Assembly: GCA_013204605.1 (NCBI GenBank)
Contig: JABMNI010000014.1
Location: 55,151 to 119,150, forward strand
DNA: 64,000 bases
Origin: Ignavibacteria bacterium
GTDB lineage: Bacteria > Bacteroidota > Ignavibacteria > Kapaibacteriales > Kapaibacteriaceae
Reading direction: 5' to 3'
Below the pieces are notes generated by a model that saw only the letters and a program-made list of their open reading frames with translations, searched no databases and was not told the DNA's origin. How positions within the stretch are numbered: the stretch's first letter is position 1; the number at the start of each line of letters is the position of its first letter. A program made the position numbers and the translations under genes. Below are positions 1-64,000 of this stretch, one piece after another.

Positions 1-1590
1 GGAAGGTTTTCAGTGAATAGAACCACCTTCGGCTGTTTTGCAAATGGTAGATGGTCTGCACAGTAATCAATGATTTCTTTGGCGGAAGTATTGGGACCGG
101 TGGGAATTACTAGTGCGCCAACTTCTTCTCCGTACATGTCGTGTTGGAACCCCACGCAGATTCCGGCTTGCACTCCAGGTGCTCGGTTTATCACCTCATC
201 AATCTCAAGCGGGGCCAGGTTTACGCCGCCCCGAATAATCAGCTCCTTGATTCGACCGGTTATGAAGTAATACCGGTTTCCATTTTCATCCAACCGGAAG
301 AATCCTTCGTCGCCCGACCGAAACCACCCATTGGCAAAAGCCTCGTCATTCGCCTTGGGATTGTTATAATATTCTTTCATGATATTCAAACCTCTACTCA
401 CAATTTCACCACGCTCACCTTCCGTTACACCCGTTCCGTTGGCAGTTTGAATGTCCATTTCATTACAGGGCAACGCTATTCCTATAGATGGGTAACCAAA
501 GTCTCGAATCCAACTGTTGTGTTGCGCCTCGCTTAAGGATGTTGGCAAAAAACACGTATAGCACGTTGTTTCACTCAATCCGTAACCATGAATAATTGGA
601 ACTTGGTATAGGTCTTCGAATTTTGCAGCAAGATCACACGTGAGTGGACCGGCACCGCAAATGATGTGTCGAAATCCCGACGCCATTGCATTTAGTGAAT
701 CAGCCTTTGCCTGTACCAGAAATGCAAGTAAGGTTGGAACAACGCTTACAACGTTTACTTGCTCGTCGCAAATAGATGGCCAAAATTTTGTGACAGAAAA
801 TTTTCTATGCAGTACCACGCGACTTCCAACAAGAAAAGGTGCCACATGGGTTACAATGGTGCCATTAACGTGATGCACTGGTAACACGCACATCATAGTT
901 TGAGTTTCATCAATTCCGTGCCACTTTGCAATGTCATAACCATCGGCAAAAAGATTTTGCTGAATTAACACAACACCTTTTGGATTTCCTGTTGTACCCG
1001 AAGTATATACTAACAAGCATTCGTCCCACTGCATATCCTCTTCGTCGTCAACAAAGTGGTGTGGGTCGAATTCCATCACTACGTCTGCCAAAGTGGAATT
1101 TATTTCGGCGGTGTTGAGTTGAAACAATTTGACACTCAATTCTGATTCAAGAATGATTGACGCAATACGAGATTCGAATTCCTGTTTTACTAGAACAACG
1201 CTGCACTTGCTGTTTTCAATAATGTAGCGTAATCTGTTGTCGTCCTCGGACATATTTAGCGGCACCGCACAAGCCCCCTTCAACCAGCATGCAAAATAGG
1301 CGAGAATGGTATCGGGGTGGTTGTAGCTGGCAATGGCTACACGATCACCGCGACGAATGTTCATTGATTGGAGTAAGGTTGCTAATCGGCGGGAAAGATC
1401 GATAAAGTGTTGAAAAGTCCAGCGAGATGTGGTACCGTCTGAATCGATGTAGGTCATCCACTGCTTGTCTGGGAACATTTCCAGATGATGCCTCATTACC
1501 GAGCTCCAACTTCGAAACGGGTAGGTGGCATCGGAAGGAGAAACTCCTTTGGAGAATCTGGCGGAATTAAGTTTTGGGTCGGTAGTCATT
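1..1590 (-). CDS. AMP-dependent acyl-CoA synthetase/ligase (long-chain-fatty-acid--CoA ligase-like). The C-terminus runs off the window start.
   Basis: Minus-strand ORF starts at the ATG whose complement is at 1588-1590. Translation MTTDPKLNSARFSK... contains the AMP-binding signature YTSGTTGNPKGV (rc of ~960-1010) and the downstream GYGLSET motif. It is not in the ORF track because there is no stop inside the window. Confidence 0.8.
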
Positions 1591-1719
1591 AACTTTGAAA
1601 GGGTATGGTTACAATGTGATACGTAGCTGCGCCAAAATTACTAAGCAATGACCACGGAAGGTTGTTTTGTTAGCAGACAATTTTCGACCGCAAACTTTTT
1701 CAACTACGATAGTGACAGA

Positions 1720-2742
1720 ATGATTGATTTACGAAGCGATACATTAACAACGCCGACCGAAGAGATGCGACAAGCAATGGCAAATGCCGTGGTGGGCGAT
1801 GATGTGTACGGCGAAGATGCGACCATTAATCTTTTGCAGCAAACGGTGGCTGATATTTTTGGCAAGGAGCGCGGTTTGTTTGTGCCCAGCGGTACAATGG
1901 GTAATCAGATTTGCATAGCTATTCAAACACAGAGTGCCGACGAGATAATTGCCGATGCTGATGCACACGTGTTTCATTACGAGAACGCCGCTGCGGCAGT
2001 AATTGCGCGTGTTCAAATAAGTGGTATTCAAACTACCAACGGTGAATTCGCGATGGAGGAATTGGAACGTAATATGCGTCCGCCGGCATATTATTATCCA
2101 CGTGTCGGTTTGATCACTGTAGAAAACACCCATCTTCGACATGGTGGTTTGCCGCTTAGTTCGGACTACCTTCGCTCGCTTCGAAAATTTGCCGACGCTC
2201 GCAACATACCTATTCATTGCGACGGTGCACGAATGTGGAACGCCCTTGAAGAATCCGATGTTACGTCGGTAGAAATGGGAGCGTTTTTCGACACCATCAG
2301 CGTCTGCCTTTCCAAGGGGCTTGGAGCTCCCGTGGGCTCCGTAATTGTTGGTACTTCGCAAAACATGGACAAGGCTCTTCGAGTTCGAAAAATGCTGGGG
2401 GGTGGCATGCGGCAGGCTGGAATTTTGGCTGCGGCGGGTCTGTACGGATTGCAGCACATTCGGCCGCTTCTTACAACCGATCACGCGAATGCTCGGCAAT
2501 TTGCGGTCGGTCTGAGTGGCATTAACGGAGTGGCCATAGATCTCGATAGAGTGAAAACAAACATTGTTATGTTTTCGGTAAGGGGCTTACCAGACGACGT
2601 GTTACTGGCAAAAATGCTCGAAAATGGAGTGCGGTTAGCCCCAATTAAACCTGGTGTAATGCGAGCCGTTTTCTATCATCAGATTTCTTCGGAACAGTGC
2701 GCTGCGGCTGTGGAAGGAATTAGAAAATCAGTTGAATCGTAG
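1720..2742 (+). CDS. ltaE: Low-specificity L-threonine aldolase
   Basis: The ORF track has 1648..2742. I prefer the internal Met at 1720 ([16 protein letters not shown]...), which gives ~340 aa, typical for this family. PLP-dependent aldolase motifs are present (DLRSDT..., [18 protein letters not shown]). Confidence 0.8.
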
Positions 2743-2770
2743 ATTTGCACATTGCAATTTGGAGAAACAC

Positions 2771-3265
2771 ATGGTACCATTCGACAAAGACGAGGCAACG
2801 GTTGACCGTGGGCCAACCATCATTGAAGGCCACGGTGAGTTTAGTCATCGTTTACACAGTAGAGTCCGCTCGTATGACGTGGACCGTCAGGGGATTGTAC
2901 ACAACGCCGTGTACTTGTATTGGTTAGAAGCAGCACGGATTGAATATTTCCGAGATTTGGGAATACCAATTGACAAACAGTTCTTCGTAACGAAACACAA
3001 GTTTGTGGTTGTTAAAACGGAAATTGAATATTATAACACCGCTGAATTCGACGACGTGTATACGGTGTATACGCGTGTGCCTTTTGTCAAAAATTCATCG
3101 TTCGGGTTTGAGCACATTATACGAAGTGAAGATGACGAAGTAATAGCGATCGCCAGCAGCGTATTAGTGCATCTCAATCCGGCTAGTAATGTTCCGGAGC
3201 GAATCCCAGATTCGTATCGATCACTTATCAAGGAATTTGAAGGCACGAACGTTTCGTTTGAGTAG
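2771..3265 (+). CDS. Acyl-CoA thioesterase, 4HBT/YbgC-like hotdog fold
   Basis: The ORF is 2732..3265. The likely start is ATG 2771 (MVPFDKDE...). YbgC-like core: VDRQGIVHNAVYLYWLEAARIEYF. Confidence 0.6.
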   Translation: MVPFDKDEATVDRGPTIIEGHGEFSHRLHSRVRSYDVDRQGIVHNAVYLYWLEAARIEYFRDLGIPIDKQFFVTKHKFVVVKTEIEYYNTAEFDDVYTVYTRVPFVKNSSFGFEHIIRSEDDEVIAIASSVLVHLNPASNVPERIPDSYRSLIKEFEGTNVSFE

Positions 3266-3289
3266 GAATCTCAAATTCGAGTAGCTGCC

Positions 3290-3862
3290 TCAAAACTCCA
3301 AGGTGATGAGTGCTCGGTAAATTTCGAATCTCGGCAGATTTGGATCGGCCACCACAATCTGTACAGCCCCCTTTATAAGATTAAGCTGGTCCACCTTGTA
3401 AAACGCCAATCCAAGGCGTCGTGATGCGTTATCGGCACTCCAAGCAAACGGCACAAGTTGACCGTTCACGCCCACGTATTCTCCGCTAAGCCATGAATTG
3501 GCATTCATGCAGTTGGTATAATTTCCATCGCATGGTTTTTTATACGTTGAGAAACACAATTTTCTCACAAACGGAGTGTGAGCCACAGAGGATTTTAGTG
3601 TGTCGGGAAGTTGAAAAATAAATTGTGGAATTGTCACCGCATAATTTGTAGACTGGTCTTCAATCCAAACTGTATTTAGCAACGATGTATCCACAACGAT
3701 AGCCTCGTAAGCACTATCGCCAAAATAGTAGTAGAAACTCAGCCGAGTTGGATGCACGCCACCATCCATGTACAATAACGATCTGTCGACATTTAAATCT
3801 GTCGGCGATTGACATGCAGTTATTGTCAACAATGCAACAAGCGAAATGTAAAGTTTCATCAT
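3290..3862 (-). CDS. Hypothetical lipoprotein, last gene of the sigma/anti-sigma operon
   Basis: 190-aa ORF. N-terminal signal with a lipobox-like LTITAC. It follows the anti-sigma gene immediately (a 1-bp gap). Confidence 0.5.
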   Translation of the reverse strand: MMKLYISLVALLTITACQSPTDLNVDRSLLYMDGGVHPTRLSFYYYFGDSAYEAIVVDTSLLNTVWIEDQSTNYAVTIPQFIFQLPDTLKSSVAHTPFVRKLCFSTYKKPCDGNYTNCMNANSWLSGEYVGVNGQLVPFAWSADNASRRLGLAFYKVDQLNLIKGAVQIVVADPNLPRFEIYRALITLEF

Positions 3863-3863
3863 C

Positions 3864-5078
3864 TTATTTAAGTGCTCCTAAATCAAAGCTGATTCCGTAC
3901 GACATTCCAAATTTTGACGTGCTAAACCACTGACCCTGATATCGGTACATAAGGGTCGAACCATCTAGCCCAGCTGTAATTCTAAGCGGTCCAAACGGTT
4001 GGTAAGCCAATCCAATAGTAGCTCTGCCAAGAGGGCCTTGCGCAAAAGCCGCGCCTACCGTAGCCTCGGCAAACGGACTCACGCCGGGTAAAAACGAAAA
4101 GCTGTTTGCCGTGTAATTGTACGTTCCACCCATCCAAAATAGGACTGGGGTTTGCGTGTACTGGCCCTGTCTGCCATCAACTATTCCATTAAAAACTTGC
4201 TTGAATGATTCCGTGCCCATTTCAATTCCAACCTTATGATTTTCAGCAATTGGTATGAATAGTCCATACGCGGTGTTAGGCAACAATGCGTTTTGCACTG
4301 AAACCGGTGTCATTTCTGAATTGCTAATACCGTTGGCAAGCGTACGGAACCGGACTATTACCGGCTTTCGCTGCGCATCTTCGGAAATATATGAAGCAAG
4401 ATTTTTATTTGGAATTTTGTCCTGGCCTGAAGCGCCATCCATTTGCATTGAAGTTTTCTGAAAGCTCACACTCGCAATTCTCACGTCGGGCACCACAGAT
4501 TCAGATTCGGTATTGCTGTTCGGCGTACTTACTATTTCAGTTGCCGAGGCTTGCAAAACTGGCTGCTCAGCAGGCATTGGAACCCGCACAATTCGAATCG
4601 AAAAAACAGTGTCAACCTTTGGCGCACCGGCAAACGCGGCATCCATCTGAGCTGGCGGCGTTGGAAGTCCGGCGACTGGTTGATTTGCTGACGGATTAAA
4701 AGGGGCTTGACCAATCGCAAGCAATGCCAATAGAACACCACCAGCCACGCTACCAATACTAAGAAGCACACCCTTTACCCATGCCGAATGTGCCGCAACA
4801 ATAGCGGCGGTGTTAGCGCCTGCTGCCACTATAGCGCCTGCACTCGGTGCAAATCCGGCAGCTGCAAGTATCGATGCTTCGTTAGCAGCATAGGGGAAAA
4901 TAGAGTCGCGTTGAACGGCATTGCGAATCGCAATCAAGTCTTTCATTTCGGTACGCAACTCACCGTTCGACGCTAATTCGTTGAACAGAAGTTGCTCGTC
5001 AGAAGCGCGTAACTCTCCATCCATAAAGGCATGAAGCGCTTCGTCTGAGTTAAGGTGTGACATTTGATTATCCATCAT
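3864..5078 (-). CDS. Anti-sigma factor (membrane-spanning) with a C-terminal beta-barrel-like domain
   Basis: 404 aa, immediately downstream of the ECF sigma gene (5083..5676) on the same strand. It has a short cytoplasmic N-terminal domain, a Gly/Ala-rich TM helix (WVKGVLLSIGSVAGGVLLALLAIG) and a long C-terminal domain that ends aromatic-rich (...SYGISFDLGALK). Confidence 0.6.
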   Translation of the reverse strand: MMDNQMSHLNSDEALHAFMDGELRASDEQLLFNELASNGELRTEMKDLIAIRNAVQRDSIFPYAANEASILAAAGFAPSAGAIVAAGANTAAIVAAHSAWVKGVLLSIGSVAGGVLLALLAIGQAPFNPSANQPVAGLPTPPAQMDAAFAGAPKVDTVFSIRIVRVPMPAEQPVLQASATEIVSTPNSNTESESVVPDVRIASVSFQKTSMQMDGASGQDKIPNKNLASYISEDAQRKPVIVRFRTLANGISNSEMTPVSVQNALLPNTAYGLFIPIAENHKVGIEMGTESFKQVFNGIVDGRQGQYTQTPVLFWMGGTYNYTANSFSFLPGVSPFAEATVGAAFAQGPLGRATIGLAYQPFGPLRITAGLDGSTLMYRYQGQWFSTSKFGMSYGISFDLGALK

Positions 5079-5082
5079 GATT

Positions 5083-5676
5083 TTATTTTCTGTGTAAATC
5101 CTCTAAATATGGAGCAAGAATATCTCGAAGTTTCTTTTTTGCTCTAAAAATTCGAACCTTAACAACATCAAGTGATTCTCCGATAATCTCGGAAATCTCG
5201 TTGTAAGAAAGCCCATTGTATTCTCTCAAAACGAAGGCTTCGCGATAATCTTCTGGTAATAACTCTAAGGCTGTTTGAATGAGTTGCAACAACTCTTTTT
5301 GTTCATACGGAACATCACGCACCATTAAGTGAAAGTCCTCTACTTCTACAAATTGTCTTTTTGCTCGAGACCGGTGCGACAAACACAAATTGCGTGCAAT
5401 CGTCATCAGGTAAGCCGGGAAGTTCTCCACTTCACGTGACTTCTTCCCTGAGTCGAATAGCTTCACAAACGTCTCTTGTAAAATATCTTCGGCGGTATGG
5501 TTATCGCCTAAAATTTTTCTACAATACGTATAGATTCTTTGGGAATATCTCCGATACAACGTGGTCAATGCAGCTTGCGCAACATGGTCTGCTTCAGACA
5601 GTTTTGCAAACAGTTCAAGATCCGGTGGGTCGAAAACCTCAATCTTGTACTGTTTATGCATTGTACCTACCGCCAT
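5083..5676 (-). CDS. RNA polymerase ECF-type sigma-70 factor
   Basis: 197 aa. Sigma-70 region 2 (YRRYSQRIYTYCRKILGDNHTAEDILQETFVKLF) and region 4 (DYREAFVLREYNGLSYNEISEIIGESLDVVKVRIFRAKKKLR). Confidence 0.8.
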   Translation of the reverse strand: MAVGTMHKQYKIEVFDPPDLELFAKLSEADHVAQAALTTLYRRYSQRIYTYCRKILGDNHTAEDILQETFVKLFDSGKKSREVENFPAYLMTIARNLCLSHRSRAKRQFVEVEDFHLMVRDVPYEQKELLQLIQTALELLPEDYREAFVLREYNGLSYNEISEIIGESLDVVKVRIFRAKKKLRDILAPYLEDLHRK

Positions 5677-5766
5677 TGGTTCCCTTTAAACACTTCGAAC
5701 GCATAGACTAAGGTAGTTGCATGGTGTTACAGTGATTACTTGTTATCATGTCATAATTTAGCTACT

Positions 5767-7275
5767 ATGACAGACAATCAACGTTTAGTGAACAGCCTCT
5801 TTATGATCCGGGCAGATGCAGAATTCTGGGATCAAGAGCAGTATCGAGATAAAATCAATGGTTGGATTGACAAAGGAATAGGTGGAATTGGCGTTTTCAA
5901 AGGAGAACTTGAACAAACCGCCGGTATGATCCAAGATTTTCAGCGTAGAGGGGGACACAACCTGTTAATCGGCGCAGATTTGGAGTACGGGCTGCCAATG
6001 CGACTGGATGGTGGTATTGCATATCCTCGTGCCATGGCCCTGGGCAAGACGGTTTCCGGTGTAACATACCGAGTAGCTGAGTGCATCGCACTCGAGGCCA
6101 AAGCAATTGGAATCCACTGGAATTGGGCGCCGGTTGCCGATATAAATAGTAATGCCGACAACCCAATCATAAATACCAGAAGTTTTGGTGAGGATCCTGC
6201 AACCGTCAGTGATCACGTTGTGGCATTTGTAGATGGATTACAAAAAATGGGATTGCTGGCCTGTGTTAAACACTTCCCAGGTCACGGTGATACGTCTACC
6301 GATAGTCATATTTCCATCCCCGAAATCACAATCTCCGCAGCTGTAATGGCAAAACGTGAATACCTCCCATTTAAACGAGCCATCGAACAAGGTGTACGCA
6401 GTTTAATGGTTGGCCACATAGTTGTCCCGTTTTTCGATGAGAAACTTCCCGCCTCCTTAAACTCAAAAGTGATAACTGACTTAGTAAAGGGAAAGTGGGG
6501 CTTTAGTGGTCTGGTGGTTACCGATGCACTCGACATGGGCGCAATTACCGCCAATTACTCATCAGCGCAGGCAGCCGTGCTGGCAGTTCAGGCCGGCGCC
6601 GATGTAATTCTAATGCCCGCCGACACAGAAATGGCAACAACTGCAGTGCTGAATGAGTTTGAGAAGGGGGCTATCCCAGAAAGCAGAATTCAAGATGCGT
6701 TGGCTAGATGGAAGGGTGCAAAAGACTTTGTTATGCCTAAGCCCCGACGCCCTCAAGAACCAATTGTAATAGATCAATCCGCTCATGCTCAAATTGCACT
6801 CAAAGCCGCCGATAGGGCAATTAATGTTGTTGGAAATGCCGAATTGCTTCCCATTACACAGCACGCACATGTTGCAGCCTTTGCCGTGATAAATGAAAAC
6901 GAAGGTGTTTCAGCAACTACTTTTTTCAATTATATAGCTCAAGCCACTGAGGGGAATATTGATTTTGGATTTATTGACGGCTCGATGTCAGATGCAGATT
7001 TGAATGAATTGATTTCCGGCACAGCTGGTGCCGAGGTGTTCGTTTTTGCATTTTTCGGGAAAGCTGTCGCTTATCAGGGTAATATTCAGGAGCTTGAAAA
7101 TCTGCCACGAATATTTGAAAAACTCAGGGGAGGAAAACCGTGCATCGTAGTTGCATGTGGTAGTCCGTATGGAATCGAGAATGTTGCTTCTGATTGCACG
7201 TTGTACACCTATTCCGACACTACGCCCTCCATTGCTGCGTCGGTGCTCCGCTTAATCGGACGCAGTCCAGAATAA
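5767..7275 (+). CDS. nagZ: Glycoside hydrolase family 3 beta-N-acetylhexosaminidase (NagZ-like)
   Basis: ORF 5740..7275. I prefer the ATG at 5767. Contains KHFPGHGDTSTDSH and VVTDALDMGA, both typical of GH3 NagZ. Confidence 0.8.
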   Translation: MTDNQRLVNSLFMIRADAEFWDQEQYRDKINGWIDKGIGGIGVFKGELEQTAGMIQDFQRRGGHNLLIGADLEYGLPMRLDGGIAYPRAMALGKTVSGVTYRVAECIALEAKAIGIHWNWAPVADINSNADNPIINTRSFGEDPATVSDHVVAFVDGLQKMGLLACVKHFPGHGDTSTDSHISIPEITISAAVMAKREYLPFKRAIEQGVRSLMVGHIVVPFFDEKLPASLNSKVITDLVKGKWGFSGLVVTDALDMGAITANYSSAQAAVLAVQAGADVILMPADTEMATTAVLNEFEKGAIPESRIQDALARWKGAKDFVMPKPRRPQEPIVIDQSAHAQIALKAADRAINVVGNAELLPITQHAHVAAFAVINENEGVSATTFFNYIAQATEGNIDFGFIDGSMSDADLNELISGTAGAEVFVFAFFGKAVAYQGNIQELENLPRIFEKLRGGKPCIVVACGSPYGIENVASDCTLYTYSDTTPSIAASVLRLIGRSPE

Positions 7276-7385
7276 TTATCGTATTTTTACCGATAATTAG
7301 TTGGATACAGATTGAGAATGCGCTACAAAGCCCGCGGATAAGGACTTTGAAAGAATTCACAATTATCACCTAAAAGTTGATATTC

Positions 7386-8405
7386 ATGAAAGTAATGGTA
7401 ACGGGCGGGGCGGGTTTTATAGGCAGCAACCTTGTAAGGTACCTGCTTAACAACACTGCAATGGATATCGTTATTGTGGATTCGTTAACATACGCCGGAA
7501 ATCTTGAGAGTATTAGCGACTGCCTGAAATCTGATAGAGTTTCGTTCAATCACGTTGATATTTCTGACAAGATTGCAGTAGACTTCCTTTTCACTTCTAC
7601 CAATTTTGTTGGAGTATTTCACTTGGCGGCTGAGTCGCACGTTGACCGATCAATTGTAGATTCATCGCCATTTTATAACACCAATGTTATAGGCACGCTA
7701 AACTTATTGGACAACGTGGTAAAACACAACACTCCACGATTTGTTCACGTATCAACGGATGAAGTGTACGGCTCCTTGACGACTGGTGAAGCCCCTTTCA
7801 CGGAAACTAATTTACTACTTCCAAGCAGCCCTTATGCGGCTTCGAAAGCTGCATCGGATTTGTTAGTGCGGTCCTACGTTGTTACGCATGGTGCAGACTG
7901 CGTGATTACACGTTGTTCCAATAACTATGGGCCGTATCAATTTCCGGAAAAACTCATTCCGCTGATGATATTGAATGCGTTTGAGGGTAGGGAACTACCG
8001 GTATATGGAGACGGGCAGCAGGTGCGCGACTGGATACACGTTGAAGATCATTGCGCCGGATTGTTGGCGGCATTTTCTCTTGGAAAGGCCGGTGAAGTGT
8101 ATAACCTAGGTGGTATCACAGAACTACAAAATATGGAAGTAGTGAGGAGTATCGTGACACTTACCGGTGCATCTGATGAGTTGATTACAAGAGTTACGGA
8201 TAGGAAGGGGCACGACAGACGGTATGCTATGGATATTTCAAAGGCGACCACCCAGCTGAACTGGAGGCCGATTGTTGGTTTTGCTGTTGGCTTGAAAAAT
8301 ACAGTTGATTGGTATAGCGCAAACAAGGAATGGACGAATCACGTAAGAACCGGTGAGTATAAACTGTTTTACGAAAAAAATTACAACGCGAAATTCAAGG
8401 AATAA
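7386..8405 (+). CDS. rfbB: dTDP-glucose 4,6-dehydratase
   Basis: The ORF starts at TTG 7377. I prefer the ATG at 7386 (MKVMVTGGAGFIGSN). SDR extended-family motifs: TDEVYG, PYAASKAASD, CSNNYGPYQFPEKLIP, VRDWIHVEDH. Confidence 0.85.
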   Translation: MKVMVTGGAGFIGSNLVRYLLNNTAMDIVIVDSLTYAGNLESISDCLKSDRVSFNHVDISDKIAVDFLFTSTNFVGVFHLAAESHVDRSIVDSSPFYNTNVIGTLNLLDNVVKHNTPRFVHVSTDEVYGSLTTGEAPFTETNLLLPSSPYAASKAASDLLVRSYVVTHGADCVITRCSNNYGPYQFPEKLIPLMILNAFEGRELPVYGDGQQVRDWIHVEDHCAGLLAAFSLGKAGEVYNLGGITELQNMEVVRSIVTLTGASDELITRVTDRKGHDRRYAMDISKATTQLNWRPIVGFAVGLKNTVDWYSANKEWTNHVRTGEYKLFYEKNYNAKFKE

Positions 8406-8407
8406 TA

Positions 8408-9781
8408 ATGGCAGTAAGAAGAAGAGGCCGACCCCGTAAGAATGTTTCGTCGCATGAAAAACAATTGATGTCGAAAATTATTGACGGCTCATGCACCGTT
8501 GGTGTTGTTGGGCTGGGGTACGTAGGCTTGCCACTAGCGCTTGAGTTTGCAAAGAAAGGTATTAACACAATCGGATTCGATGTTGATACCACGAAGATCA
8601 AGCAGTTGAATAAAGGCAAGAACTACATTCAAGATTTGAACGCGGACGAAATTTATGATGTAGTGAAGCGCAAAAAGACCTTGCGTTCCACGTTGGATTT
8701 TGCGGAGTGCAGCGAGTGCGATGTGATTTACATTTGTGTTCCAACGCCTTTTACACCAAATAAAGAGCCCGACATTTCACACGTGCTCCAATCTGCTACG
8801 GCGGTTGCGAAAGCTATGAAACCGGGTCAGTTGGTGATCTTGAAAAGCACTACGTTTCCGGGCACCACAGAAAAATTTGTCAAGCCAATACTGGATGCAT
8901 CAGGTAACAAATGTGGTCAAACGTATTTCTTGGCTTTCTCACCCGAAAGAATTGATCCAGGAAACAAAAAGTGGAATACGAACAACACGCCGGTTGTGGT
9001 GGGGGGAGTTACCGATGCCTGTACCGATTTAGCAATAGCAATCAACAAACAGATAATTGCTGAGATTGTTCCTGTAAGCTCACCTAGTGTTGCTGAAATG
9101 GAAAAACTACTCGAGAACATTTTCCGCAGTGTAAACATTGCACTTGTGAACGAATTAGCGCAATTGTGCGATCGGATTGGAGTGAACATTTGGGAAGTTG
9201 TTGATGCCGCTTCTACCAAACCGTTTGGTTTTATGCCGTTCTATCCGGGGCCGGGCATTGGTGGACACTGCATACTCATTGATCCGTACTACCTTTCTTG
9301 GATGGCGCGTGAATACGACTTTGTGACAAACTTCATCACGCTTGCTGCCGAAGTTAATGAGTCGATGCCCTTCTATGTGCGATCAATGATCGAACGTGAA
9401 ATTGCAAAACAAACAGTAACCATGAAGAAGGCGAAAGTTTTGCTATTGGGTATGGCCTTCAAGAAAGATGTCGATGATTTGCGACACTCGCCCGCGTTAA
9501 AGGTGGCCGAATTGTTATTTGATGATGGAATCAATAATGTTTCGTACTACGATCCATTTATTCCATCGGTTGAAATTCATGGCAAAACATTGAAGAGCAG
9601 AAAAGAGCTAACTGCTACAAATCTGAAACGTCATGACGTTGTGGTTATTACCACCGATCATAGTTCCTTTGATATCGAGATGATCGTAAAGAATTCAAAG
9701 GTTGTAATCGACACAAGAAACGCAACGAAGAATGTTGGTGGACCACGAAGAAACATCGTGTTGCTAGGGGATGGTGAATGA
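8408..9781 (+). CDS. wecC: UDP-N-acetyl-D-mannosamine (nucleotide-sugar) dehydrogenase
   Basis: Rossmann motif VGVVGLGYVGLPLALEFA. UDP-glucose/GDP-mannose dehydrogenase family, adjacent to wecB. ATG 8408 sits 2 nt after the rfbB stop with an AAGGA upstream. An alternative start at ATG 8468 (MSKII...) would remove a basic, AT-hook-like N-terminal extension (RRRGRPRK). Confidence 0.8.
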   Translation: MAVRRRGRPRKNVSSHEKQLMSKIIDGSCTVGVVGLGYVGLPLALEFAKKGINTIGFDVDTTKIKQLNKGKNYIQDLNADEIYDVVKRKKTLRSTLDFAECSECDVIYICVPTPFTPNKEPDISHVLQSATAVAKAMKPGQLVILKSTTFPGTTEKFVKPILDASGNKCGQTYFLAFSPERIDPGNKKWNTNNTPVVVGGVTDACTDLAIAINKQIIAEIVPVSSPSVAEMEKLLENIFRSVNIALVNELAQLCDRIGVNIWEVVDAASTKPFGFMPFYPGPGIGGHCILIDPYYLSWMAREYDFVTNFITLAAEVNESMPFYVRSMIEREIAKQTVTMKKAKVLLLGMAFKKDVDDLRHSPALKVAELLFDDGINNVSYYDPFIPSVEIHGKTLKSRKELTATNLKRHDVVVITTDHSSFDIEMIVKNSKVVIDTRNATKNVGGPRRNIVLLGDGE

Positions 9782-10866
9782 AAAAAATTATCAGTGTTGT
9801 TGGAGCCCGACCCAATTTTGTAAAGGTGGCACCAATCCATCGGGCCTTTTTGAAAAAATCAGAGCTGTTTGACCATCGCATAATTCATACTGGTCAGCAT
9901 TACGACGCCACAATGTCGGACGCTTTTTTCACAGACTTAGAAATGCCTCAACCATCTTGGTTTTTAGGTGTCGGCAGCGGCAGTCACGCCGAACAGTCCG
10001 CACGCGTTATGGTAGGATTTGAAAAAGTATGTTTAGAGCACCAGCCCGATTACATAATAGTTGTGGGCGATGTTAACAGCACCGTTGCCTGTGCTCTTAC
10101 AAGCGTAAAAATGGGTATCACCACAGCACACGTTGAATCGGGTCTGCGTTCGTATGACCGCGCCATGCCCGAAGAAATTAACCGCATGGCCACCGACGCT
10201 ATCGTGGACCATCTATTCGTAACAGAAGAATCGGGTAGGGTAAACTTGTTGCGGGAGGGGGCTAGTCCAGACAGGATATTCTTTGTTGGAAATACAATGA
10301 TCGACTCGCTGCTTAACGCAGTTCCTGCGGCTAACAACAGTACCATACTCAAACGCCTGAGCGCTACACCTAAAGAATATGTGTTGGTTACGCTGCACAG
10401 ACCGAGCAACGTTGACATCCCTGAGCAATTACAAATGCTAACGAGGGTATTGGAAAATGTAGCACAGAGTACACCAATAATATTTCCAGTGCATCCTCGC
10501 ACAAGAAAGATGCTAGCAGAAATTGGGTTCGCCCCCTCCAAAAACATAACCATTATCGATCCGGTTGGATATATCGACTTTCTATGCCTTATGAAGAACA
10601 GTAAGGTTGTGTTGACAGATTCGGGCGGAATTCAGGAGGAAACTACCGCGTTAGGAGTGGCCTGTGTAACAGCGCGGACCTCAACTGAGCGCCCGAGCAC
10701 CATTGAGTTGGGCACAAACATATTGGTCCAGCCCACCGAGAAGGGAATTCTGGCTGGGATTAGGGAATCGCTAGCCGGCAGGTCTCGCAGTGCCTCGGTG
10801 CCGCCACTTTGGGACGGAAATGCGGCCGATCGCATCGTGGACGTGGTTGCAAGGCACTATTCTTAA
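9778..10866 (+). CDS. wecB: UDP-N-acetylglucosamine 2-epimerase (non-hydrolysing)
   Basis: MKKIISVVGARPNFVKVAPI..., HTGQHYD, and the DSGGIQEETTALGVAC motif. Confidence 0.9.
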   Translation: MKKIISVVGARPNFVKVAPIHRAFLKKSELFDHRIIHTGQHYDATMSDAFFTDLEMPQPSWFLGVGSGSHAEQSARVMVGFEKVCLEHQPDYIIVVGDVNSTVACALTSVKMGITTAHVESGLRSYDRAMPEEINRMATDAIVDHLFVTEESGRVNLLREGASPDRIFFVGNTMIDSLLNAVPAANNSTILKRLSATPKEYVLVTLHRPSNVDIPEQLQMLTRVLENVAQSTPIIFPVHPRTRKMLAEIGFAPSKNITIIDPVGYIDFLCLMKNSKVVLTDSGGIQEETTALGVACVTARTSTERPSTIELGTNILVQPTEKGILAGIRESLAGRSRSASVPPLWDGNAADRIVDVVARHYS

Positions 10867-10913
10867 CTTTGCACCGTAATAAGCTCGTTATTTTGCCACC
10901 TACAAGCACTTGG

Positions 10914-12650
10914 ATGTCCAAATTGAAATTGATGAATAGACTGCTGGTTCTTTCGTGCTGCCTATATCTCTGCATACAACCAGCCATGGGGCAGGCTGGA
11001 GGAGGGTCGATCGACCTTGAAAAGCTGATGGCCAAACAGAGTTCCGGAACAGCCCAATTGCTCACGGCCGAGCAAATGCCCTTGGATAATCAGGTGGATC
11101 CAGACATATATAAAGTAGGCCCAGGTGATGTGATAGCCTATGTTACAACGGGAATCGAATTCGCCGAAAAACTCACCGCAATAACGGCCGAAGGGAGTTT
11201 GATATTAGAACGCTTTGGAATATTAGATGTGAAGGGGCTCACCCTTACTGAAGTAAAACAACTTATCAGTGAAAAAATGGCTGCAAGGTCTGCAGGTGTT
11301 GAGGTGTTTTTAACGCTCCGCCGGCCCAGATTGGTTTATGTAACGCTGCAGGGCAATGTGCCATTTCCGGGAACGTATGCAGTTCCAGCTTCGATGCGCG
11401 TGTCATCTTTCATTACGTTGAGTAGGCAGCCATGGTTGTTGCGCCGCGATGGTGGAGTTGCAGAGCAAATACGTAGCGTAGGCGGCATTGTGGCTTCGTC
11501 GAAAATTGCACAACTTTCGCGAAACATCAGTACAGGCTTAAGCGCCTATGCGCAACGAAACATTGTGATACGGCGGCGTGAGGGTGTTTCCTTAGTAGAT
11601 CTGCCTAAATCTGAAGTTGAAGGGTTTTCAAGCCTCGACCCACATTTGCGCGAGGGTGACCTGATTAACGTTCCATTCGATGCTGCCGTTCCGCAAGTAG
11701 TTTCGATTAGCGGTGCTGTTACATTTCCAACTTCTTTGGCGTTCAAATCTGGTGATCGAGCTTCTTTATTGCTCTCTGCGGCAGGTAGCGCAAGCTCGGA
11801 TGCTGACTTGGAGAAAATTGTATTGGTGCAAAGTAAGGGCGATGGGAAAAGCACGATAAAGGTTGACGCTAAATTTCGAATAATAGGCGAAGATCCTTTG
11901 TTAGAACCAGGCAGCAGTATTGTTGTAGAACGAAAAGTAATCGCAGGGGGCATCTCCACCCAAGGCATTGTGGAAGTGTATGGCGAAGTTGTAAATCCGG
12001 GAAGCGTAGTAATCGTGCCTGGAACCACTCGATTGAGTGATGTTGTTGAACTGTCGGGCGGCATCACCCAGAATGCTGCTACCTCCTTAGCGTATGTTGT
12101 TCGGCCCGATCGCGTTTCGTATACGCACAGAGAAGAACGCGAGGATGCGATGCGAAAATTTATGTACAGTGATCTTCGCTTGGATGACACAACCCGATTT
12201 CATCTGGATCAAAATTATAGACTTCCTTACGTATCGAGTGATTTCACCCACGCGTTACAAAACAAATCCAGTTCTGACAATGTGGTATTGCAGAATGGCG
12301 ATGTTGTAGTAGTTCCCAAAATGCCGGATAGAGTATATGTATACGGTCAGGTGACAAATCCTGGATACGTGGGTTTTGAAAAAGGAAAGAATTTAGACTG
12401 GTATGTGAACAGAGTAGGTGGTTATGCTACGGGGGCTAAATCAGGACGCGCCAGGATTATAAAGGGGAAAACAAAGGTATGGGTAGAGGACGATTCAGGC
12501 GTTTTTGTTGAACCTGGTGACGAAGTGTATGTACCACGTGCTCCAGACTATCCGGCTGGTGTGGAATTGCAAACTTGGTCTGTAATAGCCGGTATGGTTT
12601 CGAGTTTAGCTGCAATTACGGCAACGATAATCGTGTTGTTCAGGAAATAA
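10914..12650 (+). CDS. Polysaccharide export protein (Wza-like, Poly_export + SLBB domains)
   Basis: ORF 10809..12650. I prefer ATG 10914 (MSKLKLMNRLLVLSCCL, signal peptide). Has the YKVGPGDVI motif. C-terminal TM helix VIAGMVSSLAAITATIIVLF. Confidence 0.7.
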   Translation: MSKLKLMNRLLVLSCCLYLCIQPAMGQAGGGSIDLEKLMAKQSSGTAQLLTAEQMPLDNQVDPDIYKVGPGDVIAYVTTGIEFAEKLTAITAEGSLILERFGILDVKGLTLTEVKQLISEKMAARSAGVEVFLTLRRPRLVYVTLQGNVPFPGTYAVPASMRVSSFITLSRQPWLLRRDGGVAEQIRSVGGIVASSKIAQLSRNISTGLSAYAQRNIVIRRREGVSLVDLPKSEVEGFSSLDPHLREGDLINVPFDAAVPQVVSISGAVTFPTSLAFKSGDRASLLLSAAGSASSDADLEKIVLVQSKGDGKSTIKVDAKFRIIGEDPLLEPGSSIVVERKVIAGGISTQGIVEVYGEVVNPGSVVIVPGTTRLSDVVELSGGITQNAATSLAYVVRPDRVSYTHREEREDAMRKFMYSDLRLDDTTRFHLDQNYRLPYVSSDFTHALQNKSSSDNVVLQNGDVVVVPKMPDRVYVYGQVTNPGYVGFEKGKNLDWYVNRVGGYATGAKSGRARIIKGKTKVWVEDDSGVFVEPGDEVYVPRAPDYPAGVELQTWSVIAGMVSSLAAITATIIVLFRK

Positions 12651-12695
12651 GATTTACGTCAATCCACGTTAACAACCAGTAAGTAGAAAGTTCGA

Positions 12696-14150
12696 GTGAA
12701 CGAAAACAAGAATGAAACCGCTTCGAGGGTTATCAAGGGCGGTATTGCCATCTTGTTTGTTCAAGCTTGCACTATAGTTCTGTACTTTTTGTCACAAAGA
12801 ATTATACTTTCTTTTTTGACCAAAGAAGAAAACGGTTTTTTGTTTGCTGAACGAAGAATGGTAGATCTGCTTCTTGTTGTAATCGTCGATTTTGGTTTAA
12901 ATGGTATTGTTCTTCGTAAAATAATTCAAGAACCAGAGCGAACAGGCGTGCTACTATCATCGTTGGTTGCATTCAGATTTGTTATGTGGTTGTTTGGTAC
13001 AGCTCTCTGTGTTTCGATTGCCATTCCAATGGGTCAGAACGTAATGGATATTGCAATGTGGTGCTTGTTCTTGTTATTAACCACACGTTCTGGTTTAATG
13101 AGATATGCACTTGAACTTCCATATCGAGCCAAGGTCCAACTTAAAACGATAGGTGCCATTGCTCTGTTAGATCCAGTTGTTTTTTTCTTCCTGGTGTTTC
13201 TTTACAGGAATGATTTGTCACCTTCCATGGTAATACTACTGTTCATGCTTTCGGCAATTCCAGGATTTGTGATGATGGTACTGTTGGACAAGGGTAGATT
13301 GGTTAGAATCAAGAATGTTGAATTCGCAGAAATCAAGAGAATTCTGGTGGCCGCTCTTCCGATTCTTGCTTCAATAATTTTGATAAACCTTCATGACAAA
13401 ATCGACGCCATGTTGCTCGATTGGTTGACCAATCCAACGCAGGTTGGAATATTTGGTGCGGCGTACACAACACTTAGCCCCATAACCGGAACAATACCCT
13501 TGGCATTGTCAGCCGCCGTGGTCCCCATTGTAGCACGCCTAGTGATTCCTAATCCGGAAGAGGGGAAGAAGTATGTTTGGACTGCGGTAAGGCTTCTCAT
13601 TGCGGTTTCTGTGAGCATTTGCGCCGTGGCTAGTTTGGCTACACCTGTTATTGTTGAATTGATATCACAAGGACGGTACAGCGACAATATTTCACAATTC
13701 TTTGTCTTCCTTTGGATGCCGATTCCGATCTTCCTCGTAGTGTTCATCCAGGAACTTATTATCGTTTACAATCAACAAAAACTTAGTATTCCCATCTCAG
13801 CAACACTTGCGGTGGTGGTGATTATTGCCGGATTAATCCTCATACCCATGTATGGAGCGATGGGCGCAATAATTGCTAAGTTTTTGTCGGTGTCTCTGGC
13901 ATCTATTCTTGCCATTTATTACCTACACAAGATTCTAGCAGATAAAGCAAAGGTTGGTTTGATCGTTCGCGCATTAATTTTGATAGCTTTTGGAGTTAGC
14001 GCATCACTTGTTTTACCAATGATATTCTCTATACCGGTAGCGATTATCATATGCGCGATTGCAGTATTCGGAGCCTGCTTTGCATTTGGGATGATACGCG
14101 TATCAGATATTAGACTCATTACATCCGTGTTGAATCGAAAGAAAAGTTAA
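12696..14150 (+). CDS. Polysaccharide/O-antigen flippase (Wzx-like, MOP/PST family)
   Basis: 484 aa, highly hydrophobic with ~12-14 predicted TM segments. GTG start. Located inside the polysaccharide locus. Confidence 0.65.
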   Translation: MNENKNETASRVIKGGIAILFVQACTIVLYFLSQRIILSFLTKEENGFLFAERRMVDLLLVVIVDFGLNGIVLRKIIQEPERTGVLLSSLVAFRFVMWLFGTALCVSIAIPMGQNVMDIAMWCLFLLLTTRSGLMRYALELPYRAKVQLKTIGAIALLDPVVFFFLVFLYRNDLSPSMVILLFMLSAIPGFVMMVLLDKGRLVRIKNVEFAEIKRILVAALPILASIILINLHDKIDAMLLDWLTNPTQVGIFGAAYTTLSPITGTIPLALSAAVVPIVARLVIPNPEEGKKYVWTAVRLLIAVSVSICAVASLATPVIVELISQGRYSDNISQFFVFLWMPIPIFLVVFIQELIIVYNQQKLSIPISATLAVVVIIAGLILIPMYGAMGAIIAKFLSVSLASILAIYYLHKILADKAKVGLIVRALILIAFGVSASLVLPMIFSIPVAIIICAIAVFGACFAFGMIRVSDIRLITSVLNRKKS

Positions 14151-14151
14151 C

Positions 14152-15633
14152 GTGATTTTGGAAAGTACAGAGCAAAAATCTGAACAGAGTTCGCTACCAG
14201 AAACTATCCGTAGTAATGGTTCCAATTCATGGTGGGCGGAACCGCGGTGGGTTCAGTTATTGTCGGATGTATTTGCTTTAACAATGAGTTTTTTTCTGTA
14301 CCAACTGGTTCGGCAATGGGTGATTGTTGATGCAACTTTTACTAGATACTCGGCTGCAGATGTTACGTTAGTGTGTATTGTTACTTGTAGCTACTGGGTG
14401 CTGGTATTGTGGTTTGGTGGCCTATATAAAAACTACTACGCCCGAAGTCCGTTCGAGGAATTCTTCGCCGTATTACGATACACATTTTTCGGTTCGGCGT
14501 TGTTTTTCGTATTCATTTTTCTTTCTAGCAGCGAGCAGTTTCAACGAAGTCCGCGGTTCATATTTTTTGTGTACTGGATTATAACGGCTGTACTAATGGT
14601 TTGCGGTCGATATGTAGCCCGACGTATTCAGCGATATATGCGAGAAAAAGGTATTGTTCGGGTTCCGACCATCCTTCTTGGCACTGCGTCGAGGGTTGGC
14701 GAATTATTCAAGTATGCTGTTGAGGAAAAAGTATGGGGCTATCTGGTTGTTGGCGGAGTAATTGTAAACAGGGAAAACGAAATGTTTTCGCCCCCTTCAA
14801 GAATGAAGTTATTGGGAGACTCGAGTTCTTTGATTAAGATACTGGAGTTGTATCGACCCAAAGAAGTATTGATATCCGTTGCCAATGTAAACCACTCGGA
14901 GCTTTTACAAATCACAACTCGATGTATCGATTCGGGTGCGCGCGTAAAAATTGTGCCTGATTTGTATGAGATTTTTAGTGGACAAGCTCGGACTCAACAA
15001 ATACACGGAACGCCGCTGATTGAAGTCAGTCCTGAGTTGATGCAACCTTGGGAGATATTTGTAAAGCGATTCTTGGACATTACCATTAGCGTAATAGTTT
15101 TGTTGGGGGGACTTCCAGTTTGGTTGCTTACCGCGCTAGTCGTTAAACTTTCTTCAAACGGACCGGTGTTTTTCATACAGCAAAGAGTTGGCCGTAATGG
15201 TGTTGTCTTTCCAATGTACAAGTACCGATCTATGGTTACCGACAGAGATCGGGAGCCATCTTGGACATCAAGAAACGATCCACGGGTAACTCCGCTTGGA
15301 AGATTCTTGCGCAAGTCACACCTAGATGAAATTCCTCAGCTGTTGAATGTTCTGTATGGACAAATGAGTTTGGTCGGACCCCGACCCGAAGTTCCGCATT
15401 TTGTAAACAAGTACTCTGCCATTTTACCGTATTATAAACGCAGGTTAAAAGTGCGTCCGGGAATTACCGGATGGTGGCAAGTAAAATCAAAGTCGAACGA
15501 TGAATCACTCGAAGAAATCGAACAACGATTGCGTTATGATTTCTTTTACATAGAAAACATCTCCTTTAAGCTTGATTTGGAGATACTGGTTCGCACTATT
15601 TTTGTAATGATGAAAGGACATGGAAAAGCTTGA
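14152..15633 (+). CDS. Polyprenyl-phosphate phosphoglycosyl transferase (WbaP-type bacterial sugar transferase)
   Basis: N-terminal TM helices plus a CoA-binding-like region. Intact C-terminal catalytic domain: KRFLDITISVIVLL..GPVFFIQQRVGRNGVVFPMYKYRSM..LRKSHLDEIPQLLNVLYGQMSLVGPRPE..VRPGITGWWQV. Confidence 0.85.
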   Translation: MILESTEQKSEQSSLPETIRSNGSNSWWAEPRWVQLLSDVFALTMSFFLYQLVRQWVIVDATFTRYSAADVTLVCIVTCSYWVLVLWFGGLYKNYYARSPFEEFFAVLRYTFFGSALFFVFIFLSSSEQFQRSPRFIFFVYWIITAVLMVCGRYVARRIQRYMREKGIVRVPTILLGTASRVGELFKYAVEEKVWGYLVVGGVIVNRENEMFSPPSRMKLLGDSSSLIKILELYRPKEVLISVANVNHSELLQITTRCIDSGARVKIVPDLYEIFSGQARTQQIHGTPLIEVSPELMQPWEIFVKRFLDITISVIVLLGGLPVWLLTALVVKLSSNGPVFFIQQRVGRNGVVFPMYKYRSMVTDRDREPSWTSRNDPRVTPLGRFLRKSHLDEIPQLLNVLYGQMSLVGPRPEVPHFVNKYSAILPYYKRRLKVRPGITGWWQVKSKSNDESLEEIEQRLRYDFFYIENISFKLDLEILVRTIFVMMKGHGKA

Positions 15634-16349
15634 AGCGGATAGTTTGTATACCCACGTATAATGAAATCGAAAACATCGAGCGGATGATTAGTGCTGTGCA
15701 CAGCGTACTTCCAGAAGCTCACATACTAGTAATTGATGACGGCTCACCCGATGGTACTTCCGATTGTGTAAAGGGGCTTTCTGTTGGCGACGATCGCCTT
15801 CATTTGATAGTCCGAGCAGGTAAATTGGGGTTGGGAACTGCCTATTGCGCTGGCTTTGCGTACGCTTTGGAACGCGGGTACGAAGAGATCTATCAGATGG
15901 ATGCTGATTTCTCTCATGATCCTAACGACCTCAAGCGATTTGCTGAGGCAATTCTTGATGCCGACCTTGTAATTGGATCGAGATACGTTTCGGGAGTGAA
16001 CGTTATAAACTGGCCGATGAGCAGACTACTATTAAGTTGGTTTGCTAATCTGTACACCCGAGTAATAACCGGTATGCCCGTTGCCGATGCGACTGGCGGA
16101 TTTAAGTGTTTCCGAGCTCAGGTGCTACAGAAAATTGATCTTTCCTCTATTAAATCTAACGGTTACGCATTTCAAATTGAAATGAACTACAAGGCTTGGA
16201 GAAGTTTAGCGCGGGTAAAAGAGATTCCGATCATCTTCACTGATAGAGTTAGCGGAGTCTCAAAAATGAGCAAGAATATTGTTTATGAGGCGGCTTTTTT
16301 AGTATGGAAGCTTAAACTGATGACATTGTTTTCATTTGGAAAGAAGTGA
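15630..16349 (+). CDS. GT2 glycosyltransferase, polyprenol-phosphate mannose/glucose synthase-like (Dpm1/GtrB-like)
   Basis: VCIPTYNEIENI...VIDDGSPDGT...DADFSHDP; soluble GT2 fold. TTG start that overlaps the stop of the previous gene. Confidence 0.75.
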   Translation: MKRIVCIPTYNEIENIERMISAVHSVLPEAHILVIDDGSPDGTSDCVKGLSVGDDRLHLIVRAGKLGLGTAYCAGFAYALERGYEEIYQMDADFSHDPNDLKRFAEAILDADLVIGSRYVSGVNVINWPMSRLLLSWFANLYTRVITGMPVADATGGFKCFRAQVLQKIDLSSIKSNGYAFQIEMNYKAWRSLARVKEIPIIFTDRVSGVSKMSKNIVYEAAFLVWKLKLMTLFSFGKK

Positions 16350-16371
16350 GTTGACGAACTCAGATTTGAAT

Positions 16372-18330
16372 ATGTCTGAAGTTGGTAACATTGATGTTAG
16401 CATCGTTATCGTCAACTACAATGTGAAAGACTACTTGCTGCAATGCTTGAAGTCGATTTACGCGCATAAAACAAACTTGATAATTCAGACTATTGTTGTT
16501 GACAACGCCTCAACTGATAATTCTGTAGCGGAGCTTCGTGGTTTATTCCCCAACGTTGTTTGGGTCGCGTTAGATGAGAACGTGGGTTTTGGAAGAGGGA
16601 ATAACGTTGGACTTGAGTTGTGCCGCGGCAAATACACGCTGTACTTAAACCCCGATACTGTGCTGGGTCAGGATACTCTAGACAGGATGAAAATATATCT
16701 CGATCAAAATCCTGATGTTGGATTAGCCGGATGCAAGGTGTTAAATGCCGATGGTACATTTCAAATTGCCTGTAGGCGTGGGTTCCCAACACCGTGGGCA
16801 TCTTTCTGCAAGCTGTTTGGTTTGCAAGCACTTTGGCCCTCGTCGAAGTTGTTTGCGGGGTACAATCTCACGTATCTGCCTATAAATGCTACGTATAACG
16901 TCGACGCATTAATCGGTGCGTTCATGATGGGTCCAACGGACTTGCTTGTCAACCTAGGCGGCTTCGATCCGGACTTCTTCATGTACGGTGAAGACCTCGA
17001 CCTTTGCAAACGTGTTCAGTTAGCCGGCCGAAGAGTAGTGTACAATCACTCAACAAGTATTGTGCACTACAAGGGCGAGAGTACAAAGCGAAGCGCTATC
17101 AATGAGAATAAAGTGTTTTATCTGGCCATGGAATTGTTTGCGCACAAGCACTTTGGCAGTTCGCGGATGTTTCTATTATTTTTACGAACGGGAATTCGAA
17201 CTCGAGGGCTAATTGAAAAATTGCTCTCCAAGAAATCTGATATTGGTTTACTATTCCTTGATCTCGTTTTGATAAACATAGCGTTGTTATGCGCTACCAC
17301 TTTGAAATTCGATTCCCCATTTGGTTTTCCTGCCTACGCATATCCTCTAGTTTTTGTAGTTATATCCTTGGTAGCAGGTTTTTCACTTATTTCTGTGGGA
17401 GAGTATGTCGAGTACAAACCAACAATTAGGCGAAGTTCAGTAGCCATGCTACTGTTGTTTTTCTTCCTATCGTCTTGCACGTACTTTTTCAAGGAGTACG
17501 CTTTTTCAAGAGGTGTTCTACTTATGACAATTGGGTTTTCGACATTCCTATTGGCATTGGCAAGGGGCTTGGTGGTTCTCTACGATACAACAAAGGGACC
17601 ACAAAAAGATCGCCGAATAGTTTTCATCGGTCTCAACCAACACACGCAACAAATAATGCAAGCTCTCCAAACCGCAAAACACAGGCATGCTACAATTGTA
17701 GGAGTAGTTGCGGTTGATAAATATGAGCTCGACACTTTTAGCGGAATTCCTGTACTTGGTACAACGGAGTACTTGGCTAGAATACTCTCAAGTGCGCAGG
17801 CCGACGAAGTAGTGTTAACAGATCAGAACGTCGGTCATAACAAGGCAATGGAACTAATGATGCAGTGTGCCTCGCTTCACGTGAGGTTTCATTTGGCCTC
17901 AGACTACGATGATGTTGTCACCGCTCGAATCATTAATGACGTGGCTGACGTGGAACCAACGGTGGCTACTTCTCCGTTAGTATTTTTCAGGAATAGGGTA
18001 GTTAAGAGATCCATAGACTTGCTGGTTGCTATATTTGTTTTGCCTTTCAAAGCGATCGCGGTATTTTTGAGTAGAGACGAACGAGAAGTTGGCATTAGGG
18101 TTTGGATAGAAGTGGCAAGGGGAGAGCGTAGTTTGATTGGTCTCTACCCGGATAACCGATCTCGCACCACGGGTAAACCTGGTATCACGGGTCTTGCACA
18201 TATAAGTAATCCGTCTGCACTTTCTCAGCAAGCAATTGCACAATTGAATGATTTTTATGTCGATCGTTATTCATTAGCTCTCGATATTGAAATCTTGTTA
18301 AAACACTTTCTGAATAAAAATCGTGGCTAG
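16372..18330 (+). CDS. Fusion protein: N-terminal GT2 glycosyltransferase plus a C-terminal WbaP-like membrane module with a degenerate phosphoglycosyl-transferase domain
   Basis: The ORF track starts at TTG 16336. I prefer ATG 16372 ([17 protein letters not shown]). GT2 motifs: [16 protein letters not shown]. Then 4 TM helices and a CoA-binding-like block ([14 protein letters not shown]...VVLTDQ). The last ~110 aa keep the PGT flanks ([15 protein letters not shown]..., [10 protein letters not shown], [21 protein letters not shown]) but lack the DE(I/L)PQ and PRP catalytic motifs. Confidence 0.6.
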
Positions 18331-19276
18331 TACTATTACATTAGAATTCGAAAAACCAATAGTTGAGCTTGAAAAAAAGATCCTTGAGATGCGATCTTTT
18401 TCCGACACCCTGGATATTGAGCCGCAGATAATTGAGTTGGAAGCTCAAGTTGAGCGTTTACGTGAAGAAATCTACCGGGATCTTACAAGGTGGCAAAGGG
18501 TTCAAATTGCCCGGCATCCGGACAGGCCGTATACTTTAGATTATGCCACACATTGCTTTGAAGGATTTGTGGAGCTACATGGCGACAGAAACTTTCGGGA
18601 CGATCCGGCAATAGTTGGAGGAACGGCATTGCTCGGGGGTAAACCAGTAATGGTAATCGGCCATCAAAAAGGCCGAGATACTAAAACAAATCTTTATAGA
18701 AATTTCGGAATGCCAAACCCGGAAGGGTATAGAAAAGCGCATAGGTTGCTTTCCCTTGCTGAAAAATTTAACATGCCCGTCGTCTGTTTTTTAGACACAC
18801 CGGGAGCGTACCCAGGTTTAGAAGCCGAGGAACGAGGTCAAGCTGAAGCCATTGCAAAAAATTTACTTCTCATGTCCCAACTTAAAGTGCCAATTGTAAT
18901 AATGGTAATTGGAGAAGGGGCTTCCGGGGGAGCGTTAGGAATAGGTATCGGCGACAGAGTACTAATGCTAGAAAATTCTTGGTATTCAGTTATTGCCCCA
19001 GAGTCTTGTTCCTCTATTTTGTGGCGTAGTTGGGAGTACAAAGAGCAAGCAGCAGAGGCGTTGAAGCTAACGGCCCCAGATCTTTTAGAGGTTGGAGTAA
19101 TAGACAGGATTGTGGCTGAGCCCGTTGGAGGCGCTCATCGAAATCCACAGAATATGTTCGACTCAGTGCAGAAAATCCTTTCGGAAGAAATCGAAGTATT
19201 ACAGAAAATCAACTCAACAACATTGGTCAACACCAGACGCAATAAGTTCTATGCAATGGGTGTTTGGACTGAGTAA
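18323..19276 (+). CDS. accA: Acetyl-CoA carboxylase carboxyltransferase alpha subunit
   Basis: Near full-length match to the AccA pattern: ...[12 protein letters not shown]...[10 protein letters not shown]...[23 protein letters not shown]...[17 protein letters not shown] start. Confidence 0.9.
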
Positions 19277-19318
19277 ATTCAATCACCATTACGTTCGTGA
19301 TATTTTAACTTGTAGGTA

Positions 19319-21238
19319 GTGAATATGGCACAGCAAGATCCGGATGATCGCAATGATCAAGAGGGTGCAAAAAATGAATCGGGGAAAAGTGACAAGCCAT
19401 CGTGGTGGCAAGACGGCTTTGAAGACGATAACAGTCAGCTGAAGTTCTTCGGTCCGGCCGGTGGTGCCGGAAGAAGTCAATCACCACCCAATGATAACCG
19501 CGGTCAAGGCGGCCAGGGTCAGAGTCGTGGCGGTAGGGGCCAAGGTGGCTACTCAAACCGCGACAACCGCAGTGGCGGCGGTGGAGGCTACTCAAACCGC
19601 GACAACCGAGGCGGCGGCGGTGGAGGCTACGCGAATCGTGATACCCGTGGACCGGATGGATACTCGAATCGCGATACACGCGGTCCGGCGGGGTATTCTA
19701 ATCGGGATAACCGAGGTCAAGGCCGTCCTCCAAGGACAGACGACCACAACCAAACTACCGATAGAAACCCAGACACGAGTAGTCAACCTGATTCTCAGAA
19801 TCGTGATAACCGCGGTGGTAACCAGAATAGAGGCCAGGGCGGAGATCAGAATCGCGATAGCCGCGGTGGATACCAGAATAGAGGCCAGGGCGGCTACCAG
19901 AACAGAGGCCCGGGCGGCTACCAGAACAGAGGCCAGGGCGGGTATCAAAACCGAGACAACAGGGGCCAAGGTAGTCCTCAAGAAGGAGAAAGACAGCCCA
20001 GAGATCCAGCCGACCCAAATCAGCCAGTTGATGGTGCGCAGCCTACTAGCTCAGAGAACAGAACTTTTAGAGCTAGAGGTGAAAGAAGCACGGGTCCTAG
20101 AGATTACAACCAGCCGAACAGACCCGACAACCGTGATCGGCAAGGTGGAAGGTACCAAGGTGGTCCAGATAATCGAGGTCAATCTGGCGGAAGATTCAAT
20201 CGTGATCAACGGGACAATCGTGATCAACGGGATAGTCGAGATAACCGTGGAGGCAGGTACGGCGAACAGAGAGGACCAGCGCAACAAAAATTTAATCCAA
20301 ATTCTAGAAATAGGTTTGCGAAAGATAGTCCCGAGAGTAAGGTACTTAGTGCTGACCAACAGGAATCGACTCAGACAAATCACGTTGGCTCAACGCTGAT
20401 TAAGGCTCTTATCCATTACCAATTTGCGTCGAGAGTTCTTGCGCTTGCAGCTATTAATAGCGGTAGAATAATGGTGAACGATGAGATAGCCACGAAAGCG
20501 AATATGTGGGTGTACCCCGACCAGGATGTATTTGCTGTAGACGGAACGGTGATTCATAAGAAAACCATTAAGCCCCTTACCATAATCTTTCACAAGCCAC
20601 ATAAACTTAGCGGCTCGAAGGAAGAATATCGGAATTCACTTTATAGCACTCTTACGAGTAAAAAAGGATGGCATGTACCATCTGGTGTGCTTACGAAGGC
20701 GGCGTCGGGAATTGTTGTTATTTCGAATGATCCGCGGCATAAAACCATGGAGCTTTCTACAATTAGTAGGCTTACGCGAGATGTGTGGGTGAAGGTGCAA
20801 CGGCTGCCAAAGAAGACAGAACTAACGAAGATTAAAAATCAACTGTTAACGTTGGTTGAATTAGATACTCCAATTTTTGAAATATCGATAGCGCAGAAAA
20901 ATTCCGAAACTGCGTGGGTGAAACTAACGGTGCGAAAAATCACCAATCATCAAATTATGATTGCGTTGAAAGAACAAGGTTTGGAAGCTCTGAACGTAGA
21001 ACGCAGAAGGTTGGGACCATTTAGTGTGGAAGATTTACCAGCAGGCGCATGGTATCGATTGTCCGACAATGATACTGTGGCTCTGGACGAACTTGCGATT
21101 TCAGGGGCGAAAGAGGAGGGAGCTTCTTTGCAAGCGATTTGGCAAAGCATGACGGCGAAACTCTTTGGTGCTTCGTCTGATACTACGTCGGAGATTGATG
21201 AGACTTTTGACGATGAAGAGTATGAAGATGAGGATTAA
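19319..21238 (+). CDS. RGG/YGG-repeat, intrinsically disordered protein fused to an S4 domain and an RluB/RsuA-like pseudouridine-synthase fold that lacks the catalytic Asp
   Basis: 639 aa. Residues ~40-330 are low-complexity repeats (GGYSNRDNR, GGYQNRGQG and similar). The C-terminal ~300 aa align by eye to RluB. The S4 region is LIKALIHYQFASRVLALAAINSGRIMVND. The PUS core is IFHKPHKLSG...PSGVLTKAASGIVVISND, where the canonical VGRLDxxSxGLLL motif is replaced (R>V, D>T). Acidic C-terminal tail DETFDDEEYEDED. Confidence 0.6.
   Translation: MNMAQQDPDDRNDQEGAKNESGKSDKPSWWQDGFEDDNSQLKFFGPAGGAGRSQSPPNDNRGQGGQGQSRGGRGQGGYSNRDNRSGGGGGYSNRDNRGGGGGGYANRDTRGPDGYSNRDTRGPAGYSNRDNRGQGRPPRTDDHNQTTDRNPDTSSQPDSQNRDNRGGNQNRGQGGDQNRDSRGGYQNRGQGGYQNRGPGGYQNRGQGGYQNRDNRGQGSPQEGERQPRDPADPNQPVDGAQPTSSENRTFRARGERSTGPRDYNQPNRPDNRDRQGGRYQGGPDNRGQSGGRFNRDQRDNRDQRDSRDNRGGRYGEQRGPAQQKFNPNSRNRFAKDSPESKVLSADQQESTQTNHVGSTLIKALIHYQFASRVLALAAINSGRIMVNDEIATKANMWVYPDQDVFAVDGTVIHKKTIKPLTIIFHKPHKLSGSKEEYRNSLYSTLTSKKGWHVPSGVLTKAASGIVVISNDPRHKTMELSTISRLTRDVWVKVQRLPKKTELTKIKNQLLTLVELDTPIFEISIAQKNSETAWVKLTVRKITNHQIMIALKEQGLEALNVERRRLGPFSVEDLPAGAWYRLSDNDTVALDELAISGAKEEGASLQAIWQSMTAKLFGASSDTTSEIDETFDDEEYEDED
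19490..19975 (+). repeat. Imperfect in-frame tandem nucleotide repeats (~27-30 nt units) encoding the GGY(S/Q)NR(D/G)(N/Q)R repeats
   Basis: Units such as ggctactcaaaccgcgacaaccg and ggctaccagaacagaggccagggcgg recur many times. The repeats also generate spurious long ORFs in other frames. Confidence 0.7.
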
Positions 21239-22988
21239 ACTGTAGCTCAAATAGCTTAGAGTAGATTCCGCCTGCACGCAACAGTTCTTGGTGTGTGCCG
21301 GTTTCTGCAACTTCACCGTGGTGCATTACTACGATTTTGTTTGCACGTTGAATTGTTGAAAGCCTGTGGGCAATTACAATACTTGTTCTGCCAGCCAACA
21401 ATGTTGAAATGGATCGTTCGATTAACTGCTCTGTTTCAGTATCAATATTCGAAGTCGCTTCATCCAAAATCAGAATGTCGGGGTTGGTTACCAACGCCCG
21501 GCAGAACGAAATCAGTTGTTTCTGTCCAACGCTTAACACCGCACCACGCTCTCGTACGTTGGTGTGGTAGCCATTTGGCAAGCGCGAGATGAACTCATGA
21601 GCACCTAAGGATTTTGCCGCTTCGATGGCGTCTTCTTCCGTAATTCCTTCTCTTCCGAGGGTAATGTTATCAATAACAGTTCTGGAAAACAGAAATACGT
21701 CTTGGAGTACAACAGCAATTCGGTTTCTGATAGTATCCTGGCGTATGTCTCGAACACTAATTCCATTTATCGTGACCTCGCCCTGTTGATAATCATAGAA
21801 CCTAGACAACACGTTGATTATCGAACTTTTTCCTGCTCCGGTTGCGCCAACAAAGGCTACCATTTCGCCTTTGTTTACAGTGAAGTTAACACCTCGTAAA
21901 ACCGGCACAGTTCCATCGTATGAAAAATGTACGTCCTTGAACTCTATAGCCCCCTCCAAACTCTCAAAAGCCTTTGCCTCTGGATTATCTGCAATTACAT
22001 TGTCAGTATCCAAAAGTGAAAAAATTCTTTCAGATGCTACAACGCTAGATTGCAGTGTGTTGTATTTTTCACTTAAGTCTCTTACGGGTCTAAAAAACAT
22101 TTCAGTGAATTGCGTGAATGCAACCAGGATTCCAATCGTCATCTCGCCTGTCACAATGTTCTTTGCTGCGTACCATACAATAACACTTAGCGCCAGACTA
22201 CTAAAAAACTCAACCACCGGAAAAAACGCAGCGTAGTATGTTACTGATCTATCGTGTAGAATTCGGTGTTCTTTATTGATAGCAGAAAACTCTTTGAATT
22301 TCCTATCTTCTTGGCGGAACAACTGAACTACGTTCATCCCCGTAATGTACTCGTTTATGAAGGCATTCATGGTGGAAACCTGCCTTCGTATCAGGTTGTA
22401 CACTACCCTAACCTTGGCTCTGAAAATAAATGAAGCGGTGAGCAAGAACGGCAGAATAAGGCACGTTAGTAGTGTAAGAGTAACTGACGTTTGCCACATG
22501 AAGTACAGGAGCCAAACGATTACCATCACGTCAGAGATCATGAGCACTACGCCGGCCGAAAAGAGTTCGTTTAACACTTCTACATCGCTGGTAACACGGG
22601 TTACAATTCGTCCAACGGGTGTTGTGTCGAAATATCTAAGCGCGAGTTTTTGGACGTGCTGATAGAGTTTATTTCGGATATCAAGTAACACGCGCTGGCC
22701 AATCCACGTCATTAACAACGACAGCCCATATTGCAGAATTCCCTGCAGTATGAGAAAACCCACGATTAACACGACAAAGAATGCAAGGCCATCAGTGTCG
22801 CCTACTACAATATGATCGTCGATAGCTATTCGCGTTAAGTACGGTCTAAGCGGACCCAGTGCGGAAGCGCCCAGCGTAAGGATTACTGCACCAATCAACT
22901 TCAGTTTATAGGGCTGCAAAAACTTGAACAACCTGCGCATCAATTTCGGGTCGAATTTGTGCCGTATTTCTTCTTGATTTCCTTTCAT
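21183..22988 (-). CDS. ABC exporter, fused permease/ATPase (MsbA/lipid-A or multidrug exporter family)
   Basis: 601 aa. 6-TM N-terminal domain. The NBD has Walker A GATGAGKSS, signature LSVGQKQ and Walker B ILILDEATS. An alternative start at Met 22940 is possible. Confidence 0.85.
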   Translation of the reverse strand: MKGNQEEIRHKFDPKLMRRLFKFLQPYKLKLIGAVILTLGASALGPLRPYLTRIAIDDHIVVGDTDGLAFFVVLIVGFLILQGILQYGLSLLMTWIGQRVLLDIRNKLYQHVQKLALRYFDTTPVGRIVTRVTSDVEVLNELFSAGVVLMISDVMVIVWLLYFMWQTSVTLTLLTCLILPFLLTASFIFRAKVRVVYNLIRRQVSTMNAFINEYITGMNVVQLFRQEDRKFKEFSAINKEHRILHDRSVTYYAAFFPVVEFFSSLALSVIVWYAAKNIVTGEMTIGILVAFTQFTEMFFRPVRDLSEKYNTLQSSVVASERIFSLLDTDNVIADNPEAKAFESLEGAIEFKDVHFSYDGTVPVLRGVNFTVNKGEMVAFVGATGAGKSSIINVLSRFYDYQQGEVTINGISVRDIRQDTIRNRIAVVLQDVFLFSRTVIDNITLGREGITEEDAIEAAKSLGAHEFISRLPNGYHTNVRERGAVLSVGQKQLISFCRALVTNPDILILDEATSNIDTETEQLIERSISTLLAGRTSIVIAHRLSTIQRANKIVVMHHGEVAETGTHQELLRAGGIYSKLFELQFNPHLHTLHRQKSHQSPT

Positions 22989-23003
22989 CCCGTAAATTAC
23001 GGG

Positions 23004-24407
23004 ATGATTACCATTACACCATTCGGTGCAGCCGGCGAAGTTACCGGCTCGAGCTATCTAGTTGAAACCCAAAACGGAAATTTATTAGTGGACTTTGGGA
23101 TGTTTCAAGGCGATAAAGATGATGACGCCAGAAATATTATCCCGGGAAAAATTCATAGGACGGCAATAAGTGCTGTGCTGCTCACCCATGCGCATTTTGA
23201 CCATAGCGGACGGTTGCCACTTTTAGTCAGAGAAGGCTACGGTGGGCCAATATTTTCTACGCCAGCCACGCGAGAAATGGCTGAGGTAATTCTGAGTGAT
23301 TCGGCTCACATTCAGACTTCAGATTTTGAACGTAAACAACGTAGATTCAAAAAATTTGGAAAGAAGCTTAATCGAATAGAGCAACCACTTTATGATGCCG
23401 ACGATGTGATCGACACTATGAAATTATTCTCGGACGTACCATACGAAACTGAGGTCAGCATAATTGAAGGTGTTACTGCTGTATTCCATGAGGCTGGTCA
23501 CATGCTGGGTTCAACCAGTATTACGTTACTCGTGCAAGATGAAGGTGCTGTGAAAAATGTTTTGTTTTCGGGCGATCTAGGTCCGTTAGATATGCCGTAC
23601 CTAAAGGATCCTCGTCCACCAAATTTTGCCGACGTCGTTGTTATGGAAGCAACCTACGGCGACCGCGATCATCAGTCGCTCCAAGACACGTTATTGCAAT
23701 TCGCAGCAATTATTCAAAATGCCGTTCAAAACAAAGGAAAGATTTTCATTCCTTCATTTGCAATTGGTCGGGCGCAGCAAATTATTTATCATCTCGCCCA
23801 ATTTATTCGGAATGGACTTGTACCACCACTGCCGATTTACTTAGACAGTCCAATGGCGATTGAAGCGTTCGCTCTTTATAAAAAATACCCCACACTTTTA
23901 GATAGAGAAAGTAGGGAATGGTTGGAGAAGGGACAAATAGCCGAGGACTTAGCAACCCTCGAACTTTGCGCTTCTGCGCAACAGTCAAAGGAAATCAACG
24001 ATACCCGGGGTCCGTTTATAGTGATAGCCGGTGCAGGTATGTGTAACGCCGGACGTATTGTTCACCACCTCTATCACAACATCACCGATCCAAATTCGCA
24101 CATTGTAATTGTTGGATATCAGGCAAGGGGCTCTCTGGGACGCTATATAGTTGACGGAGCGTCGAACGTATCTATCATGGGCGACAGAAAACCAGTGCGA
24201 GCAGAAGTTCACACCTTGGGTGGTTTTAGCGCACACGCCGGTCAAACCGAGTTGTTGAATTGGTACGATCGAGTGGCATCCACAAAGCCCCTTACCATAC
24301 TTACTCATGGCGAAATTGATAGTCGAAATGCATTGTCAGAAAAAATAACGGAGCGGTTTGGTGTGGAGAGCATTAAACCAAGCTATGCACAGATAATCAA
24401 GCTGTAA
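23004..24407 (+). CDS. MBL-fold beta-CASP ribonuclease (RNase J/CPSF-like RNA-metabolising metallo-beta-lactamase)
   Basis: ORF 22959..24407. I prefer ATG 23004 (MITITPFGAAGEVTGSS). HxHxDH motif LLTHAHFDHSG. beta-CASP region with the conserved AGHMLGS. Confidence 0.75.
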   Translation: MITITPFGAAGEVTGSSYLVETQNGNLLVDFGMFQGDKDDDARNIIPGKIHRTAISAVLLTHAHFDHSGRLPLLVREGYGGPIFSTPATREMAEVILSDSAHIQTSDFERKQRRFKKFGKKLNRIEQPLYDADDVIDTMKLFSDVPYETEVSIIEGVTAVFHEAGHMLGSTSITLLVQDEGAVKNVLFSGDLGPLDMPYLKDPRPPNFADVVVMEATYGDRDHQSLQDTLLQFAAIIQNAVQNKGKIFIPSFAIGRAQQIIYHLAQFIRNGLVPPLPIYLDSPMAIEAFALYKKYPTLLDRESREWLEKGQIAEDLATLELCASAQQSKEINDTRGPFIVIAGAGMCNAGRIVHHLYHNITDPNSHIVIVGYQARGSLGRYIVDGASNVSIMGDRKPVRAEVHTLGGFSAHAGQTELLNWYDRVASTKPLTILTHGEIDSRNALSEKITERFGVESIKPSYAQIIKL

Positions 24408-24522
24408 TCACTCCATTATTTGGTACGAATATTTAAAAATCCATGTTTAACATCGTACTATCCTTGATAAATGTAAGAGCTTGAAAAAGTAAAAATTCAA
24501 AAATTAGAAACGGAGTTGTTAC

Positions 24523-25938
24523 GTGGCAGAAAGTTATCGCATTGAAAAAGACTTCTTAGGCGAGCGGGAGATTAGTAATGATTTGTATTACGGTGTTCAA
24601 ACTGTTAGGGCGTTAGAGAATTTTCCAATTACAGGGATACAGATTGCCAGGACTCCAGTATTTATAGTTGGGTTGGCGTATGTGAAGAAAGCTGCGGCCA
24701 TGGCTAATAGGGACTTGGGGGTTTTGGAACCGGATAAGGCCGAAGCAATAATGGCGGCTTGCGAAGATGTGATTAGTGGAAAGTATCACGATCAGTTTGT
24801 TGTAGATGTGATTCAAGGTGGCGCTGGAACATCGACCAATATGAATGCTAACGAGGTAATTGCAAACCGAGCGCTTGAGATTATGGGGCATCCGAAAGGT
24901 GCCTATCACATTATTCATCCTAACGATCATGTGAATTTGTCACAATCAACAAATGATGCGTACCCAACCGCATTTCGAATATCTGTTTACTACGTAACCA
25001 ATTTTTTAATCGAAGCACTTAAAAATTTGCAAACTTCGTTTGAGAAAAAGGGCAAGGAGTTTGAGCAGGTGTTGAAAATGGGACGCACGCAGTTACAGGA
25101 CGCTGTGCCTATGACGCTTGGTCAGGAATTCAATGCGTTTGCGGTGAATATTGGCGAGAATATTATGCGCATTCGAGAAGCGCGCAACTTGGTATTGGAT
25201 ATCAATTTGGGAGCCACTGCAATTGGTAGCAAGATAAATGCTCCTGAGGGTTATCCGAGACTCGCAGTTGAACACCTTCGAAACATAACGGATATCCCCG
25301 TTACTTTGTCGCATGACTTATTTGAGGCAACTTGGGACACCGGCGATTACGTACAGATTTCTGGTGTGTTAAAACGGATTGCGGTTCGGCTTTCAAAAAT
25401 TTGTAATGATCTTCGTTTACTTTCTTCTGGTCCCAGGTGTGGATTCAACGAGATTAATCTTCCCAAGCTTCAGCCGGGATCGAGCATTATGCCAGGCAAG
25501 GTAAATCCGGTTATTCCCGAAGTTGTGAATCAGGTTTGTTTCTTAGTGATTGGGCATGATGTTACTATTTCTTTCGCAGCCGAGGCAGGGCAGCTGCAGT
25601 TGAATGTTATGGAACCAGTTATTGCGTATTGTTTGTACCAATCTCTCGAAACACTTACAACGGCAAGCAACACGCTGCGCACGAAATGTATTGATGGAAT
25701 TTCGGCTAACGTAGAGCACTCAAGAAATATGGTGTTGAATTCCGTAGGAATTGTAACAGCGTTGAGTCCGATTTTAGGCTACGAAATCACATCGCAAATC
25801 GCCAAGGAAGCATTCGAAACTGGTGGATCCGTAATAGACATAGTCCGCAGTAAAGAACTCTTGTCCGACGAGACTATCGACAAAGTTTTCAGCATTGAAA
25901 ACCTGATGAATCCCACATTCATTACCAAGAGAAAATAG
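24523..25938 (+). CDS. aspA: Aspartate ammonia-lyase
   Basis: GTG start. YRIEKDFLGEREI..., QGGAGTSTNMNANEV, signature GSSIMPGKVNPVIPE. The N-terminal block closely resembles aspartase rather than fumarase. Confidence 0.8.
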   Translation: MAESYRIEKDFLGEREISNDLYYGVQTVRALENFPITGIQIARTPVFIVGLAYVKKAAAMANRDLGVLEPDKAEAIMAACEDVISGKYHDQFVVDVIQGGAGTSTNMNANEVIANRALEIMGHPKGAYHIIHPNDHVNLSQSTNDAYPTAFRISVYYVTNFLIEALKNLQTSFEKKGKEFEQVLKMGRTQLQDAVPMTLGQEFNAFAVNIGENIMRIREARNLVLDINLGATAIGSKINAPEGYPRLAVEHLRNITDIPVTLSHDLFEATWDTGDYVQISGVLKRIAVRLSKICNDLRLLSSGPRCGFNEINLPKLQPGSSIMPGKVNPVIPEVVNQVCFLVIGHDVTISFAAEAGQLQLNVMEPVIAYCLYQSLETLTTASNTLRTKCIDGISANVEHSRNMVLNSVGIVTALSPILGYEITSQIAKEAFETGGSVIDIVRSKELLSDETIDKVFSIENLMNPTFITKRK

Positions 25939-25946
25939 CAGGAGCT

Positions 25947-26759
25947 ATGCACAACGTTTGCGAACGATACAATTTGATCCCACATCCGGAAGGTGGATTT
26001 TACCGTGAAGTATTCAGGTCTACAGACGTGGTACAAACAGATAGGGGAGAGCGTTCGGCCATAACGTCGATATACTATTGCCTTACAAGCGGTCAAGTTT
26101 CCAAGTTTCACAAACTGCTTTCTGATGAAGTTTGGTATTGGCATGAAGGGGGCTTAACCACGCTTCATGTACGTACAGTGGATGGACGCACTGAGCACCG
26201 AAAGTGCGGTCCACCAGAACGCGGCGGACGTCTATACGTAGTACTCGAACGCGGCGAATGGTTTTGTGCTACCATAGAGCCCCTTACCGAATACTCTCTT
26301 GTAAGTGCTGCAGTGGCGCCAGGGTTTGACTTTGCAGACTTTACTATGGCAACCAGAGCGGTATTAGTGTTGTGTACTGGGAACACTTGTCGGTCGCAGA
26401 TGGCCGAGGGCTACCTTAACACATTGCCGGGCGTAGTTGCAATGTCAGCCGGAGTAAAAGCCGAAACCGAGGTAAATCCGCACGCTGTGAGAGTAATGGA
26501 AGAAGCAGGGATAGACATTTCCAAACATCATCCAAAGACCGTGGAATCGATGATGGGTCTGCCGTTTACCGACATCATCACCGTCTGCGACCACGCTGCC
26601 GAGACGTGTCCGATGTTTCCCGGAGCGGCGTTCAAACACCATTTAGGTGTTGCTGACCCGGTAGGATACGTTGGGTCAGCAGAAGCAACCTTGGACACCT
26701 ACCGAAAAACGCGCGATGAACTGATGGGTTTAATAATGAAGTGGAACAAAAATTCTTAG
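25947..26759 (+). CDS. Fusion: DUF985-type cupin (N-terminal) plus LMW-PTP-family arsenate reductase ArsC (C-terminal)
   Basis: N-terminal YNLIPHPEGGFYREVFRS matches the cupin_5/DUF985 hallmark. The C-terminal part matches thioredoxin-coupled ArsC: VLVLCTGNTCRSQMAEGYL (the CX5R P-loop) and TVCDHAAETCP (the two resolving Cys). It is a single uninterrupted 270-aa ORF. Confidence 0.65.
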   Translation: MHNVCERYNLIPHPEGGFYREVFRSTDVVQTDRGERSAITSIYYCLTSGQVSKFHKLLSDEVWYWHEGGLTTLHVRTVDGRTEHRKCGPPERGGRLYVVLERGEWFCATIEPLTEYSLVSAAVAPGFDFADFTMATRAVLVLCTGNTCRSQMAEGYLNTLPGVVAMSAGVKAETEVNPHAVRVMEEAGIDISKHHPKTVESMMGLPFTDIITVCDHAAETCPMFPGAAFKHHLGVADPVGYVGSAEATLDTYRKTRDELMGLIMKWNKNS

Positions 26760-26768
26760 GCAGTAACA

Positions 26769-27005
26769 ATGGCAAAAGTAACCGGTCATCCAAACGATCC
26801 GATGCATGGCATCACATTAGAACGAATTTTAAAGCAACTTGTGGAGCGTCATGGCTGGGCCGAAATGGGTGCACGCATTCCTATAAAATGTTTTCAAATC
26901 AGCCCAACGTTGAAATCGAGTCTTGAGTTTTTACGCAAGACCCCATGGGCCCGCCAGAAAGTAGAAAACTGGTTCAAGGAGGAGCAGTCCGGAACAGAAA
27001 GATGA
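26769..27005 (+). CDS. Small DUF2132 (VF530-like) domain protein
   Basis: 78 aa. HGITLERILKQLVERHGWAEMG...CFQISPTLKSSLEFLRKTPWARQKVE matches my memory of the DUF2132 consensus. Confidence 0.5.
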   Translation: MAKVTGHPNDPMHGITLERILKQLVERHGWAEMGARIPIKCFQISPTLKSSLEFLRKTPWARQKVENWFKEEQSGTER

Positions 27006-27128
27006 ATTGTGGGCGATCCTAATTCAGTTACACTTTGAGCACTATTCCGTGACTGTATTATACTTACCTTTGCCACGCAGAGTCATGGGTGATTTTCAAT
27101 TCGAAAACAAACGCAGGTATCAATAGCA

Positions 27129-28949
27129 ATGGCAATGCTCAATTGTGGTTCATCGCGATATTCAGCCCGCATTTTTGTTTGCGCACTTATTGCCATACTT
27201 AGCACAATTCGCGCCGGTGCGCAAGTAGAAAATCAAGCAGACACTACGCAGAATGCACTATGGGTAACGGTGTCGGGCAACGTGTCACTAACTGCTGATC
27301 TATACGACTTCACATCCGACCCCACGGGTAAACAAGCCGGGCGCCGACCAAAACAACTTTATCGTTTAGTATTTAGTCCTACCATTACGCTTGGTGGTCT
27401 TGTTACTCTGCCGTTCAACATTATGTTGACGCTGCCAGAAACCAACGTCACCACCCCTTCCTTACAAAACCCCTCAATAGGTGAGTACTTACTAAACCCT
27501 GCAAACGCATTCGGCTTTTCAAGTTTCGCGCCTCGAATTGGTTGGGCTCAATTCTACTTGGGCTCACACACTCCGCAGTATTCCACACTCTCAAATTCTG
27601 ACCTTCCACTCTTTGGTGCTGGGATTGACTTTCAGCCATTAGGCATGCGTATAGCTGCTTCAGGGGGCGTGGTGCAACGTGCTATTGAGCCCGACTCAGT
27701 TCGCGGTTCACCCGCAACGTACCGACGTGATTTGTACATGGGACGCGTTGGAACTGCCGAAAATGACAATCTCACTTTCGGAGTAAACGTTGTGTACGCG
27801 CGCGATGATGGTGGTTCATTGCAGAACAATGTGGTAGCATTAGTTCCAGAGCGAATAGTAAATGGCGACTTTTCAATAGTCATTCCGCCCGATACATTGC
27901 GCCTGCGTCCAGAAGAGGGGATGATGGCCTCGGCAGATGTAAAGTACATACTATCGAAATCCATCAGCTTTAAAGCCGAAGGTGCAGTATCGAGCTTTAC
28001 GCGCGATCAAACGTCCGAGATAAAAAGTATAGAAGGTAACCCACTGGATCTAGTCACAAAAACTCGCGTTTCTACACGCGTAGACTACGCTGGAACTGCA
28101 AGCGTAGACATCAAGGACAGTTGGTGGGGAGTATCACTCACGGCTTTGTTTATGGGAGCGGGCTATGTGCCGCTGGCACAACCATACCAACAGTCTGACA
28201 GGCTAGAGTGGCGTATAGCCCCCTTCATAAAGGTTTTTGACGGCGACTTATTATGCAATGCAGTTGTTGGTTATCGCATTAACAATCTGTCTGGTACGAA
28301 GGGTGAAACACTATCGCAGGTTATTACGAACGGCAATATCCAAATTCAAATGACGCAGGAATTTTCGACTCTCATTCGGTATTCCAACTTTGGAGTAAGC
28401 AATCAACGCGATCAAGATACTTTGCGAATTAAAAATGTTAGTCAGTCTTTTGGTTTCGAGCCGTTGTTAATGGTAGAAGGTGATGAGGTGTCGCACACAG
28501 TGAATGCCAGTGTGGGAATTGATACTTACGACGATTTCAATGTGGTCTCCGGAATTTCAAGTTCAAATAATATGCGTAGTGCTTCACTAAATTATTTGGC
28601 TTCGATTATTTCGGTTCCCCTTAGCATCGGCGTAAACGGAAACTACATTGAAAACGCTCTCTTTACGGGAGTGTTTATCGTTCGTTCCATGGGCGGTATG
28701 GTGTCGTACAGATTCATGAATGGCGATATTATTCCTTCGCTCGCTCTAACGAATAGCAGCAGTACTTTTGGGAGTAACAATGCCGATCAACAACTCTTTT
28801 TCAAAGCCAGCCTTCGATGGCGCATTACGAAACGCACGTCGTTTAATGCTAGCTACGGAAGCAACAACTATACCTATGGCAATCCTTCTCCGCGCGGAAA
28901 TTCATTCTCGGAACGACTGGTGCAACTAGCATTTAGCACATCATTCTGA
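27129..28949 (+). CDS. Putative outer-membrane beta-barrel protein (secreted; family not recognised)
   Basis: 606 aa. N-terminal signal peptide (CALIAILSTIRAGAQ). Alternating hydrophobic pattern typical of beta strands. Ends ...LVQLAFSTSF with a C-terminal Phe, as OM barrels do. First gene of a three-gene cluster. Confidence 0.5.
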   Translation: MAMLNCGSSRYSARIFVCALIAILSTIRAGAQVENQADTTQNALWVTVSGNVSLTADLYDFTSDPTGKQAGRRPKQLYRLVFSPTITLGGLVTLPFNIMLTLPETNVTTPSLQNPSIGEYLLNPANAFGFSSFAPRIGWAQFYLGSHTPQYSTLSNSDLPLFGAGIDFQPLGMRIAASGGVVQRAIEPDSVRGSPATYRRDLYMGRVGTAENDNLTFGVNVVYARDDGGSLQNNVVALVPERIVNGDFSIVIPPDTLRLRPEEGMMASADVKYILSKSISFKAEGAVSSFTRDQTSEIKSIEGNPLDLVTKTRVSTRVDYAGTASVDIKDSWWGVSLTALFMGAGYVPLAQPYQQSDRLEWRIAPFIKVFDGDLLCNAVVGYRINNLSGTKGETLSQVITNGNIQIQMTQEFSTLIRYSNFGVSNQRDQDTLRIKNVSQSFGFEPLLMVEGDEVSHTVNASVGIDTYDDFNVVSGISSSNNMRSASLNYLASIISVPLSIGVNGNYIENALFTGVFIVRSMGGMVSYRFMNGDIIPSLALTNSSSTFGSNNADQQLFFKASLRWRITKRTSFNASYGSNNYTYGNPSPRGNSFSERLVQLAFSTSF

Positions 28950-28958
28950 TCACGCTTC

Positions 28959-31900
28959 ATGAGGTCTAAAATGACAAAAAATTATGCCGTTACAACATTG
29001 ATGCTTACAGCGGTACTGTTGACGGGAGTATTTGAAGTTTACGGACAACTTCGGGTTTCGGTAAATCTCACGTCGCGTCCGGACCCCTACATTTCCAATT
29101 GGTCTCAGCGCAAAGAGGTGGTAATTGTGAGTGTTACGAATTCTTCTTTAAAAGAGATCGATGCGAAATTCAACTGTACAGTGAAGAAGGATGGTGTTCT
29201 ACTTGCCAACACAAAACCCGAGAACATGCAGGTGCTTTCGATACAGCCTGGCTCTACTCAATACTACGGTGAAGATCTTGTTCCAATTGCTGCCATGCGA
29301 GTTATTGGCAATACCGAGCAAACATTAGTTAAGACCGGAATGCTTCCTGCGGGTGAATATGAGTTTTGTGTAAATCTTATACACCCAACTTCAGGCATTG
29401 AACTCACTCCGCCAGTGTGTAGGAACTTTACAATCCAAAGCTATCAAGCGCCAGTGCTCTTGTTGCCACTCGATGGTGACAGTTTGCGAAAGGGACAGCG
29501 CCCACTCTTTCGTTGGATGGCAGTTTCGCCAAAACCTTCGTTTGTGGTTAGATACCGTTTACAAGTATTTGAAGTAATGACCGGTCAGACTCCAATCACT
29601 GCATTTCGCGTTAACCAACCCATCATTGATGTTCCTGACATTCAAACTACACAGCTCTTGTGGCCGCCGGATTATGATCTTGTAAGTAATCAAAAAAGTC
29701 TGGTTTGGACGGTGCGGGCAATAGATGACAATGGTAATCCTTTGGGCGAGCCGAATGGTTATGCCACACCATTCGTTTTGAAATGCGCTCAAGATGTAAG
29801 CAAAGCAACTGGTGATGTAAGTACGGGTAACGCAACAAAAAAATCAGGCGCCGATGGCAATATGAATGCTAGGTCGGGTGAATCTGGTTCGTCCACCACT
29901 CGAAGCACATCTACCACGGGGTCCGATACAACAGATGCGAATTCGGCAAACAATGCAAAACAGTCCTCGGGTTCCAACACTCCTAGCTACCAAACGCCGC
30001 CAAGTTTGCCGTGCGGTCAATGTAGTTATGCCGTCACAATAACCGATACCGCTGCATCTGCCGGCAACGCCGTGGTAGGAGATTCGATTTCAATTGGACG
30101 CTTTTCAATGAAAATCACAACCTTGACAAACGCTCCGTTTGCTGCTTTGTCTGGGAAAGGGGAGATCAATATTCCTTGGTTACTCGCCCGTGTGCTGGTC
30201 ACTTTTGATAGTCTGAAAGTGAATGCAGCAAAGCAGGTTGTGATTGGAGAAGCGAGGAGCGAGGTAGATGCATCTGCGCCACAGTATCCTCAGCAATGGG
30301 CAATAAATCAGGCAGTAAGTTGGAACTGGACAAAAAAGACGGTAGCATGGGTAGATGACTTTGTAAAACAAAAGGGCAGTATTGTTAAATCTGTCAACAA
30401 CATGAACACGCCGCTAAAGGTACCTCTCGGATTTAACAACATTAGTGGCTACACCGTTTGCATATCGGAATTTCTATTCAAAAAAGATGATGCGCTTATG
30501 GCCATGGTAGCCACGATTCCATTACCTAAACTCGACGACACGCTAAGTCTTGGTTTGAACCAGTTGCCGATCTGTCCGCAGGGAGTTGGTAAGACCGCGC
30601 GTCTTGAACTACTCGCAGATCTTGATGTAAGGGGGCTTACCTCAGCGCAACCCACGTTTTCTATCACGGCGCTAGCACCAACCGCCAACCGTCCGGGGTG
30701 TTATATAATGTTCGGGTGCGACAACAACACCGACACACTATCGGTTGATTTTGATATTGCCTTCCCTCGCGCTTGGATTACACCTCGTCCCGATGCCGAC
30801 TCGACCAAACAAACCATTGCCACGCTGCGTGGAACAGCCGTCAACTGGAAGGAATGGTTGGTTGTAGGTAGCCTGCCGGCAAGCACGTTTGTAGGCACGA
30901 ACGGTATGGGACTGCAGGTAGACACACTTGCATTTGACTTCAGCGACAGACAAAACCCACCCGGAATAATATTCCCTGCTAATTATACTGGAATAACCGA
31001 CACAACATTCAATGGCTTCTATGCTAAGAAGGTTCGTATGTGGATGCCTGATGGGTGGCGCACGTTTGCTGATTCTGCTTCGGCTCCGGAGTTCAGCGCT
31101 AACTCTCTAATCATCAACAAGAATGGAATTACCGGTACGTTGCTCGGTGTAAATATTGTTCAGTTTCCGAATGCAAATCTCAATAGACTTAGTGCAAGTA
31201 TCGACACCGTAAAAGTTGTGATGCTAAACACCAATCTTACTTCGGCATATATGCGAGGTAGATTATTGTTGCCTATCACCGATTCGACTCCGCAGAACGC
31301 AATAGCGTATAAGGCGCTTTTCAATAGCACACAAAAGTCGTTCGACTTTTCGTTAACGCCTACTACTCCGATCGACATGAAGTTGTTTGCCGGTGCAAAG
31401 CTCACGTTGCTTCCGTCATCATCATTGACGATGACCATTTCGAAGGCTCGTAAAAAATTCGCTCTAGTCTTGAACGGGGAGATTGGGTTCAACGCCATTG
31501 AATTGCAGGTTGGGCAGAAAAAAGTAGCGGTAGATCTTTCGGTTGATTTCGAGAATATGTACGCATCGTACACCGACTCTGTTAAACACACCTTCGACTA
31601 TTCGATTGGCGACTGGAGTTTTGCTAGTGCACAGAAGAAGCTCGCGAAATTTCCGGTTACCATAGACAAGGTGAAGTACGCTAAGCTTACACCCGTTGGC
31701 TATGAATTAATGCGTGGTAAGGTGAGTTTAGATTTGATACTGGCACTAGATTCGAATCGGATTGGTGGAAAAGGATCGTTCGATGTTACCGTTGCTGTTG
31801 AGAAAAACAATCCCACGTCGTCATTCAAATTCCGGCCACGATTCATAGATTTCAATGTCGGAAAAGTTGACGTTCACGCCAAACTAGCAGCCGTTGAGTT

Positions 31901-33989
31901 GAACGGCGAACTAAACTTTTACAATGAAGATCCAACCTGGGGAAATGGTTTTGCCGCATCAATTCAGGCAAAGTTCAAAGCATTGCAATTGCAAATTGAT
32001 GTAGCGGGAAGATTTGGTACAAAGGTCGACAACACCAATACCAGATTCCGTTATTGGTATGCCGATGCAAAAGCAATACTTCCACCTCCAGGCATTGTGT
32101 TTTTACCTGGATATGCATTCTACGGTTTTGGTGTAACCGCTTGGCAGCGGATAAGTGTAGACATGACAGGGGCTAAACCTAACGCTGCTGCCGTGGCAGG
32201 AGCTTCCACAACAACCACGGCCCCAGGAAGCGGTGCTACCATGTCACCAAACAGACAAATCGGTTTCGGCTTCAAGGTTCTCGCCGTACTGGGCACTACA
32301 CCCGATCCCGCAAAGTTGAACGCCGATGTTGCACTAACGGGTCAGTTCTCAAACTCTGGTGGCATGATTAACATCGGCTTTATTGGTGATTTATGGTTGC
32401 AGGCAAAACTTTTGGAACGTGCATCGGCACCGGTAAAGGGCACGCTAAATATCAACTATGACTTTACAACGAAGATCTTCGACCTGAACGCAACGATGAC
32501 AATAAACAAGCCACCTGTCACCGGAAGTGGAAACTTGAAAGTTCACTTGGAAGGCAAAACTGGAATTTGGTATGTCAAACTTGGCGAACCAACAAACCGG
32601 AATACTATTGCCGTGAATTTTCTTGGAACTGGAATTACAGCCAACTCCTACTTTATGTTTGGCAAAAACATAACGCCCCCTACAGGATTTACACAGCGCA
32701 CATACAACGGCTTAGCGTCTGTTGGGTGCTACGGTATGACGCCATCGTCATCCGGAACAACAGGTGCGATTTCGGGCAGCGGATTTGCCGGCGGCTTAGA
32801 CGTCGGTTTCGACTCTGGCGAACGCATGCGAGACATAATTGCAAGGTTAAAAGCTAAGTGGAGATTTGCAGGGGGCTTTGAATTCAATGCATCGCTTTTA
32901 CGATATCCAAATGGCTCGCTGTGCGGTGGCGATGGCATGAATTGGTGGTATGTGCAAGCCAATGTTGCGGCGTACGCTATTGCGAGTGCCAGCGTGTATA
33001 TAACACCTAAAAAAATTAGCGACGGCTGCATTGTATGTTGCACTAAGAACCATCCTAATGGTTGTACCTACAACATTGCAACCATAACATTCGGTGCGTG
33101 GGCCGAGGCAGGATTCCCGAACAACTCATGGCTTCAAGGACAAGCAACAGGGTCGTTCAATGTACTTGGCGGAGCGTTCAGCGGAAGTTTTAGCGCAGAG
33201 TTTAACGTAGGCACACGATGCACGCCGGCACCTCCGGCCAGCGCGAACGTAGCGGCACAAGACGTTGGAGCCGAACAGGCAACCAAGCTGATAACATCGG
33301 TCACGCCTGCACACAACTCCATGAACGTAGCGCTAGCAGAACCCATCATGGCAATTTATTCATTTGAGCCCAACGTACCATTTGATTTAACCGAGTTGCA
33401 GGGTGGAGCATCCGGCAATACCGTGAACCGGACTTTTCAAGTAAAGTATGCTGTCACAGTAGAGCAGTTTAACGAAACAGTTTGGGCGCCAACTGTAGTT
33501 TCAAGCGCCAAGGATGCGCTTGGTGCATTTTTATTCCGAAGGAAGTCGAATATTATTCTACCCATAAACGACGTGACGTATAGTGCTAAGACTACCACTA
33601 TGACTCCTAAAAATACCAATGCACCATTTTCAACTTCCAATAGTCCTACTCCGATAACTCCGCCCAAACCAACCGCTGTTCTTAACGCGCCGAAAAATAC
33701 TTCAAACCCATTCGAAAACACCCCGCCCCCTTCAGAAAGTGACTCATACTCGTTCAGCAATGCCGGACAACAAGCATTCATGAATGCCACTCTAAATTGG
33801 GAGCTGGCAAAGAAGTATAGAGTTACCGTGGTGGGCACACTTTGGGAGCTTTCTTCAAACAATCAGTGGGTGATTGCTAAATCGAAAAGTTCGAATCAAA
33901 ATATTACGCAGACGGTAGTCAATGTTTTTAGTACGCCAATGCCGTTGATTGCTATTAATAAAAATGTGCAGAAGAACAGTGTTAAGTAA
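28959..33989 (+). CDS. Giant secreted protein (1676 aa); no family recognised
   Basis: Signal peptide MTKNYAVTTLMLTAVLLTGVFEVYGQ. Contains an S/T/N-rich linker (~29800-30010), a Cys cluster (SLCGGDG...DGCIVCCTKNHPNGCTY, ~32915-33070) and a Pro/Thr-rich linker (~33590-33750). No T9SS CTD, no LPXTG, no RHS/YD or cadherin-like motifs seen. Confidence 0.55.
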   Translation: MRSKMTKNYAVTTLMLTAVLLTGVFEVYGQLRVSVNLTSRPDPYISNWSQRKEVVIVSVTNSSLKEIDAKFNCTVKKDGVLLANTKPENMQVLSIQPGSTQYYGEDLVPIAAMRVIGNTEQTLVKTGMLPAGEYEFCVNLIHPTSGIELTPPVCRNFTIQSYQAPVLLLPLDGDSLRKGQRPLFRWMAVSPKPSFVVRYRLQVFEVMTGQTPITAFRVNQPIIDVPDIQTTQLLWPPDYDLVSNQKSLVWTVRAIDDNGNPLGEPNGYATPFVLKCAQDVSKATGDVSTGNATKKSGADGNMNARSGESGSSTTRSTSTTGSDTTDANSANNAKQSSGSNTPSYQTPPSLPCGQCSYAVTITDTAASAGNAVVGDSISIGRFSMKITTLTNAPFAALSGKGEINIPWLLARVLVTFDSLKVNAAKQVVIGEARSEVDASAPQYPQQWAINQAVSWNWTKKTVAWVDDFVKQKGSIVKSVNNMNTPLKVPLGFNNISGYTVCISEFLFKKDDALMAMVATIPLPKLDDTLSLGLNQLPICPQGVGKTARLELLADLDVRGLTSAQPTFSITALAPTANRPGCYIMFGCDNNTDTLSVDFDIAFPRAWITPRPDADSTKQTIATLRGTAVNWKEWLVVGSLPASTFVGTNGMGLQVDTLAFDFSDRQNPPGIIFPANYTGITDTTFNGFYAKKVRMWMPDGWRTFADSASAPEFSANSLIINKNGITGTLLGVNIVQFPNANLNRLSASIDTVKVVMLNTNLTSAYMRGRLLLPITDSTPQNAIAYKALFNSTQKSFDFSLTPTTPIDMKLFAGAKLTLLPSSSLTMTISKARKKFALVLNGEIGFNAIELQVGQKKVAVDLSVDFENMYASYTDSVKHTFDYSIGDWSFASAQKKLAKFPVTIDKVKYAKLTPVGYELMRGKVSLDLILALDSNRIGGKGSFDVTVAVEKNNPTSSFKFRPRFIDFNVGKVDVHAKLAAVELNGELNFYNEDPTWGNGFAASIQAKFKALQLQIDVAGRFGTKVDNTNTRFRYWYADAKAILPPPGIVFLPGYAFYGFGVTAWQRISVDMTGAKPNAAAVAGASTTTTAPGSGATMSPNRQIGFGFKVLAVLGTTPDPAKLNADVALTGQFSNSGGMINIGFIGDLWLQAKLLERASAPVKGTLNINYDFTTKIFDLNATMTINKPPVTGSGNLKVHLEGKTGIWYVKLGEPTNRNTIAVNFLGTGITANSYFMFGKNITPPTGFTQRTYNGLASVGCYGMTPSSSGTTGAISGSGFAGGLDVGFDSGERMRDIIARLKAKWRFAGGFEFNASLLRYPNGSLCGGDGMNWWYVQANVAAYAIASASVYITPKKISDGCIVCCTKNHPNGCTYNIATITFGAWAEAGFPNNSWLQGQATGSFNVLGGAFSGSFSAEFNVGTRCTPAPPASANVAAQDVGAEQATKLITSVTPAHNSMNVALAEPIMAIYSFEPNVPFDLTELQGGASGNTVNRTFQVKYAVTVEQFNETVWAPTVVSSAKDALGAFLFRRKSNIILPINDVTYSAKTTTMTPKNTNAPFSTSNSPTPITPPKPTAVLNAPKNTSNPFENTPPPSESDSYSFSNAGQQAFMNATLNWELAKKYRVTVVGTLWELSSNNQWVIAKSKSSNQNITQTVVNVFSTPMPLIAINKNVQKNSVK

Positions 33990-34014
33990 CTATCGCAAAT
34001 CAGGGACAACATCC

Positions 34015-36165
34015 ATGCGCAAGCTTGTAGTATTCACGGTGCTCGCAATGTTCGTATTCGTTGCGGCTGCAAACCAAATTTCGGCGCAATCGAACGACAA
34101 TCTCAATGCGGCGTTGAACGTGCAAATGAAGGGAATTGCAAAACGATACGCCGACTCCGTAGTGCTACGATGGGCACCCGGTAACGCCTTCTTATGGCGT
34201 TTGTCGCGCACGCAGGGCTATAACATTGAACGAGCGGAAGTGATAAATGGCAACGTTGGCCCATACGTTGCTCTTACTGTAGCGCCCGTTACGCAATGGA
34301 CAACGCAGCAATGGACAACATTCCTCCAGACATATCAATATGCCGATAGCACAGATGAACAGTTGATAGCAGTAGCAAGCATTTTATCGGAGCAAGCCGA
34401 TTCGCCAACAGACACTCCGGTGAAAGATCTTGGAGATCTTCAGGCACTTCGCGAGAAAAAAAGTCAATCTGAAATGACCTTTGCTTACGCACTCATTATT
34501 GCAGAACGCAATCGAATTGCTGCCAATAGTTTAGCCATGAGGTTTGTAGACAAGAGTGCTACATTAGGTAAGGAATATAGATATCGGATTTCTATGTTGG
34601 GATCAACCACACCATACAACGTGACTGCTGCCTTGGTTGACGTATCACCGCGTGCAAACACTGCCGAACAAAATGATGCCGGACTCAGTGCGTTAGCATT
34701 AGATACAAAGGTTGTGTTAACGTGGGCAAACACAACCGGACATTCAACATTTGATGTGTATCGTTCAAACAACGGTTCACAGTTTACAAAACTCAATATA
34801 ACGCCGCTCCTCACCATACGTCATGGAACTGCCGATGCAGAATCGAACGGCTACATCGATTCGAATCTTGTGAACTACACAACGTACACGTATCGAGTTA
34901 CGGGAAATAATTCGTTTGCCGAAGTTGAAGAAATCGGAACTATTAATGCAATGCCGCATGATGTTACGCCACCACCAACGCCAAGCGGCGTGCGCACTGA
35001 ACACGTTGGCGTAAAAAGTGTGGCGATCACCTGGCATATGCCAGATGCACCGATGCCTGATTTACTCGGCTTCTACATTCAGCGTGGCAGATCAGAAGAC
35101 GGTACGTTCCAACTTGTAACTACTACGCCGCTGGCAAAAAATATTCGTTCATATCTCGATACCACCGCCGCCTTAGGCGACACACTCTACTATCAGGTTG
35201 TGGCCGTAGATACTGCAAAGAACGGCAGCTTGTCGTTTGCGGTGTACGTTGCATTTGCGGACAGTATAGCCCCTTCACCAGCAGTGCTGATACGTGGCGT
35301 TATGGATACTGCCGGTGTAGTGCGCATAACAGTGCAGCATCCAACTGATGCAGATGTAATGGGATATCGACTGCTAATCGCAAACGATTCCACGCATGAG
35401 TTTACCGTTAAGCGAGAACTCTTCGACGAAGAAACACAATTCAATAGGGAAGACACCATCTTGCTCGACACAGCCGAGTTGCGCACGCTTACAAAATTTG
35501 TTTACTACCAAGTAATTGCCCTCGACTATCACTTTAATGAGTCGGTGGTAAGCAATATGATTGCCGTTCCACGGCCGGATATCATTCCACCCGTTTCGCC
35601 TGTTGTTACAGACTACGTTGTAACAGACTCGAGCATCGTTCTCTTTTACAATCCAAGCACAAGTAGGGATGTAAGCCACCACGTTATCCAAAGAAGACCA
35701 TTCAATGCAACAAGTGTTCCTCCAACCACATGGGACTCTCTTGCACGCGGTGGAATAACCGACAGCATCATCGTCGACCAAACAGGAACACTGTCTGCCA
35801 CATATCAGTACGCTGTAATTGCCTTCGACAGTGCGGGAAATGTATCGCCCCTTTCAAACATCGTAACCCTAGTGCGCTACGACAATGGTATACGACCGCC
35901 CGTGACTACCGTGCGAGCCGCATACGACTCCACTACAAAGTCCGTCCGCCTCCAATGGGAGTATATCGATTTAGGTGAAGAGCACAGCTTCATGATTTAC
36001 AAACGCAATGGCGCGGCGCTCGAATCTTACGCCCTAGTAAAGGACCAACTCGCCCGGGAATACATTGATTTGAAGGGGGCTAAACGCAACGCTACATTCG
36101 CAATAAAGGTAATCTGCAGCCGAGGCGCAGAATCGAAAATGAGTGAGAGTGCAACGGCACGTTAA
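34015..36165 (+). CDS. Secreted protein with fibronectin type III-like repeats
   Basis: The ORF track starts at 33949, overlapping the giant gene. I prefer ATG 34015 (MRKLVVFTVLAMFVFVAAANQISAQ, signal peptide). FN3-like segments: TPPPTPSGVRTEHVGVKSVAITWHMP...YYQVVAVDTAKNGS and IIPPVSPVVTDYVVTDSSIVLFYNP...YQYAVIAFDSAGNVS. Confidence 0.55.
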   Translation: MRKLVVFTVLAMFVFVAAANQISAQSNDNLNAALNVQMKGIAKRYADSVVLRWAPGNAFLWRLSRTQGYNIERAEVINGNVGPYVALTVAPVTQWTTQQWTTFLQTYQYADSTDEQLIAVASILSEQADSPTDTPVKDLGDLQALREKKSQSEMTFAYALIIAERNRIAANSLAMRFVDKSATLGKEYRYRISMLGSTTPYNVTAALVDVSPRANTAEQNDAGLSALALDTKVVLTWANTTGHSTFDVYRSNNGSQFTKLNITPLLTIRHGTADAESNGYIDSNLVNYTTYTYRVTGNNSFAEVEEIGTINAMPHDVTPPPTPSGVRTEHVGVKSVAITWHMPDAPMPDLLGFYIQRGRSEDGTFQLVTTTPLAKNIRSYLDTTAALGDTLYYQVVAVDTAKNGSLSFAVYVAFADSIAPSPAVLIRGVMDTAGVVRITVQHPTDADVMGYRLLIANDSTHEFTVKRELFDEETQFNREDTILLDTAELRTLTKFVYYQVIALDYHFNESVVSNMIAVPRPDIIPPVSPVVTDYVVTDSSIVLFYNPSTSRDVSHHVIQRRPFNATSVPPTTWDSLARGGITDSIIVDQTGTLSATYQYAVIAFDSAGNVSPLSNIVTLVRYDNGIRPPVTTVRAAYDSTTKSVRLQWEYIDLGEEHSFMIYKRNGAALESYALVKDQLAREYIDLKGAKRNATFAIKVICSRGAESKMSESATAR

Positions 36166-36168
36166 CCC

Positions 36169-36210
36169 TCAAAAACAAAAAAGCCCCAGTAAATGGGGCT
36201 TTAATTTGTT
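36169..36210. terminator. Rho-independent terminator, effectively bidirectional
   Basis: Hairpin AAGCCCCA-gtaaa-TGGGGCTT. On the minus strand it is followed by TTTTGTTTTT, downstream of tRNA-Lys and dxs. On the plus strand it is followed by TTAATTTGTT, downstream of the FN3 gene. Confidence 0.7.
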
Positions 36211-36215
36211 CTGTG

Positions 36216-36289
36216 TGATCTCGCTGGGAGTCGAACCCAGGACCCTTTGATTAAAAGTCAAATGCTCTAGCCAGCTGAGCTACGAGATC
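36216..36289 (-). tRNA. tRNA-Lys (anticodon TTT)
   Basis: rc = GATCTCGTAGCTCAGCTGGCTAGAGCATTTGACTTTTAATCAAAGGGTCCTGGGTTCGACTCCCAGCGAGATCA. Cloverleaf with the T-loop GGTTCGA. Anticodon loop CTTTTAA. CCA not encoded. Confidence 0.85.
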
Positions 36290-36376
36290 ATTAAGAACCG
36301 CAAAGGTACGGAAAATCAGAATTTCTTGAGGTATGAAATCGACGCAATGGTTGATTTTATTGGTTGGTGTGGATAT

Positions 36377-38296
36377 CTAACTCAATACTTTGCGCACAGC
36401 AACTTCAGATAAAAAGTCTCGAACCACCTCTACAATGCCCGCCGCATCAAGCTTATGGTCGGCATGCAATTCGTCTTGGGTGCCGTGTTCTACAAACAAA
36501 TCGGCGTAGCCATGAATGCGTAAACTGCATTGCCATTGCGCGTTCTGAGCCACTACTTCTGCAACAGCGCTGCCAAAGCCCCCTTCAATTTGTCCGTCTT
36601 CGATAGTTACAATCTTCCCAATTCTGCTTGCCACATCACGTATCATTTCAGTGTCGAGGGGCTTTACAAAGCGTGCATTTATCACTTCACACTGAATTCC
36701 TTCTACGGCGAGTTGTTGGGCCGCTGCAAGTGCCTTGTACACCAGTGGACCGGCCACAATCATGGCAACGTCGGAACCGGAACGTAATGTTTCACTCTTT
36801 CCGATTGCCACGGGTTGCATTGGCGCTACCGCCGCTCCAACGCCCGAGCCTCGCGGATACCGCAGCGCTACAGGTCCGGCAGTGTATGAGTGGATGGCGG
36901 TGTATAGCATGTTGCGCAGCTCTTGCTCATCCTTGGGTACCATAACCACCATTCCCTGAATGATTCGCAGGTAGGCTAGGTCTAGCACGCCGTGGTGGGT
37001 GGGTCCGTCGGCACCAACCACTCCCGACCTATCCAGAGCAAACACCACGTGTAAATGCTGGATGGCTACGTCGTGAACTATGTGGTCGAACGCCCGTTGT
37101 AAAAAGCTAGAGTAAATAGCCACCACCGGCACAACGCCTTGGGTTGCTAGGCCGGCTGCAAACGTAACCCCATGACCCTCCGCAATGCCTACGTCGTACA
37201 CACGGGTGGGGAACTGCTTTTGCACAATGTCAAGACCCGTACCGTCGGGCATGGCAGCGGTAATTCCCACTACGTTTGGAGCGGTAGACATTATCTCAAC
37301 CATGGCCTCGCCAAATATTTTTTGGAATGTAGGTGCCGCAGGGGTGGCAGGGGGCTTTGTGGCTACCGCTTTACCTGTAATTTTATCTACTTTGCCGATG
37401 GCGTGGAGGAATTGAACGTCGCGCTCTGCGGGACCGTACCCTTTGCCTTTTTGGGTAATAGTGTGCAGTAGAATTGGACCCTTCATGTCACGAATTCCAC
37501 TTAACATTTTTACGAGTTGTTGAATGTTGTGTCCGTTGATTGGCCCAAAGTACCGGAACCCCAACGCCTCGAACAGCATTCCCGGAGTGATAAGCGCCTT
37601 CATACCACCTTCGATACGATGCGCCAAATCTTTAATGCGATCTCCAAACGGATCCATCTTGCCGGCAACTCCGGCTATACGTGCGCGCAATTTCTTGCCC
37701 GATGGTGATGCGAAAATTTCTGAGAAATAATTTGATAGTGCCCACACGTTGGGTGCTATGGACATGTTGTTGTCGTTAAGCACAACCAAGATGTCGCTCT
37801 TTAATATTCCGCAATTGTTCATCGCTTCGTACGCTAAACCGCCTGTCATAGCCCCATCACCAATTACAGACACCACCTTGTAGTCTTGTTTCATCTGGTC
37901 GCGAGCAGCAGCCATTCCCAGTGCAGCCGAGATTGAAGTTGTAGCGTGGCCGGCACCAAAGTCATCAAAAACGCTTTCAGATCGTTTCAAAAAACCTGAA
38001 AGTCCATCCTTTTGACGAATCGTTTTTAAACTGTCGCGCCTTCCTGTAAGAATCTTATGGGGATAGGCCTGATGGCCGGTATCCCAAACAATTTTATCCG
38101 TTGGGGTGTTATAAATGTAATGCAAGGCCACGGTCAATTCCACCGTTCCAAGACCCGCACCAAGGTGACCACCAACCTTTGTAATCGTATCAATCAAGCA
38201 CTCGCGAACTTCATCGGAAACTTCGCGCAAAACATTTTCCGGTAGTTTTCGCAGATCCTCCGGAGCATCGATATTGTGCAGGTACTTATAATCCAT
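36377..38296 (-). CDS. dxs: 1-deoxy-D-xylulose-5-phosphate synthase
   Basis: 639 aa. MDYKYLHNIDAPEDLRKL..., GHLGAGLGTVELTVALHYIY, the TPP-binding GDGAMTGG, and transketolase-like C-terminal domains. Confidence 0.9.
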   Translation of the reverse strand: MDYKYLHNIDAPEDLRKLPENVLREVSDEVRECLIDTITKVGGHLGAGLGTVELTVALHYIYNTPTDKIVWDTGHQAYPHKILTGRRDSLKTIRQKDGLSGFLKRSESVFDDFGAGHATTSISAALGMAAARDQMKQDYKVVSVIGDGAMTGGLAYEAMNNCGILKSDILVVLNDNNMSIAPNVWALSNYFSEIFASPSGKKLRARIAGVAGKMDPFGDRIKDLAHRIEGGMKALITPGMLFEALGFRYFGPINGHNIQQLVKMLSGIRDMKGPILLHTITQKGKGYGPAERDVQFLHAIGKVDKITGKAVATKPPATPAAPTFQKIFGEAMVEIMSTAPNVVGITAAMPDGTGLDIVQKQFPTRVYDVGIAEGHGVTFAAGLATQGVVPVVAIYSSFLQRAFDHIVHDVAIQHLHVVFALDRSGVVGADGPTHHGVLDLAYLRIIQGMVVMVPKDEQELRNMLYTAIHSYTAGPVALRYPRGSGVGAAVAPMQPVAIGKSETLRSGSDVAMIVAGPLVYKALAAAQQLAVEGIQCEVINARFVKPLDTEMIRDVASRIGKIVTIEDGQIEGGFGSAVAEVVAQNAQWQCSLRIHGYADLFVEHGTQDELHADHKLDAAGIVEVVRDFLSEVAVRKVLS

Positions 38297-38381
38297 TTAG
38301 CAACTCAATTTTTTCGTAATTCAATTAGTTGTACTTCTCACTGTTGTAACTCTACATGCAATACACTTCAACATGATAAAT

Positions 38382-40400
38382 TTATTTCGAGCGCGGAGTT
38401 TCAATTATTACTTGAACAGTTCGCGAAAGCTGACGTCCAATCGGGGCATCATTATTAAATATTTCTGTCGATTCTCCAACGCCTAGGGCAGTGTATTTAG
38501 CATCCTTCGCCTTTGCCATCAACGTATTCTTAACCGTTTCAGCGCGATCCATCGATAACTTTTTATTGTACTCATCCGATCCAATTCTGTCTGTGTATCC
38601 AATGATGCTGACCTTTGAATTAGACTTGATGGATGGTAAAACCATTTGCTCAAGGATGCGCGAGTTTTCTGGCGTTAAATCAGATTTATCGAAGTCGAAG
38701 AGTACCAACGAATATTTATCGATGGTTTTATCGGGAAGGTTTTCGGTTTTCTTGCGGACACTACTTATGTACTCAACAGGCAACGATCCGAAAGAAGTAG
38801 CTGAATCACCATCGCCAGATACAGCCGTGAATTCATAGTCGATTGGAACTTGCGATGCCGATAATTCATTCGGGCGTACAACCCAGCTAATAGCATCGGC
38901 TTTTCCATTTGCTTTTACTTCGCGAAGTGTGCGTCCGGCCTGAGAAATATTCAATGACCAACTTTCAATTGAATCTGCATTGTCGTACACAGGGTGAAAC
39001 TGCATAACATCTGGCGTTGCAATGCGTTGGTTATCTGCTGCAATAACTACCGGTGCAAGAACATCTGGAACGTTGCTTGAAAGCTCTATCCTTCTATTCT
39101 CAGCAATACCATCGGGTGTTGTGGAAGAGGAAGGCTTGGCGGGCGTAGCCGTTGTGCGTGTTACAATTCTATCCTCCGAAATTCCAAACCCATTAACCAA
39201 ATATTGTTTTGCCCACATAGCACGCTGTTCGCCCAAAGCTTTGTTTTTGCTTTCTTGTTTGCCATCGGTAGTACCGGTAATGGTCAACGTGGCATTTGGA
39301 TACTTGCGCATTCGGCTGCCAACAATATTCAACATGTTTTTGTTAACCACGATTGCATCTTGCGGTAAACTTTCAGCCAAGAACTCACCCTGCTCTTTTT
39401 GTGCAGCCGGTTCGGCCTGCAAAGATGCATCAGGAGATGCGCTACCCTCTGTACAAAAAACGTACGGAAGCAACGGAAACATCTCGTTGTACTGCAAATC
39501 CTCTACCGCCACGTTGCGAACCGCATACTGATTTCCATCCGTATTTCGTGCAGTAATTCTATCAATTCGAGTCCCAAATTTTGGTCGGTCTGCGGTAGGG
39601 GGCGGTGCAGCTGTAACAATGCCAAAACTTATATTAATTCCTACGCGCAATTGTCCAACCTTCCAAGGAGTGTTGTTAACATCGGATGAAACGTTTGAAA
39701 GCGGCAGACGGTACGAGATTTCCGGCTGTAGCCACCATTTGTCGCCCAGCTTAAATGTGTAGCCAGCGCCAAGCATAAGTGCCGTGCGAATGTTTGAGTT
39801 AATAATCTCTGTCGAGCCAGCGGTATTTTCTGTTGCTACACCTTGTTCGGCAACGCGAAGTTCAGTGGTCTGCGCAACAGACGATCCAAGTCCGAAACCA
39901 AATTCGAGTCCACCAAGCAAATACACCGGAACCGATCCAAACAAATCGTACACTTCAATTCCTGGCGAAACCTCAAGTAAGGTTGATGAGGCATTCCAAG
40001 CGTGGTATAAAACTGAGTCGACTCCCACGGGCTGACGCTGATTACTTGATGACGAAATAGTATTTATCCCCAACCTGCCCGTAAAATGAAACATCCGATT
40101 TATCGGAATGCCTACAAGTAGACCACCAACAAAAACTGTGTGTGTGTTTCCTTCAGCGTATCTTAACGTGTTGTTAGCATATCTAGTGAGAAGCGGTGCA
40201 GCCGGCGTAGTTTTTTGCCAGACCAAAACAGACGGACTTGAAAAGTTGAAACCTAGTGCCCCGAAAATGCCAATTCTGGCCGGGGGTACCAGGGTTTCTT
40301 CAACTCCTGTCATAGTAGTATCAGCCGAAAAGCCCCTTACCGAGAAAAATAGAAGTGACACCGTTACGATTGCCAGAAATTTACGAGTCATAGAATTCAT
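38382..40400 (-). CDS. OmpA-family outer-membrane protein with an N-terminal beta-barrel and two OmpA-like C-terminal domains
   Basis: 672 aa with a signal peptide. Two peptidoglycan-binding OmpA-like modules (...ITGTTDGKQESKNKALGEQRAMWAKQYL..ENRRIELSS and ...IIGYTDRIGSDEYNKKLSMDRAETVKN...). Paralogous to the 43592..45592 protein. Confidence 0.7.
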   Translation of the reverse strand: MNSMTRKFLAIVTVSLLFFSVRGFSADTTMTGVEETLVPPARIGIFGALGFNFSSPSVLVWQKTTPAAPLLTRYANNTLRYAEGNTHTVFVGGLLVGIPINRMFHFTGRLGINTISSSSNQRQPVGVDSVLYHAWNASSTLLEVSPGIEVYDLFGSVPVYLLGGLEFGFGLGSSVAQTTELRVAEQGVATENTAGSTEIINSNIRTALMLGAGYTFKLGDKWWLQPEISYRLPLSNVSSDVNNTPWKVGQLRVGINISFGIVTAAPPPTADRPKFGTRIDRITARNTDGNQYAVRNVAVEDLQYNEMFPLLPYVFCTEGSASPDASLQAEPAAQKEQGEFLAESLPQDAIVVNKNMLNIVGSRMRKYPNATLTITGTTDGKQESKNKALGEQRAMWAKQYLVNGFGISEDRIVTRTTATPAKPSSSTTPDGIAENRRIELSSNVPDVLAPVVIAADNQRIATPDVMQFHPVYDNADSIESWSLNISQAGRTLREVKANGKADAISWVVRPNELSASQVPIDYEFTAVSGDGDSATSFGSLPVEYISSVRKKTENLPDKTIDKYSLVLFDFDKSDLTPENSRILEQMVLPSIKSNSKVSIIGYTDRIGSDEYNKKLSMDRAETVKNTLMAKAKDAKYTALGVGESTEIFNNDAPIGRQLSRTVQVIIETPRSK

Positions 40401-40521
40401 GTATCTGAGTGTGGTAATTGAATGTTAGGTTGCGAGCAACAAAACTACGGCATTATGTTTGTTAGGTGACATGCGCTGTAGATTTGAGCGGTGTGACTTG
40501 TGAATTACGAAAGGGAATACA

Positions 40522-41202
40522 ATGAAAATGCTACAACTTTTGATCCCCACACTTGTTGTGTTAGGGCTGTTTAGCCCTAGATACGCCAAAGCTGAGGACA
40601 AAAATAGTGGAGAGGGGCTAAAAATTGGAGCGTATTTGGGTCCGTCTGTTCCGAGTGATAACCTCAAACAGGTCTATGAACTAGCCAACTTCAAGGATCA
40701 AAGTGTTGCATATGATTTTGCGACAAGTTTGGGTTTTCACGTTGGAGCTAGGGCGAGATATGGTTGGACGGAGGCATTAAGTTTTTGTGGCGGTGTTCAG
40801 TACACTAAGTTTCCCGATCAAAACATTGTGTTTACAAACGGTCAAGGGGTGCGTTATGAAATACAAACCACCACAAATATTATCCCTGTGTTTGCCGGAT
40901 TAACTTTTTTCCCATTTCAATTTGTTGCCACCCCGTACTTCAGCGGTGAGGTGTTGTATTCATATAGGTCCACCTCGGTATCTAACGGAAAATCGATATT
41001 ACAGGATGTACTTTCTCCAGGTACTGAACTGGAACCAAAACAATCTAGGGCCGGAGCGGCGCTTGCGTTTGGTATAGAGTTACACCTTGCCGGACTTCAA
41101 CCATTTGTGGAAGCGAAGTACATAATGAGCAACCTGGTGGGGAAAGCCGATGGCGAACTAGACCGATCATTTCTAAACATCAGCGTAGGATTGATTTTTT
41201 GA
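40522..41202 (+). CDS. Small outer-membrane beta-barrel protein (OmpW/porin-like)
   Basis: 226 aa. Signal peptide with AKA cleavage motif. Alternating amphipathic strands. Ends ISVGLIF with a C-terminal Phe. Confidence 0.55.
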   Translation: MKMLQLLIPTLVVLGLFSPRYAKAEDKNSGEGLKIGAYLGPSVPSDNLKQVYELANFKDQSVAYDFATSLGFHVGARARYGWTEALSFCGGVQYTKFPDQNIVFTNGQGVRYEIQTTTNIIPVFAGLTFFPFQFVATPYFSGEVLYSYRSTSVSNGKSILQDVLSPGTELEPKQSRAGAALAFGIELHLAGLQPFVEAKYIMSNLVGKADGELDRSFLNISVGLIF

Positions 41203-42652
41203 ATCGTAGGTAAAAGGGAATTCCAATTGCCAACAATACTACGCCGTACAGCGAATTTATAATAGGATCTTCGCCTCTGGCATGCCCATCGATGTATTGT
41301 TGAACGTCTGCCACGATTGAAAAAATCAGAAAAACAATGGCAAAAACTATAAAGACAATAGGAACGGTAGGGTAGCCCCATACTCTATATGGTCGGTCGG
41401 CCGTCGGCATTTTCTTCCTCAGAATAAACACCCCATAAGCCCCTAAACCATAAAAAGCCCAGCTAACAAAAATGAGCATCTCAGTTAGCATATCAAAAGT
41501 GCCGCTGAAAACTAACACACAGGTCCACACACATTGCCAGAGCAAAGCCTTGGATGGTGTGTGAAATTTAGGGTGGATATAGTTTACACGTCTAAAAAAG
41601 AAGCCATCCTTTGCCATGGCAAAAAATACTCTTGCGCTAGCAAGAATGGTTCCGTTGGAAGTGCCGAGGGTGGAAATCATAACGGCAATTGCAACGAACG
41701 TCAGACCCCATTTACCCATTACTATTTGTGCTACGTCGGCCGCAACACTTTCAGAACTCATTAGGGAATCGATAGGCAGAATGTATAGGTAGGCAAGATT
41801 GATGAGGGCGTAAACGAAGATTATGGAAATCGAACCGATCATCAGGGCTTTTGGAATGTTGCGTTGAGGTTCCTTTATCTCGCCGGCCACATAGGTTATA
41901 CTGTTCCATCCGTCGTAGGCCCACAGCGCCTTATTCATGGTGAGTACCACTGCACCAATCAACGCCATACCAACGGGCACACCTTGTTTTGAGGCTTCGA
42001 ACAAATTCACGGTATTGCCTTCACCAAACATAAATGCGGCGGCAACTAACACAAGTATGGCCACAATTTTTGAAACAGTGAAAATCGACTGAAAAATTCC
42101 GCCCTCTTTTACCCCGAGGTAGTTCACCATGGTAAGCACTGCAACAGACCCTACGGTGAGCAGCTTGATTCCGAGTTCTTGAAGCGGATAGATGGTTCCA
42201 AATGGGAGCGGCACAGCAAGACTTCGCCACGTTTCTTCGGGCAGATTGAAAAGTGGGAAAATGGAATTGAAGTAGTAAGCAAAGACATAGGTGATGGAGG
42301 CAATCGATCCTGTTTGAATTACGAAGAACAGCGCCCAGCCATACATAAATGCGGTAAAGTCGCCGTACATAATTCTGAAGTATTCGTATTGACCGCCGGT
42401 TGAGGGTATTACACCTGACACCTCAGCATTCGTCAACGCACCGAATAGTGTCACAATACCGGCCCCCAGCCATACCAACAGCAGCAGTTCCGGCGAGCGG
42501 ACTAGGGCGGCCATCGAAGACGGGTTTTTGAAAATTCCCGACCCAATAACACTTCCTATAACAATCATGGTAGTGGTAAACAGACCTAATTGCTTAAGAA
42601 GTACTGCCTTTTGGTTGACCGGTTTTCCCATAGTATTGTGTATTGAGGGCAA
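41180..42652 (-). CDS. Amino-acid permease (APC superfamily)
   Basis: 490 aa, 12 predicted TM segments. N-terminal GLFTTTMIVIGSVIGSGIF is typical of APC transporters. Confidence 0.8.
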   Translation of the reverse strand: MPSIHNTMGKPVNQKAVLLKQLGLFTTTMIVIGSVIGSGIFKNPSSMAALVRSPELLLLVWLGAGIVTLFGALTNAEVSGVIPSTGGQYEYFRIMYGDFTAFMYGWALFFVIQTGSIASITYVFAYYFNSIFPLFNLPEETWRSLAVPLPFGTIYPLQELGIKLLTVGSVAVLTMVNYLGVKEGGIFQSIFTVSKIVAILVLVAAAFMFGEGNTVNLFEASKQGVPVGMALIGAVVLTMNKALWAYDGWNSITYVAGEIKEPQRNIPKALMIGSISIIFVYALINLAYLYILPIDSLMSSESVAADVAQIVMGKWGLTFVAIAVMISTLGTSNGTILASARVFFAMAKDGFFFRRVNYIHPKFHTPSKALLWQCVWTCVLVFSGTFDMLTEMLIFVSWAFYGLGAYGVFILRKKMPTADRPYRVWGYPTVPIVFIVFAIVFLIFSIVADVQQYIDGHARGEDPIINSLYGVVLLAIGIPFYLRFKKSILR

Positions 42653-42691
42653 GCTGAAAGAAAGCGAGAACTTTTCGTATGTTCACGAAAT

Positions 42692-43465
42692 ATGATTATC
42701 GCCGCAATAATAGGGATAGTAATTGGTTACTTGATAGCCATCCCCCCAGGTCCTGTGGGAATGGCTGCCATTCGCACAGGAATTAGGCACGGATGGCACG
42801 CTTCGCTGCGTTTGGCAGCCGGTGCAGGACTGTTCGACATTCTGTATTGTGCCGGAGCAATGCTTGCCACGTCAGCAATTGTGGGTCAGCTGAAAGTTCT
42901 AGAGTCTTCAAGTCCAGTTATCACCGTATGTATTCAACTAGCCATTGTTGGAGTTATAATAGTATTCGGCATTATTCAAATGCGCGAAAAGCACCCTGAA
43001 TTCCTAGATAAAGACGTTTTGGAGGGTCGTAATGCACCTCCTAAACCCCGACCGGCACTACCTACAATTAAGGCTCATTGGCTCGGTGCCGACTTCATTA
43101 AACGGATCAAAAGGAATGGACCCTTTTTCATTGGAATAGGGTTTGCCATAGCAAATCTTGCCAATCCTGCCTTTGTGCCATCGTTAGCTGCTTTGTCTGC
43201 ATTTATTCAGAAAATCGAAATTTTCCCCGACACATTCGTGAATGCAATTGTTTTTGCTGTGGGGTTTGGATTGGGAAACATGCTTTGGTTAGCAACGCTT
43301 TCTAAAATAATCATCATGAATCGCGAAAAAATGACACCAACATTTATCAAGCGCATTCAGCAGGTAAGTGGTGCAACGCTGATAAGTTTCGGAACTATAT
43401 ACGGATTGCGTATTCTTGCAATTACAAAGTGGACCGATATTTACAGGCTGGTTTTTGCATTTTGA
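42692..43465 (+). CDS. LysE/RhtB-type amino-acid exporter family membrane protein
   Basis: 257 aa. N-terminal IPPGPVGMAAIRTG motif of LysE-type translocators. 6 predicted TM segments. Confidence 0.55.
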   Translation: MIIAAIIGIVIGYLIAIPPGPVGMAAIRTGIRHGWHASLRLAAGAGLFDILYCAGAMLATSAIVGQLKVLESSSPVITVCIQLAIVGVIIVFGIIQMREKHPEFLDKDVLEGRNAPPKPRPALPTIKAHWLGADFIKRIKRNGPFFIGIGFAIANLANPAFVPSLAALSAFIQKIEIFPDTFVNAIVFAVGFGLGNMLWLATLSKIIIMNREKMTPTFIKRIQQVSGATLISFGTIYGLRILAITKWTDIYRLVFAF

Positions 43466-43591
43466 GTTATAGCAAATCATTTAACACCGGCCCTGTACAT
43501 TTCCAGTGTAACTACTTATATTAGTGCTGGGTTTTACCTCGACCCAGTTAAAATCAGCAGCTCAGTCTTTTTTGAGAGATTTAGGAACAGT

Positions 43592-45592
43592 ATGAAAATT
43601 CTCGGCGTTGTTGTCCTCCTCGCCGTGACGGTTGGTGTTCATTGTTTGAACGCTCAGATCCCCTCGATAGGTTTGAAAGGGGGCATGCACTATGTGTTCA
43701 ATACGTCAACCTTGCCTGTATTAGCCGGCAGTTCCGATTGTGGAACATTTTCAGACGGAGTTGCCAACGGATTTTTTGGTGGCCTTACAGGTGAATACAG
43801 TTTGTTTGGCGATGCGCTTGAGGTAACCGGCGCAATTGTGTATTCAAATCGGCCCGCGTCACTTATCGTTCGAAGCACTGATAATTTTGAAGTTTTAGAT
43901 CCGCGAACAAACAGTTTTGTTAGCCTTGAGCGCGAACATGTTTTTACAAGTAAGCTTGGATATGTTGCCGTAGAGGCTGGGTTACGATCGCGTCCGCTCG
44001 ACTTTCTACCTATATACGTACGAACTGTGTTCGACGCGGGAAATCCGATAGTCGATGCAACGTATACGCAAACAGAAGAAATTATTTCTCCAAGCGGTGT
44101 GTTATTTCCCGAGGGTCTGAAGCGTAGGACCATTGGATCGGGCGAGTATCCAGGCCTCGGCACAGCATACGGAGTAACAGGCGCAATTGGCGCCGTTATA
44201 GAAATTGCTAAAAATATTGAGTTGTGTCCGGAAGTATCGTTCCGCTACGGACTAAACAACCTTACCTCACAGGCCGAATGGAAACAGTCTTTCGCTTCAG
44301 CAGGAATTCAACTTAGATACCGGATGAACGATGACGAGGCACCGCCTCCGCCTCCGCCTCCGCCTCCGCCTCCGCCTCCTCCGCCTCCGCCTCCTCCTCC
44401 GCCACCGGTTGTAGCTGAAGTTGTGGTTCCGGTACCGCCGGTATTGATTGCATCAATATCCACAAAGCCCCTTGAAATTCAAGAAACAGTGGTCACGCAG
44501 ACATATCCGTTATTGCCGTATCTGTTTTTCGAAGCGGGGAATGGAGCCATTCCATCGAAATATGTATCTAGTGGCGATGTTGCTGAGTTCTCAGAAGCTA
44601 GCTTGCCAAAATCGACGTTAACGATTTACTACAGAATGTTGGACGTAATTGGAAGTCGGATGCAGCGCAATCAGAAAGCAGTGTTGAATGTAACCGGTGC
44701 TACCGACGGCCAGGAAAAAGGTTCTGCTCCAGAGAGAAAAATACTCGCAACGAACAGAGCGAACGCTGTAGTTACGTATTTAAAACAGCGATGGAATATT
44801 TCTGACAATCGATTTGTTACCAAGGTAATCGACAAACCATCGTTGGTTTCGAATGAAAAATATGCCGAGGGTAACGAAGAAAACCGCCGTGTTGAGTTAA
44901 GTTCATCCGACCCGTCAATTACCGGACCCGTCCTCCATACCAAGTTCCTGGAATGGGTGCCCGTTCAGCCGTCGCACGATTTCAGCATATCCGTCAACGA
45001 ACCCGCAGCCGCCACAAAATGGGATCTCAAAGTATCGCATGCCGATGTTATTGTTGGTGGTAAGGGGGCTTTGGGGAGCCCACCAGATAGAGTAACATTT
45101 AAGCTTGATCAGGCCACTACAGATAAATTGGGTCCGATAATTAAAGTGTCGGGCAATTTAGAAGCTTCTTTGGAAATCCAAAGGCAATCAAACGAACCGG
45201 TAGTTGCACAAACAACCTTTTCAATTAAAAAATCTGTAAGTAATTTCGAAGTTAGTAGACTAAGCTTGATAGTATTCGATTATGACCGAGCAGACATAAG
45301 TGAGTTGAATAAGGAAATGATGCGTAAGGTTGTTTCGAGTGCTGTGCGCGAAGGAAGTACTTCAACTATTCATGGATCGACAGACCGACTCGGTGAGAAC
45401 AGCCATAATATGGAGCTCTCTGCAAACCGAGCAAAAAGTGTTGAGAGTTTTGTGAAAGCGATGGTTCCACAGTTAAAGGTTGATGAGGTTCGTGGAATGG
45501 GAGCATCGGATTTACCGTATGACAACAATTTGCCCGAAGGCAGATTTTATTGCAGGACAGTTTCATTAATAATAACCACTCCGTTGAGGTAA
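43592..45592 (+). CDS. OmpA-family outer-membrane protein with a poly-proline linker and two OmpA-like domains (paralogue of 38382..40400)
   Basis: 666 aa with a signal peptide. A run of more than 20 consecutive Pro. OmpA-like modules: ...VTGATDGQEKGSAPERKILATNRANAVVTYL..ENRRVELSS and ...IHGSTDRLGENSHNMELSANRAKSVESFV.... Confidence 0.7.
   Translation: MKILGVVVLLAVTVGVHCLNAQIPSIGLKGGMHYVFNTSTLPVLAGSSDCGTFSDGVANGFFGGLTGEYSLFGDALEVTGAIVYSNRPASLIVRSTDNFEVLDPRTNSFVSLEREHVFTSKLGYVAVEAGLRSRPLDFLPIYVRTVFDAGNPIVDATYTQTEEIISPSGVLFPEGLKRRTIGSGEYPGLGTAYGVTGAIGAVIEIAKNIELCPEVSFRYGLNNLTSQAEWKQSFASAGIQLRYRMNDDEAPPPPPPPPPPPPPPPPPPPPPPVVAEVVVPVPPVLIASISTKPLEIQETVVTQTYPLLPYLFFEAGNGAIPSKYVSSGDVAEFSEASLPKSTLTIYYRMLDVIGSRMQRNQKAVLNVTGATDGQEKGSAPERKILATNRANAVVTYLKQRWNISDNRFVTKVIDKPSLVSNEKYAEGNEENRRVELSSSDPSITGPVLHTKFLEWVPVQPSHDFSISVNEPAAATKWDLKVSHADVIVGGKGALGSPPDRVTFKLDQATTDKLGPIIKVSGNLEASLEIQRQSNEPVVAQTTFSIKKSVSNFEVSRLSLIVFDYDRADISELNKEMMRKVVSSAVREGSTSTIHGSTDRLGENSHNMELSANRAKSVESFVKAMVPQLKVDEVRGMGASDLPYDNNLPEGRFYCRTVSLIITTPLR
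44342..44408 (+). repeat. Hexanucleotide simple-sequence repeat (CCGCCT/CCTCCG)n encoding poly-Pro
   Basis: ccgcctccgcctccgcctccgcctccgcctcctccgcctccgcctcctcctccgccaccg. It is in frame inside the OmpA-family gene. Confidence 0.85.
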
Positions 45593-45595
45593 AAA

Positions 45596-47155
45596 ATGCA
45601 ACGAAGAGACCTTTTTAAACGACTATCGCTCTTGAATGAGCGAACCACGTCGCCCCCTTCACTCCAATTGGTTGAAGCCGGAGTTGAAGAACATACCGAT
45701 CCACTCACCCTGTCCGACGTGCTACACCTGCTGCGAAGAATGGGTTTTGGTGCCACCATGCCGCAGGCGAAATTGCTAGTTGGAAAGCGAGCGGCCGAGG
45801 TGGTAGATGCGTTGTTGGGAGCTGATGAGGAACCGGATTTGCCGTCGCCAGGTGCGTGGACAGATACAGCCACAGAAAATCCGTTGGGGGCTGATTTGCA
45901 AACGCGCGGTCAGATTTATAACACGTGGGACCAGAACTGGAAGAAGCTGGGTAATTGGTGGTTACTGGAAATGGCTAACGATACCAAGGCAGTTGAAAAA
46001 TTGACTCTATTTTGGAGTGGGCATTGGACGTCGGAGTATTCGTTCGATGAGACATTTAGTGTCCCGCAAACGTTGTACCGTCAGTACAAAACCATTCGCA
46101 AGAATCGCTTGACAGGATTTCAGAAGATGGCGTTAGAGATGACGGTTGACAATGCGATGGTGAATTATTTAGGCGGTACCTATAACGAAGTGGGCAAGCC
46201 GAACGAGAACTATGCACGCGAGCTTATGGAGTTGTTTACCTTGGGAATCGGTTTTTATACCGAAGGTGATGTTAAAGAAGCTGCCAGGGTACTTACAGGT
46301 TGGAAGTCATCAAAGTATTCCGATGAGCCGGCACCAAATGGGATTTACGGTACGTGGTTCAACGCGGCGCGGCACGATATCGGGGCGAAACAGTTTATGG
46401 GTCAGACGATTTCCGCACGTACCAACGATAACAACACCGAATTCCAAGTAAAAAATGAAGAAATTGGCAGGCTCATCGATATTATTTTCACGGTAAGAGC
46501 CGACAATGTTTCAAGATTTATTAGCGAAAAAGTATACCGATATTTTGTATACAGCGCAAAAGGAGAGGCAGATCCGGTGATTATTGAAGGCCTGGCAAAA
46601 CCTTTCCGTGATGGAGGTTTTGAAATGAGAATTCTTTTCAAAAAATTATTTACAAGCAAGCATTTTTTCGATCCTGCATTGCGCGGTGCTCAAATAAAAA
46701 CTCCGGTTGAGTTTGTTGTTGGACTACTCCGACAATTAGGTGTCACTAATGCCGATCCGCAAAGTTGGACGGGTAAGATGGATCAATTTATGTTGGATCC
46801 ACCAAACGTTGCGGGGTGGCCTGGTTATCGTACGTGGATTAGCACTAATACCTATCCGCAGCGACGCCAGTTTGCACTTGAAGTAATTAAGGCAATGTCT
46901 GACGCGCGAGCAAACTCTTTCATCAAAGAATTCGATGATTACTCAGATGTAAAGAAATTTATCGCTAACGTTTGCAATTACTTGTTTCCGGTGGAAGTAA
47001 CTCAGGAGCGATTAGATTTCTACAAAAACTCGTTGCTTGGTGGAGCTCCTGATTATGACTGGCCCGTAATTTTAAACACACCTTCTAGTTCTGCAGCCAA
47101 GTTTAGAAATATGCTAAACACAATGGCTAAAGCACCGGATTTCCAACTCTGTTAA
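45596..47155 (+). CDS. DUF1800 family protein
   Basis: 519 aa. LHLLRRMGFGAT motif near the N-terminus, as in DUF1800. Immediately followed by a DUF1501 gene, which is the known conserved pairing. Confidence 0.6.
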   Translation: MQRRDLFKRLSLLNERTTSPPSLQLVEAGVEEHTDPLTLSDVLHLLRRMGFGATMPQAKLLVGKRAAEVVDALLGADEEPDLPSPGAWTDTATENPLGADLQTRGQIYNTWDQNWKKLGNWWLLEMANDTKAVEKLTLFWSGHWTSEYSFDETFSVPQTLYRQYKTIRKNRLTGFQKMALEMTVDNAMVNYLGGTYNEVGKPNENYARELMELFTLGIGFYTEGDVKEAARVLTGWKSSKYSDEPAPNGIYGTWFNAARHDIGAKQFMGQTISARTNDNNTEFQVKNEEIGRLIDIIFTVRADNVSRFISEKVYRYFVYSAKGEADPVIIEGLAKPFRDGGFEMRILFKKLFTSKHFFDPALRGAQIKTPVEFVVGLLRQLGVTNADPQSWTGKMDQFMLDPPNVAGWPGYRTWISTNTYPQRRQFALEVIKAMSDARANSFIKEFDDYSDVKKFIANVCNYLFPVEVTQERLDFYKNSLLGGAPDYDWPVILNTPSSSAAKFRNMLNTMAKAPDFQLC

Positions 47156-47195
47156 TTGTACTTGAACCATTGAATAACGAATTATAGGTAGCGCG

Positions 47196-48755
47196 ATGAA
47201 ACGCAGAAACTTTATAAAATCCACGGCCGCGGCCGCAGTTGGTTCGCAGGTACTTGGCGGAGTGCCAGTTAAGGCTTTCTCTCCGTTCGAACTTTCTGAG
47301 CAGATTCAGGGCGAAGACGACAAGATACTAATCGTAATCCAGCTATTTGGTGGGAATGATGGCCTGAATATGATTGTACCTGTAGATGATCCTGAATACT
47401 ACAAGGCTAGGCCAACCATTGCCGTACCTAAGGATAAGGCCGTGAAGGTGCTGGGTAATGTGTATATGCATCCGGCACTCGATCCAGCGAATATTTATAA
47501 TTTAAAACGAATGTTCGAAGATGGCCGGCTGGCCGTGATACAAGGTATTGGTTATGAAAATCCCAACCTTTCTCACTTTAGAAGCACTGACATTTGGTTG
47601 AGTGGTTTTAACTCCATCGATCCAGACAAGCGTTTGATTGATGGGTGGCTTGGTAGATATTGGGCTGATCAAATTCAGGGCTTCCCGGAGACCTTGCCAG
47701 ATCATCCAACGGCGGTGCAACTTGGCGGCACGCTGTCAATGTTACTACAGAGCCCGCAGGGAGACATAGGCATCGCTCTAACCGATCCGCAAAAATTCTT
47801 TGAGCTGGGACAGGGGCTTTCACCTGATCTTGATCGAATGTCCGAGGATACTCGCTACGGCAAGGAATTCAATTTTGTCCGCTTGGTTGCCGAGCAATCA
47901 GACAAATATTCCACGGTGGTTAAATCTTCATATGATAATGGCAAGAACTCTGTTACGTACCCGAAAAATGGATTTATTCAGCAAATGCAATTGATTGCAA
48001 AGCTTATTTCTGGCGGACTAAAAACCAAGGTGTTCTTGGTTCGCATGGGAGGGTTCGACACTCATGTGCAGCAACAGAATGATGATCTTACTGGACTCCA
48101 CCCATACCTAATGAACACATTGAGTTCAGGTATCGGATTGTTTATGCAGGATGCCCTTGCACAGGGTTTCGCCGACCGAGTTGTTGGAATGACGGTTTCG
48201 GAATTTGGCCGAAGGCCAGCCGAGAATGGTAGCCGAGGTACCGATCACGGTGCGGCCTCCATGCAATTTGTTTGGGGTAATAAGGTGCGAAGCGGCGTGT
48301 ACGGAAATAATCCCGACTTCACGAATCTCGACAATGGAGACTTCAGGTGGCAGTACGACTACCGCAGGATTTATGCCGATGTAATGGAAACGTGGTTTGG
48401 CGGCACTCCCGATGACACCGAACGAATCTTAGAAGAACGCGTTTTGCCATTGGGAGTTTTGCAGCGCACTACCTCCGTTCAGGATGCGTACGATGGAAAA
48501 ACACGTATCGAAATCAAGGCATTTCCAAATCCATTCACCTCCACGGCCACGTTAGAGTGGAACCAGGAAGTACCGGCCTCGGTCAAGATTGAACTCTATT
48601 CAACCACGGGAAAGCTGGTCGAAACAGTGTACATTGGTAGCGTCTCACCAGGTAGGGTAACCATCCCCGTTACAGCATCGGCATCGGGCTCCTACATATG
48701 CAACGTGATTGTGAACGGTGTAAGTAATACCGTCCCAATTTCTGTTCTACACTAG
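47196..48755 (+). CDS. DUF1501 family protein (alkaline-phosphatase-like superfamily) with an N-terminal Tat signal and a C-terminal T9SS sorting domain
   Basis: Twin-arginine motif MKRRNFIKSTAAAAVGS. DUF1501 hallmark LFGGNDGLNMIVP. The last ~85 aa (IEIKAFPNPFTSTATLEWNQEVPASVKIELYSTTGKLVETVYIG...GSYICNVIVNGVSNTVPISVLH) match the T9SS type-A C-terminal domain pattern. Confidence 0.65.
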   Translation: MKRRNFIKSTAAAAVGSQVLGGVPVKAFSPFELSEQIQGEDDKILIVIQLFGGNDGLNMIVPVDDPEYYKARPTIAVPKDKAVKVLGNVYMHPALDPANIYNLKRMFEDGRLAVIQGIGYENPNLSHFRSTDIWLSGFNSIDPDKRLIDGWLGRYWADQIQGFPETLPDHPTAVQLGGTLSMLLQSPQGDIGIALTDPQKFFELGQGLSPDLDRMSEDTRYGKEFNFVRLVAEQSDKYSTVVKSSYDNGKNSVTYPKNGFIQQMQLIAKLISGGLKTKVFLVRMGGFDTHVQQQNDDLTGLHPYLMNTLSSGIGLFMQDALAQGFADRVVGMTVSEFGRRPAENGSRGTDHGAASMQFVWGNKVRSGVYGNNPDFTNLDNGDFRWQYDYRRIYADVMETWFGGTPDDTERILEERVLPLGVLQRTTSVQDAYDGKTRIEIKAFPNPFTSTATLEWNQEVPASVKIELYSTTGKLVETVYIGSVSPGRVTIPVTASASGSYICNVIVNGVSNTVPISVLH

Positions 48756-48785
48756 GTGTTTCGTACACTTGACGAATACGAGGGC

Positions 48786-48817
48786 ATCCCGTTGGGTGCC
48801 TTTTTTTATAGCACCTA
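48786..48817 (+). terminator. Rho-independent terminator after the DUF1501 gene
   Basis: GGCATCCCG-ttg-GGTGCC hairpin (one G-U pair) followed by TTTTTTT. Confidence 0.55.
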
Positions 48818-48833
48818 ACTTACCCCTACACTT

Positions 48834-50357
48834 TTGGCTAGCAGAAGAGAATTCATAAAAGCAATTATGGTTGGCACTGGGGCAGTGTACGCCGTTGGTA
48901 TAAGCGGTTGTAAGCGTCCCGCCGAGGTGACTTTGGTTAGCGCAGCAAAAAGGAATTTCGGAACTCCACTGTACAAGGTTGCACACGCGTTAATTAGAGA
49001 TGGTGGTGCGCTGCCTCGAGTTTCAAAAAAAGTAAACTGTGATTACGTTGTTGTTGGAACGGGAATCTCCGGACTCACAGCTGCACTCTCACTGCAAGCT
49101 GAAGGCAAACATGTTGTAGTAGTAGAAAGCGAAAATCGAGCCGGCGGTACCGCGGTCAGCGCAAACTTGGCAGGCAGCAAGGTCCCTCTTGGAAGCGTAT
49201 ACTTCGTTGATAAAACTCCGGAAATTGAAATGCTCCTTAGTGTGGGCAAGATAAAACCTACCGTGTGTCCGGATGATGCCTACGACTTTGGAACCGGCGA
49301 GCTTATCCGTGATTTGTGGTCAGACGAAACGTTAAACAACGCCATTGCGGACAGTTCCGACCGCGATGGCATGTACCGCTTTCGAGATTATGTTAAGGGG
49401 CTAGGTGATTCTCTGCCTTTGTATCCGCTACCCGAAACTTTGAATAGTGAACTGGCAAAATTTGATATTCAGGCCGAGTCGTGGGTAAAGAAATTTGATT
49501 CGCGAACCTTACTTACCATTCTGAACGCCTATTCAAGATCTTCGATGGGTGGATTGTTGCAGCGCACGAATGTGTATTGTCTGCTGAATTTTTACTCTTC
49601 AGAGTTCGGCGAAGGCACAACCGCTAACCGATACACTTTCCCAGGTGGCACCTCCGCTTTGGTTGATGCAGTTACGCCAAGTTTGCACGACATGAGGTAT
49701 GGTCAACTCGCAGTTCGCGTAGCAAATTCCGCTAGCGGTGCGTATGTTGACTGTGTTGGTGCCGATGGTACCTTAACGAGATACGAAGCAAAAAAAGTAA
49801 TTTTTGCAGGCGGAAAATTCCAAGTATCACGACTTATTGAAAATTTACCCACGGCCCAGAAGTTGGCATGCAGCAAGTTGGAATACGCACCTTATATGAC
49901 GATTCACATCGTTAGCGATCATCCACTCGTGCAGAATAATGTGTACGACACATGGAATCTAACCAGCGAGTTTGAAACAGATGTGGTGAATCCAAGAAGT
50001 GTATTTGGTTCAACACTCGACAAACATGTAGCCTCGTTGTTTATTCCCATGGACCAATTTATGCGCGTGCAACTACAAAGTGAAGAGCTCTTTGCTCGTC
50101 GTGCCGGTGAAATTGTAGACAGGTTTATTAATACTCGAACCCCAGATCAACAAGCCTCGGTCCGAGAAGTATATTGCTGGGGATGGGGTCATGGAATGAT
50201 CATTCCCACCCCTGGTTCGCATTCAGGCATTGCTCAAGATGCCTCACGTCAGTTCGAAAACATAGTGTTTGCCAACACCGATTGCGATGCATCCCCATCC
50301 ATCGAGAGCGCTGCCCAACGTGGCGGGCTAGCAGCCATACAGGCACTCAGTACGTAG
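48834..50357 (+). CDS. FAD-dependent oxidoreductase (amine-oxidase/PPO-like Rossmann) with a Tat signal, possibly a Tat lipoprotein
   Basis: TTG start gives MASRREFIKAIMVGTGAVYAVGISGC. This is a near-consensus Tat motif (SRRxFIK) followed by a lipobox-like ISGC. The FAD-binding motif is DYVVVGTGISGLTAALSL...VVESENRAGG. Confidence 0.65.
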   Translation: MASRREFIKAIMVGTGAVYAVGISGCKRPAEVTLVSAAKRNFGTPLYKVAHALIRDGGALPRVSKKVNCDYVVVGTGISGLTAALSLQAEGKHVVVVESENRAGGTAVSANLAGSKVPLGSVYFVDKTPEIEMLLSVGKIKPTVCPDDAYDFGTGELIRDLWSDETLNNAIADSSDRDGMYRFRDYVKGLGDSLPLYPLPETLNSELAKFDIQAESWVKKFDSRTLLTILNAYSRSSMGGLLQRTNVYCLLNFYSSEFGEGTTANRYTFPGGTSALVDAVTPSLHDMRYGQLAVRVANSASGAYVDCVGADGTLTRYEAKKVIFAGGKFQVSRLIENLPTAQKLACSKLEYAPYMTIHIVSDHPLVQNNVYDTWNLTSEFETDVVNPRSVFGSTLDKHVASLFIPMDQFMRVQLQSEELFARRAGEIVDRFINTRTPDQQASVREVYCWGWGHGMIIPTPGSHSGIAQDASRQFENIVFANTDCDASPSIESAAQRGGLAAIQALST

Positions 50358-50590
50358 TAACATAGCCACGGTGGGTTAGTTTGCCAAGAAATGAATTCTG
50401 GCTTATGTATAAACTACCTGGTTTGAACCTCAATGCGCTTTCAATTCACCCACAATTCAAGCCCACGCAATCAACATTTGCATTAATGTGTGAACTTCAT
50501 GCGTCATTGGAACCTAAACTAGTCAACCCTCAAGTGAGGCGTGGCTAGAGATTATCTTTGCAGGCAAACATAATCTTGAAAGGATTCATT

Positions 50591-51316
50591 ATGCAAAAAC
50601 CATTGAAGGTGATAATGTCAATTGTTCTGACAACTACCTTGGTCTTAGTTGGGTGTACAAGCAGCACTACGCCAGCGGGATCAGGCAAAATGTCAGTTAC
50701 CTCGTCTTTAAGTGCTACCAGCGTGAATTCGGTTAATTCATCAGTAAAAGGAAACAACTCCGTCCAGGCAGTTGATTCAATTTCAGTTCAGAGGCTTCGA
50801 ATTCTTTTTTCTCGGATAAAGGCACATACAAATGATACCTCCGAAGGAAACGGAAAAAGTATGAAGGTAGGTCCCGCGATGTTAACGTTCACTGATGTTA
50901 CCACCTTAGTCTTTGCTACCGACCTTCCGGTTGGAACGTATCAGCGACTTAAGCTTGAGATGCACAAGTTTTCTTCAAGCGAAGCGAACACGTATAAAGG
51001 CGATCCGGTGTTTGGAGACTTCGCGTACCCGGAAAAACTGACTGTCATAATTGATGGTACGCAATACAAGGATGGTGTTAGCACGCCGTTCACGCTAACG
51101 TTCGATGATACTGAGAACTTCTGGTTGATCTTTACAGATCCACTAGTAGTTACAGAAGGTGGAACTGCAGAAGCAATCTTGGAATTGGATATTGCCGAAC
51201 TGTTTAGAGTTTCAGGTGTTGTAATTGACGTAAATGATCTAGACAACCGTAAGGATCTTCGCAAGAGACTTAAGCAAGCGTTTAAGCTTCACAAGAAAAA
51301 AATCGTTGTCGGATAA
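50591..51316 (+). CDS. Hypothetical lipoprotein
   Basis: ORF 50558..51316. I prefer ATG 50591 (MQKPLKVIMSIVLTTTLVLVGC, lipobox LVGC), which is preceded by AAGGA. Ser/Thr-rich region after the Cys. Confidence 0.55.
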   Translation: MQKPLKVIMSIVLTTTLVLVGCTSSTTPAGSGKMSVTSSLSATSVNSVNSSVKGNNSVQAVDSISVQRLRILFSRIKAHTNDTSEGNGKSMKVGPAMLTFTDVTTLVFATDLPVGTYQRLKLEMHKFSSSEANTYKGDPVFGDFAYPEKLTVIIDGTQYKDGVSTPFTLTFDDTENFWLIFTDPLVVTEGGTAEAILELDIAELFRVSGVVIDVNDLDNRKDLRKRLKQAFKLHKKKIVVG

Positions 51317-51337
51317 GTAAAGTTCGTGCAAAAAATA

Positions 51338-51371
51338 AAAGAGACCGCTCAGTGAGCGGTCTCTTTTTTTT
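51338..51371. terminator. Bidirectional rho-independent terminator
   Basis: GAGACCGCT-cagt-GAGCGGTCTC hairpin. It is followed by T8 on the plus strand, and by TTTTATTTTTT on the minus strand downstream of tRNA-Leu. Confidence 0.75.
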
Positions 51372-51372
51372 G

Positions 51373-51456
51373 TGCGGAAGACGGGACTTGAACCCGTACG
51401 CCCTTGCGAGCGCCACCCCCTCAAGGTGGTGCGTCTGCCAATTTCGCCACTTCCGC
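51373..51456 (-). tRNA. tRNA-Leu (anticodon GAG), type II with a long variable arm
   Basis: rc = GCGGAAGTGGCGAAATTGGCAGACGCACCACCTTGAGGGGGTGGCGCTCGCAAGGGCGTACGGGTTCAAGTCCCGTCTTCCGCA. Acceptor stem GCGGAAG/CTTCCGC. Anticodon loop TTGAGGG. T-loop GGTTCAAGT. Confidence 0.8.
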
Positions 51457-51518
51457 GCAGGGGGAGCAAATATAAAGGAAATTGCCACAGCTTCTACTTT
51501 ACCCAAGCCGTTTCAATG

Positions 51519-53759
51519 TTACCTGCGCACCATCAACTTTGCAATTGTACTCTGACCCGATGTAGCACTTGTTGCATGAATCAAGTACACACCCGGTGGA
51601 ACTGTTCTACCTAACGTGTCGGTGCCGTCCCACGTTGTTTGCTTTCCCTTGGTCTGAAAAGCGGTTACCAAGAAACCGCCCGTGGTCATAATCCGAATAT
51701 CCGAATCAGCCGCTAGTCCATTAATTATCACTTCATTATCTAGTTGTGGGCTGAATGGTTGAGGGTGAATTTCAATATTGTAATCAGCTACCGGTTTGAT
51801 TGAAGATGACCTAGCCACAGTGCATCCGTAACTCGTTCCAAAGTAAGCCAGCCCTGTTTTATCATCAACGGCGATACACCGAATGTTATCATCAAGTAAT
51901 GGTGCATTTGACTTTGACAAACTCAACAAAACTTGCGTTCCATCTTCGTTTAAAACAAAAACGCCAGTCGAAGTGGCAACCCATTTATAGTTCAACGCAT
52001 CAACATATATGTCATTTACCACGGCCGATGAAAGCAACGAAATGCGACGCACGTATGGAACGGTGGTGTTACTTAATTGGGAGGGGGCTGAAATCACGGC
52101 TACACCTTTTGGAGTACCAATCCATAACGATCCCGATTTGTCTATTCGTAAAACGTTGATCACGTTATCTGGTAATTGCGTATTTGATGTGCGGATGTAA
52201 TTACAAACGTCATCTGAGGAAATGTCAACGTTGCGCTCATTAAATCCCACTATGCCAATTCCAGCAACACTGCCAATCCATTTATTGCCCGCCCCATCAA
52301 CAGCGATTGATCTGAACAATGTGCTGCCGGGGTCGACGCAATTTGGAAATGATTTAGAGGTTTCGTCTTGGTTAAGCTTAACCGCAAGTACCGACGCGGA
52401 TTGTTCGTTCACAATCCAGGTATTGCCTTGACGGTCTTGCGCTACGTCGGCAACCAGGAGATAATTCGGATCGGCTGCAATACCTTGCAGCACCGAATTC
52501 TGCGAGTTGAATAACTTAAACTGAATTTCGCCATCTACTTTTTTGGCTTGCACAGCCCCCTTCCCCCAGGTGCCAATCCAAATAGAACCGTCGGCCACGG
52601 CTGAAACACGGTAACATGCTCTGGTTTGAATTTGTGGTGTGTTGGAAGTGTTGAAATTTTGCCAATTGGTTCCATCAAAGTAGGAAACGCCTTCGCCAGC
52701 GCGAGGTGGTTCAACATCAGTTGCTACCCAAAGGCCACCATCGTTGTCGAGGGCGATGCGCGCAAACTGATTGGATACCGGCGAGTTGATTTTTACCGAA
52801 ATCAGACTGTCTAGATTAGAAATCTCTAGCCCTTTTCCAACTATGAATCCAATGAAGTGTACCTTTCCATCTTTAACTATGGTTGAATGGCCGAGGAGCT
52901 CGTTCGACCAGCTGATTACTATTGGCTGGGCAACCGAAACAATGCCACCAGATGAGGAAACGTATAACTGATTTTCGGAAATACTAATTCCGTTAACGGG
53001 CTGTGAAGTAGTTACTAGTGAAGAAAATATTGAACCCGTCCAGACTAAGGCTTGCGAAGCACATCCAACGTACAGTTGCGACTGTGCAGACGTAATGAAA
53101 CTAACCTTCGAAGTGGGAAGTCCGCTGACGGTGTCGTATACACTCCAAACCGTGGGAAGTCGGAGGGTGTTAACATTCAAAGGAGCCACGGCCATGCCGG
53201 AATCTGTTGCCACCCAAATACTGTCACGAAGAATTACTATACCATTGACGGCTGTTTTTTCTTGCAGGCGTCCAATTCGATCTATCGTCTCAACAAATAC
53301 TTGTTGTTTGGTATTGTAAAGTAGTACCCCTAAGTCTGAAGCGATAAATAATGTGTCGCCTTTTTTCGCGAACCCTCGAATTGTTCGGCGCTGATATTGT
53401 GAAGCCCGGGAAATGTCGGTGATGTTTGTCCATTTGCCGTTTGCGGTGGCTATATCTAAACTCCCGTTTTCGCCCCCTACATATATCAATGAATCTGCTG
53501 GGTCGAAAAATATTGCGGTGGCATCCAGCGACAACATCGCATCGATGTTGCGATATTCTGTAACTGGCGTATTCTGATCCGTGTATACAAACACGCCTCC
53601 CGAAGTGGCGGCCCAAATTCTACCTGTATGATCCAACGCAACTGCACGCACGGACCTGAGGCTGGAAAGTGTTAAATACGATGAGACCTGCACAGATTGA
53701 GCTGTAGCGGTTCCGGCAATCACACACAGCGCAACGCAGCACAAAAGGTGTTTCAGCAT
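51519..53759 (-). CDS. Secreted beta-propeller protein (two-component-regulator-propeller-like repeats) with a T9SS C-terminal sorting domain
   Basis: 746 aa with a signal peptide. Many repeats of the W(I/V)(A/G)T type (RIWAATSGG, LWVATDV, IWIGTWG, LWIGTPKG, KWVATSTG). The C-terminus ...IEIHPQPFSPQLDNEVIINGL...TTWDGTDTLGRTVPPGVYLIHATSA...KLMVRR matches the T9SS CTD. Confidence 0.7.
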   Translation of the reverse strand: MLKHLLCCVALCVIAGTATAQSVQVSSYLTLSSLRSVRAVALDHTGRIWAATSGGVFVYTDQNTPVTEYRNIDAMLSLDATAIFFDPADSLIYVGGENGSLDIATANGKWTNITDISRASQYQRRTIRGFAKKGDTLFIASDLGVLLYNTKQQVFVETIDRIGRLQEKTAVNGIVILRDSIWVATDSGMAVAPLNVNTLRLPTVWSVYDTVSGLPTSKVSFITSAQSQLYVGCASQALVWTGSIFSSLVTTSQPVNGISISENQLYVSSSGGIVSVAQPIVISWSNELLGHSTIVKDGKVHFIGFIVGKGLEISNLDSLISVKINSPVSNQFARIALDNDGGLWVATDVEPPRAGEGVSYFDGTNWQNFNTSNTPQIQTRACYRVSAVADGSIWIGTWGKGAVQAKKVDGEIQFKLFNSQNSVLQGIAADPNYLLVADVAQDRQGNTWIVNEQSASVLAVKLNQDETSKSFPNCVDPGSTLFRSIAVDGAGNKWIGSVAGIGIVGFNERNVDISSDDVCNYIRTSNTQLPDNVINVLRIDKSGSLWIGTPKGVAVISAPSQLSNTTVPYVRRISLLSSAVVNDIYVDALNYKWVATSTGVFVLNEDGTQVLLSLSKSNAPLLDDNIRCIAVDDKTGLAYFGTSYGCTVARSSSIKPVADYNIEIHPQPFSPQLDNEVIINGLAADSDIRIMTTGGFLVTAFQTKGKQTTWDGTDTLGRTVPPGVYLIHATSATSGQSTIAKLMVRR

Positions 53760-53816
53760 ATGTAAATCCTCAGGAAACTGTTAACGGAAGGCACAATCAA
53801 CGTTACTACTAGTTTT

Positions 53817-54308
53817 TTATGATTGCGAATCTGAAATCTTATCGATGGCTTGAATAGTCTCCAACGTGGATAACGCCACTTCGTAGCCCTTATTCCCATA
53901 CTTGGCACCGGCACGGTCGAGTGCTTGCTGCTCGTTATTGGTAGTTAGCACACAAAAGCCAATCGGAATACCTTCCTCGATTGCCAGTGTTTGCAAGGCA
54001 TGCGAAACGGGCTCAGCCACATATTCGAAATGCGCGGTCTCACCGCGGATTATTACGCCAATTGCGATAATTCCGTCGACATCTTTATTAATCAATAAGT
54101 GCTTGACGATTACGGGAATCTCAAAACTGCCTGGACAATGCACCACCTGAATATTCCGCTCCGATATCCCACACTCCAAAAGGCCGTCACGGCATCCGGA
54201 AAGCAAGGCCTCGGTAATATGTGGGTTCCATCTGGCAACCACGATGGCAATTCGTTTATTGCTCGAGTTGAATGAGACGGGGGCGGTTTGAAAAGCTGAA
54301 GTTGACAT
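53817..54308 (-). CDS. ribH: 6,7-dimethyl-8-ribityllumazine synthase
   Basis: RIAIVVARWNPHITEALLSGC..., GSFEIPV, and GVIIRGETAHFEYV match the lumazine synthase pattern. Confidence 0.85.
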   Translation of the reverse strand: MSTSAFQTAPVSFNSSNKRIAIVVARWNPHITEALLSGCRDGLLECGISERNIQVVHCPGSFEIPVIVKHLLINKDVDGIIAIGVIIRGETAHFEYVAEPVSHALQTLAIEEGIPIGFCVLTTNNEQQALDRAGAKYGNKGYEVALSTLETIQAIDKISDSQS

Positions 54309-54309
54309 A

Positions 54310-55161
54310 CTAAATGGAAGTGCGAACCTTTCGTTTGGTAGCTTTAATATGTATTGCCGTGTGAAGTTCTTCGGTTACACCAAAGGTCCCGAAATTATAT
54401 TCGTCGTATTCTCTTGTGCCGTGAAAATCTGATCCGCCTGAAATTAACAAACCGTGTTGCTCGGCTAATACTCGATAGTATTCCCTAGTAACGTGCCACT
54501 GTGAAGGGTGGTACACTTCTATCCCATCAATACCCGATGCTACAAGAGTGAGAAACATTCTCGGATCCATATAGGTTTTTCCCGGGTGCGCTATTACGGC
54601 TACGCCACCGGCTGCTTGAATGAGATCGACGCCTTCCTTAACGCTGAAATCTGATTTGGCAACGTAGGCCGGACCCGTTGCATCCAAGTACATGTCGAAT
54701 ACTCGTTGGGTGTCCGGACAGAACCCTCGTTTTACTAAGCCAGAGGCTATGTGAGGTCGGCCGATAGGTGCCGATCCAGACTCAGCGCACACTTCTTCAT
54801 ATGAAATATTCACGTTCAGTTTGGCCAGCTTTTGGATAATCTCCTTAGCTCGACGCTCTCTGTCGGCCCTGAACAATCCTTCTCGTTCCAACAGTGCCGG
54901 ACTCTCGAAGTCCATGTAATAACCAAGCAAGTGGACGTCGCGATCGTTTTCGTAACACGATACTTCGATGCCAGGAATAACCCGCACCGAGCCGTTGTAG
55001 CCCTCGCGCTTGAGTATTCGATGCGCTTCCATAGTGTCATGATCCGTAATCGAAATGGCTGTAAATCCGGCAAACATTGCCTTTTCTAGCAGCTCTTCAA
55101 TTGTCAGTTTACCGTCGGAGCAGGTGGTGTGTGTGTGTAAGTCAGCGTAAAGCGATGTCAT
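54310..55161 (-). CDS. PHP-domain phosphoesterase (TrpH/YciV-like)
   Basis: DLHTHTTCSDG at the N-terminus, ITDHDT, VIAHPG. Polymerase-and-histidinol-phosphatase fold. Confidence 0.75.
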   Translation of the reverse strand: MTSLYADLHTHTTCSDGKLTIEELLEKAMFAGFTAISITDHDTMEAHRILKREGYNGSVRVIPGIEVSCYENDRDVHLLGYYMDFESPALLEREGLFRADRERRAKEIIQKLAKLNVNISYEEVCAESGSAPIGRPHIASGLVKRGFCPDTQRVFDMYLDATGPAYVAKSDFSVKEGVDLIQAAGGVAVIAHPGKTYMDPRMFLTLVASGIDGIEVYHPSQWHVTREYYRVLAEQHGLLISGGSDFHGTREYDEYNFGTFGVTEELHTAIHIKATKRKVRTSI

Positions 55162-55541
55162 AATTCTTCTTTAACAAACCAAGCTTTTTTGATTAGTCCA
55201 TTCTCTACAAAATAGGTAGCAACTGCGTGCACTTCCTTGGCGCTACTAAGCCCCGTAACCAATTCTTCGTCGTAAACAAACGCCCCACAACACACTCGCG
55301 AAACAAGTTTGCAGTGCAGATTTCGATTGTTTTCAAACAATATTTGGTAACGGGCTTTAAGTTCTCCAATTCCGTTGCAAAACACTTGACCAGTAAGAAG
55401 ATCTATCAGCTCGATGGATTCATGGTATATGGAAACGAAGGCATCTATATCTAACGCATTGTATGCATCAAGCTGTGCTTGAGCGCACATTGTGGCACTT
55501 CGTTCTATTGGTGTATTCATTAGCAGGCAAAAATACGGCAA
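55158..55541 (-). CDS. Hypothetical small protein, possibly NTF2/SnoaL-like fold
   Basis: 127-aa ORF (start may be the internal Met MNTPIER). There are no strong motifs. The fold guess rests on size and hydrophobic pattern only. Confidence 0.3.
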   Translation of the reverse strand: MPYFCLLMNTPIERSATMCAQAQLDAYNALDIDAFVSIYHESIELIDLLTGQVFCNGIGELKARYQILFENNRNLHCKLVSRVCCGAFVYDEELVTGLSSAKEVHAVATYFVENGLIKKAWFVKEEL

Positions 55542-55564
55542 TCACACAATTACGATCGTGATTA

Positions 55565-56617
55565 CTATGTAGAACGCAGAATGTTGGCCACCATGGTTTG
55601 CAATACCAGTAGGGGATCGGTGGATGTAGATTTCAGAATTGCCTCGGTTTTTCGGAGCTCATGTAAGGCTCGCTCAACTCTTTGCGGACCCAATGCATCC
55701 AGCGCAGACAAATGATCGCCAACAGCAAATGGCGGAATGCCCGCAGTCTTAGCCATGAGCTGCCGGTCGGAGCTGCCTCGTACATCGATCAACTTCAACA
55801 ACGCCACAAAGTATCTGGCTAACATGGTTAGAATCAACATTTCCTGGCGTTCGTTCGACATCATTTTAGAAATTATAGTGAGAGTCTGAGCGGCATCGGC
55901 CCTGCCAAAGGCTCGCTGTAATTCGAAAACGCTATTCGATCGTTCCGTGCCAACCACAGCCAGCACATCGTCCTCGGATATTTTTTTCTTATCACCAATA
56001 AACGTCAATACTTTTTCTAATTCGGAATTCAACTCGCGAACGGAATTTGCCGTTCTCATTACCAAGAAATCTACCACCTGTGGTTCAATCTCGATTTGCA
56101 AACTCTTGCACTGTTCAACTAACCAAGCAGACAACTGCCGATCCTTCATGGCTGGGAATTCAATCCACGAAGCCCCCTCCAAAAGTTTGTTGAATGGATA
56201 TTTCTGAGCGGACACTTTGCGTTTAATCCCGTCGGGGCTTTTGGCCTTGGCGGCACCCATTCCGGCGGCGCCCGCTAAGGTTGCCGTGAGTAACAAAAAG
56301 GTTGAAGGCATTGGATTGGTGAGATACTCAGCCAGTACGTCGCCCGCTTTTTTGTCCTTGGTGCCAATGTACCTATCGCAATGCTTTACCCATATAACGC
56401 GCTTGTCCGACATCATAGGAAATGATTTAGCAAGACCCAATACTTTGTCGATAGGGGCAGATTCCGCGTCCATTACTTCGCAGTTCATTTGCGTAGCATC
56501 CATAGCACTTGCTGCGTCGTACAATTTTTGTGCAGATTCCTGAACAAGAAAATCCTCTTCGCCAAACACCAGCAGAACGGCAGGATAGTTCCCACTTTTA
56601 ATAATCTCTTTTATCAT
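55565..56617 (-). CDS. holA: DNA polymerase III subunit delta
   Basis: 350 aa. The N-terminal block (NYPAVLLVFGEEDFLVQE...) and the C-terminal helical domain match HolA. Confidence 0.7.
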   Translation of the reverse strand: MIKEIIKSGNYPAVLLVFGEEDFLVQESAQKLYDAASAMDATQMNCEVMDAESAPIDKVLGLAKSFPMMSDKRVIWVKHCDRYIGTKDKKAGDVLAEYLTNPMPSTFLLLTATLAGAAGMGAAKAKSPDGIKRKVSAQKYPFNKLLEGASWIEFPAMKDRQLSAWLVEQCKSLQIEIEPQVVDFLVMRTANSVRELNSELEKVLTFIGDKKKISEDDVLAVVGTERSNSVFELQRAFGRADAAQTLTIISKMMSNERQEMLILTMLARYFVALLKLIDVRGSSDRQLMAKTAGIPPFAVGDHLSALDALGPQRVERALHELRKTEAILKSTSTDPLLVLQTMVANILRST

Positions 56618-57666
56618 CGTTGTGATGTCTTGGGGTCGAAGGCATCTCTTAGACCGTCACCAAACAGGTTTAATGAAATCACTGCAATAGCCATTGCAAT
56701 ACTTGGGAACAACGTCATGCCCCAGTTAGTGCCCAGGGCAATGTAGCCGTAGCCGTCCTTGATCATCTGTCCCCATGATGGGGTAGGGGGCTGAACCCCG
56801 AGTCCAATAAAACTCAATGAAGCCTCGGCAATGATTGCGGTTGCAAAACCTGCCGTGGCTAAAACAATTATTGGACCGGCGGCATTGGGAAGCATGTGAC
56901 GGAATATGGTGCGGACGGTGCCAAATCCCATGGCTCGCGTTGCCTCGATATACTCTTGTTCGCGAATGGAAAAAAACTGACCCCGCACAATACGCGCAAT
57001 ATCTACCCACGATGAAATGCCAATTGCCACAAATGTCTGCCAGTAGCCTTTGCCCAGAATTACACTGAACGCAACCACTAACAAAATGGTGGGGAACGAC
57101 CACACCACATTTACCAGCCACATAATTACATCGTCAACTCCACCACGAAAGTATCCGGCTAACGACCCAAGAATGATTCCAATAATCAACGCAATCGATT
57201 CAGAGATAAGTCCCACACTCAACGAAATTCTCATACCATACACGAGGCGCGTAAACATATCGCGTCCAAACCTATCGGTACCCAAAAGAAACGTCGGTTC
57301 TGCCGACCACTCATCTTTGTTCGCACCCTGTAGCATGCTGGTTGGAATCACGTACGGCTGCCCAGCTGGATCTGTGTAATGCACGCTATCTCCAACCTCG
57401 CTAAAACTCTCCACCGCAATAATGGAAGGCTGATCGGGGTTAGCGGAATTTTTCTTGTACAGAATTTTACCGCTAAAGCCAGCCGGCTTAACTGAGTATT
57501 CAAGAATTTGAACGGTTGGACTGAACGGCGTTATTAGTGGCGCTGCAACAGCCATGAAGATCATGGTTGTTAGAACGATCATTCCAATCAACGCACCGGG
57601 ATTTTTTCTAAGACGTCGCCAAGCCTGTCTGGAAGGAGTATCAACAACTATTTTACTTTGCTTCAT
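56614..57666 (-). CDS. Oligopeptide/dipeptide ABC transporter permease (OppC/DppC family)
   Basis: EAA-loop region EYIEATRAMGFGTVRTIFRHMLPNAAGPIIV. N-terminal OppC-type extension. 6 TM segments. Confidence 0.8.
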   Translation of the reverse strand: MKQSKIVVDTPSRQAWRRLRKNPGALIGMIVLTTMIFMAVAAPLITPFSPTVQILEYSVKPAGFSGKILYKKNSANPDQPSIIAVESFSEVGDSVHYTDPAGQPYVIPTSMLQGANKDEWSAEPTFLLGTDRFGRDMFTRLVYGMRISLSVGLISESIALIIGIILGSLAGYFRGGVDDVIMWLVNVVWSFPTILLVVAFSVILGKGYWQTFVAIGISSWVDIARIVRGQFFSIREQEYIEATRAMGFGTVRTIFRHMLPNAAGPIIVLATAGFATAIIAEASLSFIGLGVQPPTPSWGQMIKDGYGYIALGTNWGMTLFPSIAMAIAVISLNLFGDGLRDAFDPKTSQR

Positions 57667-58652
57667 GATACTCTCACTTTCGGATCCAGCAGACTATATA
57701 TCACGTCCGACGCGGCATTCACAATTACAAAAACTATCGCAGTCAACAGCACAACTCCCTGAATCATTGGATAGTCCAATTTTTCGATAGCACTAAATGC
57801 TGCCAGCCCAATGCCCGGCCAGTTAAAAATAAACTCAATGAAGTACGTGCCCGCCAGCAGACCGGCAAACCATGCACTCACCGTAGTCACAACCGGATTC
57901 AACGCATTACGCAAAGCATGCTTCATAAATACTCGAATACTGCTTAGCCCCTTAGCCCTAGCCGTGCGAACATAGTCCTGTCCCAACACATCCAACATGC
58001 TGGAACGCGTAACACGCGCAATAATCGAAAGCGGTCTGATTGCCAACGTCACCATGGGCAACACCAAATGTTCCCACCCCCGATCTATATACCCGCTATT
58101 AGGGAACCATTCCAGCACCACACCAAACACCAGCACGAACAAAAGTCCCACAACAAATGCTGGCAACGAAATGCCGAGGAGCGAGGTGGACATGGTGAGC
58201 GAATCAACCCAGGAGTTCGCACGCCACGAGGCTATCACTCCGAGTATCACGCCAAGAATTGTTGCAATCAAAATCGACGACACCGCAAGAAGTGCCGTGG
58301 CTGGCAACCGTTCTTCGATGGTTTCGCGCACCGATCTTTGCGTTGCAATGGACTTTCCAAGATCGCCATGCCGCACTATGTTATATATGTACATGCCTAT
58401 TTGGGTGTAAAGGGGCTTATCCAGACCCAATTGCACGCGCATATTTTGCACCGAGGCCGAATCTGCACGTTGTCCAAGCAAAACCCGTGCAGGATCGCCC
58501 GGAGGTCGGATGAAAAACGTGACTATAATTACGCCGAGCAACACAAGTACCGTGTAAAAAAGTTTGCGTGGATTGAAGACAGTTAGCAGCAATGCCACAA
58601 TTCGACTTTGTGAATTTTTAGCCAAGTTTTGTTGCTCCGTGTGATTGAACAA
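57663..58652 (-). CDS. Oligopeptide/dipeptide ABC transporter permease (OppB/DppB family)
   Basis: DYVRTARAKGLSSIRVFMKHALRNALNPVVT (the EAA loop). 6 TM segments. Overlaps the downstream permease gene by 4 nt, as is typical. Confidence 0.8.
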   Translation of the reverse strand: MFNHTEQQNLAKNSQSRIVALLLTVFNPRKLFYTVLVLLGVIIVTFFIRPPGDPARVLLGQRADSASVQNMRVQLGLDKPLYTQIGMYIYNIVRHGDLGKSIATQRSVRETIEERLPATALLAVSSILIATILGVILGVIASWRANSWVDSLTMSTSLLGISLPAFVVGLLFVLVFGVVLEWFPNSGYIDRGWEHLVLPMVTLAIRPLSIIARVTRSSMLDVLGQDYVRTARAKGLSSIRVFMKHALRNALNPVVTTVSAWFAGLLAGTYFIEFIFNWPGIGLAAFSAIEKLDYPMIQGVVLLTAIVFVIVNAASDVIYSLLDPKVRVS

Positions 58653-59484
58653 GCGAGTCGATAGTCACCAATGTAGGTTCGTCTACCGGCAATCCTAAAA
58701 ACTGATTGGCAAGTTTTGAAAACGACGGTGAGTAATCTGTAACGTACATCGAAATGTGATTTGCGTTATCTGATTCAGCGGATGACGTAAGATTCAACCC
58801 TACTACATCTTCTGCCGCACATTCGCCACAGTCGATGAGCGTTACCCCCGGCAAGATAGATTGCAGTAACGGCGAAAGCAGCGGATAGTGCGTGCAACCC
58901 AGCACTAACGTATCGATACCGTTTGCAATTAAGGGTCGTAAATATTCCTCAGCAATCAGCCGAGTGGCCGGAGAGTTTAGCCAACCCTCTTCGACTAGCG
59001 GTACAAATAACGGACACGGTCGGCTGTGTACGTGATGTAAAGCCCGTTTCAAATCACCAAAACCGGAAATCTGGAGTGCATACGAGTCCGAAGCAATGGT
59101 GGCTCGGGTGCCAATTACGCCAATGTGATTGTTATGTGTTGCATTCGAAGCGGCTTGGGCTGCGCTGGAAATAACTCCAATTATTGGGATTTCAAATTCA
59201 GCTTGTAGGGTATCTAAGGCAAGGGCCGAGGCGGTATTACAGGCCACCACGATCAGCTTTACATCGTGTTGCTTTAAAAACGTGGCGCACTGAAGCGAAT
59301 ACTGCTTTACGGTTTCGGCTGACTTGTTGCCGTAGGGTACGCGGGCGGTGTCGCCAAGGTAAATGAACGACTCATTGGGAAGCTTGCGTACCAAATGCCG
59401 TAGCACAGTGAGTCCGCCAATGCCCGAATCGAAAACGCCAATTGGTTTATTGTTAAGCTGCATTGCAGCAAAGATAGATAGCAA
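58618..59484 (-). CDS. murI: Glutamate racemase
   Basis: IGVFDSGIGGLTV, VVACNTAS and LGCTHYPLL motifs. The true start may be the Met at ~59463 (MQLNNKP). Confidence 0.85.
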   Translation of the reverse strand: MLSIFAAMQLNNKPIGVFDSGIGGLTVLRHLVRKLPNESFIYLGDTARVPYGNKSAETVKQYSLQCATFLKQHDVKLIVVACNTASALALDTLQAEFEIPIIGVISSAAQAASNATHNNHIGVIGTRATIASDSYALQISGFGDLKRALHHVHSRPCPLFVPLVEEGWLNSPATRLIAEEYLRPLIANGIDTLVLGCTHYPLLSPLLQSILPGVTLIDCGECAAEDVVGLNLTSSAESDNANHISMYVTDYSPSFSKLANQFLGLPVDEPTLVTIDSLVQSHGATKLG

Positions 59485-59515
59485 TCAAATTGCCGAGTGC
59501 GTATGTTCGCTACGA

Positions 59516-61060
59516 ATGAAATTCACACTTCGAACACGGTTGGCACTAATGTATGGTGCCTTGGTTGCGCTAACGGCGGTAATTTTTGCCGTTGTGGCGT
59601 ACTATACTGTATCGAATGAATTGTATGCTAATCTTGATGCTTCGTTAAGTAGGGCAGGCACCTCACTTTTAGCCGTAATTCGAAAAGAACAGCAGTCGGT
59701 AAACACTCCGTTGGCTCCCGTAAAAAGGGGCCGTGAAAAACGTCCGTTTAACGTATTTGAATTTCTGTCAAGAAGTTCGCTGCGAAATTTCGTGGGTCCG
59801 ATACCAGTCCCGGCCGCTAATTCTACTGCCGATCAAGATCCGGTTTGGAGCGCTGTGTACGAACACATGTTGTTGAATTCCTCCAGCTACATGTTTCAGG
59901 TGGTCGATCCGAAAGGAGTGTTGGTGTGGAGGTCGGATAATATGCTGACCGATAGCATGCCTACGTTTGAGTCGCTCGAAAGTCAAGGCGCCCCCATTGT
60001 AGATGACTGGATATTCACGTACTACACGCTGCGGGGCACCCGGTATCGGCTAGTGGTAACCAGAACAGAAACGGCTCAAATTGCGGCTGCCTATCCTGCG
60101 GCCGAAGTTGATGCAACTCTGCGCAGTCTTTTTGCCCTGATGCTCTATGCTATTCCGTTTTTGATTCTCATTTCTGTTGTTGTGGGATGGTTTTTGGCAA
60201 GGGGCTCATTGAAACCTGTAGATGTAATTACGCAGTCGGCAAGGCGCATTACAGCCGAGCATTTGTCTCAAAGACTTCCCATGCCGCCAACCAACGATGA
60301 GATTGCTCGATTGACGCAGACCTTGAATGATATGATAGCAAGATTGGAAGCTTCGTTTACACAGATACGTCAGTTTACTAGTGATGCCTCGCACGAACTG
60401 AAAACTCCGCTGGCCATTCTAATGGGCGAATTAGAAATTGCGTTACGATCAAAGCAGACAGATGATGAGGTACAGGCCACGCTTCATAGTTGCTTGGAAG
60501 AGGTAGAACGCTTAGCCAATGTGGTACAAAGTTTATTAGACCTTTCGCGTGCAGAGTCGGGTCAGGAGTTGATTGAATTTAAGCCGTTGCGCTTCGACCT
60601 TCTAACACTCGATGTATGTGAAGACATCGCCATTTTGGCTGAGCCAAAGAATATCGAAGTCACTACTAGTATCGACTCTGATATCACCGTTCTAGGTGAT
60701 AAAATGCGTCTGCATCAGCTGTTGTTGAACGTGATCGAAAACGCCGTTAAATACACCATGCCGAATGGCAAGGTATCTGTCCAACTGTTCGCCGATGGCC
60801 GAAATGCAGTGCTGTGCATAATGGATACCGGCATCGGAATTCCCGGGGAATTACAGTCGAAGGTCTTCGACCGATTTTTCAGAGTGGATAAATCCAGATC
60901 GCAAAGTGTACACGGAACTGGTTTGGGACTATCCATCGTGCACTGGATAGTAATAGCACACAAGGGTAGTATTGCCGTGGATAGTAAGGAAAACGTTGGC
61001 ACCACATTTACGATATCGATCCCATTATACAATGATAGTGCGAAAGACAGTACGGCTTAA
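59516..61060 (+). CDS. Sensor histidine kinase (2 TM + HAMP + HisKA + HATPase_c)
   Basis: The ORF track starts at 59363, overlapping murI. I prefer ATG 59516 (MKFTLRTRLALMYGALVALTAVIFAV). H-box SHELKTPLAIL. ATPase boxes NAVKYT, DTGIGIP, GTGLGLSIV. Confidence 0.8.
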   Translation: MKFTLRTRLALMYGALVALTAVIFAVVAYYTVSNELYANLDASLSRAGTSLLAVIRKEQQSVNTPLAPVKRGREKRPFNVFEFLSRSSLRNFVGPIPVPAANSTADQDPVWSAVYEHMLLNSSSYMFQVVDPKGVLVWRSDNMLTDSMPTFESLESQGAPIVDDWIFTYYTLRGTRYRLVVTRTETAQIAAAYPAAEVDATLRSLFALMLYAIPFLILISVVVGWFLARGSLKPVDVITQSARRITAEHLSQRLPMPPTNDEIARLTQTLNDMIARLEASFTQIRQFTSDASHELKTPLAILMGELEIALRSKQTDDEVQATLHSCLEEVERLANVVQSLLDLSRAESGQELIEFKPLRFDLLTLDVCEDIAILAEPKNIEVTTSIDSDITVLGDKMRLHQLLLNVIENAVKYTMPNGKVSVQLFADGRNAVLCIMDTGIGIPGELQSKVFDRFFRVDKSRSQSVHGTGLGLSIVHWIVIAHKGSIAVDSKENVGTTFTISIPLYNDSAKDSTA

Positions 61061-61111
61061 TGATTCGTTGTCCGTAGTTTTGCACGTTGTACGTTTAATT
61101 TTACGGACTCT

Positions 61112-64000
61112 ATGTTCGCCTCATTCCCCGACGATTTTACATATCCCAAACTAGAGCAAGACATTCTTGAGTACTGGGAGTCTAACGATGTTTTTGCCCA
61201 GTCATTAAAGCTCCGAGAAAACGCACCACTATTCACGTTCTATGAGGGTCCGCCAACTGTAAACGGAAAGCCGGGAATCCATCACGTTTTGGCGCGCACC
61301 ATTAAGGATGCGTTCTGCCGATACAAAACCATGCAAGGGTTCAGCGTCCGGCGTCAGGCAGGTTGGGATACCCATGGTCTGCCGGTGGAACTAGCCGTAG
61401 AAAAAGAACTCGGCATTACAGACAAATCGCAAATCGAAATTCTGGGCATTGCCAAATTCAACGAAGCTTGTAAAGACTTTGTGTATCGGAACATTTCGAT
61501 GGACGATGGATGGCGCACCCTTACACGCAGGATGGGCTACTGGCTCGATCTAGATTCCGCGTACATTACATGCACCAACAACTACATCGAATCCGTTTGG
61601 TGGGCTTTAAAAACCTTCTACGAAAAAGATCTCATCTATAAAGGGTTCAAGGTTGTTCCGCAATCGCCTACATTGGGAACGCCCCTTTCAAGTCATGAAC
61701 TCTCACTCAATTACAAAGAAGTTCGCGACGCAAATGTGTACGTGAAGGTAAAGATCACTTCGAGTGGTATTCCACAGGCCGTGGGTGCGGAAATCTTGGT
61801 GTGGACCACCACGCCGTGGACGTTATTTGCAAACGTGGCGTTGGCCGTGGGCGCAGATATTACCTACGTATTGGTCAACTCTACACGCACCGTTGGCGAA
61901 AACACCTTTAACGAAAAACTCATCCTTGCCGAGTCGAGACTCGAAATGCTGGACGGTGAAATAGAAGTTGTAGATTCTTTTAAGGGGGCTGACCTGGTTG
62001 GCAGCGAATACGAGCAGATCTTTACGGATGTCATATTGGATTTGAATGAATATCCTAACGCTCTAAAAATTCACCCGGCTGATTTTGTTACCACGCAGGA
62101 TGGATCGGGTGTTGTACACATTGCCCCTGCATTTGGTCAGGATGACTTCGAGCTTTCCAAGGAATTCAAGCTTCCCGTACCCCAACCTGTAACGCCTAAC
62201 GGTCGGTTTACCGACGAAATCGCCCAATTTGCCGGTAGAGGAGTAAAGCAGTTCACCTATGCCGACCATACCGAGGAGGGGGCTGACCGTGATATAGTAA
62301 GACAACTCAAAACCGTAGGTAAGATTTACAAATCGGCGTTCGATTACCTGCACAGCTATCCTCATTGCTGGCGAACTGACAATCCGGTTATTTATTATGC
62401 CCGCGATTCGTGGTTTATCACTTCGCCCAAATACAAAACTGAACTTGTTGAAAAAAATGCAACTATTGGTTGGCATCCTCCGGAAATTGGCGAGGGGAGA
62501 TTCGGAAATTGGCTTGAAGAAGTCAAAGAATGGTCACTATCGAGAGACAGGTTTTGGGGAACTCCGCTACCAATTTGGGTTAACGAAACCGATGGCGATC
62601 ATTTTGCCATAGGAAGTATTGAGGAACTGAAACAAGGACTCTATGAAAGTGAAGATGGCAAGGTAATTCCCGTGGCCGAATGCGGAATTGAAATTGACCT
62701 GCACCGACCATTTGTAGACAACGTCATTTTTGTCCGCAACGGAAAAACGTATCGGAGAACTCGAGAAGTAATTGATGTCTGGTTCGATTCAGGAAGTATG
62801 CCGTTTGCACAATTTCACTATCCGTTCGAAAACGTGGACCTGTTCGAGAAATCATTTCCGGCAGATTTTATTGCCGAGGGAATCGATCAGACCAGAGGTT
62901 GGTTCTATACCCTTCACAATATTGCCGTGGCACTCTTTGACAGTGTGGCCTACAAGCACGTAATTGTGAATGACCTTGTGTTGGACAAGAGCGGTCAAAA
63001 AATGTCGAAGTCGAAGGGGAACACGGTAGACCCCTTTGCGTTGTTTGACAAGTACGGAGCCGATGCGATTCGGTGGTACCTCATGGCATCGTCGCCGCCA
63101 TGGAAAGCCAAGTCATTCAATGAAGAAGACGTTGCAAAGACCGTGGTTGCTGACTTCTTTAGGTCATTGACGAATACCTACCAGTTCTTTTGCATGTACG
63201 CTAACGTTGATGGGTACACCGGCGAAGAAGCACAAATTCCGGTAACGGACCGGCCAGAAATTGACCAATGGATAGTGTCGAAGTTGAACACCGTGGCAAA
63301 AGAATATGCCGCGCTAATGGACGGATACGACATTACAAAAGCCTGCCGTTTAGTTCAAGAATTTATGATCGAAGATGTTTCAAATTGGTACGTAAGAAGA
63401 AACCGCCGACGTTTTTGGAAAGGCGAGTACGATGATGATAAACGTGCGGCCTACCAAACTCTTCAGGAAGTATTAGTTGAGGTCAGCAAATTCATCGCAC
63501 CTATCGCTCCATTCCTCTCAGAAAATCTTTTCAAAAGAATTTGCACAGTTGATAATTTGAGTGTTCATTGTAGTATATTGCGTCCATTCGATGTAGCATT
63601 GATTGACGAGAATCTTGAACATCGCATGTTGCAAGCGCAACGAATTTCTTCGCTTGCACGTTCTTTGAGAGAAAAAGCCCGAATAAAAACGCGTCAACCA
63701 CTTCGCAGAATTTTATTACCAGTAGATAGTCCGGCAATGCGCAGGCAAATTCAAACCGTGGAAGATATTATTCTTGAGGAGATCAACGTAAAGGAAATTG
63801 AATACGTTGCGGATGACACAAACATTGTTCGAAGGAGTGCGAAACCAAATTTCAAAATCATCGGAAAGAAATATGGCGAGCACACTCAAACAGTGGCGAA
63901 TGCAATTCGGTCTCTTACTAGCGATCAAATCCGAAAGCTGGAACAATCTTCAGTAATTGTACTAACTATGGCTGAAGAGACCCTTCAAATTGATTTTGAA
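61112..64000 (+). CDS. ileS: Isoleucyl-tRNA synthetase. The N-terminal ~960 aa are in the window; the gene continues past the window end.
   Basis: ATG at 61112 gives MFASFPDDFTYPKLEQDILEYWESNDVF...FYEGPPTVNGKPGIHHVLARTIKD (a HIGH-type motif, HHV variant). KMSKS is at ~62995 (GQKMSKSKGN). It is absent from the ORF track because there is no stop in the window. Confidence 0.85.
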   Translation, partial: MFASFPDDFTYPKLEQDILEYWESNDVFAQSLKLRENAPLFTFYEGPPTVNGKPGIHHVLARTIKDAFCRYKTMQGFSVRRQAGWDTHGLPVELAVEKELGITDKSQIEILGIAKFNEACKDFVYRNISMDDGWRTLTRRMGYWLDLDSAYITCTNNYIESVWWALKTFYEKDLIYKGFKVVPQSPTLGTPLSSHELSLNYKEVRDANVYVKVKITSSGIPQAVGAEILVWTTTPWTLFANVALAVGADITYVLVNSTRTVGENTFNEKLILAESRLEMLDGEIEVVDSFKGADLVGSEYEQIFTDVILDLNEYPNALKIHPADFVTTQDGSGVVHIAPAFGQDDFELSKEFKLPVPQPVTPNGRFTDEIAQFAGRGVKQFTYADHTEEGADRDIVRQLKTVGKIYKSAFDYLHSYPHCWRTDNPVIYYARDSWFITSPKYKTELVEKNATIGWHPPEIGEGRFGNWLEEVKEWSLSRDRFWGTPLPIWVNETDGDHFAIGSIEELKQGLYESEDGKVIPVAECGIEIDLHRPFVDNVIFVRNGKTYRRTREVIDVWFDSGSMPFAQFHYPFENVDLFEKSFPADFIAEGIDQTRGWFYTLHNIAVALFDSVAYKHVIVNDLVLDKSGQKMSKSKGNTVDPFALFDKYGADAIRWYLMASSPPWKAKSFNEEDVAKTVVADFFRSLTNTYQFFCMYANVDGYTGEEAQIPVTDRPEIDQWIVSKLNTVAKEYAALMDGYDITKACRLVQEFMIEDVSNWYVRRNRRRFWKGEYDDDKRAAYQTLQEVLVEVSKFIAPIAPFLSENLFKRICTVDNLSVHCSILRPFDVALIDENLEHRMLQAQRISSLARSLREKARIKTRQPLRRILLPVDSPAMRRQIQTVEDIILEEINVKEIEYVADDTNIVRRSAKPNFKIIGKKYGEHTQTVANAIRSLTSDQIRKLEQSSVIVLTMAEETLQIDFE

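Follow-up and report, generated by a model that had tools for sequence, protein, structure and literature searches.

What can a protein do that keeps the fold of an rRNA pseudouridine synthase (PUS), carries a Thr at the position of the catalytic Asp and sets a long, repetitive Arg/Gly-rich arm in front of that fold? This question is raised by a gene in a 64,000-nucleotide stretch of DNA from an Ignavibacteria bacterium, the whole of which we call the window. The open reading frame that had been proposed for it is present as described, at 19319..21238 on the forward (+) strand, as are all the features of the gene given below. It opens on a GTG, with an in-frame ATG two codons on (19325), closes with the stop codon at 21236-21238 and encodes 639 amino acids. 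We describe its product as a PUS-like pseudoenzyme, with orthologues at the equivalent syntenic position in 13/13 Kapaibacteria-type loci; public records name its homologues “pseudouridine synthase” or “23S rRNA pseudouridine2605 synthase”. The protein has two parts: residues 1-355 consist of G/R/Q/N/D-rich repeats and are predicted to be disordered, and residues ~358-594 hold an S4 domain and a PUS fold. The acidic C-terminal tail that had been claimed is also there (SSDTTSEIDETFDDEEYEDED and the stop codon, 21173..21238), covering residues 619-639, with a charge count of -12 net over residues 600-639. This tail is found elsewhere only in the closest homologue, P0001, and is not a feature of the family. 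At its 3' end, the gene overlaps the 3' end of a convergent ABC-exporter gene by 56 nt (21183-21238).

An open frame across low-complexity repeats could be a pseudogene in decay or an ORF-calling artefact. The GTG start, the habit of gene callers of shortening homologues to 250-260 amino acids and an evolution faster than that of the neighbours (protein identity of 35-50% across loci, against 65-82% for the neighbouring genes) would all fit such an origin. However, the reading frame is intact and the architecture identical in 13/13 loci, the repeat region contains conserved short motifs and the fold is confidently predicted. Moreover, dN/dS lies well below 1 in both halves, at 0.017-0.032 in the domain that has lost its active site and about 0.10-0.12 in the arm in close pairs. 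We give decay or artefact practically no credence and regard it as effectively refuted. The folded domain is far more constrained than the arm, and the dead domain is under strong purifying selection.

The C-terminal half had been assigned an S4 domain followed by a RluB/RsuA-type PUS fold, and both profile alignments and structural comparison upheld this. The S4-like RNA-binding domain (residues 358-413, 20390..20557) matches the Pfam S4 model below its cut-off (E 0.035, 14.3 bits against 22.8). Its assignment rests on alignments to RluF, RsuA and RluB that extend through their S4 domains, on a predicted alpha/beta topology (AF2) consistent with S4 and on the conserved “ASR” and “GR[IV]xVN” residues, which it keeps as canonical enzymes do. 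Next to it lies a non-catalytic PUS core of the RsuA family (residues 418-594, 20570..21100). The AF2 model, of moderate confidence (pLDDT 75.5), has the PUS catalytic-domain fold, and Foldseek against the PDB retrieved RluF, RluB, RsuA and RluE with it at E 2e-14 to 1e-8. With phmmer, RluF (3dh3) was matched at E 8e-5, and a profile of the family matched PDB entries at E 6e-11 to 2e-5, among them RluF (6e-11), RsuA (3e-10) and RluB (2e-7). Residues common to the window protein and the RsuA-family enzymes include “NKP”, the G-x-L and the G of motif II, “ND” and R562...G566. The curated models are matched far more weakly. NCBIfam TIGR00093 gives E 1e-9, yet only 38.2 bits against a cut-off of 109.3; the RluF model gives 21.5 bits against 318 and the RsuA model 19.3 against 275. 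For the 639-residue protein, no NCBIfam model reached its curated cut-off and Pfam PF00849 had no match at E<=1. Together with our literature searches, these results are consistent with the earlier note's view that this is not a described family. We also tried to place the protein in a single subfamily (RluB, RluF, RsuA or RluE) and rejected this, the matches being weak to all and their order not decisive. Some features belong to the family itself: four conserved Trp residues (W451, W533, W578 and W608) and, by alignment, AF2 and conservation, an extra C-terminal helix that canonical enzymes do not have (LQAIWQSMTAKLFG, 21128..21169). AF2 predicts helices at residues 583-594 and 604-617.

The active site of this fold is lost. 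Four independent alignments place a degenerate motif II (PSGVLTKAASGIVVISNDP, 20678..20734) where the enzymes have GRLD, with Val457 for the Arg and Thr459 (codon 20693-20695) for the catalytic Asp. In the HMMER alignment, PSGVLTKAASGIVVISN stands against PIGRLDKDSQGLIFLTN of RluF, and the GRLD of RluF, RsuA and RluB is aligned with the family consensus “GvLtkaasG”. The window protein therefore reads GVLT where the invariant Asp would be, and the Arg>Val and Asp>Thr replacements that had been claimed are borne out in the alignments to RluF, RsuA and RluB. A different Asp in the loop might have served as nucleophile; there is no Asp or Glu in it before the ordinary “ND” (D471), which is also found in intact enzymes. 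In the full-length AF2 model, the prediction is poor for the loop around motif II. Alignments and conservation show that the damage extends to other motifs. In motif IIa (TRDVWVKV, 20774..20797), the canonical K-x-Y has become R487-x-V489, with loss of the active-site Tyr. In motif III (VRKITNHQIMIAL, 20930..20968), the canonical L-x-EGKNRQIRRM has lost its conserved basic residues, EGKNRQIRR being replaced by RKITNHQIM. The columns of the active-site Tyr and of the motif III basic residues (GxNRQIRR) are 93-99% conserved in canonical sequences. The “D..GR” of motif I is gone as well. To our knowledge, the Asp is required in all PUS families, and Conrad and colleagues are said to have found in 1999 that RsuA is inactive when Asp102 is substituted.

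The replacement of the Asp was then surveyed across homologues. None of the 13 Kapaibacteria-type orthologues, all from metagenome-assembled genomes, has it, and neither do the 18/18 first-round homologues; T, S, N, P, H or V stands in its place in these sets. Across the clade, the residue in this column varies still more (T/S/N/P/H/V/A/G/I), and therefore no replacement nucleophile is conserved there. These 13 orthologues form the tip at which degeneration has gone furthest in a single accA-linked clade, whose members bear the labels Ignavibacteria, Kapaibacterium or Chlorobi. No part of this clade has preserved motif III, and the fate of the Asp differs between branches: some keep it, some have Glu instead and some have lost it. 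It is here that the possibility of a still-active enzyme has to be weighed, namely a long-tailed but otherwise ordinary RluB-type synthase whose nucleophile is not the canonical one but, for instance, a different acidic residue brought into the cleft. Sister branches with GRLD, GCLD or GCLE do present an Asp or Glu in the catalytic column, the fold is conserved together with many residues that line the cleft (G456, L458, G464, N470-D471, R562 and G566), and Kapaibacteria members share an invariant Glu, E435, in a family-specific “GS[KR]E” motif. However, E435 occurs only in the Kapaibacteria branch, within a loop of low confidence (pLDDT <50, model residues 80-85), and the conservation table contains no acidic residue that is conserved clade-wide and missing from canonical enzymes. 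The residues found clade-wide in the catalytic column are also chemically inconsistent with one another, and the active-site Tyr and the Arg residues of motif III are lost too. We consider a surviving synthase activity very improbable. A protein that keeps the PUS fold under a dN/dS of 0.017-0.032 and lacks the catalytic Asp, Arg, Tyr and motif III fits, in these respects, the class of PUS-fold pseudoenzymes. The earlier proposal of a pseudoenzyme is made stronger by the absence of the Asp from all these orthologues and first-round homologues, by the erosion of two further motifs and by the strong purifying selection.

What the dead module has most likely retained is an RNA-binding character, as its composition suggests. 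The net charge of the core is +9 in the window protein, compared to a clade mean of +9.8 and to +11.5 in canonical enzymes. Also kept are “SR” and “GRVxVN” of the S4 domain and K426-P427, alongside the cleft-lining residues named above.

The arm (residues 1-355, 19319..20383) is a low-complexity region by composition, RG enrichment, AF2 and dN/dS. It contains 18.6% G, 14.4% R, 11.3% Q, 11.0% N and 10.7% D, with only 4% hydrophobic residues; RG dipeptides number 18, against 9.4 +/- 2.6 in shuffles, in addition to 5 RGG and 7 GGY. The full-length AF2 model gives it a pLDDT of 32-46 without secondary structure. Clustered RGG and RG in a low-complexity segment predicted to be disordered define an RGG box, and the arm has them. 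Of the two descriptions that had been offered for this half, the RGG/YGG repeat domain stands, by composition and AF2; the resemblance to prion-like domains does not, since the arm is highly charged. A Q/N-rich, uncharged domain of the prion-like kind was considered and rejected: Q and N do make up 22%, but there are 58 K+R and 48 D+E in the 355 residues. The arm is better described as a mixed-charge R/D/G region.

At the DNA level, the arm is built of tandem repeats with periods of 39, 33, 24/51 and 18. Repeat analysis delimits one array of GYSNRDNRGGGGG / GYSNRDTRGP units (periods 39 and 33, 19547..19714), a second of GGYQNRGQ units (periods 24 and 51, 19796..19957) and a short third repeat of NRDQRD (period 18, 20195..20233). 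Three short motifs are conserved in the arm. The first, WWQDGFEDDNSQLKFFG (19403..19453), follows a family pattern of an acidic run and then SQ-[LIM]-x-[FY]FG, and is found in 10/14 of the orthologous genes scanned, the window included. The second is NRTFRARGER (20057..20086; RTFRSRG[ED]R in the family), likewise seen in 10/14 of the scanned orthologues and confined to this gene. The third, KFNPNSRNRF (20288..20317), has the exact family pattern [RK]F[DN]PN in the window and at loci L004, L005 and L013, with variants elsewhere. The acidic “DDDSQLKFFG” superficially recalls docking peptides of the clamp-binding or SSB-tail type. We also considered that the arm motifs might be a tag common to other proteins, and rejected this, as all their occurrences across ~270 kb of related DNA fell in this gene.

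How much of the function lies in the arm is the point on which another explanation turns. The protein may be a general RNA chaperone or condensate scaffold, for example in stress- or cold-induced RNP granules, in which the R/G/Y-rich arm would be the working part and the dead PUS module no more than an RNA-binding anchor, without a specific target on the ribosome. More than half of the protein consists of the arm, which is retained clade-wide under purifying selection (dN/dS about 0.1), with differing repeat units, and its RGG, GGY and mixed R/D charge resemble known phase-separating sequences; comparable disordered insertions occur in Rho of FCB-group bacteria, one of which phase-separates (PMC11347177). 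Nevertheless, the much stronger constraint lies on the folded domain, and the arm is very short in some orthologues (~45 amino acids in L009). Similar arms are also common on intact enzymes of the RsuA family, where GRLD proteins have R/G/P-rich extensions of 300-390 amino acids, and therefore the arm alone implies no new function. For the same reason, the combination of disordered region, S4 and PUS fold to which the earlier note drew attention is present but not unusual in itself. A scaffold governed by its arm thus appears unlikely to us, if worth keeping in mind.

The genomic setting could point to a different kind of target. Immediately upstream is accA, encoding the acetyl-CoA carboxylase carboxyltransferase alpha (18323..19276, +; Pfam ACCA, E 5e-144; synteny), separated from the gene by 42 nt on the same strand, and the two are probably co-transcribed. 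The gene follows accA directly in 13/13 loci and in 6/7 of the more distant members examined, with intergenic gaps that are short or overlapping in Kapaibacteria. Further upstream are genes for GT2, Bac_transf, a Wzx-like flippase and Poly_export, and downstream the neighbours vary by lineage (ABC exporter, NUDIX, Ppx, GT4, peptidase M1). The gene is linked to accA and a polysaccharide-synthesis cluster, not to ribosomal or RNA-processing genes, which counts against a ribosomal role. The protein could accordingly be imagined as a post-transcriptional regulator tied to its operon, binding an mRNA such as that of accA or of the envelope-polysaccharide genes instead of rRNA. The conserved position behind accA, the short gaps and the absence of any predicted terminator-like site in the 42-nt gap of the window would agree with this, as would the polysaccharide genes upstream, and the E. 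coli carboxyltransferase has been reported to bind its own mRNA. However, conserved adjacency does not in itself demonstrate a functional link, the downstream neighbours depend on the lineage and an Rfam scan of the region found no structured RNA element; the RsuA-family members that are known act on rRNA (PMC12710931). We regard an mRNA target as rather unlikely. In scans for promoters and terminators around the gene, counts did not exceed those in shuffled sequence, and neither Rfam nor a tRNA scan gave a hit within it or beside it. An HMM built from 79 canonical sequences found only the gene itself, and no second, intact RsuA-family gene, in six-frame translations of the 64-kb window, +/-8-kb flanks and the related loci.

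The explanation that we favour, and hold to be somewhat probable, is that the gene product is a non-catalytic pseudoenzyme of the RsuA/RluB type that binds an rRNA precursor or ribosome-assembly intermediate. It would descend from an rRNA pseudouridine synthase of this type and would have kept the S4 domain and PUS core as a basic RNA-binding module. With neither the nucleophilic Asp and its Arg neighbour nor the Tyr of the active site and the basic residues of motif III, it could not isomerise uridine. The disordered arm of ~355 residues that precedes the module, rich in Arg, Gly, Tyr, Asn and Asp, with fast-evolving tandem repeats and three conserved short motifs within, may add multivalent RNA contacts of low specificity and possibly dock partners. 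The whole could then act on the precursor or intermediate as a chaperone, placeholder or scaffold, in a role parallel to that of RPUSD3, mt-LAF3 and similar PUS-like factors of mitochondria. We propose the rRNA or pre-ribosomal target and the role in assembly on the strength of homology and of the basic charge that the core has kept (+9), and the functions suggested in the earlier note (RNA chaperone, ribosome-assembly factor or condensate former) would likewise be conjectural. Several published observations on other proteins agree with this reading. Enzymes of the superfamily act on 16S or 23S rRNA, and there is a structure of RluB in complex with rRNA (9CL9; PMC12710931), which ranked 8 in the Foldseek search with the AF2 model. 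RsuA captures an intermediate of 30S assembly (PMC7356742). Roles that do not depend on catalysis also have precedents: RlmB and RlmKL promote the assembly of 50S even when inactive (PMC11194073), the inactive RsuA D102N rescues some phenotypes (PMC10525438), and the Asp is absent from RPUSD3 and not needed by mt-LAF3, both described below.

A bolder version would have an FCB-group lineage (Kapaibacteria and Ignavibacteria relatives) converting a synthase that made pseudouridine in rRNA into a factor devoted to RNA binding without catalysis, whose FUS-like RGG/GGY arm drives condensates and whose three arm motifs recruit partners, as a bacterial counterpart of the scaffolds of nucleolar or mitochondrial RNA granules. 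We consider this distinctly unlikely and offer it as speculation. Under the favoured reading of a pseudoenzyme acting on pre-ribosomal RNA, the family would already be of interest. Pseudoenzymes derived from RNA-modifying enzymes are known in mitochondria, and we found no description of one for free-living bacteria or for the RsuA family; our literature searches returned no report of a bacterial RsuA-family pseudoenzyme. The clade offers a natural series, in which one orthologous gene at a fixed locus still looks catalytic in some lineages (GRLD), carries a Glu in others and in yet others is without the Asp and, subsequently, further motifs; strong selection acts on all of them. This makes it tractable for studying the roles of PUS proteins beyond pseudouridine formation, and the route from a modification enzyme to an RNA chaperone or assembly factor. 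It also means that the label “pseudouridine synthase” probably over-predicts rRNA modification in these phyla.

The closest known systems are the RsuA-family enzymes themselves (E. coli RluB, RluF, RsuA and RluE; PDB 4LGT, 3DH3, 1KSK and 2OML). Like the window protein, they have an N-terminal S4 domain followed by a PUS core, and long extensions rich in R and G are present on many intact members too. Unlike them, the window protein has Thr for Asp, Val for Arg and Val for the Tyr of motif IIa, and has lost the basic residues of motif III and the “D..GR” of motif I. It also falls below every curated cut-off, has extra C-terminal helices and family-specific Trp residues, and occupies a fixed site behind accA. 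As pseudoenzymes, its nearest parallels are mitochondrial. Human RPUSD3 is a PUS-like pseudoenzyme without the Asp (PMC12710931); however, it belongs to the RluA and not the RsuA family, is eukaryotic and organellar, has no comparable R/G-rich repeat arm and is not orthologous to the window protein. In Trypanosoma brucei, mt-LAF3 is an assembly factor of the mitoribosome large subunit, in which a PUS fold is an rRNA-binding scaffold, the Asp is dispensable and the uridine-flipping Arg is lost (HNLD for HRLD; bioRxiv 10.1101/2023.02.23.529727). It differs from the window protein in being of the RluA family, in still having the Asp and in being mitochondrial. Its role was shown by cryo-EM and genetics, whereas the one proposed here is what we infer. 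For the arm, the comparison is with atypical Rho from Bacteroidota and the wider FCB group and from Actinomycetota, whose disordered Arg-rich insertions are proposed to raise RNA affinity or to drive phase separation, as was shown in B. thetaiotaomicron (PMC11347177). Their folded domain is an unrelated RNA helicase/translocase, and Rho is still active, so that the likeness is confined to the arm. There, both are bacterial RNA-binding proteins, or would be in our case, of a common super-phylum, with long, fast-evolving, low-complexity regions predicted to be disordered.

The open reading frame at 19319..21238 (+) starts with GTG and encodes a protein of 639 amino acids, whose C-terminal ~285 residues show homology to rRNA pseudouridine synthases (PUS) of the RsuA family. 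The generic NCBIfam model TIGR00093 matched at E 1e-9 (38 bits, cut-off 109 bits), the RluF and RsuA equivalog models matched very weakly, and Pfam gave only a sub-threshold S4 match and none to PF00849. Against PDB sequences, phmmer recovered RluF (3dh3, E 8e-5), RluE and RsuA, and when residues 352-639 were modelled with AlphaFold2 from an alignment of 18 family sequences (mean pLDDT 75.5), the top Foldseek matches of the model in the PDB were RluF, RluB, RsuA and RluE (E 2e-14 to 1e-8). On the strength of these NCBIfam, Pfam, phmmer and Foldseek matches the predicted S4 plus PUS fold is sound, in line with the RluB/RsuA-type core that the earlier note had seen in the C-terminal half.

HMMER places the PSGVLTKAASGIVVISN of this protein against the PIGRLDKDSQGLIFLTN of RluF, the family profile consensus 'GvLtkaasG' falls on the GRLD...G of RluF, RsuA and RluB alike, and MAFFT with canonical enzymes from Firmicutes loci gives the same placement of motif II. 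Since the three alignments agree, Val457 occupies the position of the Arg and Thr459 (codon 20693-20695) that of the nucleophilic Asp, as had been proposed. Another Asp of the loop might have taken its place, but in the alignment with intact enzymes the loop has no other acidic residue ahead of the 'ND' (D471), itself present in intact enzymes, so the loss of the Asp stands. In addition, motif I 'D..GR' is lost, the motif IIa Tyr (99% conserved in 84 canonical sequences) is Val489, and motif III (canonically EGKNRQIRR, with Arg residues 93-94% conserved) reads KITNHQIMI. It is very improbable that a non-canonical nucleophile sustains residual activity, as the residue in the Asp column is chemically inconsistent across the family and both Tyr and Arg are lost.

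Searched by word index, 5.8 billion proteins yielded 18 homologues, of which 0/18 have the Asp. Scanning one genome per species gave 13 loci under the labels Candidatus Kapaibacterium, Kapaibacteriota or Ignavibacteria UBA2333, plus a few evidently mislabelled MAGs. Gene order is the same in 13/13: Wzx-like flippase, Bac_transf, GT2, GT2/Bac_transf, accA, the PUS-like gene and a convergent ABC exporter, followed at most loci by a beta-CASP RNase-like gene and a class-II fumarase/aspartase-type lyase. Identity to the window is 65-82% for the neighbour genes but only 35-50% for the PUS-like protein, which thus evolves relatively fast. Between close pairs, dN/dS is 0.017-0.032 in the folded domain and 0.10-0.12 in the N-terminal arm, and the former values indicate that the dead domain is functional and strongly constrained. 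That the gene is a pseudogene or an artefact is next to inconceivable, being refuted by these ratios and by full open frames across the loci (proteins of 308-692 aa).

Four MAG contigs labelled Hyphomicrobiales/Bradyrhizobiaceae (L009-L012) have the full Kapaibacteria-type gene order, with neighbour genes 57-82% identical to those of the window, and are probably taxonomically mislabelled or mis-binned. The beta-CASP / metallo-beta-lactamase RNase-like protein of the window (22959..24407, +; Beta-Casp, RMMBL and Lactamase_B domains) could be an RNA-metabolism neighbour; its gene lies two genes downstream of the PUS-like gene in most Kapaibacteria-type loci, not in the wider clade. Elsewhere in the window, three consecutive large ORFs (606, 1676 and 738 aa; 27129..36165, +) form an unannotatable block of ~9 kb, with no Pfam-A match at E<=1e-6, that adjoins a tRNA-Lys (36215..36289, -). 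At 3290..5676 (-), two ORFs of 404 and 190 aa without a Pfam match come after a gene for an ECF-type sigma factor (5083..5676; Sigma70_r2/r4) and may encode an anti-sigma factor and a partner.

In an exhaustive HMMER profile search, 8845 of 1.84 billion cluster representatives matched at E<=1e-3 (50 at E<=1e-30). Among the best 147 of these, aligned and classified by motif state, 82 are canonical (GRLD and motif III), the Asp is lost in 40, Glu stands in its column in 6, and 19 keep the Asp without a recognisable motif III. The degenerate sequences form one clade in a neighbour-joining tree, which is indicative only as to the number of independent Asp losses. Motif II states in this clade are GRLD, GCLD, GCLE, GRL[TSHPI], GPL[ASG] and G[VSG]L[TNP], and the window branch is the most eroded, with the Arg gone too and the Tyr gone in most members. 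Clade members carry the source labels Ignavibacteria bacterium, Candidatus Kapaibacterium sp., Chlorobi/Chlorobiota bacterium and Bacteroidota bacterium, and two neighbourhoods hold Por_Secre_tail proteins, which are typical of Bacteroidota-type T9SS lineages. Contig look-ups found accA followed by the gene in 6/7 clade representatives, among them P0056 with GRLD, P0053 with GCLE, and P0064 and P0086 of the basal GRLT branch; the seventh, P0042, is on short contigs and has another upstream context. All clade members examined carry R/G/N/D/Y-rich N-terminal repeat arms, whose units vary by branch. The simplest history would be that an arm-bearing RsuA-family enzyme was fixed downstream of accA in the ancestor of Ignavibacteria and Kapaibacteria, that motif III was lost early, and that the Asp was lost in several branches. 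The striking accA linkage would fit an mRNA regulator tied to its operon, a reading that we consider unlikely. In a Kapaibacterium-labelled MAG (L025), the second gene downstream of the degenerate RsuA-like gene, past a NUDIX gene, encodes a TruA-type PUS (9308..10108; PseudoU_synth_1); a NUDIX gene also follows the PUS-like gene in L023/L024.

The arm (residues 1-355: G 18.6%, R 14.4%, Q 11.3%, N 11.0%, D 10.7%; hydrophobic 4%) has 18 RG dipeptides against 9.4 +/- 2.6 in shuffles, 5 RGG and 7 GGY, and at the DNA level Tandem Repeats Finder reports arrays with periods of 39, 33, 24/51 and 18. It has pLDDT 32-46, our proxy for disorder, and no secondary structure in the full-length AF2 model. 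The RGG-rich repeats of the earlier note are thus real, but its prion-like label, in the classical sense, is ruled out: with 58 K+R and 48 D+E, the arm is of an RGG/mixed-charge type. Most orthologues have a long N-terminal low-complexity region with lineage-specific repeats (GGYGNRPQ, DRGGYGDRGGYR, PRPDNRG). Three short motifs are conserved inside the family arm (an acidic run then SQ-[LIM]-x-[FY]FG; RTFRSRG[ED]R; [RK]F[DN]PN) and occur in no other ORF of ~270 kb of window and related-locus DNA. There is a superficial likeness between the first (window 19403..19453 and loci L001-L013) and docking peptides of the beta-clamp-binding (QLxLF) or SSB-tail (DDDIPF) kind; more distant clade members have another recurring motif instead, '[DE]DN[FI]GNREGAN'. 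The acidic C-terminal tail described earlier is present (residues 619-639) and common only to this protein and its nearest homologue, P0001. It is encoded in a 56-nt 3' overlap (21183..21238) with the convergent ABC-exporter gene (21183..22988, -); the two genes overlap by just 8 nt at the related locus L001. An arm-driven general chaperone or condensate scaffold appears a doubtful explanation.

A non-catalytic RNA-binding protein is the best supported reading, and a likely one. The S4 plus PUS core would bind, without catalysis, rRNA or a pre-ribosomal particle, by homology the most likely ligand: 16S or 23S rRNA is the substrate of RsuA-family enzymes, and a structure of RluB in complex with 23S rRNA is available (9CL9; PMC12710931). 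This structure ranks 8 in Foldseek for our model. RsuA itself captures an intermediate of 30S assembly (PMC7356742). Modification enzymes also have documented roles that do not depend on catalysis: 50S assembly is still stimulated by RlmB and RlmKL when they are inactive (PMC11194073), some phenotypes are rescued by the inactive D102N form of RsuA (PMC10525438), the Asp is missing from RPUSD3 (PMC12710931), and T. brucei mt-LAF3 is a scaffold that does not need its own Asp (bioRxiv 10.1101/2023.02.23.529727). By analogy, a specific role in ribosome assembly is plausible, and the arm plausibly supplies multivalent RNA contacts, as has been suggested for the disordered, Arg-rich insertions that Rho carries in the same super-phylum (PMC11347177). 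As a whole, the function we infer, that of an RNA-binding pseudoenzyme acting in ribosome assembly, has somewhat better than even prospects.

No curated Pfam or NCBIfam model takes in the family above threshold, its homologues bear generic or enzyme names, and our literature searches found only mitochondrial and RluA-family PUS pseudoenzymes, which agrees with the earlier suggestion of an undescribed family. A review notes that, to date, RsuA homologues are known only from bacteria (PMC12710931). The window and the flanking DNA covered by the search hold no gene for an intact RsuA-family enzyme. Like canonical enzymes, the window protein keeps residues that are hallmarks of RNA binding (in S4 'SR' and 'GRVxVN'; then 'KP', G-x-L and the later G in motif II, 'ND', R562...G566), and its core has stayed basic, with a net charge of +9 (clade mean +9.8, canonical +11.5). 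Unlike them, the family has conserved W451, W533, W578, R564 and K551, and extra C-terminal helices. A disordered arm does not set the family apart, because among the profile matches intact enzymes with GRLD and motif III often carry R/G/P-rich N- or C-terminal extensions of 300-390 aa (P0094, P0126, P0151, P0157). What distinguishes this family is that a whole lineage has lost all catalytic motifs while strong selection continues.

Follow-up and report, generated by a model that had tools for sequence, protein, structure and literature searches.

The locus analysed here raises the question of what a DUF1800/DUF1501 gene pair contributes to the cell envelope, where its products are delivered, and whether the FAD-dependent oxidoreductase encoded behind it belongs to the same system. 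A sequence-only reading of this DNA had taken the three proteins as one exported enzyme module. The features of the locus are collected in Table 1, in which positions refer to the window, i.e. the whole 64-kb stretch of DNA that was analysed. The three ORFs stand where that reading had placed them (45596-50357), and the lipoprotein it had described 3' of the flavoenzyme gene is also present, its lipobox being read directly in the sequence. Roughly half of the orthologous loci have the gene for this small lipoprotein behind the flavoenzyme gene. No Tat machinery genes were found within the 64-kb window, and a scan for sigma-70 promoters, with 11 sites against 13 expected, was uninformative.

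Table 1. Features of the DUF1800/DUF1501 locus and its 3' flank.
Feature	Position	Strand	Remarks
OmpA-family outer-membrane protein, 666 aa	43592..45592	+	Pfam OmpA, E 1e-16
DUF1800 protein, 519 aa	45596..47155	+	Pfam DUF1800 (PF08811)
DUF1501 protein, 519 aa, three-part	47196..48755	+	Pfam DUF1501 (PF07394)
Terminator-like hairpin and T-run in the DUF1501/flavoenzyme spacer	48780..48811	+	hairpin proper, 48780-48803
Flavin amine-oxidase-family oxidoreductase, 507 aa	48834..50357	+	Pfam Amino_oxidase, NAD_binding_8
Small lipoprotein	50591..51316	+	lipobox LVGC; weak DUF4382 match
Strong bidirectional terminator, 14-bp stem	51337..51367	.	closes the + strand run and the convergent PorZ gene
PorZ	51519-53759	convergent to the + strand run	equivalog score 322.8 bits, cut-off 260

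The two DUF genes lie 40 nt apart on the same strand. DUF1800 was found directly 5' of DUF1501 in 74 of 80 sampled metagenome loci, five others being uninformative and one an orphan, which bears out the description of the two as a conserved pair. No functional characterisation of any DUF1800 or DUF1501 member was found in the literature searched by family name or by Pfam, COG or InterPro identifier. A frameshifted DUF1800 was considered for locus L066 and rejected, as this locus has a genuine orphan DUF1501, with DUF2461, HepT-like and pirin genes on its flanks.

The gene immediately 5' of the pair encodes an OmpA-family protein with a Sec-type signal, a poly-Pro linker and two OmpA-like stretches, and 3 nt separate its stop codon from the DUF1800 ATG. 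Among the 18 related genomes in which this gap could be measured, it ranges from -4 to +3 nt in 14 and from 15 to 24 nt in the other four. The OmpA-family gene is kept 5' of the pair in all orthologous loci and also in locus L046, at 48% identity. It is the first gene of a conserved OmpA-DUF1800-DUF1501 triad. The sequence-only reading had overlooked that this gene travels with the pair.

The DUF1501 protein matches its Pfam model at 69.9 bits (cut-off 27), with a best stretch that aligns only model positions 229-340 of 390, and the model was matched by all 57 diverse relatives. Residues ~41-440 form the catalytic core, which has the alpha/beta fold of the alkaline phosphatase superfamily, as had been proposed from the sequence. 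Its structural neighbours include choline- and ethanolamine-phosphate/sulfate enzymes. D55, S126, D288/H290 and D350/H351 are invariant in DUF1501 homologues and stand at the secondary-structure positions expected for the superfamily, as judged from the fold rather than by residue-level superposition. Ser126 is a likely candidate for the nucleophile, and Asp55, Asp288/His290 and Asp350/His351 are likely candidates for the metal ligands. An identity as type I (formylglycine) sulfatase was rejected: the C/S-x-P-x-R motif is absent, the nucleophile region reading N-L-S-H-F-R-S, and the motif occurs in only 1 of 43 and 2 of 57 relatives. PDB sequence-profile searches gave nothing useful for either DUF1501 or DUF1800. 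The sole match of the DUF1501 profile, weak (E 0.17) and falling exactly on the C-terminal segment, was 8glk_D ('Endonuclease I', 75 residues), a chain which we take to be the C-terminal domain of a T9SS cargo.

Tat signals were recognised by three marks, the S/T-R-R-x-F-L-K motif, an h-region of moderate hydrophobicity and a site for signal peptidase, and hydrophobicity statistics were computed. In DUF1501 the signal peptide covers residues 1-27 (47196-47276) and consists of MKRRNFIK, 17 uncharged residues and a predicted cleavage site after VKA. The RR pair is invariant in 43 homologues; a more diverse set of 57 relatives has R3 without exception and R4 with a conservation of at least 90%. 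The Tat signal assigned to DUF1501 in the sequence-only reading is well founded on these grounds.

At its other end, DUF1501 carries a T9SS type A sorting domain (residues ~441-519, 48516-48752; HMM match at residues 443-508). This C-terminal domain scores just above the cut-offs (Pfam Por_Secre_tail, 27.3 against 27; TIGR04183, 25.1 against 23) and is predicted as a seven-strand beta-sandwich with pLDDT >90. Of the close relatives, 35 of 43 matched Por_Secre_tail, and of the diverse ones 46 of 57, with a best E of 7e-11. Since R3 and R4 are conserved and most relatives have Por_Secre_tail, the combination of a Tat signal with a T9SS tag is a family trait and no accident. The sorting domain had been missed before, and with it DUF1501 is predicted to end up at the cell surface instead of in the periplasm. 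The genome encodes the T9SS component PorZ next to the locus (Table 1). All 102 experimentally known T9SS cargoes carry Sec signals, and a published cargo predictor leaves out Tat proteins (PMC10515386). DUF1501 departs from this rule, its signal being of the twin-arginine type. In the literature searched, no Tat-dependent T9SS cargo was found, only Sec-dependent cargo being reported there.

The DUF1800 protein matches its Pfam model with an E of 2e-87 (294.5 bits, cut-off 26.1; residues 44-518 on model positions 1-419). It is all-helical, with many invariant polar residues and a conserved C-terminal tail, APDFQLC, of the pattern P-[DE]-[FY]-Q-L-x. Its N-terminus begins with MQRR, in which RR (residues 3-4) is invariant, and no hydrophobic h-region follows, so that it does not qualify as a Tat signal. 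The sequence-only reading had not remarked on this RR without a signal core. Among 64 complete DUF1800 partners of this branch, 26 have RR without an h-region, 37 have no signal and a single one has a signal-peptide-like N-terminus. In Novosphingobium, Phyllobacterium, Ralstonia and Acidisarcina (Proteobacteria/Acidobacteria), DUF1800 proteins have ordinary cleavable signal peptides, which places the work of the DUF1800 family outside the cytoplasm. A segment resembling PSD2/DUF1585 is present in DUF1800 homologues, 2 of 38 of which match PSD1; these Pfam matches are weak, and a relation between DUF1800 and PSD1 may be read from them. Pfam showed neither a cytochrome c motif nor any other domain for a redox cofactor in DUF1800. 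The linkage of the two genes suggests that DUF1800 may contact DUF1501.

The flavoenzyme matches Amino_oxidase (PF01593) over residues 78-501 (54.9 bits, cut-off 19.8) as well as NAD_binding_8, and its dinucleotide-binding glycines G75, G77 and G80 are conserved. Its signal, residues 1-25, comprises MASRREFIK, 17 uncharged residues and the lipobox ISGC, with a predicted lipid-modified Cys26 (48909-48911); a lipobox [LVI][ASTVI][GAS]C closing the signal peptide was used as the mark of a lipoprotein. All homologues whose N-terminus is complete have RR, and Cys26 is conserved without exception (31 of 31), in agreement with the possibly lipidated Tat protein proposed before from SRREFIK and ISGC. 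Gene callers place the start at ATG 48867, which removes the conserved RR motif. Relatives have GTG or ATG where the window has TTG 48834, and on this comparison of sequences the start is assigned to TTG 48834. PDB profile searches matched PPOX, MAO, LAAO and SpdH, for the most part in the N-terminal region that binds FAD. Identities as PPOX, HpnE, CrtI/CrtD or PigB were rejected, since every NCBIfam equivalog score was far below its cut-off (PigB, 67.6 against 850; PPOX, 31.7 against 97.85; HpnE, 36 against 283). The family is small, 42 proteins being scored at E <= 1e-3 in a word-indexed search, and its named sources are Kapabacteria/Ignavibacteria/Bacteroidota MAGs.

Whether this enzyme belongs with the pair was decided by gene neighbourhoods. 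The flavoenzyme gene lies 3' of the pair in 21 genome loci and in 6 of the 7 informative metagenome loci with at least 66% DUF1501 identity, and these loci are collinear over their entire ~15-kb surroundings, PorZ and RibH included. Behind pairs at 53% identity or less it was absent in 71 of 71 cases. It is also absent from the close relative L059, where PorZ directly follows DUF1501, and in loci L046-L048 Laminin_G/Ig proteins take its place. Distant flavoenzyme homologues occur in a MerR-WD40-OmpA context, without the DUF pair in 16 informative loci. Synteny in relatives had been named beforehand as the test that could refute the three-enzyme module, and as a general unit this module was not supported: the flavoenzyme gene follows the pair only in the orthologous Kapabacteria/Ignavibacteria clade. 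An ancestral linkage of OmpA and flavoenzyme genes was also considered, as the distant homologues likewise sit 3' of an OmpA gene. It was rejected, the 234-aa CarboxypepD_reg/OmpA protein having no tblastn similarity to the 666-aa protein.

A terminator at 48786-48817 had been cited as a hint against the association. A hairpin with a T-run is indeed present, although shifted from that position (Table 1), and the 78-nt DUF1501-flavoenzyme spacer folds at -22.1 kcal/mol (z = -3.6). Among 21 relatives, a comparable hairpin with T-run was seen in L005 only, while 15 of the 21 related genomes have a gap of 3-35 nt and no T-run. The hint is therefore not a general one, and co-transcription of the flavoenzyme gene with the pair is plausible within the clade. 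The hairpin is lineage-specific and may be an attenuator. The flavoenzyme gene came to lie 3' of the pair in this lineage, where the two are probably transcribed together, and stands outside the general DUF1800/DUF1501 system; with gaps as short as those in relatives, some functional coupling may exist.

Taken together, these features suggest an explanation which, as a whole, we hold with about even confidence. The locus would be an envelope operon of a bacterium of the Kapabacteria/Ignavibacteria type, the conserved core of which comprises the OmpA-like outer-membrane protein, DUF1800 and DUF1501. DUF1501, a putative metal-dependent phospho-/sulfo-ester hydrolase or transferase, would fold in the cytoplasm, probably loading its metals there, and cross the inner membrane via Tat, its signal being removed after VKA. 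By its C-terminal domain the type IX secretion system would then recognise it and bring it to the cell surface or release it into the medium. DUF1800, an obligate partner without a usable signal in this branch, would most likely bind DUF1501 in the cytoplasm, hitchhike on its Tat signal and then serve as a substrate-binding or maturation subunit. The flavoenzyme would be an independent Tat-exported lipoprotein that stays in the periplasm. More tentatively, a large DUF1501 subfamily in T9SS bacteria might send a folded, metal-loaded enzyme with its DUF1800 hitchhiker through Tat and then display it by T9SS, a route not yet described.

This explanation has to be weighed against others. The sequence-only reading would have DUF1800, DUF1501 and the flavoenzyme act in one exported pathway, in which, for example, the esterase frees an amine-bearing head group that the flavoenzyme oxidises. 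Adjacency on the same strand in the 21 genome and 6 metagenome loci, which holds even where flavoenzyme identity falls to 38%, agrees with it, as do the short gaps in 15 of 21 genomes, the Tat signals of both enzymes and the choline- and ethanolamine-related structural neighbours of DUF1501. However, the ~15-kb collinearity implies that the adjacency may merely mirror shared ancestry, the flavoenzyme is missing in L059, in L046-L048 and in all the distant pairs, and its own distant homologues are found in a different operon. Moreover, the predicted destinations differ, the cell surface for DUF1501 and a periplasmic lipid anchor for the flavoenzyme, and a terminator-like hairpin stands between their genes in the window. 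A single pathway is thus considered unlikely. The C-terminal beta-sandwich could also be an Ig-like accessory domain, which would leave DUF1501 and DUF1800 in the periplasm, as in Proteobacteria, with no T9SS step. We give this little credence in view of the position of the domain at the extreme C-terminus, the Por_Secre_tail matches in most diverse relatives, the CHU_C matches in two, the placement of the weak 8glk_D match and the neighbouring PorZ gene, although the HMM scores of the window protein are marginal, FlgD_ig was also matched in 6 relatives, proteobacterial and Persicobacter DUF1501 lack the domain, and known T9SS cargoes are Sec-dependent.

As for DUF1800, it might remain in the cytoplasm as a maturation or proofreading factor for DUF1501, like the Tat chaperones TorD and DmsD. 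Such a role would fit a family branch in which 63 of 64 members lack a usable signal peptide, the tight coupling of the two genes, and invariant polar residues that suggest binding or catalysis. It is nevertheless rather improbable: with ~57 kDa DUF1800 is far above the size of known Tat chaperones, the signal peptides of its proteobacterial and acidobacterial relatives point to an extracytoplasmic family, and the invariant N-terminal RR would be hard to account for in a purely cytoplasmic protein. An electron-transfer role of the pair, like that put forward for the DUF1501/PSCyt/PSD1 clusters in Planctomycetes/Verrucomicrobia (PMC3542564), has very little likelihood. The PSD2/DUF1585-like segment, the weak PSD1 matches and the adjoining flavoenzyme are in line with that published hypothesis, but DUF1800 has no redox-cofactor domain detectable with Pfam, the fold of DUF1501 is that of a hydrolase/transferase with a predicted Ser/Asp/His metal site, and conservation of the pair does not extend to the flavoenzyme.

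Pairs of the same two families are known from Proteobacteria, for instance beside chitin synthase genes that Dickeya, Pectobacterium and Agrobacterium vitis acquired by horizontal transfer (PMC5122149). Gene order, tight spacing, the Tat signal on DUF1501 and the uncharacterised function are shared with the locus studied here. In contrast, proteobacterial DUF1501 has ~390-400 aa and no C-terminal sorting domain, DUF1800 often has a signal peptide of its own, and neither an OmpA-like gene nor a flavoenzyme gene is found nearby. The PSCyt1/PSCyt2/PSD1 partners of DUF1501 in Planctomycetes/Verrucomicrobia (PMC3542564) resemble the present case in combining a Tat-signal DUF1501 with a large partner, to which the PSD2-like segment of DUF1800 may be compared, and lectin-like Laminin_G_3 proteins occur nearby in both; cytochrome c motifs are missing from DUF1800, and no T9SS tag has been described from the PVC modules. 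With nucleotide pyrophosphatase/phosphodiesterases (7mw8, ENPP6), PafA/PhoK phosphatases, type I sulfatases and phosphoethanolamine transferases, DUF1501 shares 6-13% identity, and it differs from these named members of the superfamily by its Tat export, its obligate helical partner and its T9SS tag. The flavoenzyme shares the GxGxxG FAD-binding N-terminus and the C-terminal FAD motif with the PF01593 superfamily (amine oxidase/protoporphyrinogen oxidase/phytoene desaturase), from which it is set apart by the lack of an equivalog near the cut-off, its small family and its Tat lipoprotein signal. As regards the export route, Tat followed by the type II system is known in Pseudomonas aeruginosa (PMC4899797), and the T2SS takes Sec or Tat substrates (PMC9127263). 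The route proposed here would likewise bring a folded enzyme via Tat to an outer-membrane machine accepting folded cargo, except that this machine would be the T9SS.

The locus is thus one more ordinary case of a pair that is known and uncharacterised; what is undescribed is its Tat-then-T9SS architecture. DUF1800/DUF1501 is a widespread bacterial pair of no known function, and the locus narrows this problem without revealing the substrate. DUF1501 is narrowed to a putative esterase or transferase of the alkaline phosphatase superfamily, other than a formylglycine sulfatase; DUF1800 has a fold without a solved relative and no export signal of its own in this branch, and the flavoenzyme can be put aside as a lineage-specific neighbour. 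The conserved Tat signal and T9SS sorting domain of DUF1501 predict that the T9SS accepts Tat-exported cargo, which current cargo-prediction rules exclude. If this is true, T9SS cargo would not be limited to Sec substrates, and current predictors would miss a whole class of cargo.

The three same-strand ORFs that the sequence-only reading had placed between 45596 and 50357 are present at exactly those coordinates, and encode a DUF1800 protein, a DUF1501 protein and a flavin amine-oxidase-family oxidoreductase (hereafter, the flavoenzyme). The identical DUF1501 protein, in the same gene order, was found on one JGI metagenome contig and one Logan contig, and this protein and its relatives are labelled as Ignavibacteria or Candidatus Kapabacteria MAGs in the source records. 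The DUF1800/DUF1501 pair represents a system that is known but uncharacterised and has been recorded beside bacterial chitin synthases (PMC5122149). In Planctomycetes and Verrucomicrobia, DUF1501 is also on record with partners of the PSCyt/PSD type (PMC3542564). No function is assigned to the system in these two papers or in the literature found by accession number.

Features of the DUF1800/DUF1501 region and of other parts of the window
Feature	Position	Strand	Remarks
Polysaccharide biosynthesis and export cluster	7377-18330	+	NAD-dependent epimerase/dehydratase, UDP-glucose/GDP-mannose dehydrogenase, UDP-GlcNAc 2-epimerase, Wza-like Poly_export/SLBB protein, flippase, Bac_transf priming transferase, GT2 glycosyltransferases
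Three successive large ORFs	27129-36165	+	606, 1676 and 738 aa; no Pfam match at E <= 1e-3; 9 kb of wholly unannotated coding sequence
Second OmpA-family protein	38382-40400	-	672 aa; weak N-terminal OMP_b-brl domain
OmpA-family protein	43592-45592	+	666 aa; stop 3 nt before DUF1800 start
DUF1800	45596-47155	+	PF08811, E 2e-87
DUF1800 tail APDFQLC	47132-47152	+
DUF1501	47196-48755	+	PF07394, 69.9 bits vs cut-off 27
Hairpin, then T-run	48780-48803
Flavoenzyme	48834-50357	+	PF01593, 54.9 bits vs 19.8; also NAD_binding_8
Lipoprotein	50591-51316

A genome search by flavoenzyme profile returned 41 loci, of which 21 (flavoenzyme identity 38-62%) share the entire block with the window in collinear order: amino-acid permease, LysE, OmpA-like, DUF1800, DUF1501, flavoenzyme, (lipoprotein in some), PorZ and RibH. 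Several MAGs with this block (L003, L004, L006, L007 and L009 among them) are titled 'uncultured Hyphomicrobiales' or 'Bradyrhizobiaceae'; these titles are at odds with the gene content, which includes the T9SS component PorZ and is collinear with that of Kapabacteria MAGs, and suggest that the taxonomy is mislabelled. At flavoenzyme loci of 36% identity or less, none of the 16 informative ones has the DUF pair, and these homologues sit after MerR, a WD40 propeller and a small CarboxypepD_reg/OmpA protein. At L044 and L045 (approximately 5400-9560), for instance, the conserved run comprises a MerR regulator, a WD40 beta-propeller, a small hypothetical protein (L045), the CarboxypepD_reg/OmpA protein and the flavoenzyme homologue; it may represent the older context of the flavoenzyme family.

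In a metagenome search by DUF1501 profile (80 loci), DUF1800 lies immediately upstream of DUF1501 in 74; another five are truncated by the end of the contig. The single true orphan (L066, 7001-8578) carries a Tat signal and is extended at its C-terminus; no DUF1800 gene occurs in the 7 kb flanking it on each side, and its neighbours are DUF2461, HepT-like and pirin genes. Where DUF1501 identity is at least 66%, the flavoenzyme comes next in 6 of 7 informative loci; it is absent from L059, where PorZ comes directly after DUF1501, and from all 71 loci with identity of 53% or less. Laminin_G_3/Ig-like surface proteins take its place downstream of other Kapabacteria/Ignavibacteria pairs. The flavoenzyme is thus a clade-specific neighbour of the pair, and the three-enzyme redox/hydrolytic module proposed from the sequence does not hold as a conserved unit. 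The OmpA-like gene is kept beside the pair in all orthologous loci and also in L046 (48% identical), and the conserved unit is OmpA-like, DUF1800 and DUF1501. The second OmpA-family protein of the window shares the architecture of the first at 27% identity, and similar proteins of about 690 aa occur near other DUF1800/DUF1501 pairs (L047, L048).

The terminator reported between DUF1501 and the flavoenzyme is a real hairpin, although its position had to be corrected. The 78-nt spacer has a folding energy of -22.1 kcal/mol (z = -3.6). The hairpin is found only in the window and L005, and in 15 of the 21 related genomes the gap is 35 nt or less (shortest 3 nt) without a T-run; as an argument against the association, the terminator fails within the clade.

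The flavoenzyme N-terminus read from TTG 48834 is MASRREFIK...ISGC. Automated gene calls start at ATG 48867 (496 aa) and thereby lose the conserved twin-arginine motif; the longer reading is supported by the 21 related genomes, which start at the RR position with GTG (18) or ATG (3). All homologues whose N-terminus is complete have the RR, and the Cys of the lipobox is kept in 31/31. Several database homologues (494-499 aa) are likewise truncated. The flavoenzyme, from a small family of Kapabacteria/Ignavibacteria, is a lineage-specific Tat lipoprotein predicted to lie in the periplasm.

In DUF1501, an N-terminal MKRRNFIK precedes a run of 17 uncharged residues and then VKA. The RR does not vary among 43 homologues, and a more diverse set of 57 relatives has R3 without exception and R4 at 90% conservation or more. 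Invariance extends to D55 (GGND, following strand 1), to S126-H127-F128-R129 (N-terminus of a helix), to D288 and H290 (FDTH) and to D350 and H351 (GTDHG). They putatively match the alkaline-phosphatase-superfamily positions of the first metal Asp, the nucleophile and the Asp-His metal ligands, an assignment based on general superfamily knowledge and the order of secondary-structure elements rather than residue-level superposition. The formylglycine sulfatase motif is absent from DUF1501, which is a predicted alkaline-phosphatase-superfamily esterase or transferase.

The DUF1501 C-terminus matches the type A sorting domain for type IX secretion (T9SS), with marginal scores for the window protein itself (Por_Secre_tail 27.3 bits vs 27; TIGR04183 25.1 vs 23). 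The domain is nevertheless a family trait: the match recurs in 35/43 close and 46/57 diverse relatives (best E 7e-11). The AlphaFold model has a seven-strand beta-sandwich at 441-517 (pLDDT > 90), and the PorZ gene lies 2.8 kb downstream (322.8 bits vs cut-off 260). Relatives of about 472-477 aa at metagenome loci L106, L107 and L128 lack the domain; three of the scanned proteins have EF-hand Pfam matches, and are probably these. T9SS cargo is Sec-dependent according to reviews (PMC9251779), and T9GPred discards Tat-signal proteins since all 102 known cargoes carry Sec signals (PMC10515386), whereas DUF1501 combines a twin-arginine signal with a T9SS sorting domain. This architecture on one enzyme is what is new here. 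The predicted route would be Tat first and T9SS second, which is plausible by analogy, as Tat already feeds the type II system (PMC9127263; PMC4899797).

DUF1800 also starts with M-x-R-R, invariant in 38 homologues, but the hydrophilic stretch that follows (longest uncharged run, median 9) is not that of a canonical Tat signal. For the best 12-residue hydropathy, the medians are 0.52 (DUF1800), 1.39 (DUF1501) and 1.71 (flavoenzyme). With start codons picked heuristically, and counts hence approximate, 64 DUF1800 genes with complete 5' ends from the sampled branch comprised 26 with RR without a hydrophobic core, 37 without an N-terminal extension and one signal-peptide-like, and none of 50 partners of DUF1501 proteins bearing the sorting domain had a signal peptide. 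Elsewhere, DUF1800 carries ordinary signal peptides in Novosphingobium, Phyllobacterium, Ralstonia and Acidisarcina, and none in Persicobacter, Rhodobacter and Miltoncostaea. The main rival explanation for the signal-less proteins is a cytoplasmic maturation role. Some lineages export DUF1800 and in others it has no signal, yet it always sits beside a Tat-signal enzyme; the simplest explanation is joint export with that enzyme. The pattern P-[DE]-[FY]-Q-L-x at the extreme C-terminus of DUF1800 is shared between phyla (Kapabacteria, Persicobacter, Ralstonia and one actinobacterium), and its last residue is Cys in most of the Kapabacteria-type proteins. This conserved end is a candidate for a contact element.

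Taken together, the observation behind the sequence-only reading is confirmed and its interpretation supported in part. The gene pair is ordinary and widespread; its dual-signal architecture and signal-less partner yield concrete, testable predictions.

Follow-up and report, generated by a model that had tools for sequence, protein, structure and literature searches.

Does a single enzyme cross the inner membrane by the twin-arginine (Tat) pathway and then leave the cell by the T9SS? The question is raised by the ORF located at 47196-48755 on the forward strand of the window (the whole stretch of 64 kb of DNA that was analysed), which encodes a DUF1501 protein of 519 amino acids that begins with MKRRNFIKS and carries KAFPNPFTSTATLEWNQ and GSYICNVIVNGV in its tail. 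An earlier note on this DNA had read these two ends as a clear Tat motif and a type-A C-terminal sorting domain (CTD) of the T9SS, and had considered that a passage from Tat to T9SS would be an unusual route. On this last point the literature agrees with it, the pairing lying outside the accepted picture. The reviews give Sec as the entry of T9SS cargo (PMC9251779, PMC5837995), and the secretion systems are tabulated with 'Sec/Tat' for T2SS and 'Sec' for T9SS, with reports of the T9SS confined to the FCB group (PMC8047123). The predictor T9GPred excludes Tat-positive proteins by the rule 'no Tat signal', which derives from 102 experimentally known cargo proteins, all reportedly without Tat signal; two secreted proteins with a type-A CTD and no Sec signal are mentioned in its validation, with no further detail (PMC10515386). 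A full-text search of the open-access literature brought up no description of a cargo that passes from Tat to T9SS, an absence that is not a proof. The DUF1501 proteins of other phyla have already been described as twin-arginine proteins (PMC5122149, PMC3542564), with DUF1501 reported adjacent to DUF1800 (PMC5122149). No sorting tail has been described for them.

The start codon at 47196 is the first possible one past the upstream in-frame stop, and the alignments of homologues also begin at M-K-R-R. The protein displays 100% identity to the database entry 'MAG: DUF1501 domain-containing protein [Ignavibacteria bacterium]'. A Pfam scan detected PF07394 (DUF1501) with 69.9 bits (GA 27), the matched part being only residues 260-376. 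The mature catalytic domain and the linker are encoded at 47277..48515 (+), as delimited with PF07394, AlphaFold2, Foldseek and the invariant motifs; an alpha/beta core of the alkaline phosphatase superfamily extends over residues ~44-420 and is followed by the linker (residues ~421-440). The AlphaFold2 model of the protein has a pTM of 0.82, and its residues 1-40 are disordered. With residues 44-420, Foldseek recovered the GPE (glycerophosphoethanolamine) phosphodiesterase 8yk5, choline and aryl sulfatases, the phospholipase C PlcN (9gy2) and LtaS, with E-values of 6e-6 to 1e-3 and with low TM-scores, which indicate that the core is a distant member of the superfamily. When the sequences of the PDB were searched with the family profile, no solved structure of any DUF1501 relative was found. 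An alignment of 50 sequences, in which the homologues are 47-75% identical to the window protein, reveals the invariant core motifs GGND (55), LSHFRSTD (125-132), FD.H (287-290), SEFGRRP (335-341) and G.DHG (348-352). GGND, LSHFRSTD, FD.H and G.DHG would fit the site of a metal-dependent esterase or transferase. The product is most likely a metallo-esterase-like member of the DUF1501 family that is either secreted or displayed on the cell surface.

The predicted type-A CTD (residues 441-519) is encoded, together with the stop codon, at 48516..48755 (+), and is assigned from PF18962, TIGR04183, profile matches and AlphaFold2/Foldseek. The earlier note had proposed to check it with these two HMMs. 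In the full-length protein both cut-offs are passed narrowly, by PF18962 (Por_Secre_tail) with 27.3 bits for a GA of 27 and by the NCBIfam model TIGR04183 with 25.1 for a cut-off of 23; the small margins are accompanied by a confident beta-sandwich model, and the type-A CTD at the end of the protein is retained. The PF18962 match comprises residues 443-508, and the domain as matched extends over residues 443-512 of 519, at the extreme C-terminus. When the last 84 residues are scanned alone, PF18962 reaches 32.1 bits, and it matches 28 of 31 homologous tails with a best E-value of 2e-10. The type-A hallmarks PNP... and G.Y.C are present, and P444, P446, G472, G486, G498 and Y500 are invariant or nearly so in the alignment of 50 sequences. 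AlphaFold2 folds residues 441-517 as a seven-strand beta-sandwich with a pLDDT above 90, for which Foldseek gives a match to the mirolase CTD 8qb1_A (E-value 1e-3, TM-score 0.58 on the target). The profile of the tail recovers this same mirolase CTD and other solved T9SS CTDs, namely the C-terminus of 9whd_A (a GH167 enzyme, 2e-4) and the 75-residue chains 8glk_D and 8glj_D, the second of which is named 'Por secretion system C-terminal sorting domain-containing protein'. It also weakly matches generic Ig-like folds, e.g. FlgD and filamin.

These weak matches and the near-threshold scores in the full-length protein would be in line with a protein exported by Tat only, periplasmic or attached to the envelope, whose Ig-like C-terminal domain would serve for binding or oligomerisation and would not be a working T9SS signal. 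The same explanation draws on the periplasmic location mostly presumed for DUF1501 proteins of other phyla (PMC3542564) and on known T9SS cargo, which is reportedly without Tat signal (PMC10515386). We regard it as unlikely, because the domain is located at the extreme C-terminus, displays the type-A hallmarks, scores higher in isolation, is recognised by PF18962 in most of the homologous tails and resembles solved T9SS CTDs in both sequence and fold. Moreover, the named CTD-bearing members that were sampled (among them MAGs of Bacteroidota, Rhodothermia and Ignavibacteriota) come without exception from T9SS-bearing lineages.

At the other end of the protein, the predicted Tat signal peptide comprises residues 1-27 (47196..47276, +) and is assigned from the invariance of the two arginines, the h-region and the Tat HMM matches of the family. 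It is composed of the n-region MKRRNFIK, the h-region STAAAAVGSQVLGGV and the c-region PVKA, with an inferred cleavage at A|FSP. The motif K-R-R-N-F-I-K in the n-region agrees with the Tat consensus [ST]-R-R-x-F-L-K. Among the 50 homologues, R3 and R4 are invariant and F6 is conserved in more than 90% of sequences, while the h-region drifts. The pattern RR-x-hydrophobic-hydrophobic is found in all 77 orthologues, taken from species-level genomes, whose N-terminus is complete, and the consensus RRxF[LI]K is kept. The clear Tat motif announced by the note is therefore present and its arginine pair invariant, but the window copy stays slightly below both Tat HMM cut-offs: PF10518 (TAT_signal) gives 16.2 with the full protein and 20.6 with the isolated N-terminus (GA 22.7), and TIGR01409 gives 15.1 (cut-off 16.7). 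At the level of the family and with a limit of E<=0.1, isolated N-termini match PF10518 in 41 of 50 sequences (best E-value 4e-7) and TIGR01409 in 38 of 50 (best E-value 1e-6). Since the window copy is under the cut-offs, the Tat assignment is based on the invariance of RR, the hydrophobicity of the h-region, the charge of the c-region and these family-level matches.

The hydrophobicity was expressed as the maximum Kyte-Doolittle (KD) value over a window of 10 amino acids. It amounts to 1.47 for the window copy and 1.68+-0.27 for the family, against 2.99+-0.32 and 2.77+-0.37 for the Sec signals of PorZ and of an OmpA-like protein from the same loci. The h-regions of DUF1501 thus lie about 1.2 KD units below the Sec signals of the same loci, which is the difference expected between Tat and Sec. 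In 43 of the 77 orthologues, position -2 relative to A|F is basic, the site of the window protein being V-K-A|F. In about seven relatives that are full-length and bear a CTD, R-R is replaced by R-K or R-D, and Tat dependence may consequently not be universal across the family. These replacements, the position of the window copy under the curated Tat HMM cut-offs and the fact that basic n-regions are possible in Sec signals would speak for an ordinary signal peptide in which two arginines occur by chance, the protein then following the standard route from Sec to T9SS. We judge this quite improbable: RR remains invariant in 77 of 77 sequences and RRxF[LI]K is kept while the rest of the signal drifts, the hydrophobicity of the h-region falls short of that of genuine Sec signals by the margin given above, the c-region often contains a basic residue and most N-termini of the family match the Tat HMMs. 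Twin-arginine motifs are also reported for DUF1501 of other phyla (PMC5122149, PMC3542564).

Weakly hydrophobic Tat signals are sometimes retained. As the cleavage site of the window protein is predicted, the signal might also stay uncleaved and act as an inner-membrane anchor, the CTD being irrelevant or vestigial. This last explanation appears very improbable, since most orthologues display a small residue (A, occasionally G) at position -1, with a conserved [FY]-x-P or x-S-P after it, and since a vestigial CTD would not hold its key positions in tails of 21-63% identity.

The note had presented the pairing of the two signals as unusual, which holds for the window protein; it is however no peculiarity of one protein, being conserved across lineages. 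The combination of RR and CTD occurs in at least 80 species-level genomes (RR was read in the 77 with a complete N-terminus), and more than 110 clusters at 90% identity, of about 520-550 amino acids, align with the DUF1501 query from end to end. A scan of one genome per species detected 562 relatives, of which the best 80 provided the loci compared here; every one of them is a MAG, under the label Kapaibacterium, Ignavibacteria, Chlorobiota or Bacteroidota apart from a few evident mislabels. Complete genomes in which the locus occurs include OZ123195.1 and BPHJ01000001.1. An exhaustive search of 1.84 billion representatives at 50% identity gave 11,823 matches. Among the best 150 of these, 105 contain both RR and a terminal CTD according to a clade-specific CTD HMM. 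Some relatives add further domains, RICIN for instance, ahead of the CTD, one member of 817 amino acids being annotated as RICIN domain-containing. RR with a predicted CTD is thus a widespread and conserved architecture in MAGs of Ignavibacteria, Kapaibacteria, Chlorobiota, Rhodothermia and Bacteroidota. The two signals are not due to chance: the key positions of both are invariant or nearly so. Locally the pairing is specific to the DUF1501 family, as none of the 17 other CTD-HMM matches in the same loci has an RR motif; those with an intact start have hydrophobic Sec signals. In the 64-kb window, only three ORFs open with an RR-hydrophobic motif, and they are adjacent genes (DUF1800, DUF1501 and a flavin amine oxidase).

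The presence of a T9SS in the organism follows from the gene of its component PorZ at 51519..53759 (-), identified with the equivalog NF052228 (322.8 bits, cut-off 260) and with PF21544, 2.8 kb downstream of DUF1501 on the opposite strand. SprA, PorV, PorU and GldKLMN are outside the 64-kb window. PorZ is found within 6 kb of DUF1501 in 27 of the 80 loci, all among the closer relatives (L001-L037). This proximity was set aside as functional evidence, a gene order shared among closer relatives being the simplest explanation, and it indicates only that a T9SS is present. Concerning Tat, no tatA or tatC was detected by Pfam scans of 40 ORFs and the target gene in the window, a sample of 64 kb that is uninformative in this respect, nor by phmmer with approximate E. 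coli TatA and TatC probes in the window and the 80 related loci (0.99 Mb). The Tat system of the source genome is consequently deduced from the lineage: tatA and tatC are tabulated for all 11 genomes of Chlorobia and Ignavibacteria surveyed (PMC3827258). The conserved Tat-lipoprotein signal predicted for the flavoprotein encoded next to DUF1501 also speaks in favour of Tat.

Taken together, the sequence and the model lead us to favour, with reasonable if incomplete confidence, a DUF1501 enzyme that would cross the inner membrane by Tat and then be guided by its CTD through the T9SS, an undocumented pairing of known machines. The protein would fold in the cytoplasm, where it would probably gain a metal and/or the DUF1800 partner. 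Its twin-arginine signal, with the motif K-R-R-N-F-I-K, a weakly hydrophobic h-region and a basic c-region, would direct it to TatAC, and signal peptidase I would then cut after V-K-A. In the periplasm, the folded C-terminal beta-sandwich would be recognised by the T9SS and taken across the outer membrane, a step for which the characterised systems use PorV and the SprA translocon. To judge from type-A CTDs in general, the attachment complex PorU/PorZ would finally remove the CTD, and the enzyme would be either released or anchored to the surface. Because the T9SS transports folded proteins (PMC9251779), entry by Tat and exit by T9SS are without mechanistic conflict. From an evolutionary point of view, an ancestrally Tat-dependent periplasmic DUF1501 enzyme may have gained the CTD in the radiation of Bacteroidota and Ignavibacteriota and retained its Tat signal. 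An extracellular or surface-exposed location of the enzyme is probable in these lineages, which would leave external phospho- or sulfo-esters as its likely substrates.

Compared with known T9SS cargo with a type-A CTD, the protein is similar in its beta-sandwich of about 80 residues at the extreme C-terminus that matches TIGR04183 and PF18962, in the presence of PorZ in the genome and in the short linker that connects an enzyme domain with the CTD. It differs in its twin-arginine N-terminus, whereas the experimentally known cargo and the prediction rules correspond to Sec. The N-terminus of DUF1501 is not of the Sec (SPI/SPII) type carried by all experimentally known T9SS cargo, and T9GPred would reject the protein; since this predictor rejects Tat-positive proteins, the whole family of DUF1501 with CTD would be missed. 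In a second comparison, PlcH and PlcN of Pseudomonas aeruginosa resemble the route favoured here in folding in the cytoplasm, passing Tat and leaving the periplasm in a folded state, as we infer for DUF1501. PlcN itself, which uses the route from Tat to T2SS, is among the closest structural neighbours (9gy2) of the DUF1501 catalytic core. The passage from Tat to T2SS is an accepted route, as tabulated in PMC8047123. The exit would differ, however, with T9SS and a cleavable CTD here and T2SS and a conformational signal there, and the taxonomic position also differs, FCB group here and Proteobacteria there. Finally, the DUF1501/DUF1800 pairs (PF07394/PF08811) of Planctomycetota, Verrucomicrobiota and Proteobacteria share the family, the twin-arginine motif and the adjacent DUF1800, and are distinguished from the present subfamily by its added T9SS CTD and, sometimes, further domains (RICIN).

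What these data support as new is thus a predicted family of T9SS cargo with Tat entry in place of Sec, both parts being already known singly. If the route is confirmed, the T9SS would join the T2SS as an outer-membrane system that takes Tat-delivered proteins folded in the cytoplasm, it would be indifferent to the path of its cargo into the periplasm, and the rule of the cargo predictor would need correction. For the engineering of Bacteroidota that secrete pre-folded or cofactor-containing proteins, confirmation would open further design options. The large and uncharacterised DUF1501/DUF1800 pair gains a concrete handle.

The DUF1800 partner gene (45596..47155, +; PF08811, 294.5 bits) is located immediately upstream in the window and adjoins DUF1501 in 73 of the 80 loci. 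Its product keeps M-x-R-R-x-[LF]-[FL] in 69 of these 73 loci and is without hydrophobic h-region (maximum KD of the N-terminus 0.85+-0.31), Sec signal or CTD. DUF1501 could therefore carry DUF1800 as a folded passenger across both membranes: the pair would assemble in the cytoplasm, pass Tat as a hitchhiker complex on the complete signal of DUF1501 and exit by the wide T9SS translocon on its CTD. We hold this extension to be unlikely; it would account for the retention of Tat over Sec in the family and, if true, would amount to the secretion of a passenger across the whole envelope.

Further upstream, an envelope protein of the OmpA family with a Sec signal and a run of 22 prolines is encoded at 43592..45592 (+), as identified from Pfam/NCBIfam scans and the h-region. 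Its h-region is of Sec type in the window copy (KD 3.41), and the gene is present upstream in 49 of the 80 loci. An assignment of this protein as PorE was rejected, the score being 18.8 bits for a cut-off of 600; the match reflects only the shared OmpA domain. The stop codon of the OmpA-like gene lies 3 nt before the start of DUF1800, the end of which lies 40 nt before DUF1501. Directly after the DUF1501 stop, a terminator-like hairpin with a T-run was detected at 48780..48811 (+), formed by a 10-bp stem with 5 GC pairs and followed by TTTTTATA. Its role is judged from its position, the terminator count of the region not exceeding that of shuffles. These spacings and the hairpin suggest that the three genes (OmpA-like, DUF1800 and DUF1501) likely constitute one unit, the OmpA-like gene and DUF1800 probably belonging to the same operon.

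Downstream of DUF1501, CTD giants of ~1,670 amino acids are encountered in distant loci. The three large Pfam-less ORFs of the window (27129-36165) were tested as their kin and are unrelated. In the window, DUF1501 is followed by the gene of a flavin amine-oxidase-like protein (48834..50357, +), identified with PF01593 and FAD/NAD-binding families, which combines an RR motif with a lipobox (MASRREFIK...ISGC). RR and L-x-[GAS]-C are conserved in 20 of 20 loci and the h-region has a KD of 1.76+-0.33; the protein is predicted to be a Tat-exported lipoprotein.

The DUF1800 partner, encoded directly upstream of the DUF1501 gene, carries at its N-terminus the motif M-x-R-R-x-[LF]-[FL] (positions 45596-45640 of the window, at the start of the gene), which is kept in 69 of 73 loci within the best 80 of the 562 relatives' loci. 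This motif is followed by no hydrophobic h-region, the maximum Kyte-Doolittle value being 0.85±0.31 with charged residues interspersed, and no match to the Tat HMMs was obtained for the DUF1800 partner at E<=0.1. Since the h-region is lacking, this N-terminus is not a canonical Tat signal, and it is no Sec signal either. A flavin amine-oxidase-like protein begins with MASRREFIK...ISGC (48834-48911, start of the gene). Its twin-arginine motif and lipobox are kept in 20 of 20 loci, and the protein is predicted to be a Tat-exported lipoprotein flavoenzyme.

Two variants of the N-terminus were observed among the DUF1501 relatives bearing a T9SS C-terminal sorting domain (CTD). In some of them (P0150, P0158, P0171 and P0225), the twin arginines are preceded by a His/Cys-rich extension of about 30 residues with the consensus ...LEHG.AH..DH..WSRR.FL, possibly a metal-binding or regulatory n-region. 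In about seven full-length CTD-bearing relatives, including P0139, P0165, P0173, P0205 and P0250, R-R is replaced by R-K or R-D (e.g. MKRKDFIK). These could represent weakened Tat signals or lineages that have gone over to Sec, and they would constitute a natural set for comparison.

Directly 3' of DUF1501, the more distant loci encode a protein of about 1,670 amino acids (L046, 7665-12680; L047, 7611-12614; L052, 7597-12603; L055, 7680-12701; L070, 7588-12645; L078, 7688-12709; and others besides). These proteins display a Sec signal, a T9SS CTD and a mature start with the conserved sequence FPA[SA]CD. The window contains three consecutive large ORFs on the plus strand, of 606 (27129-28949), 1,676 (28959-33989) and 738 amino acids (33949-36165), whose N-termini are hydrophobic and signal-peptide-like as judged by eye; none of the three has a Pfam match at E<=0.001. 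The 1,676-residue ORF was considered as a relative of the CTD-bearing proteins of similar size and was ruled out, the sequences being unrelated when compared.

A locus of the Ignavibacteria/Kapaibacteria type was also found in MAG records labelled Hyphomicrobiales, Bradyrhizobiaceae, Patescibacteria or Chloroflexota (L001, L002, L004, L008, L010, L019, L030, L038 and L048). The T9SS component PorZ is present in L001, L002, L008, L019 and L030. Wrong taxonomic assignment or faulty binning probably accounts for these labels.

Upstream of DUF1800, an OmpA-family protein (43592-45592, plus strand) contains 22 consecutive prolines that separate its N-terminal region from two OmpA-like domains. A paralogue (25% identity, E 2e-42) without the proline run is located 3 kb off, on the minus strand (38382-40400). 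A cluster for polysaccharide biosynthesis and export occupies 7377-18330 (plus strand) and comprises a dehydratase/epimerase, a UDP-sugar dehydrogenase, a UDP-GlcNAc 2-epimerase, a Wza-like exporter, a flippase, sugar transferases and glycosyltransferases. The mechanically called ORF 51372-51614 is spurious and overlaps a tRNA-Leu(GAG) gene (51372-51456, minus strand) on the opposite strand. Between this tRNA and a DUF4382-like gene lies a hairpin (51337-51367) whose 14-bp pairing is perfect and which carries T-runs on each strand.
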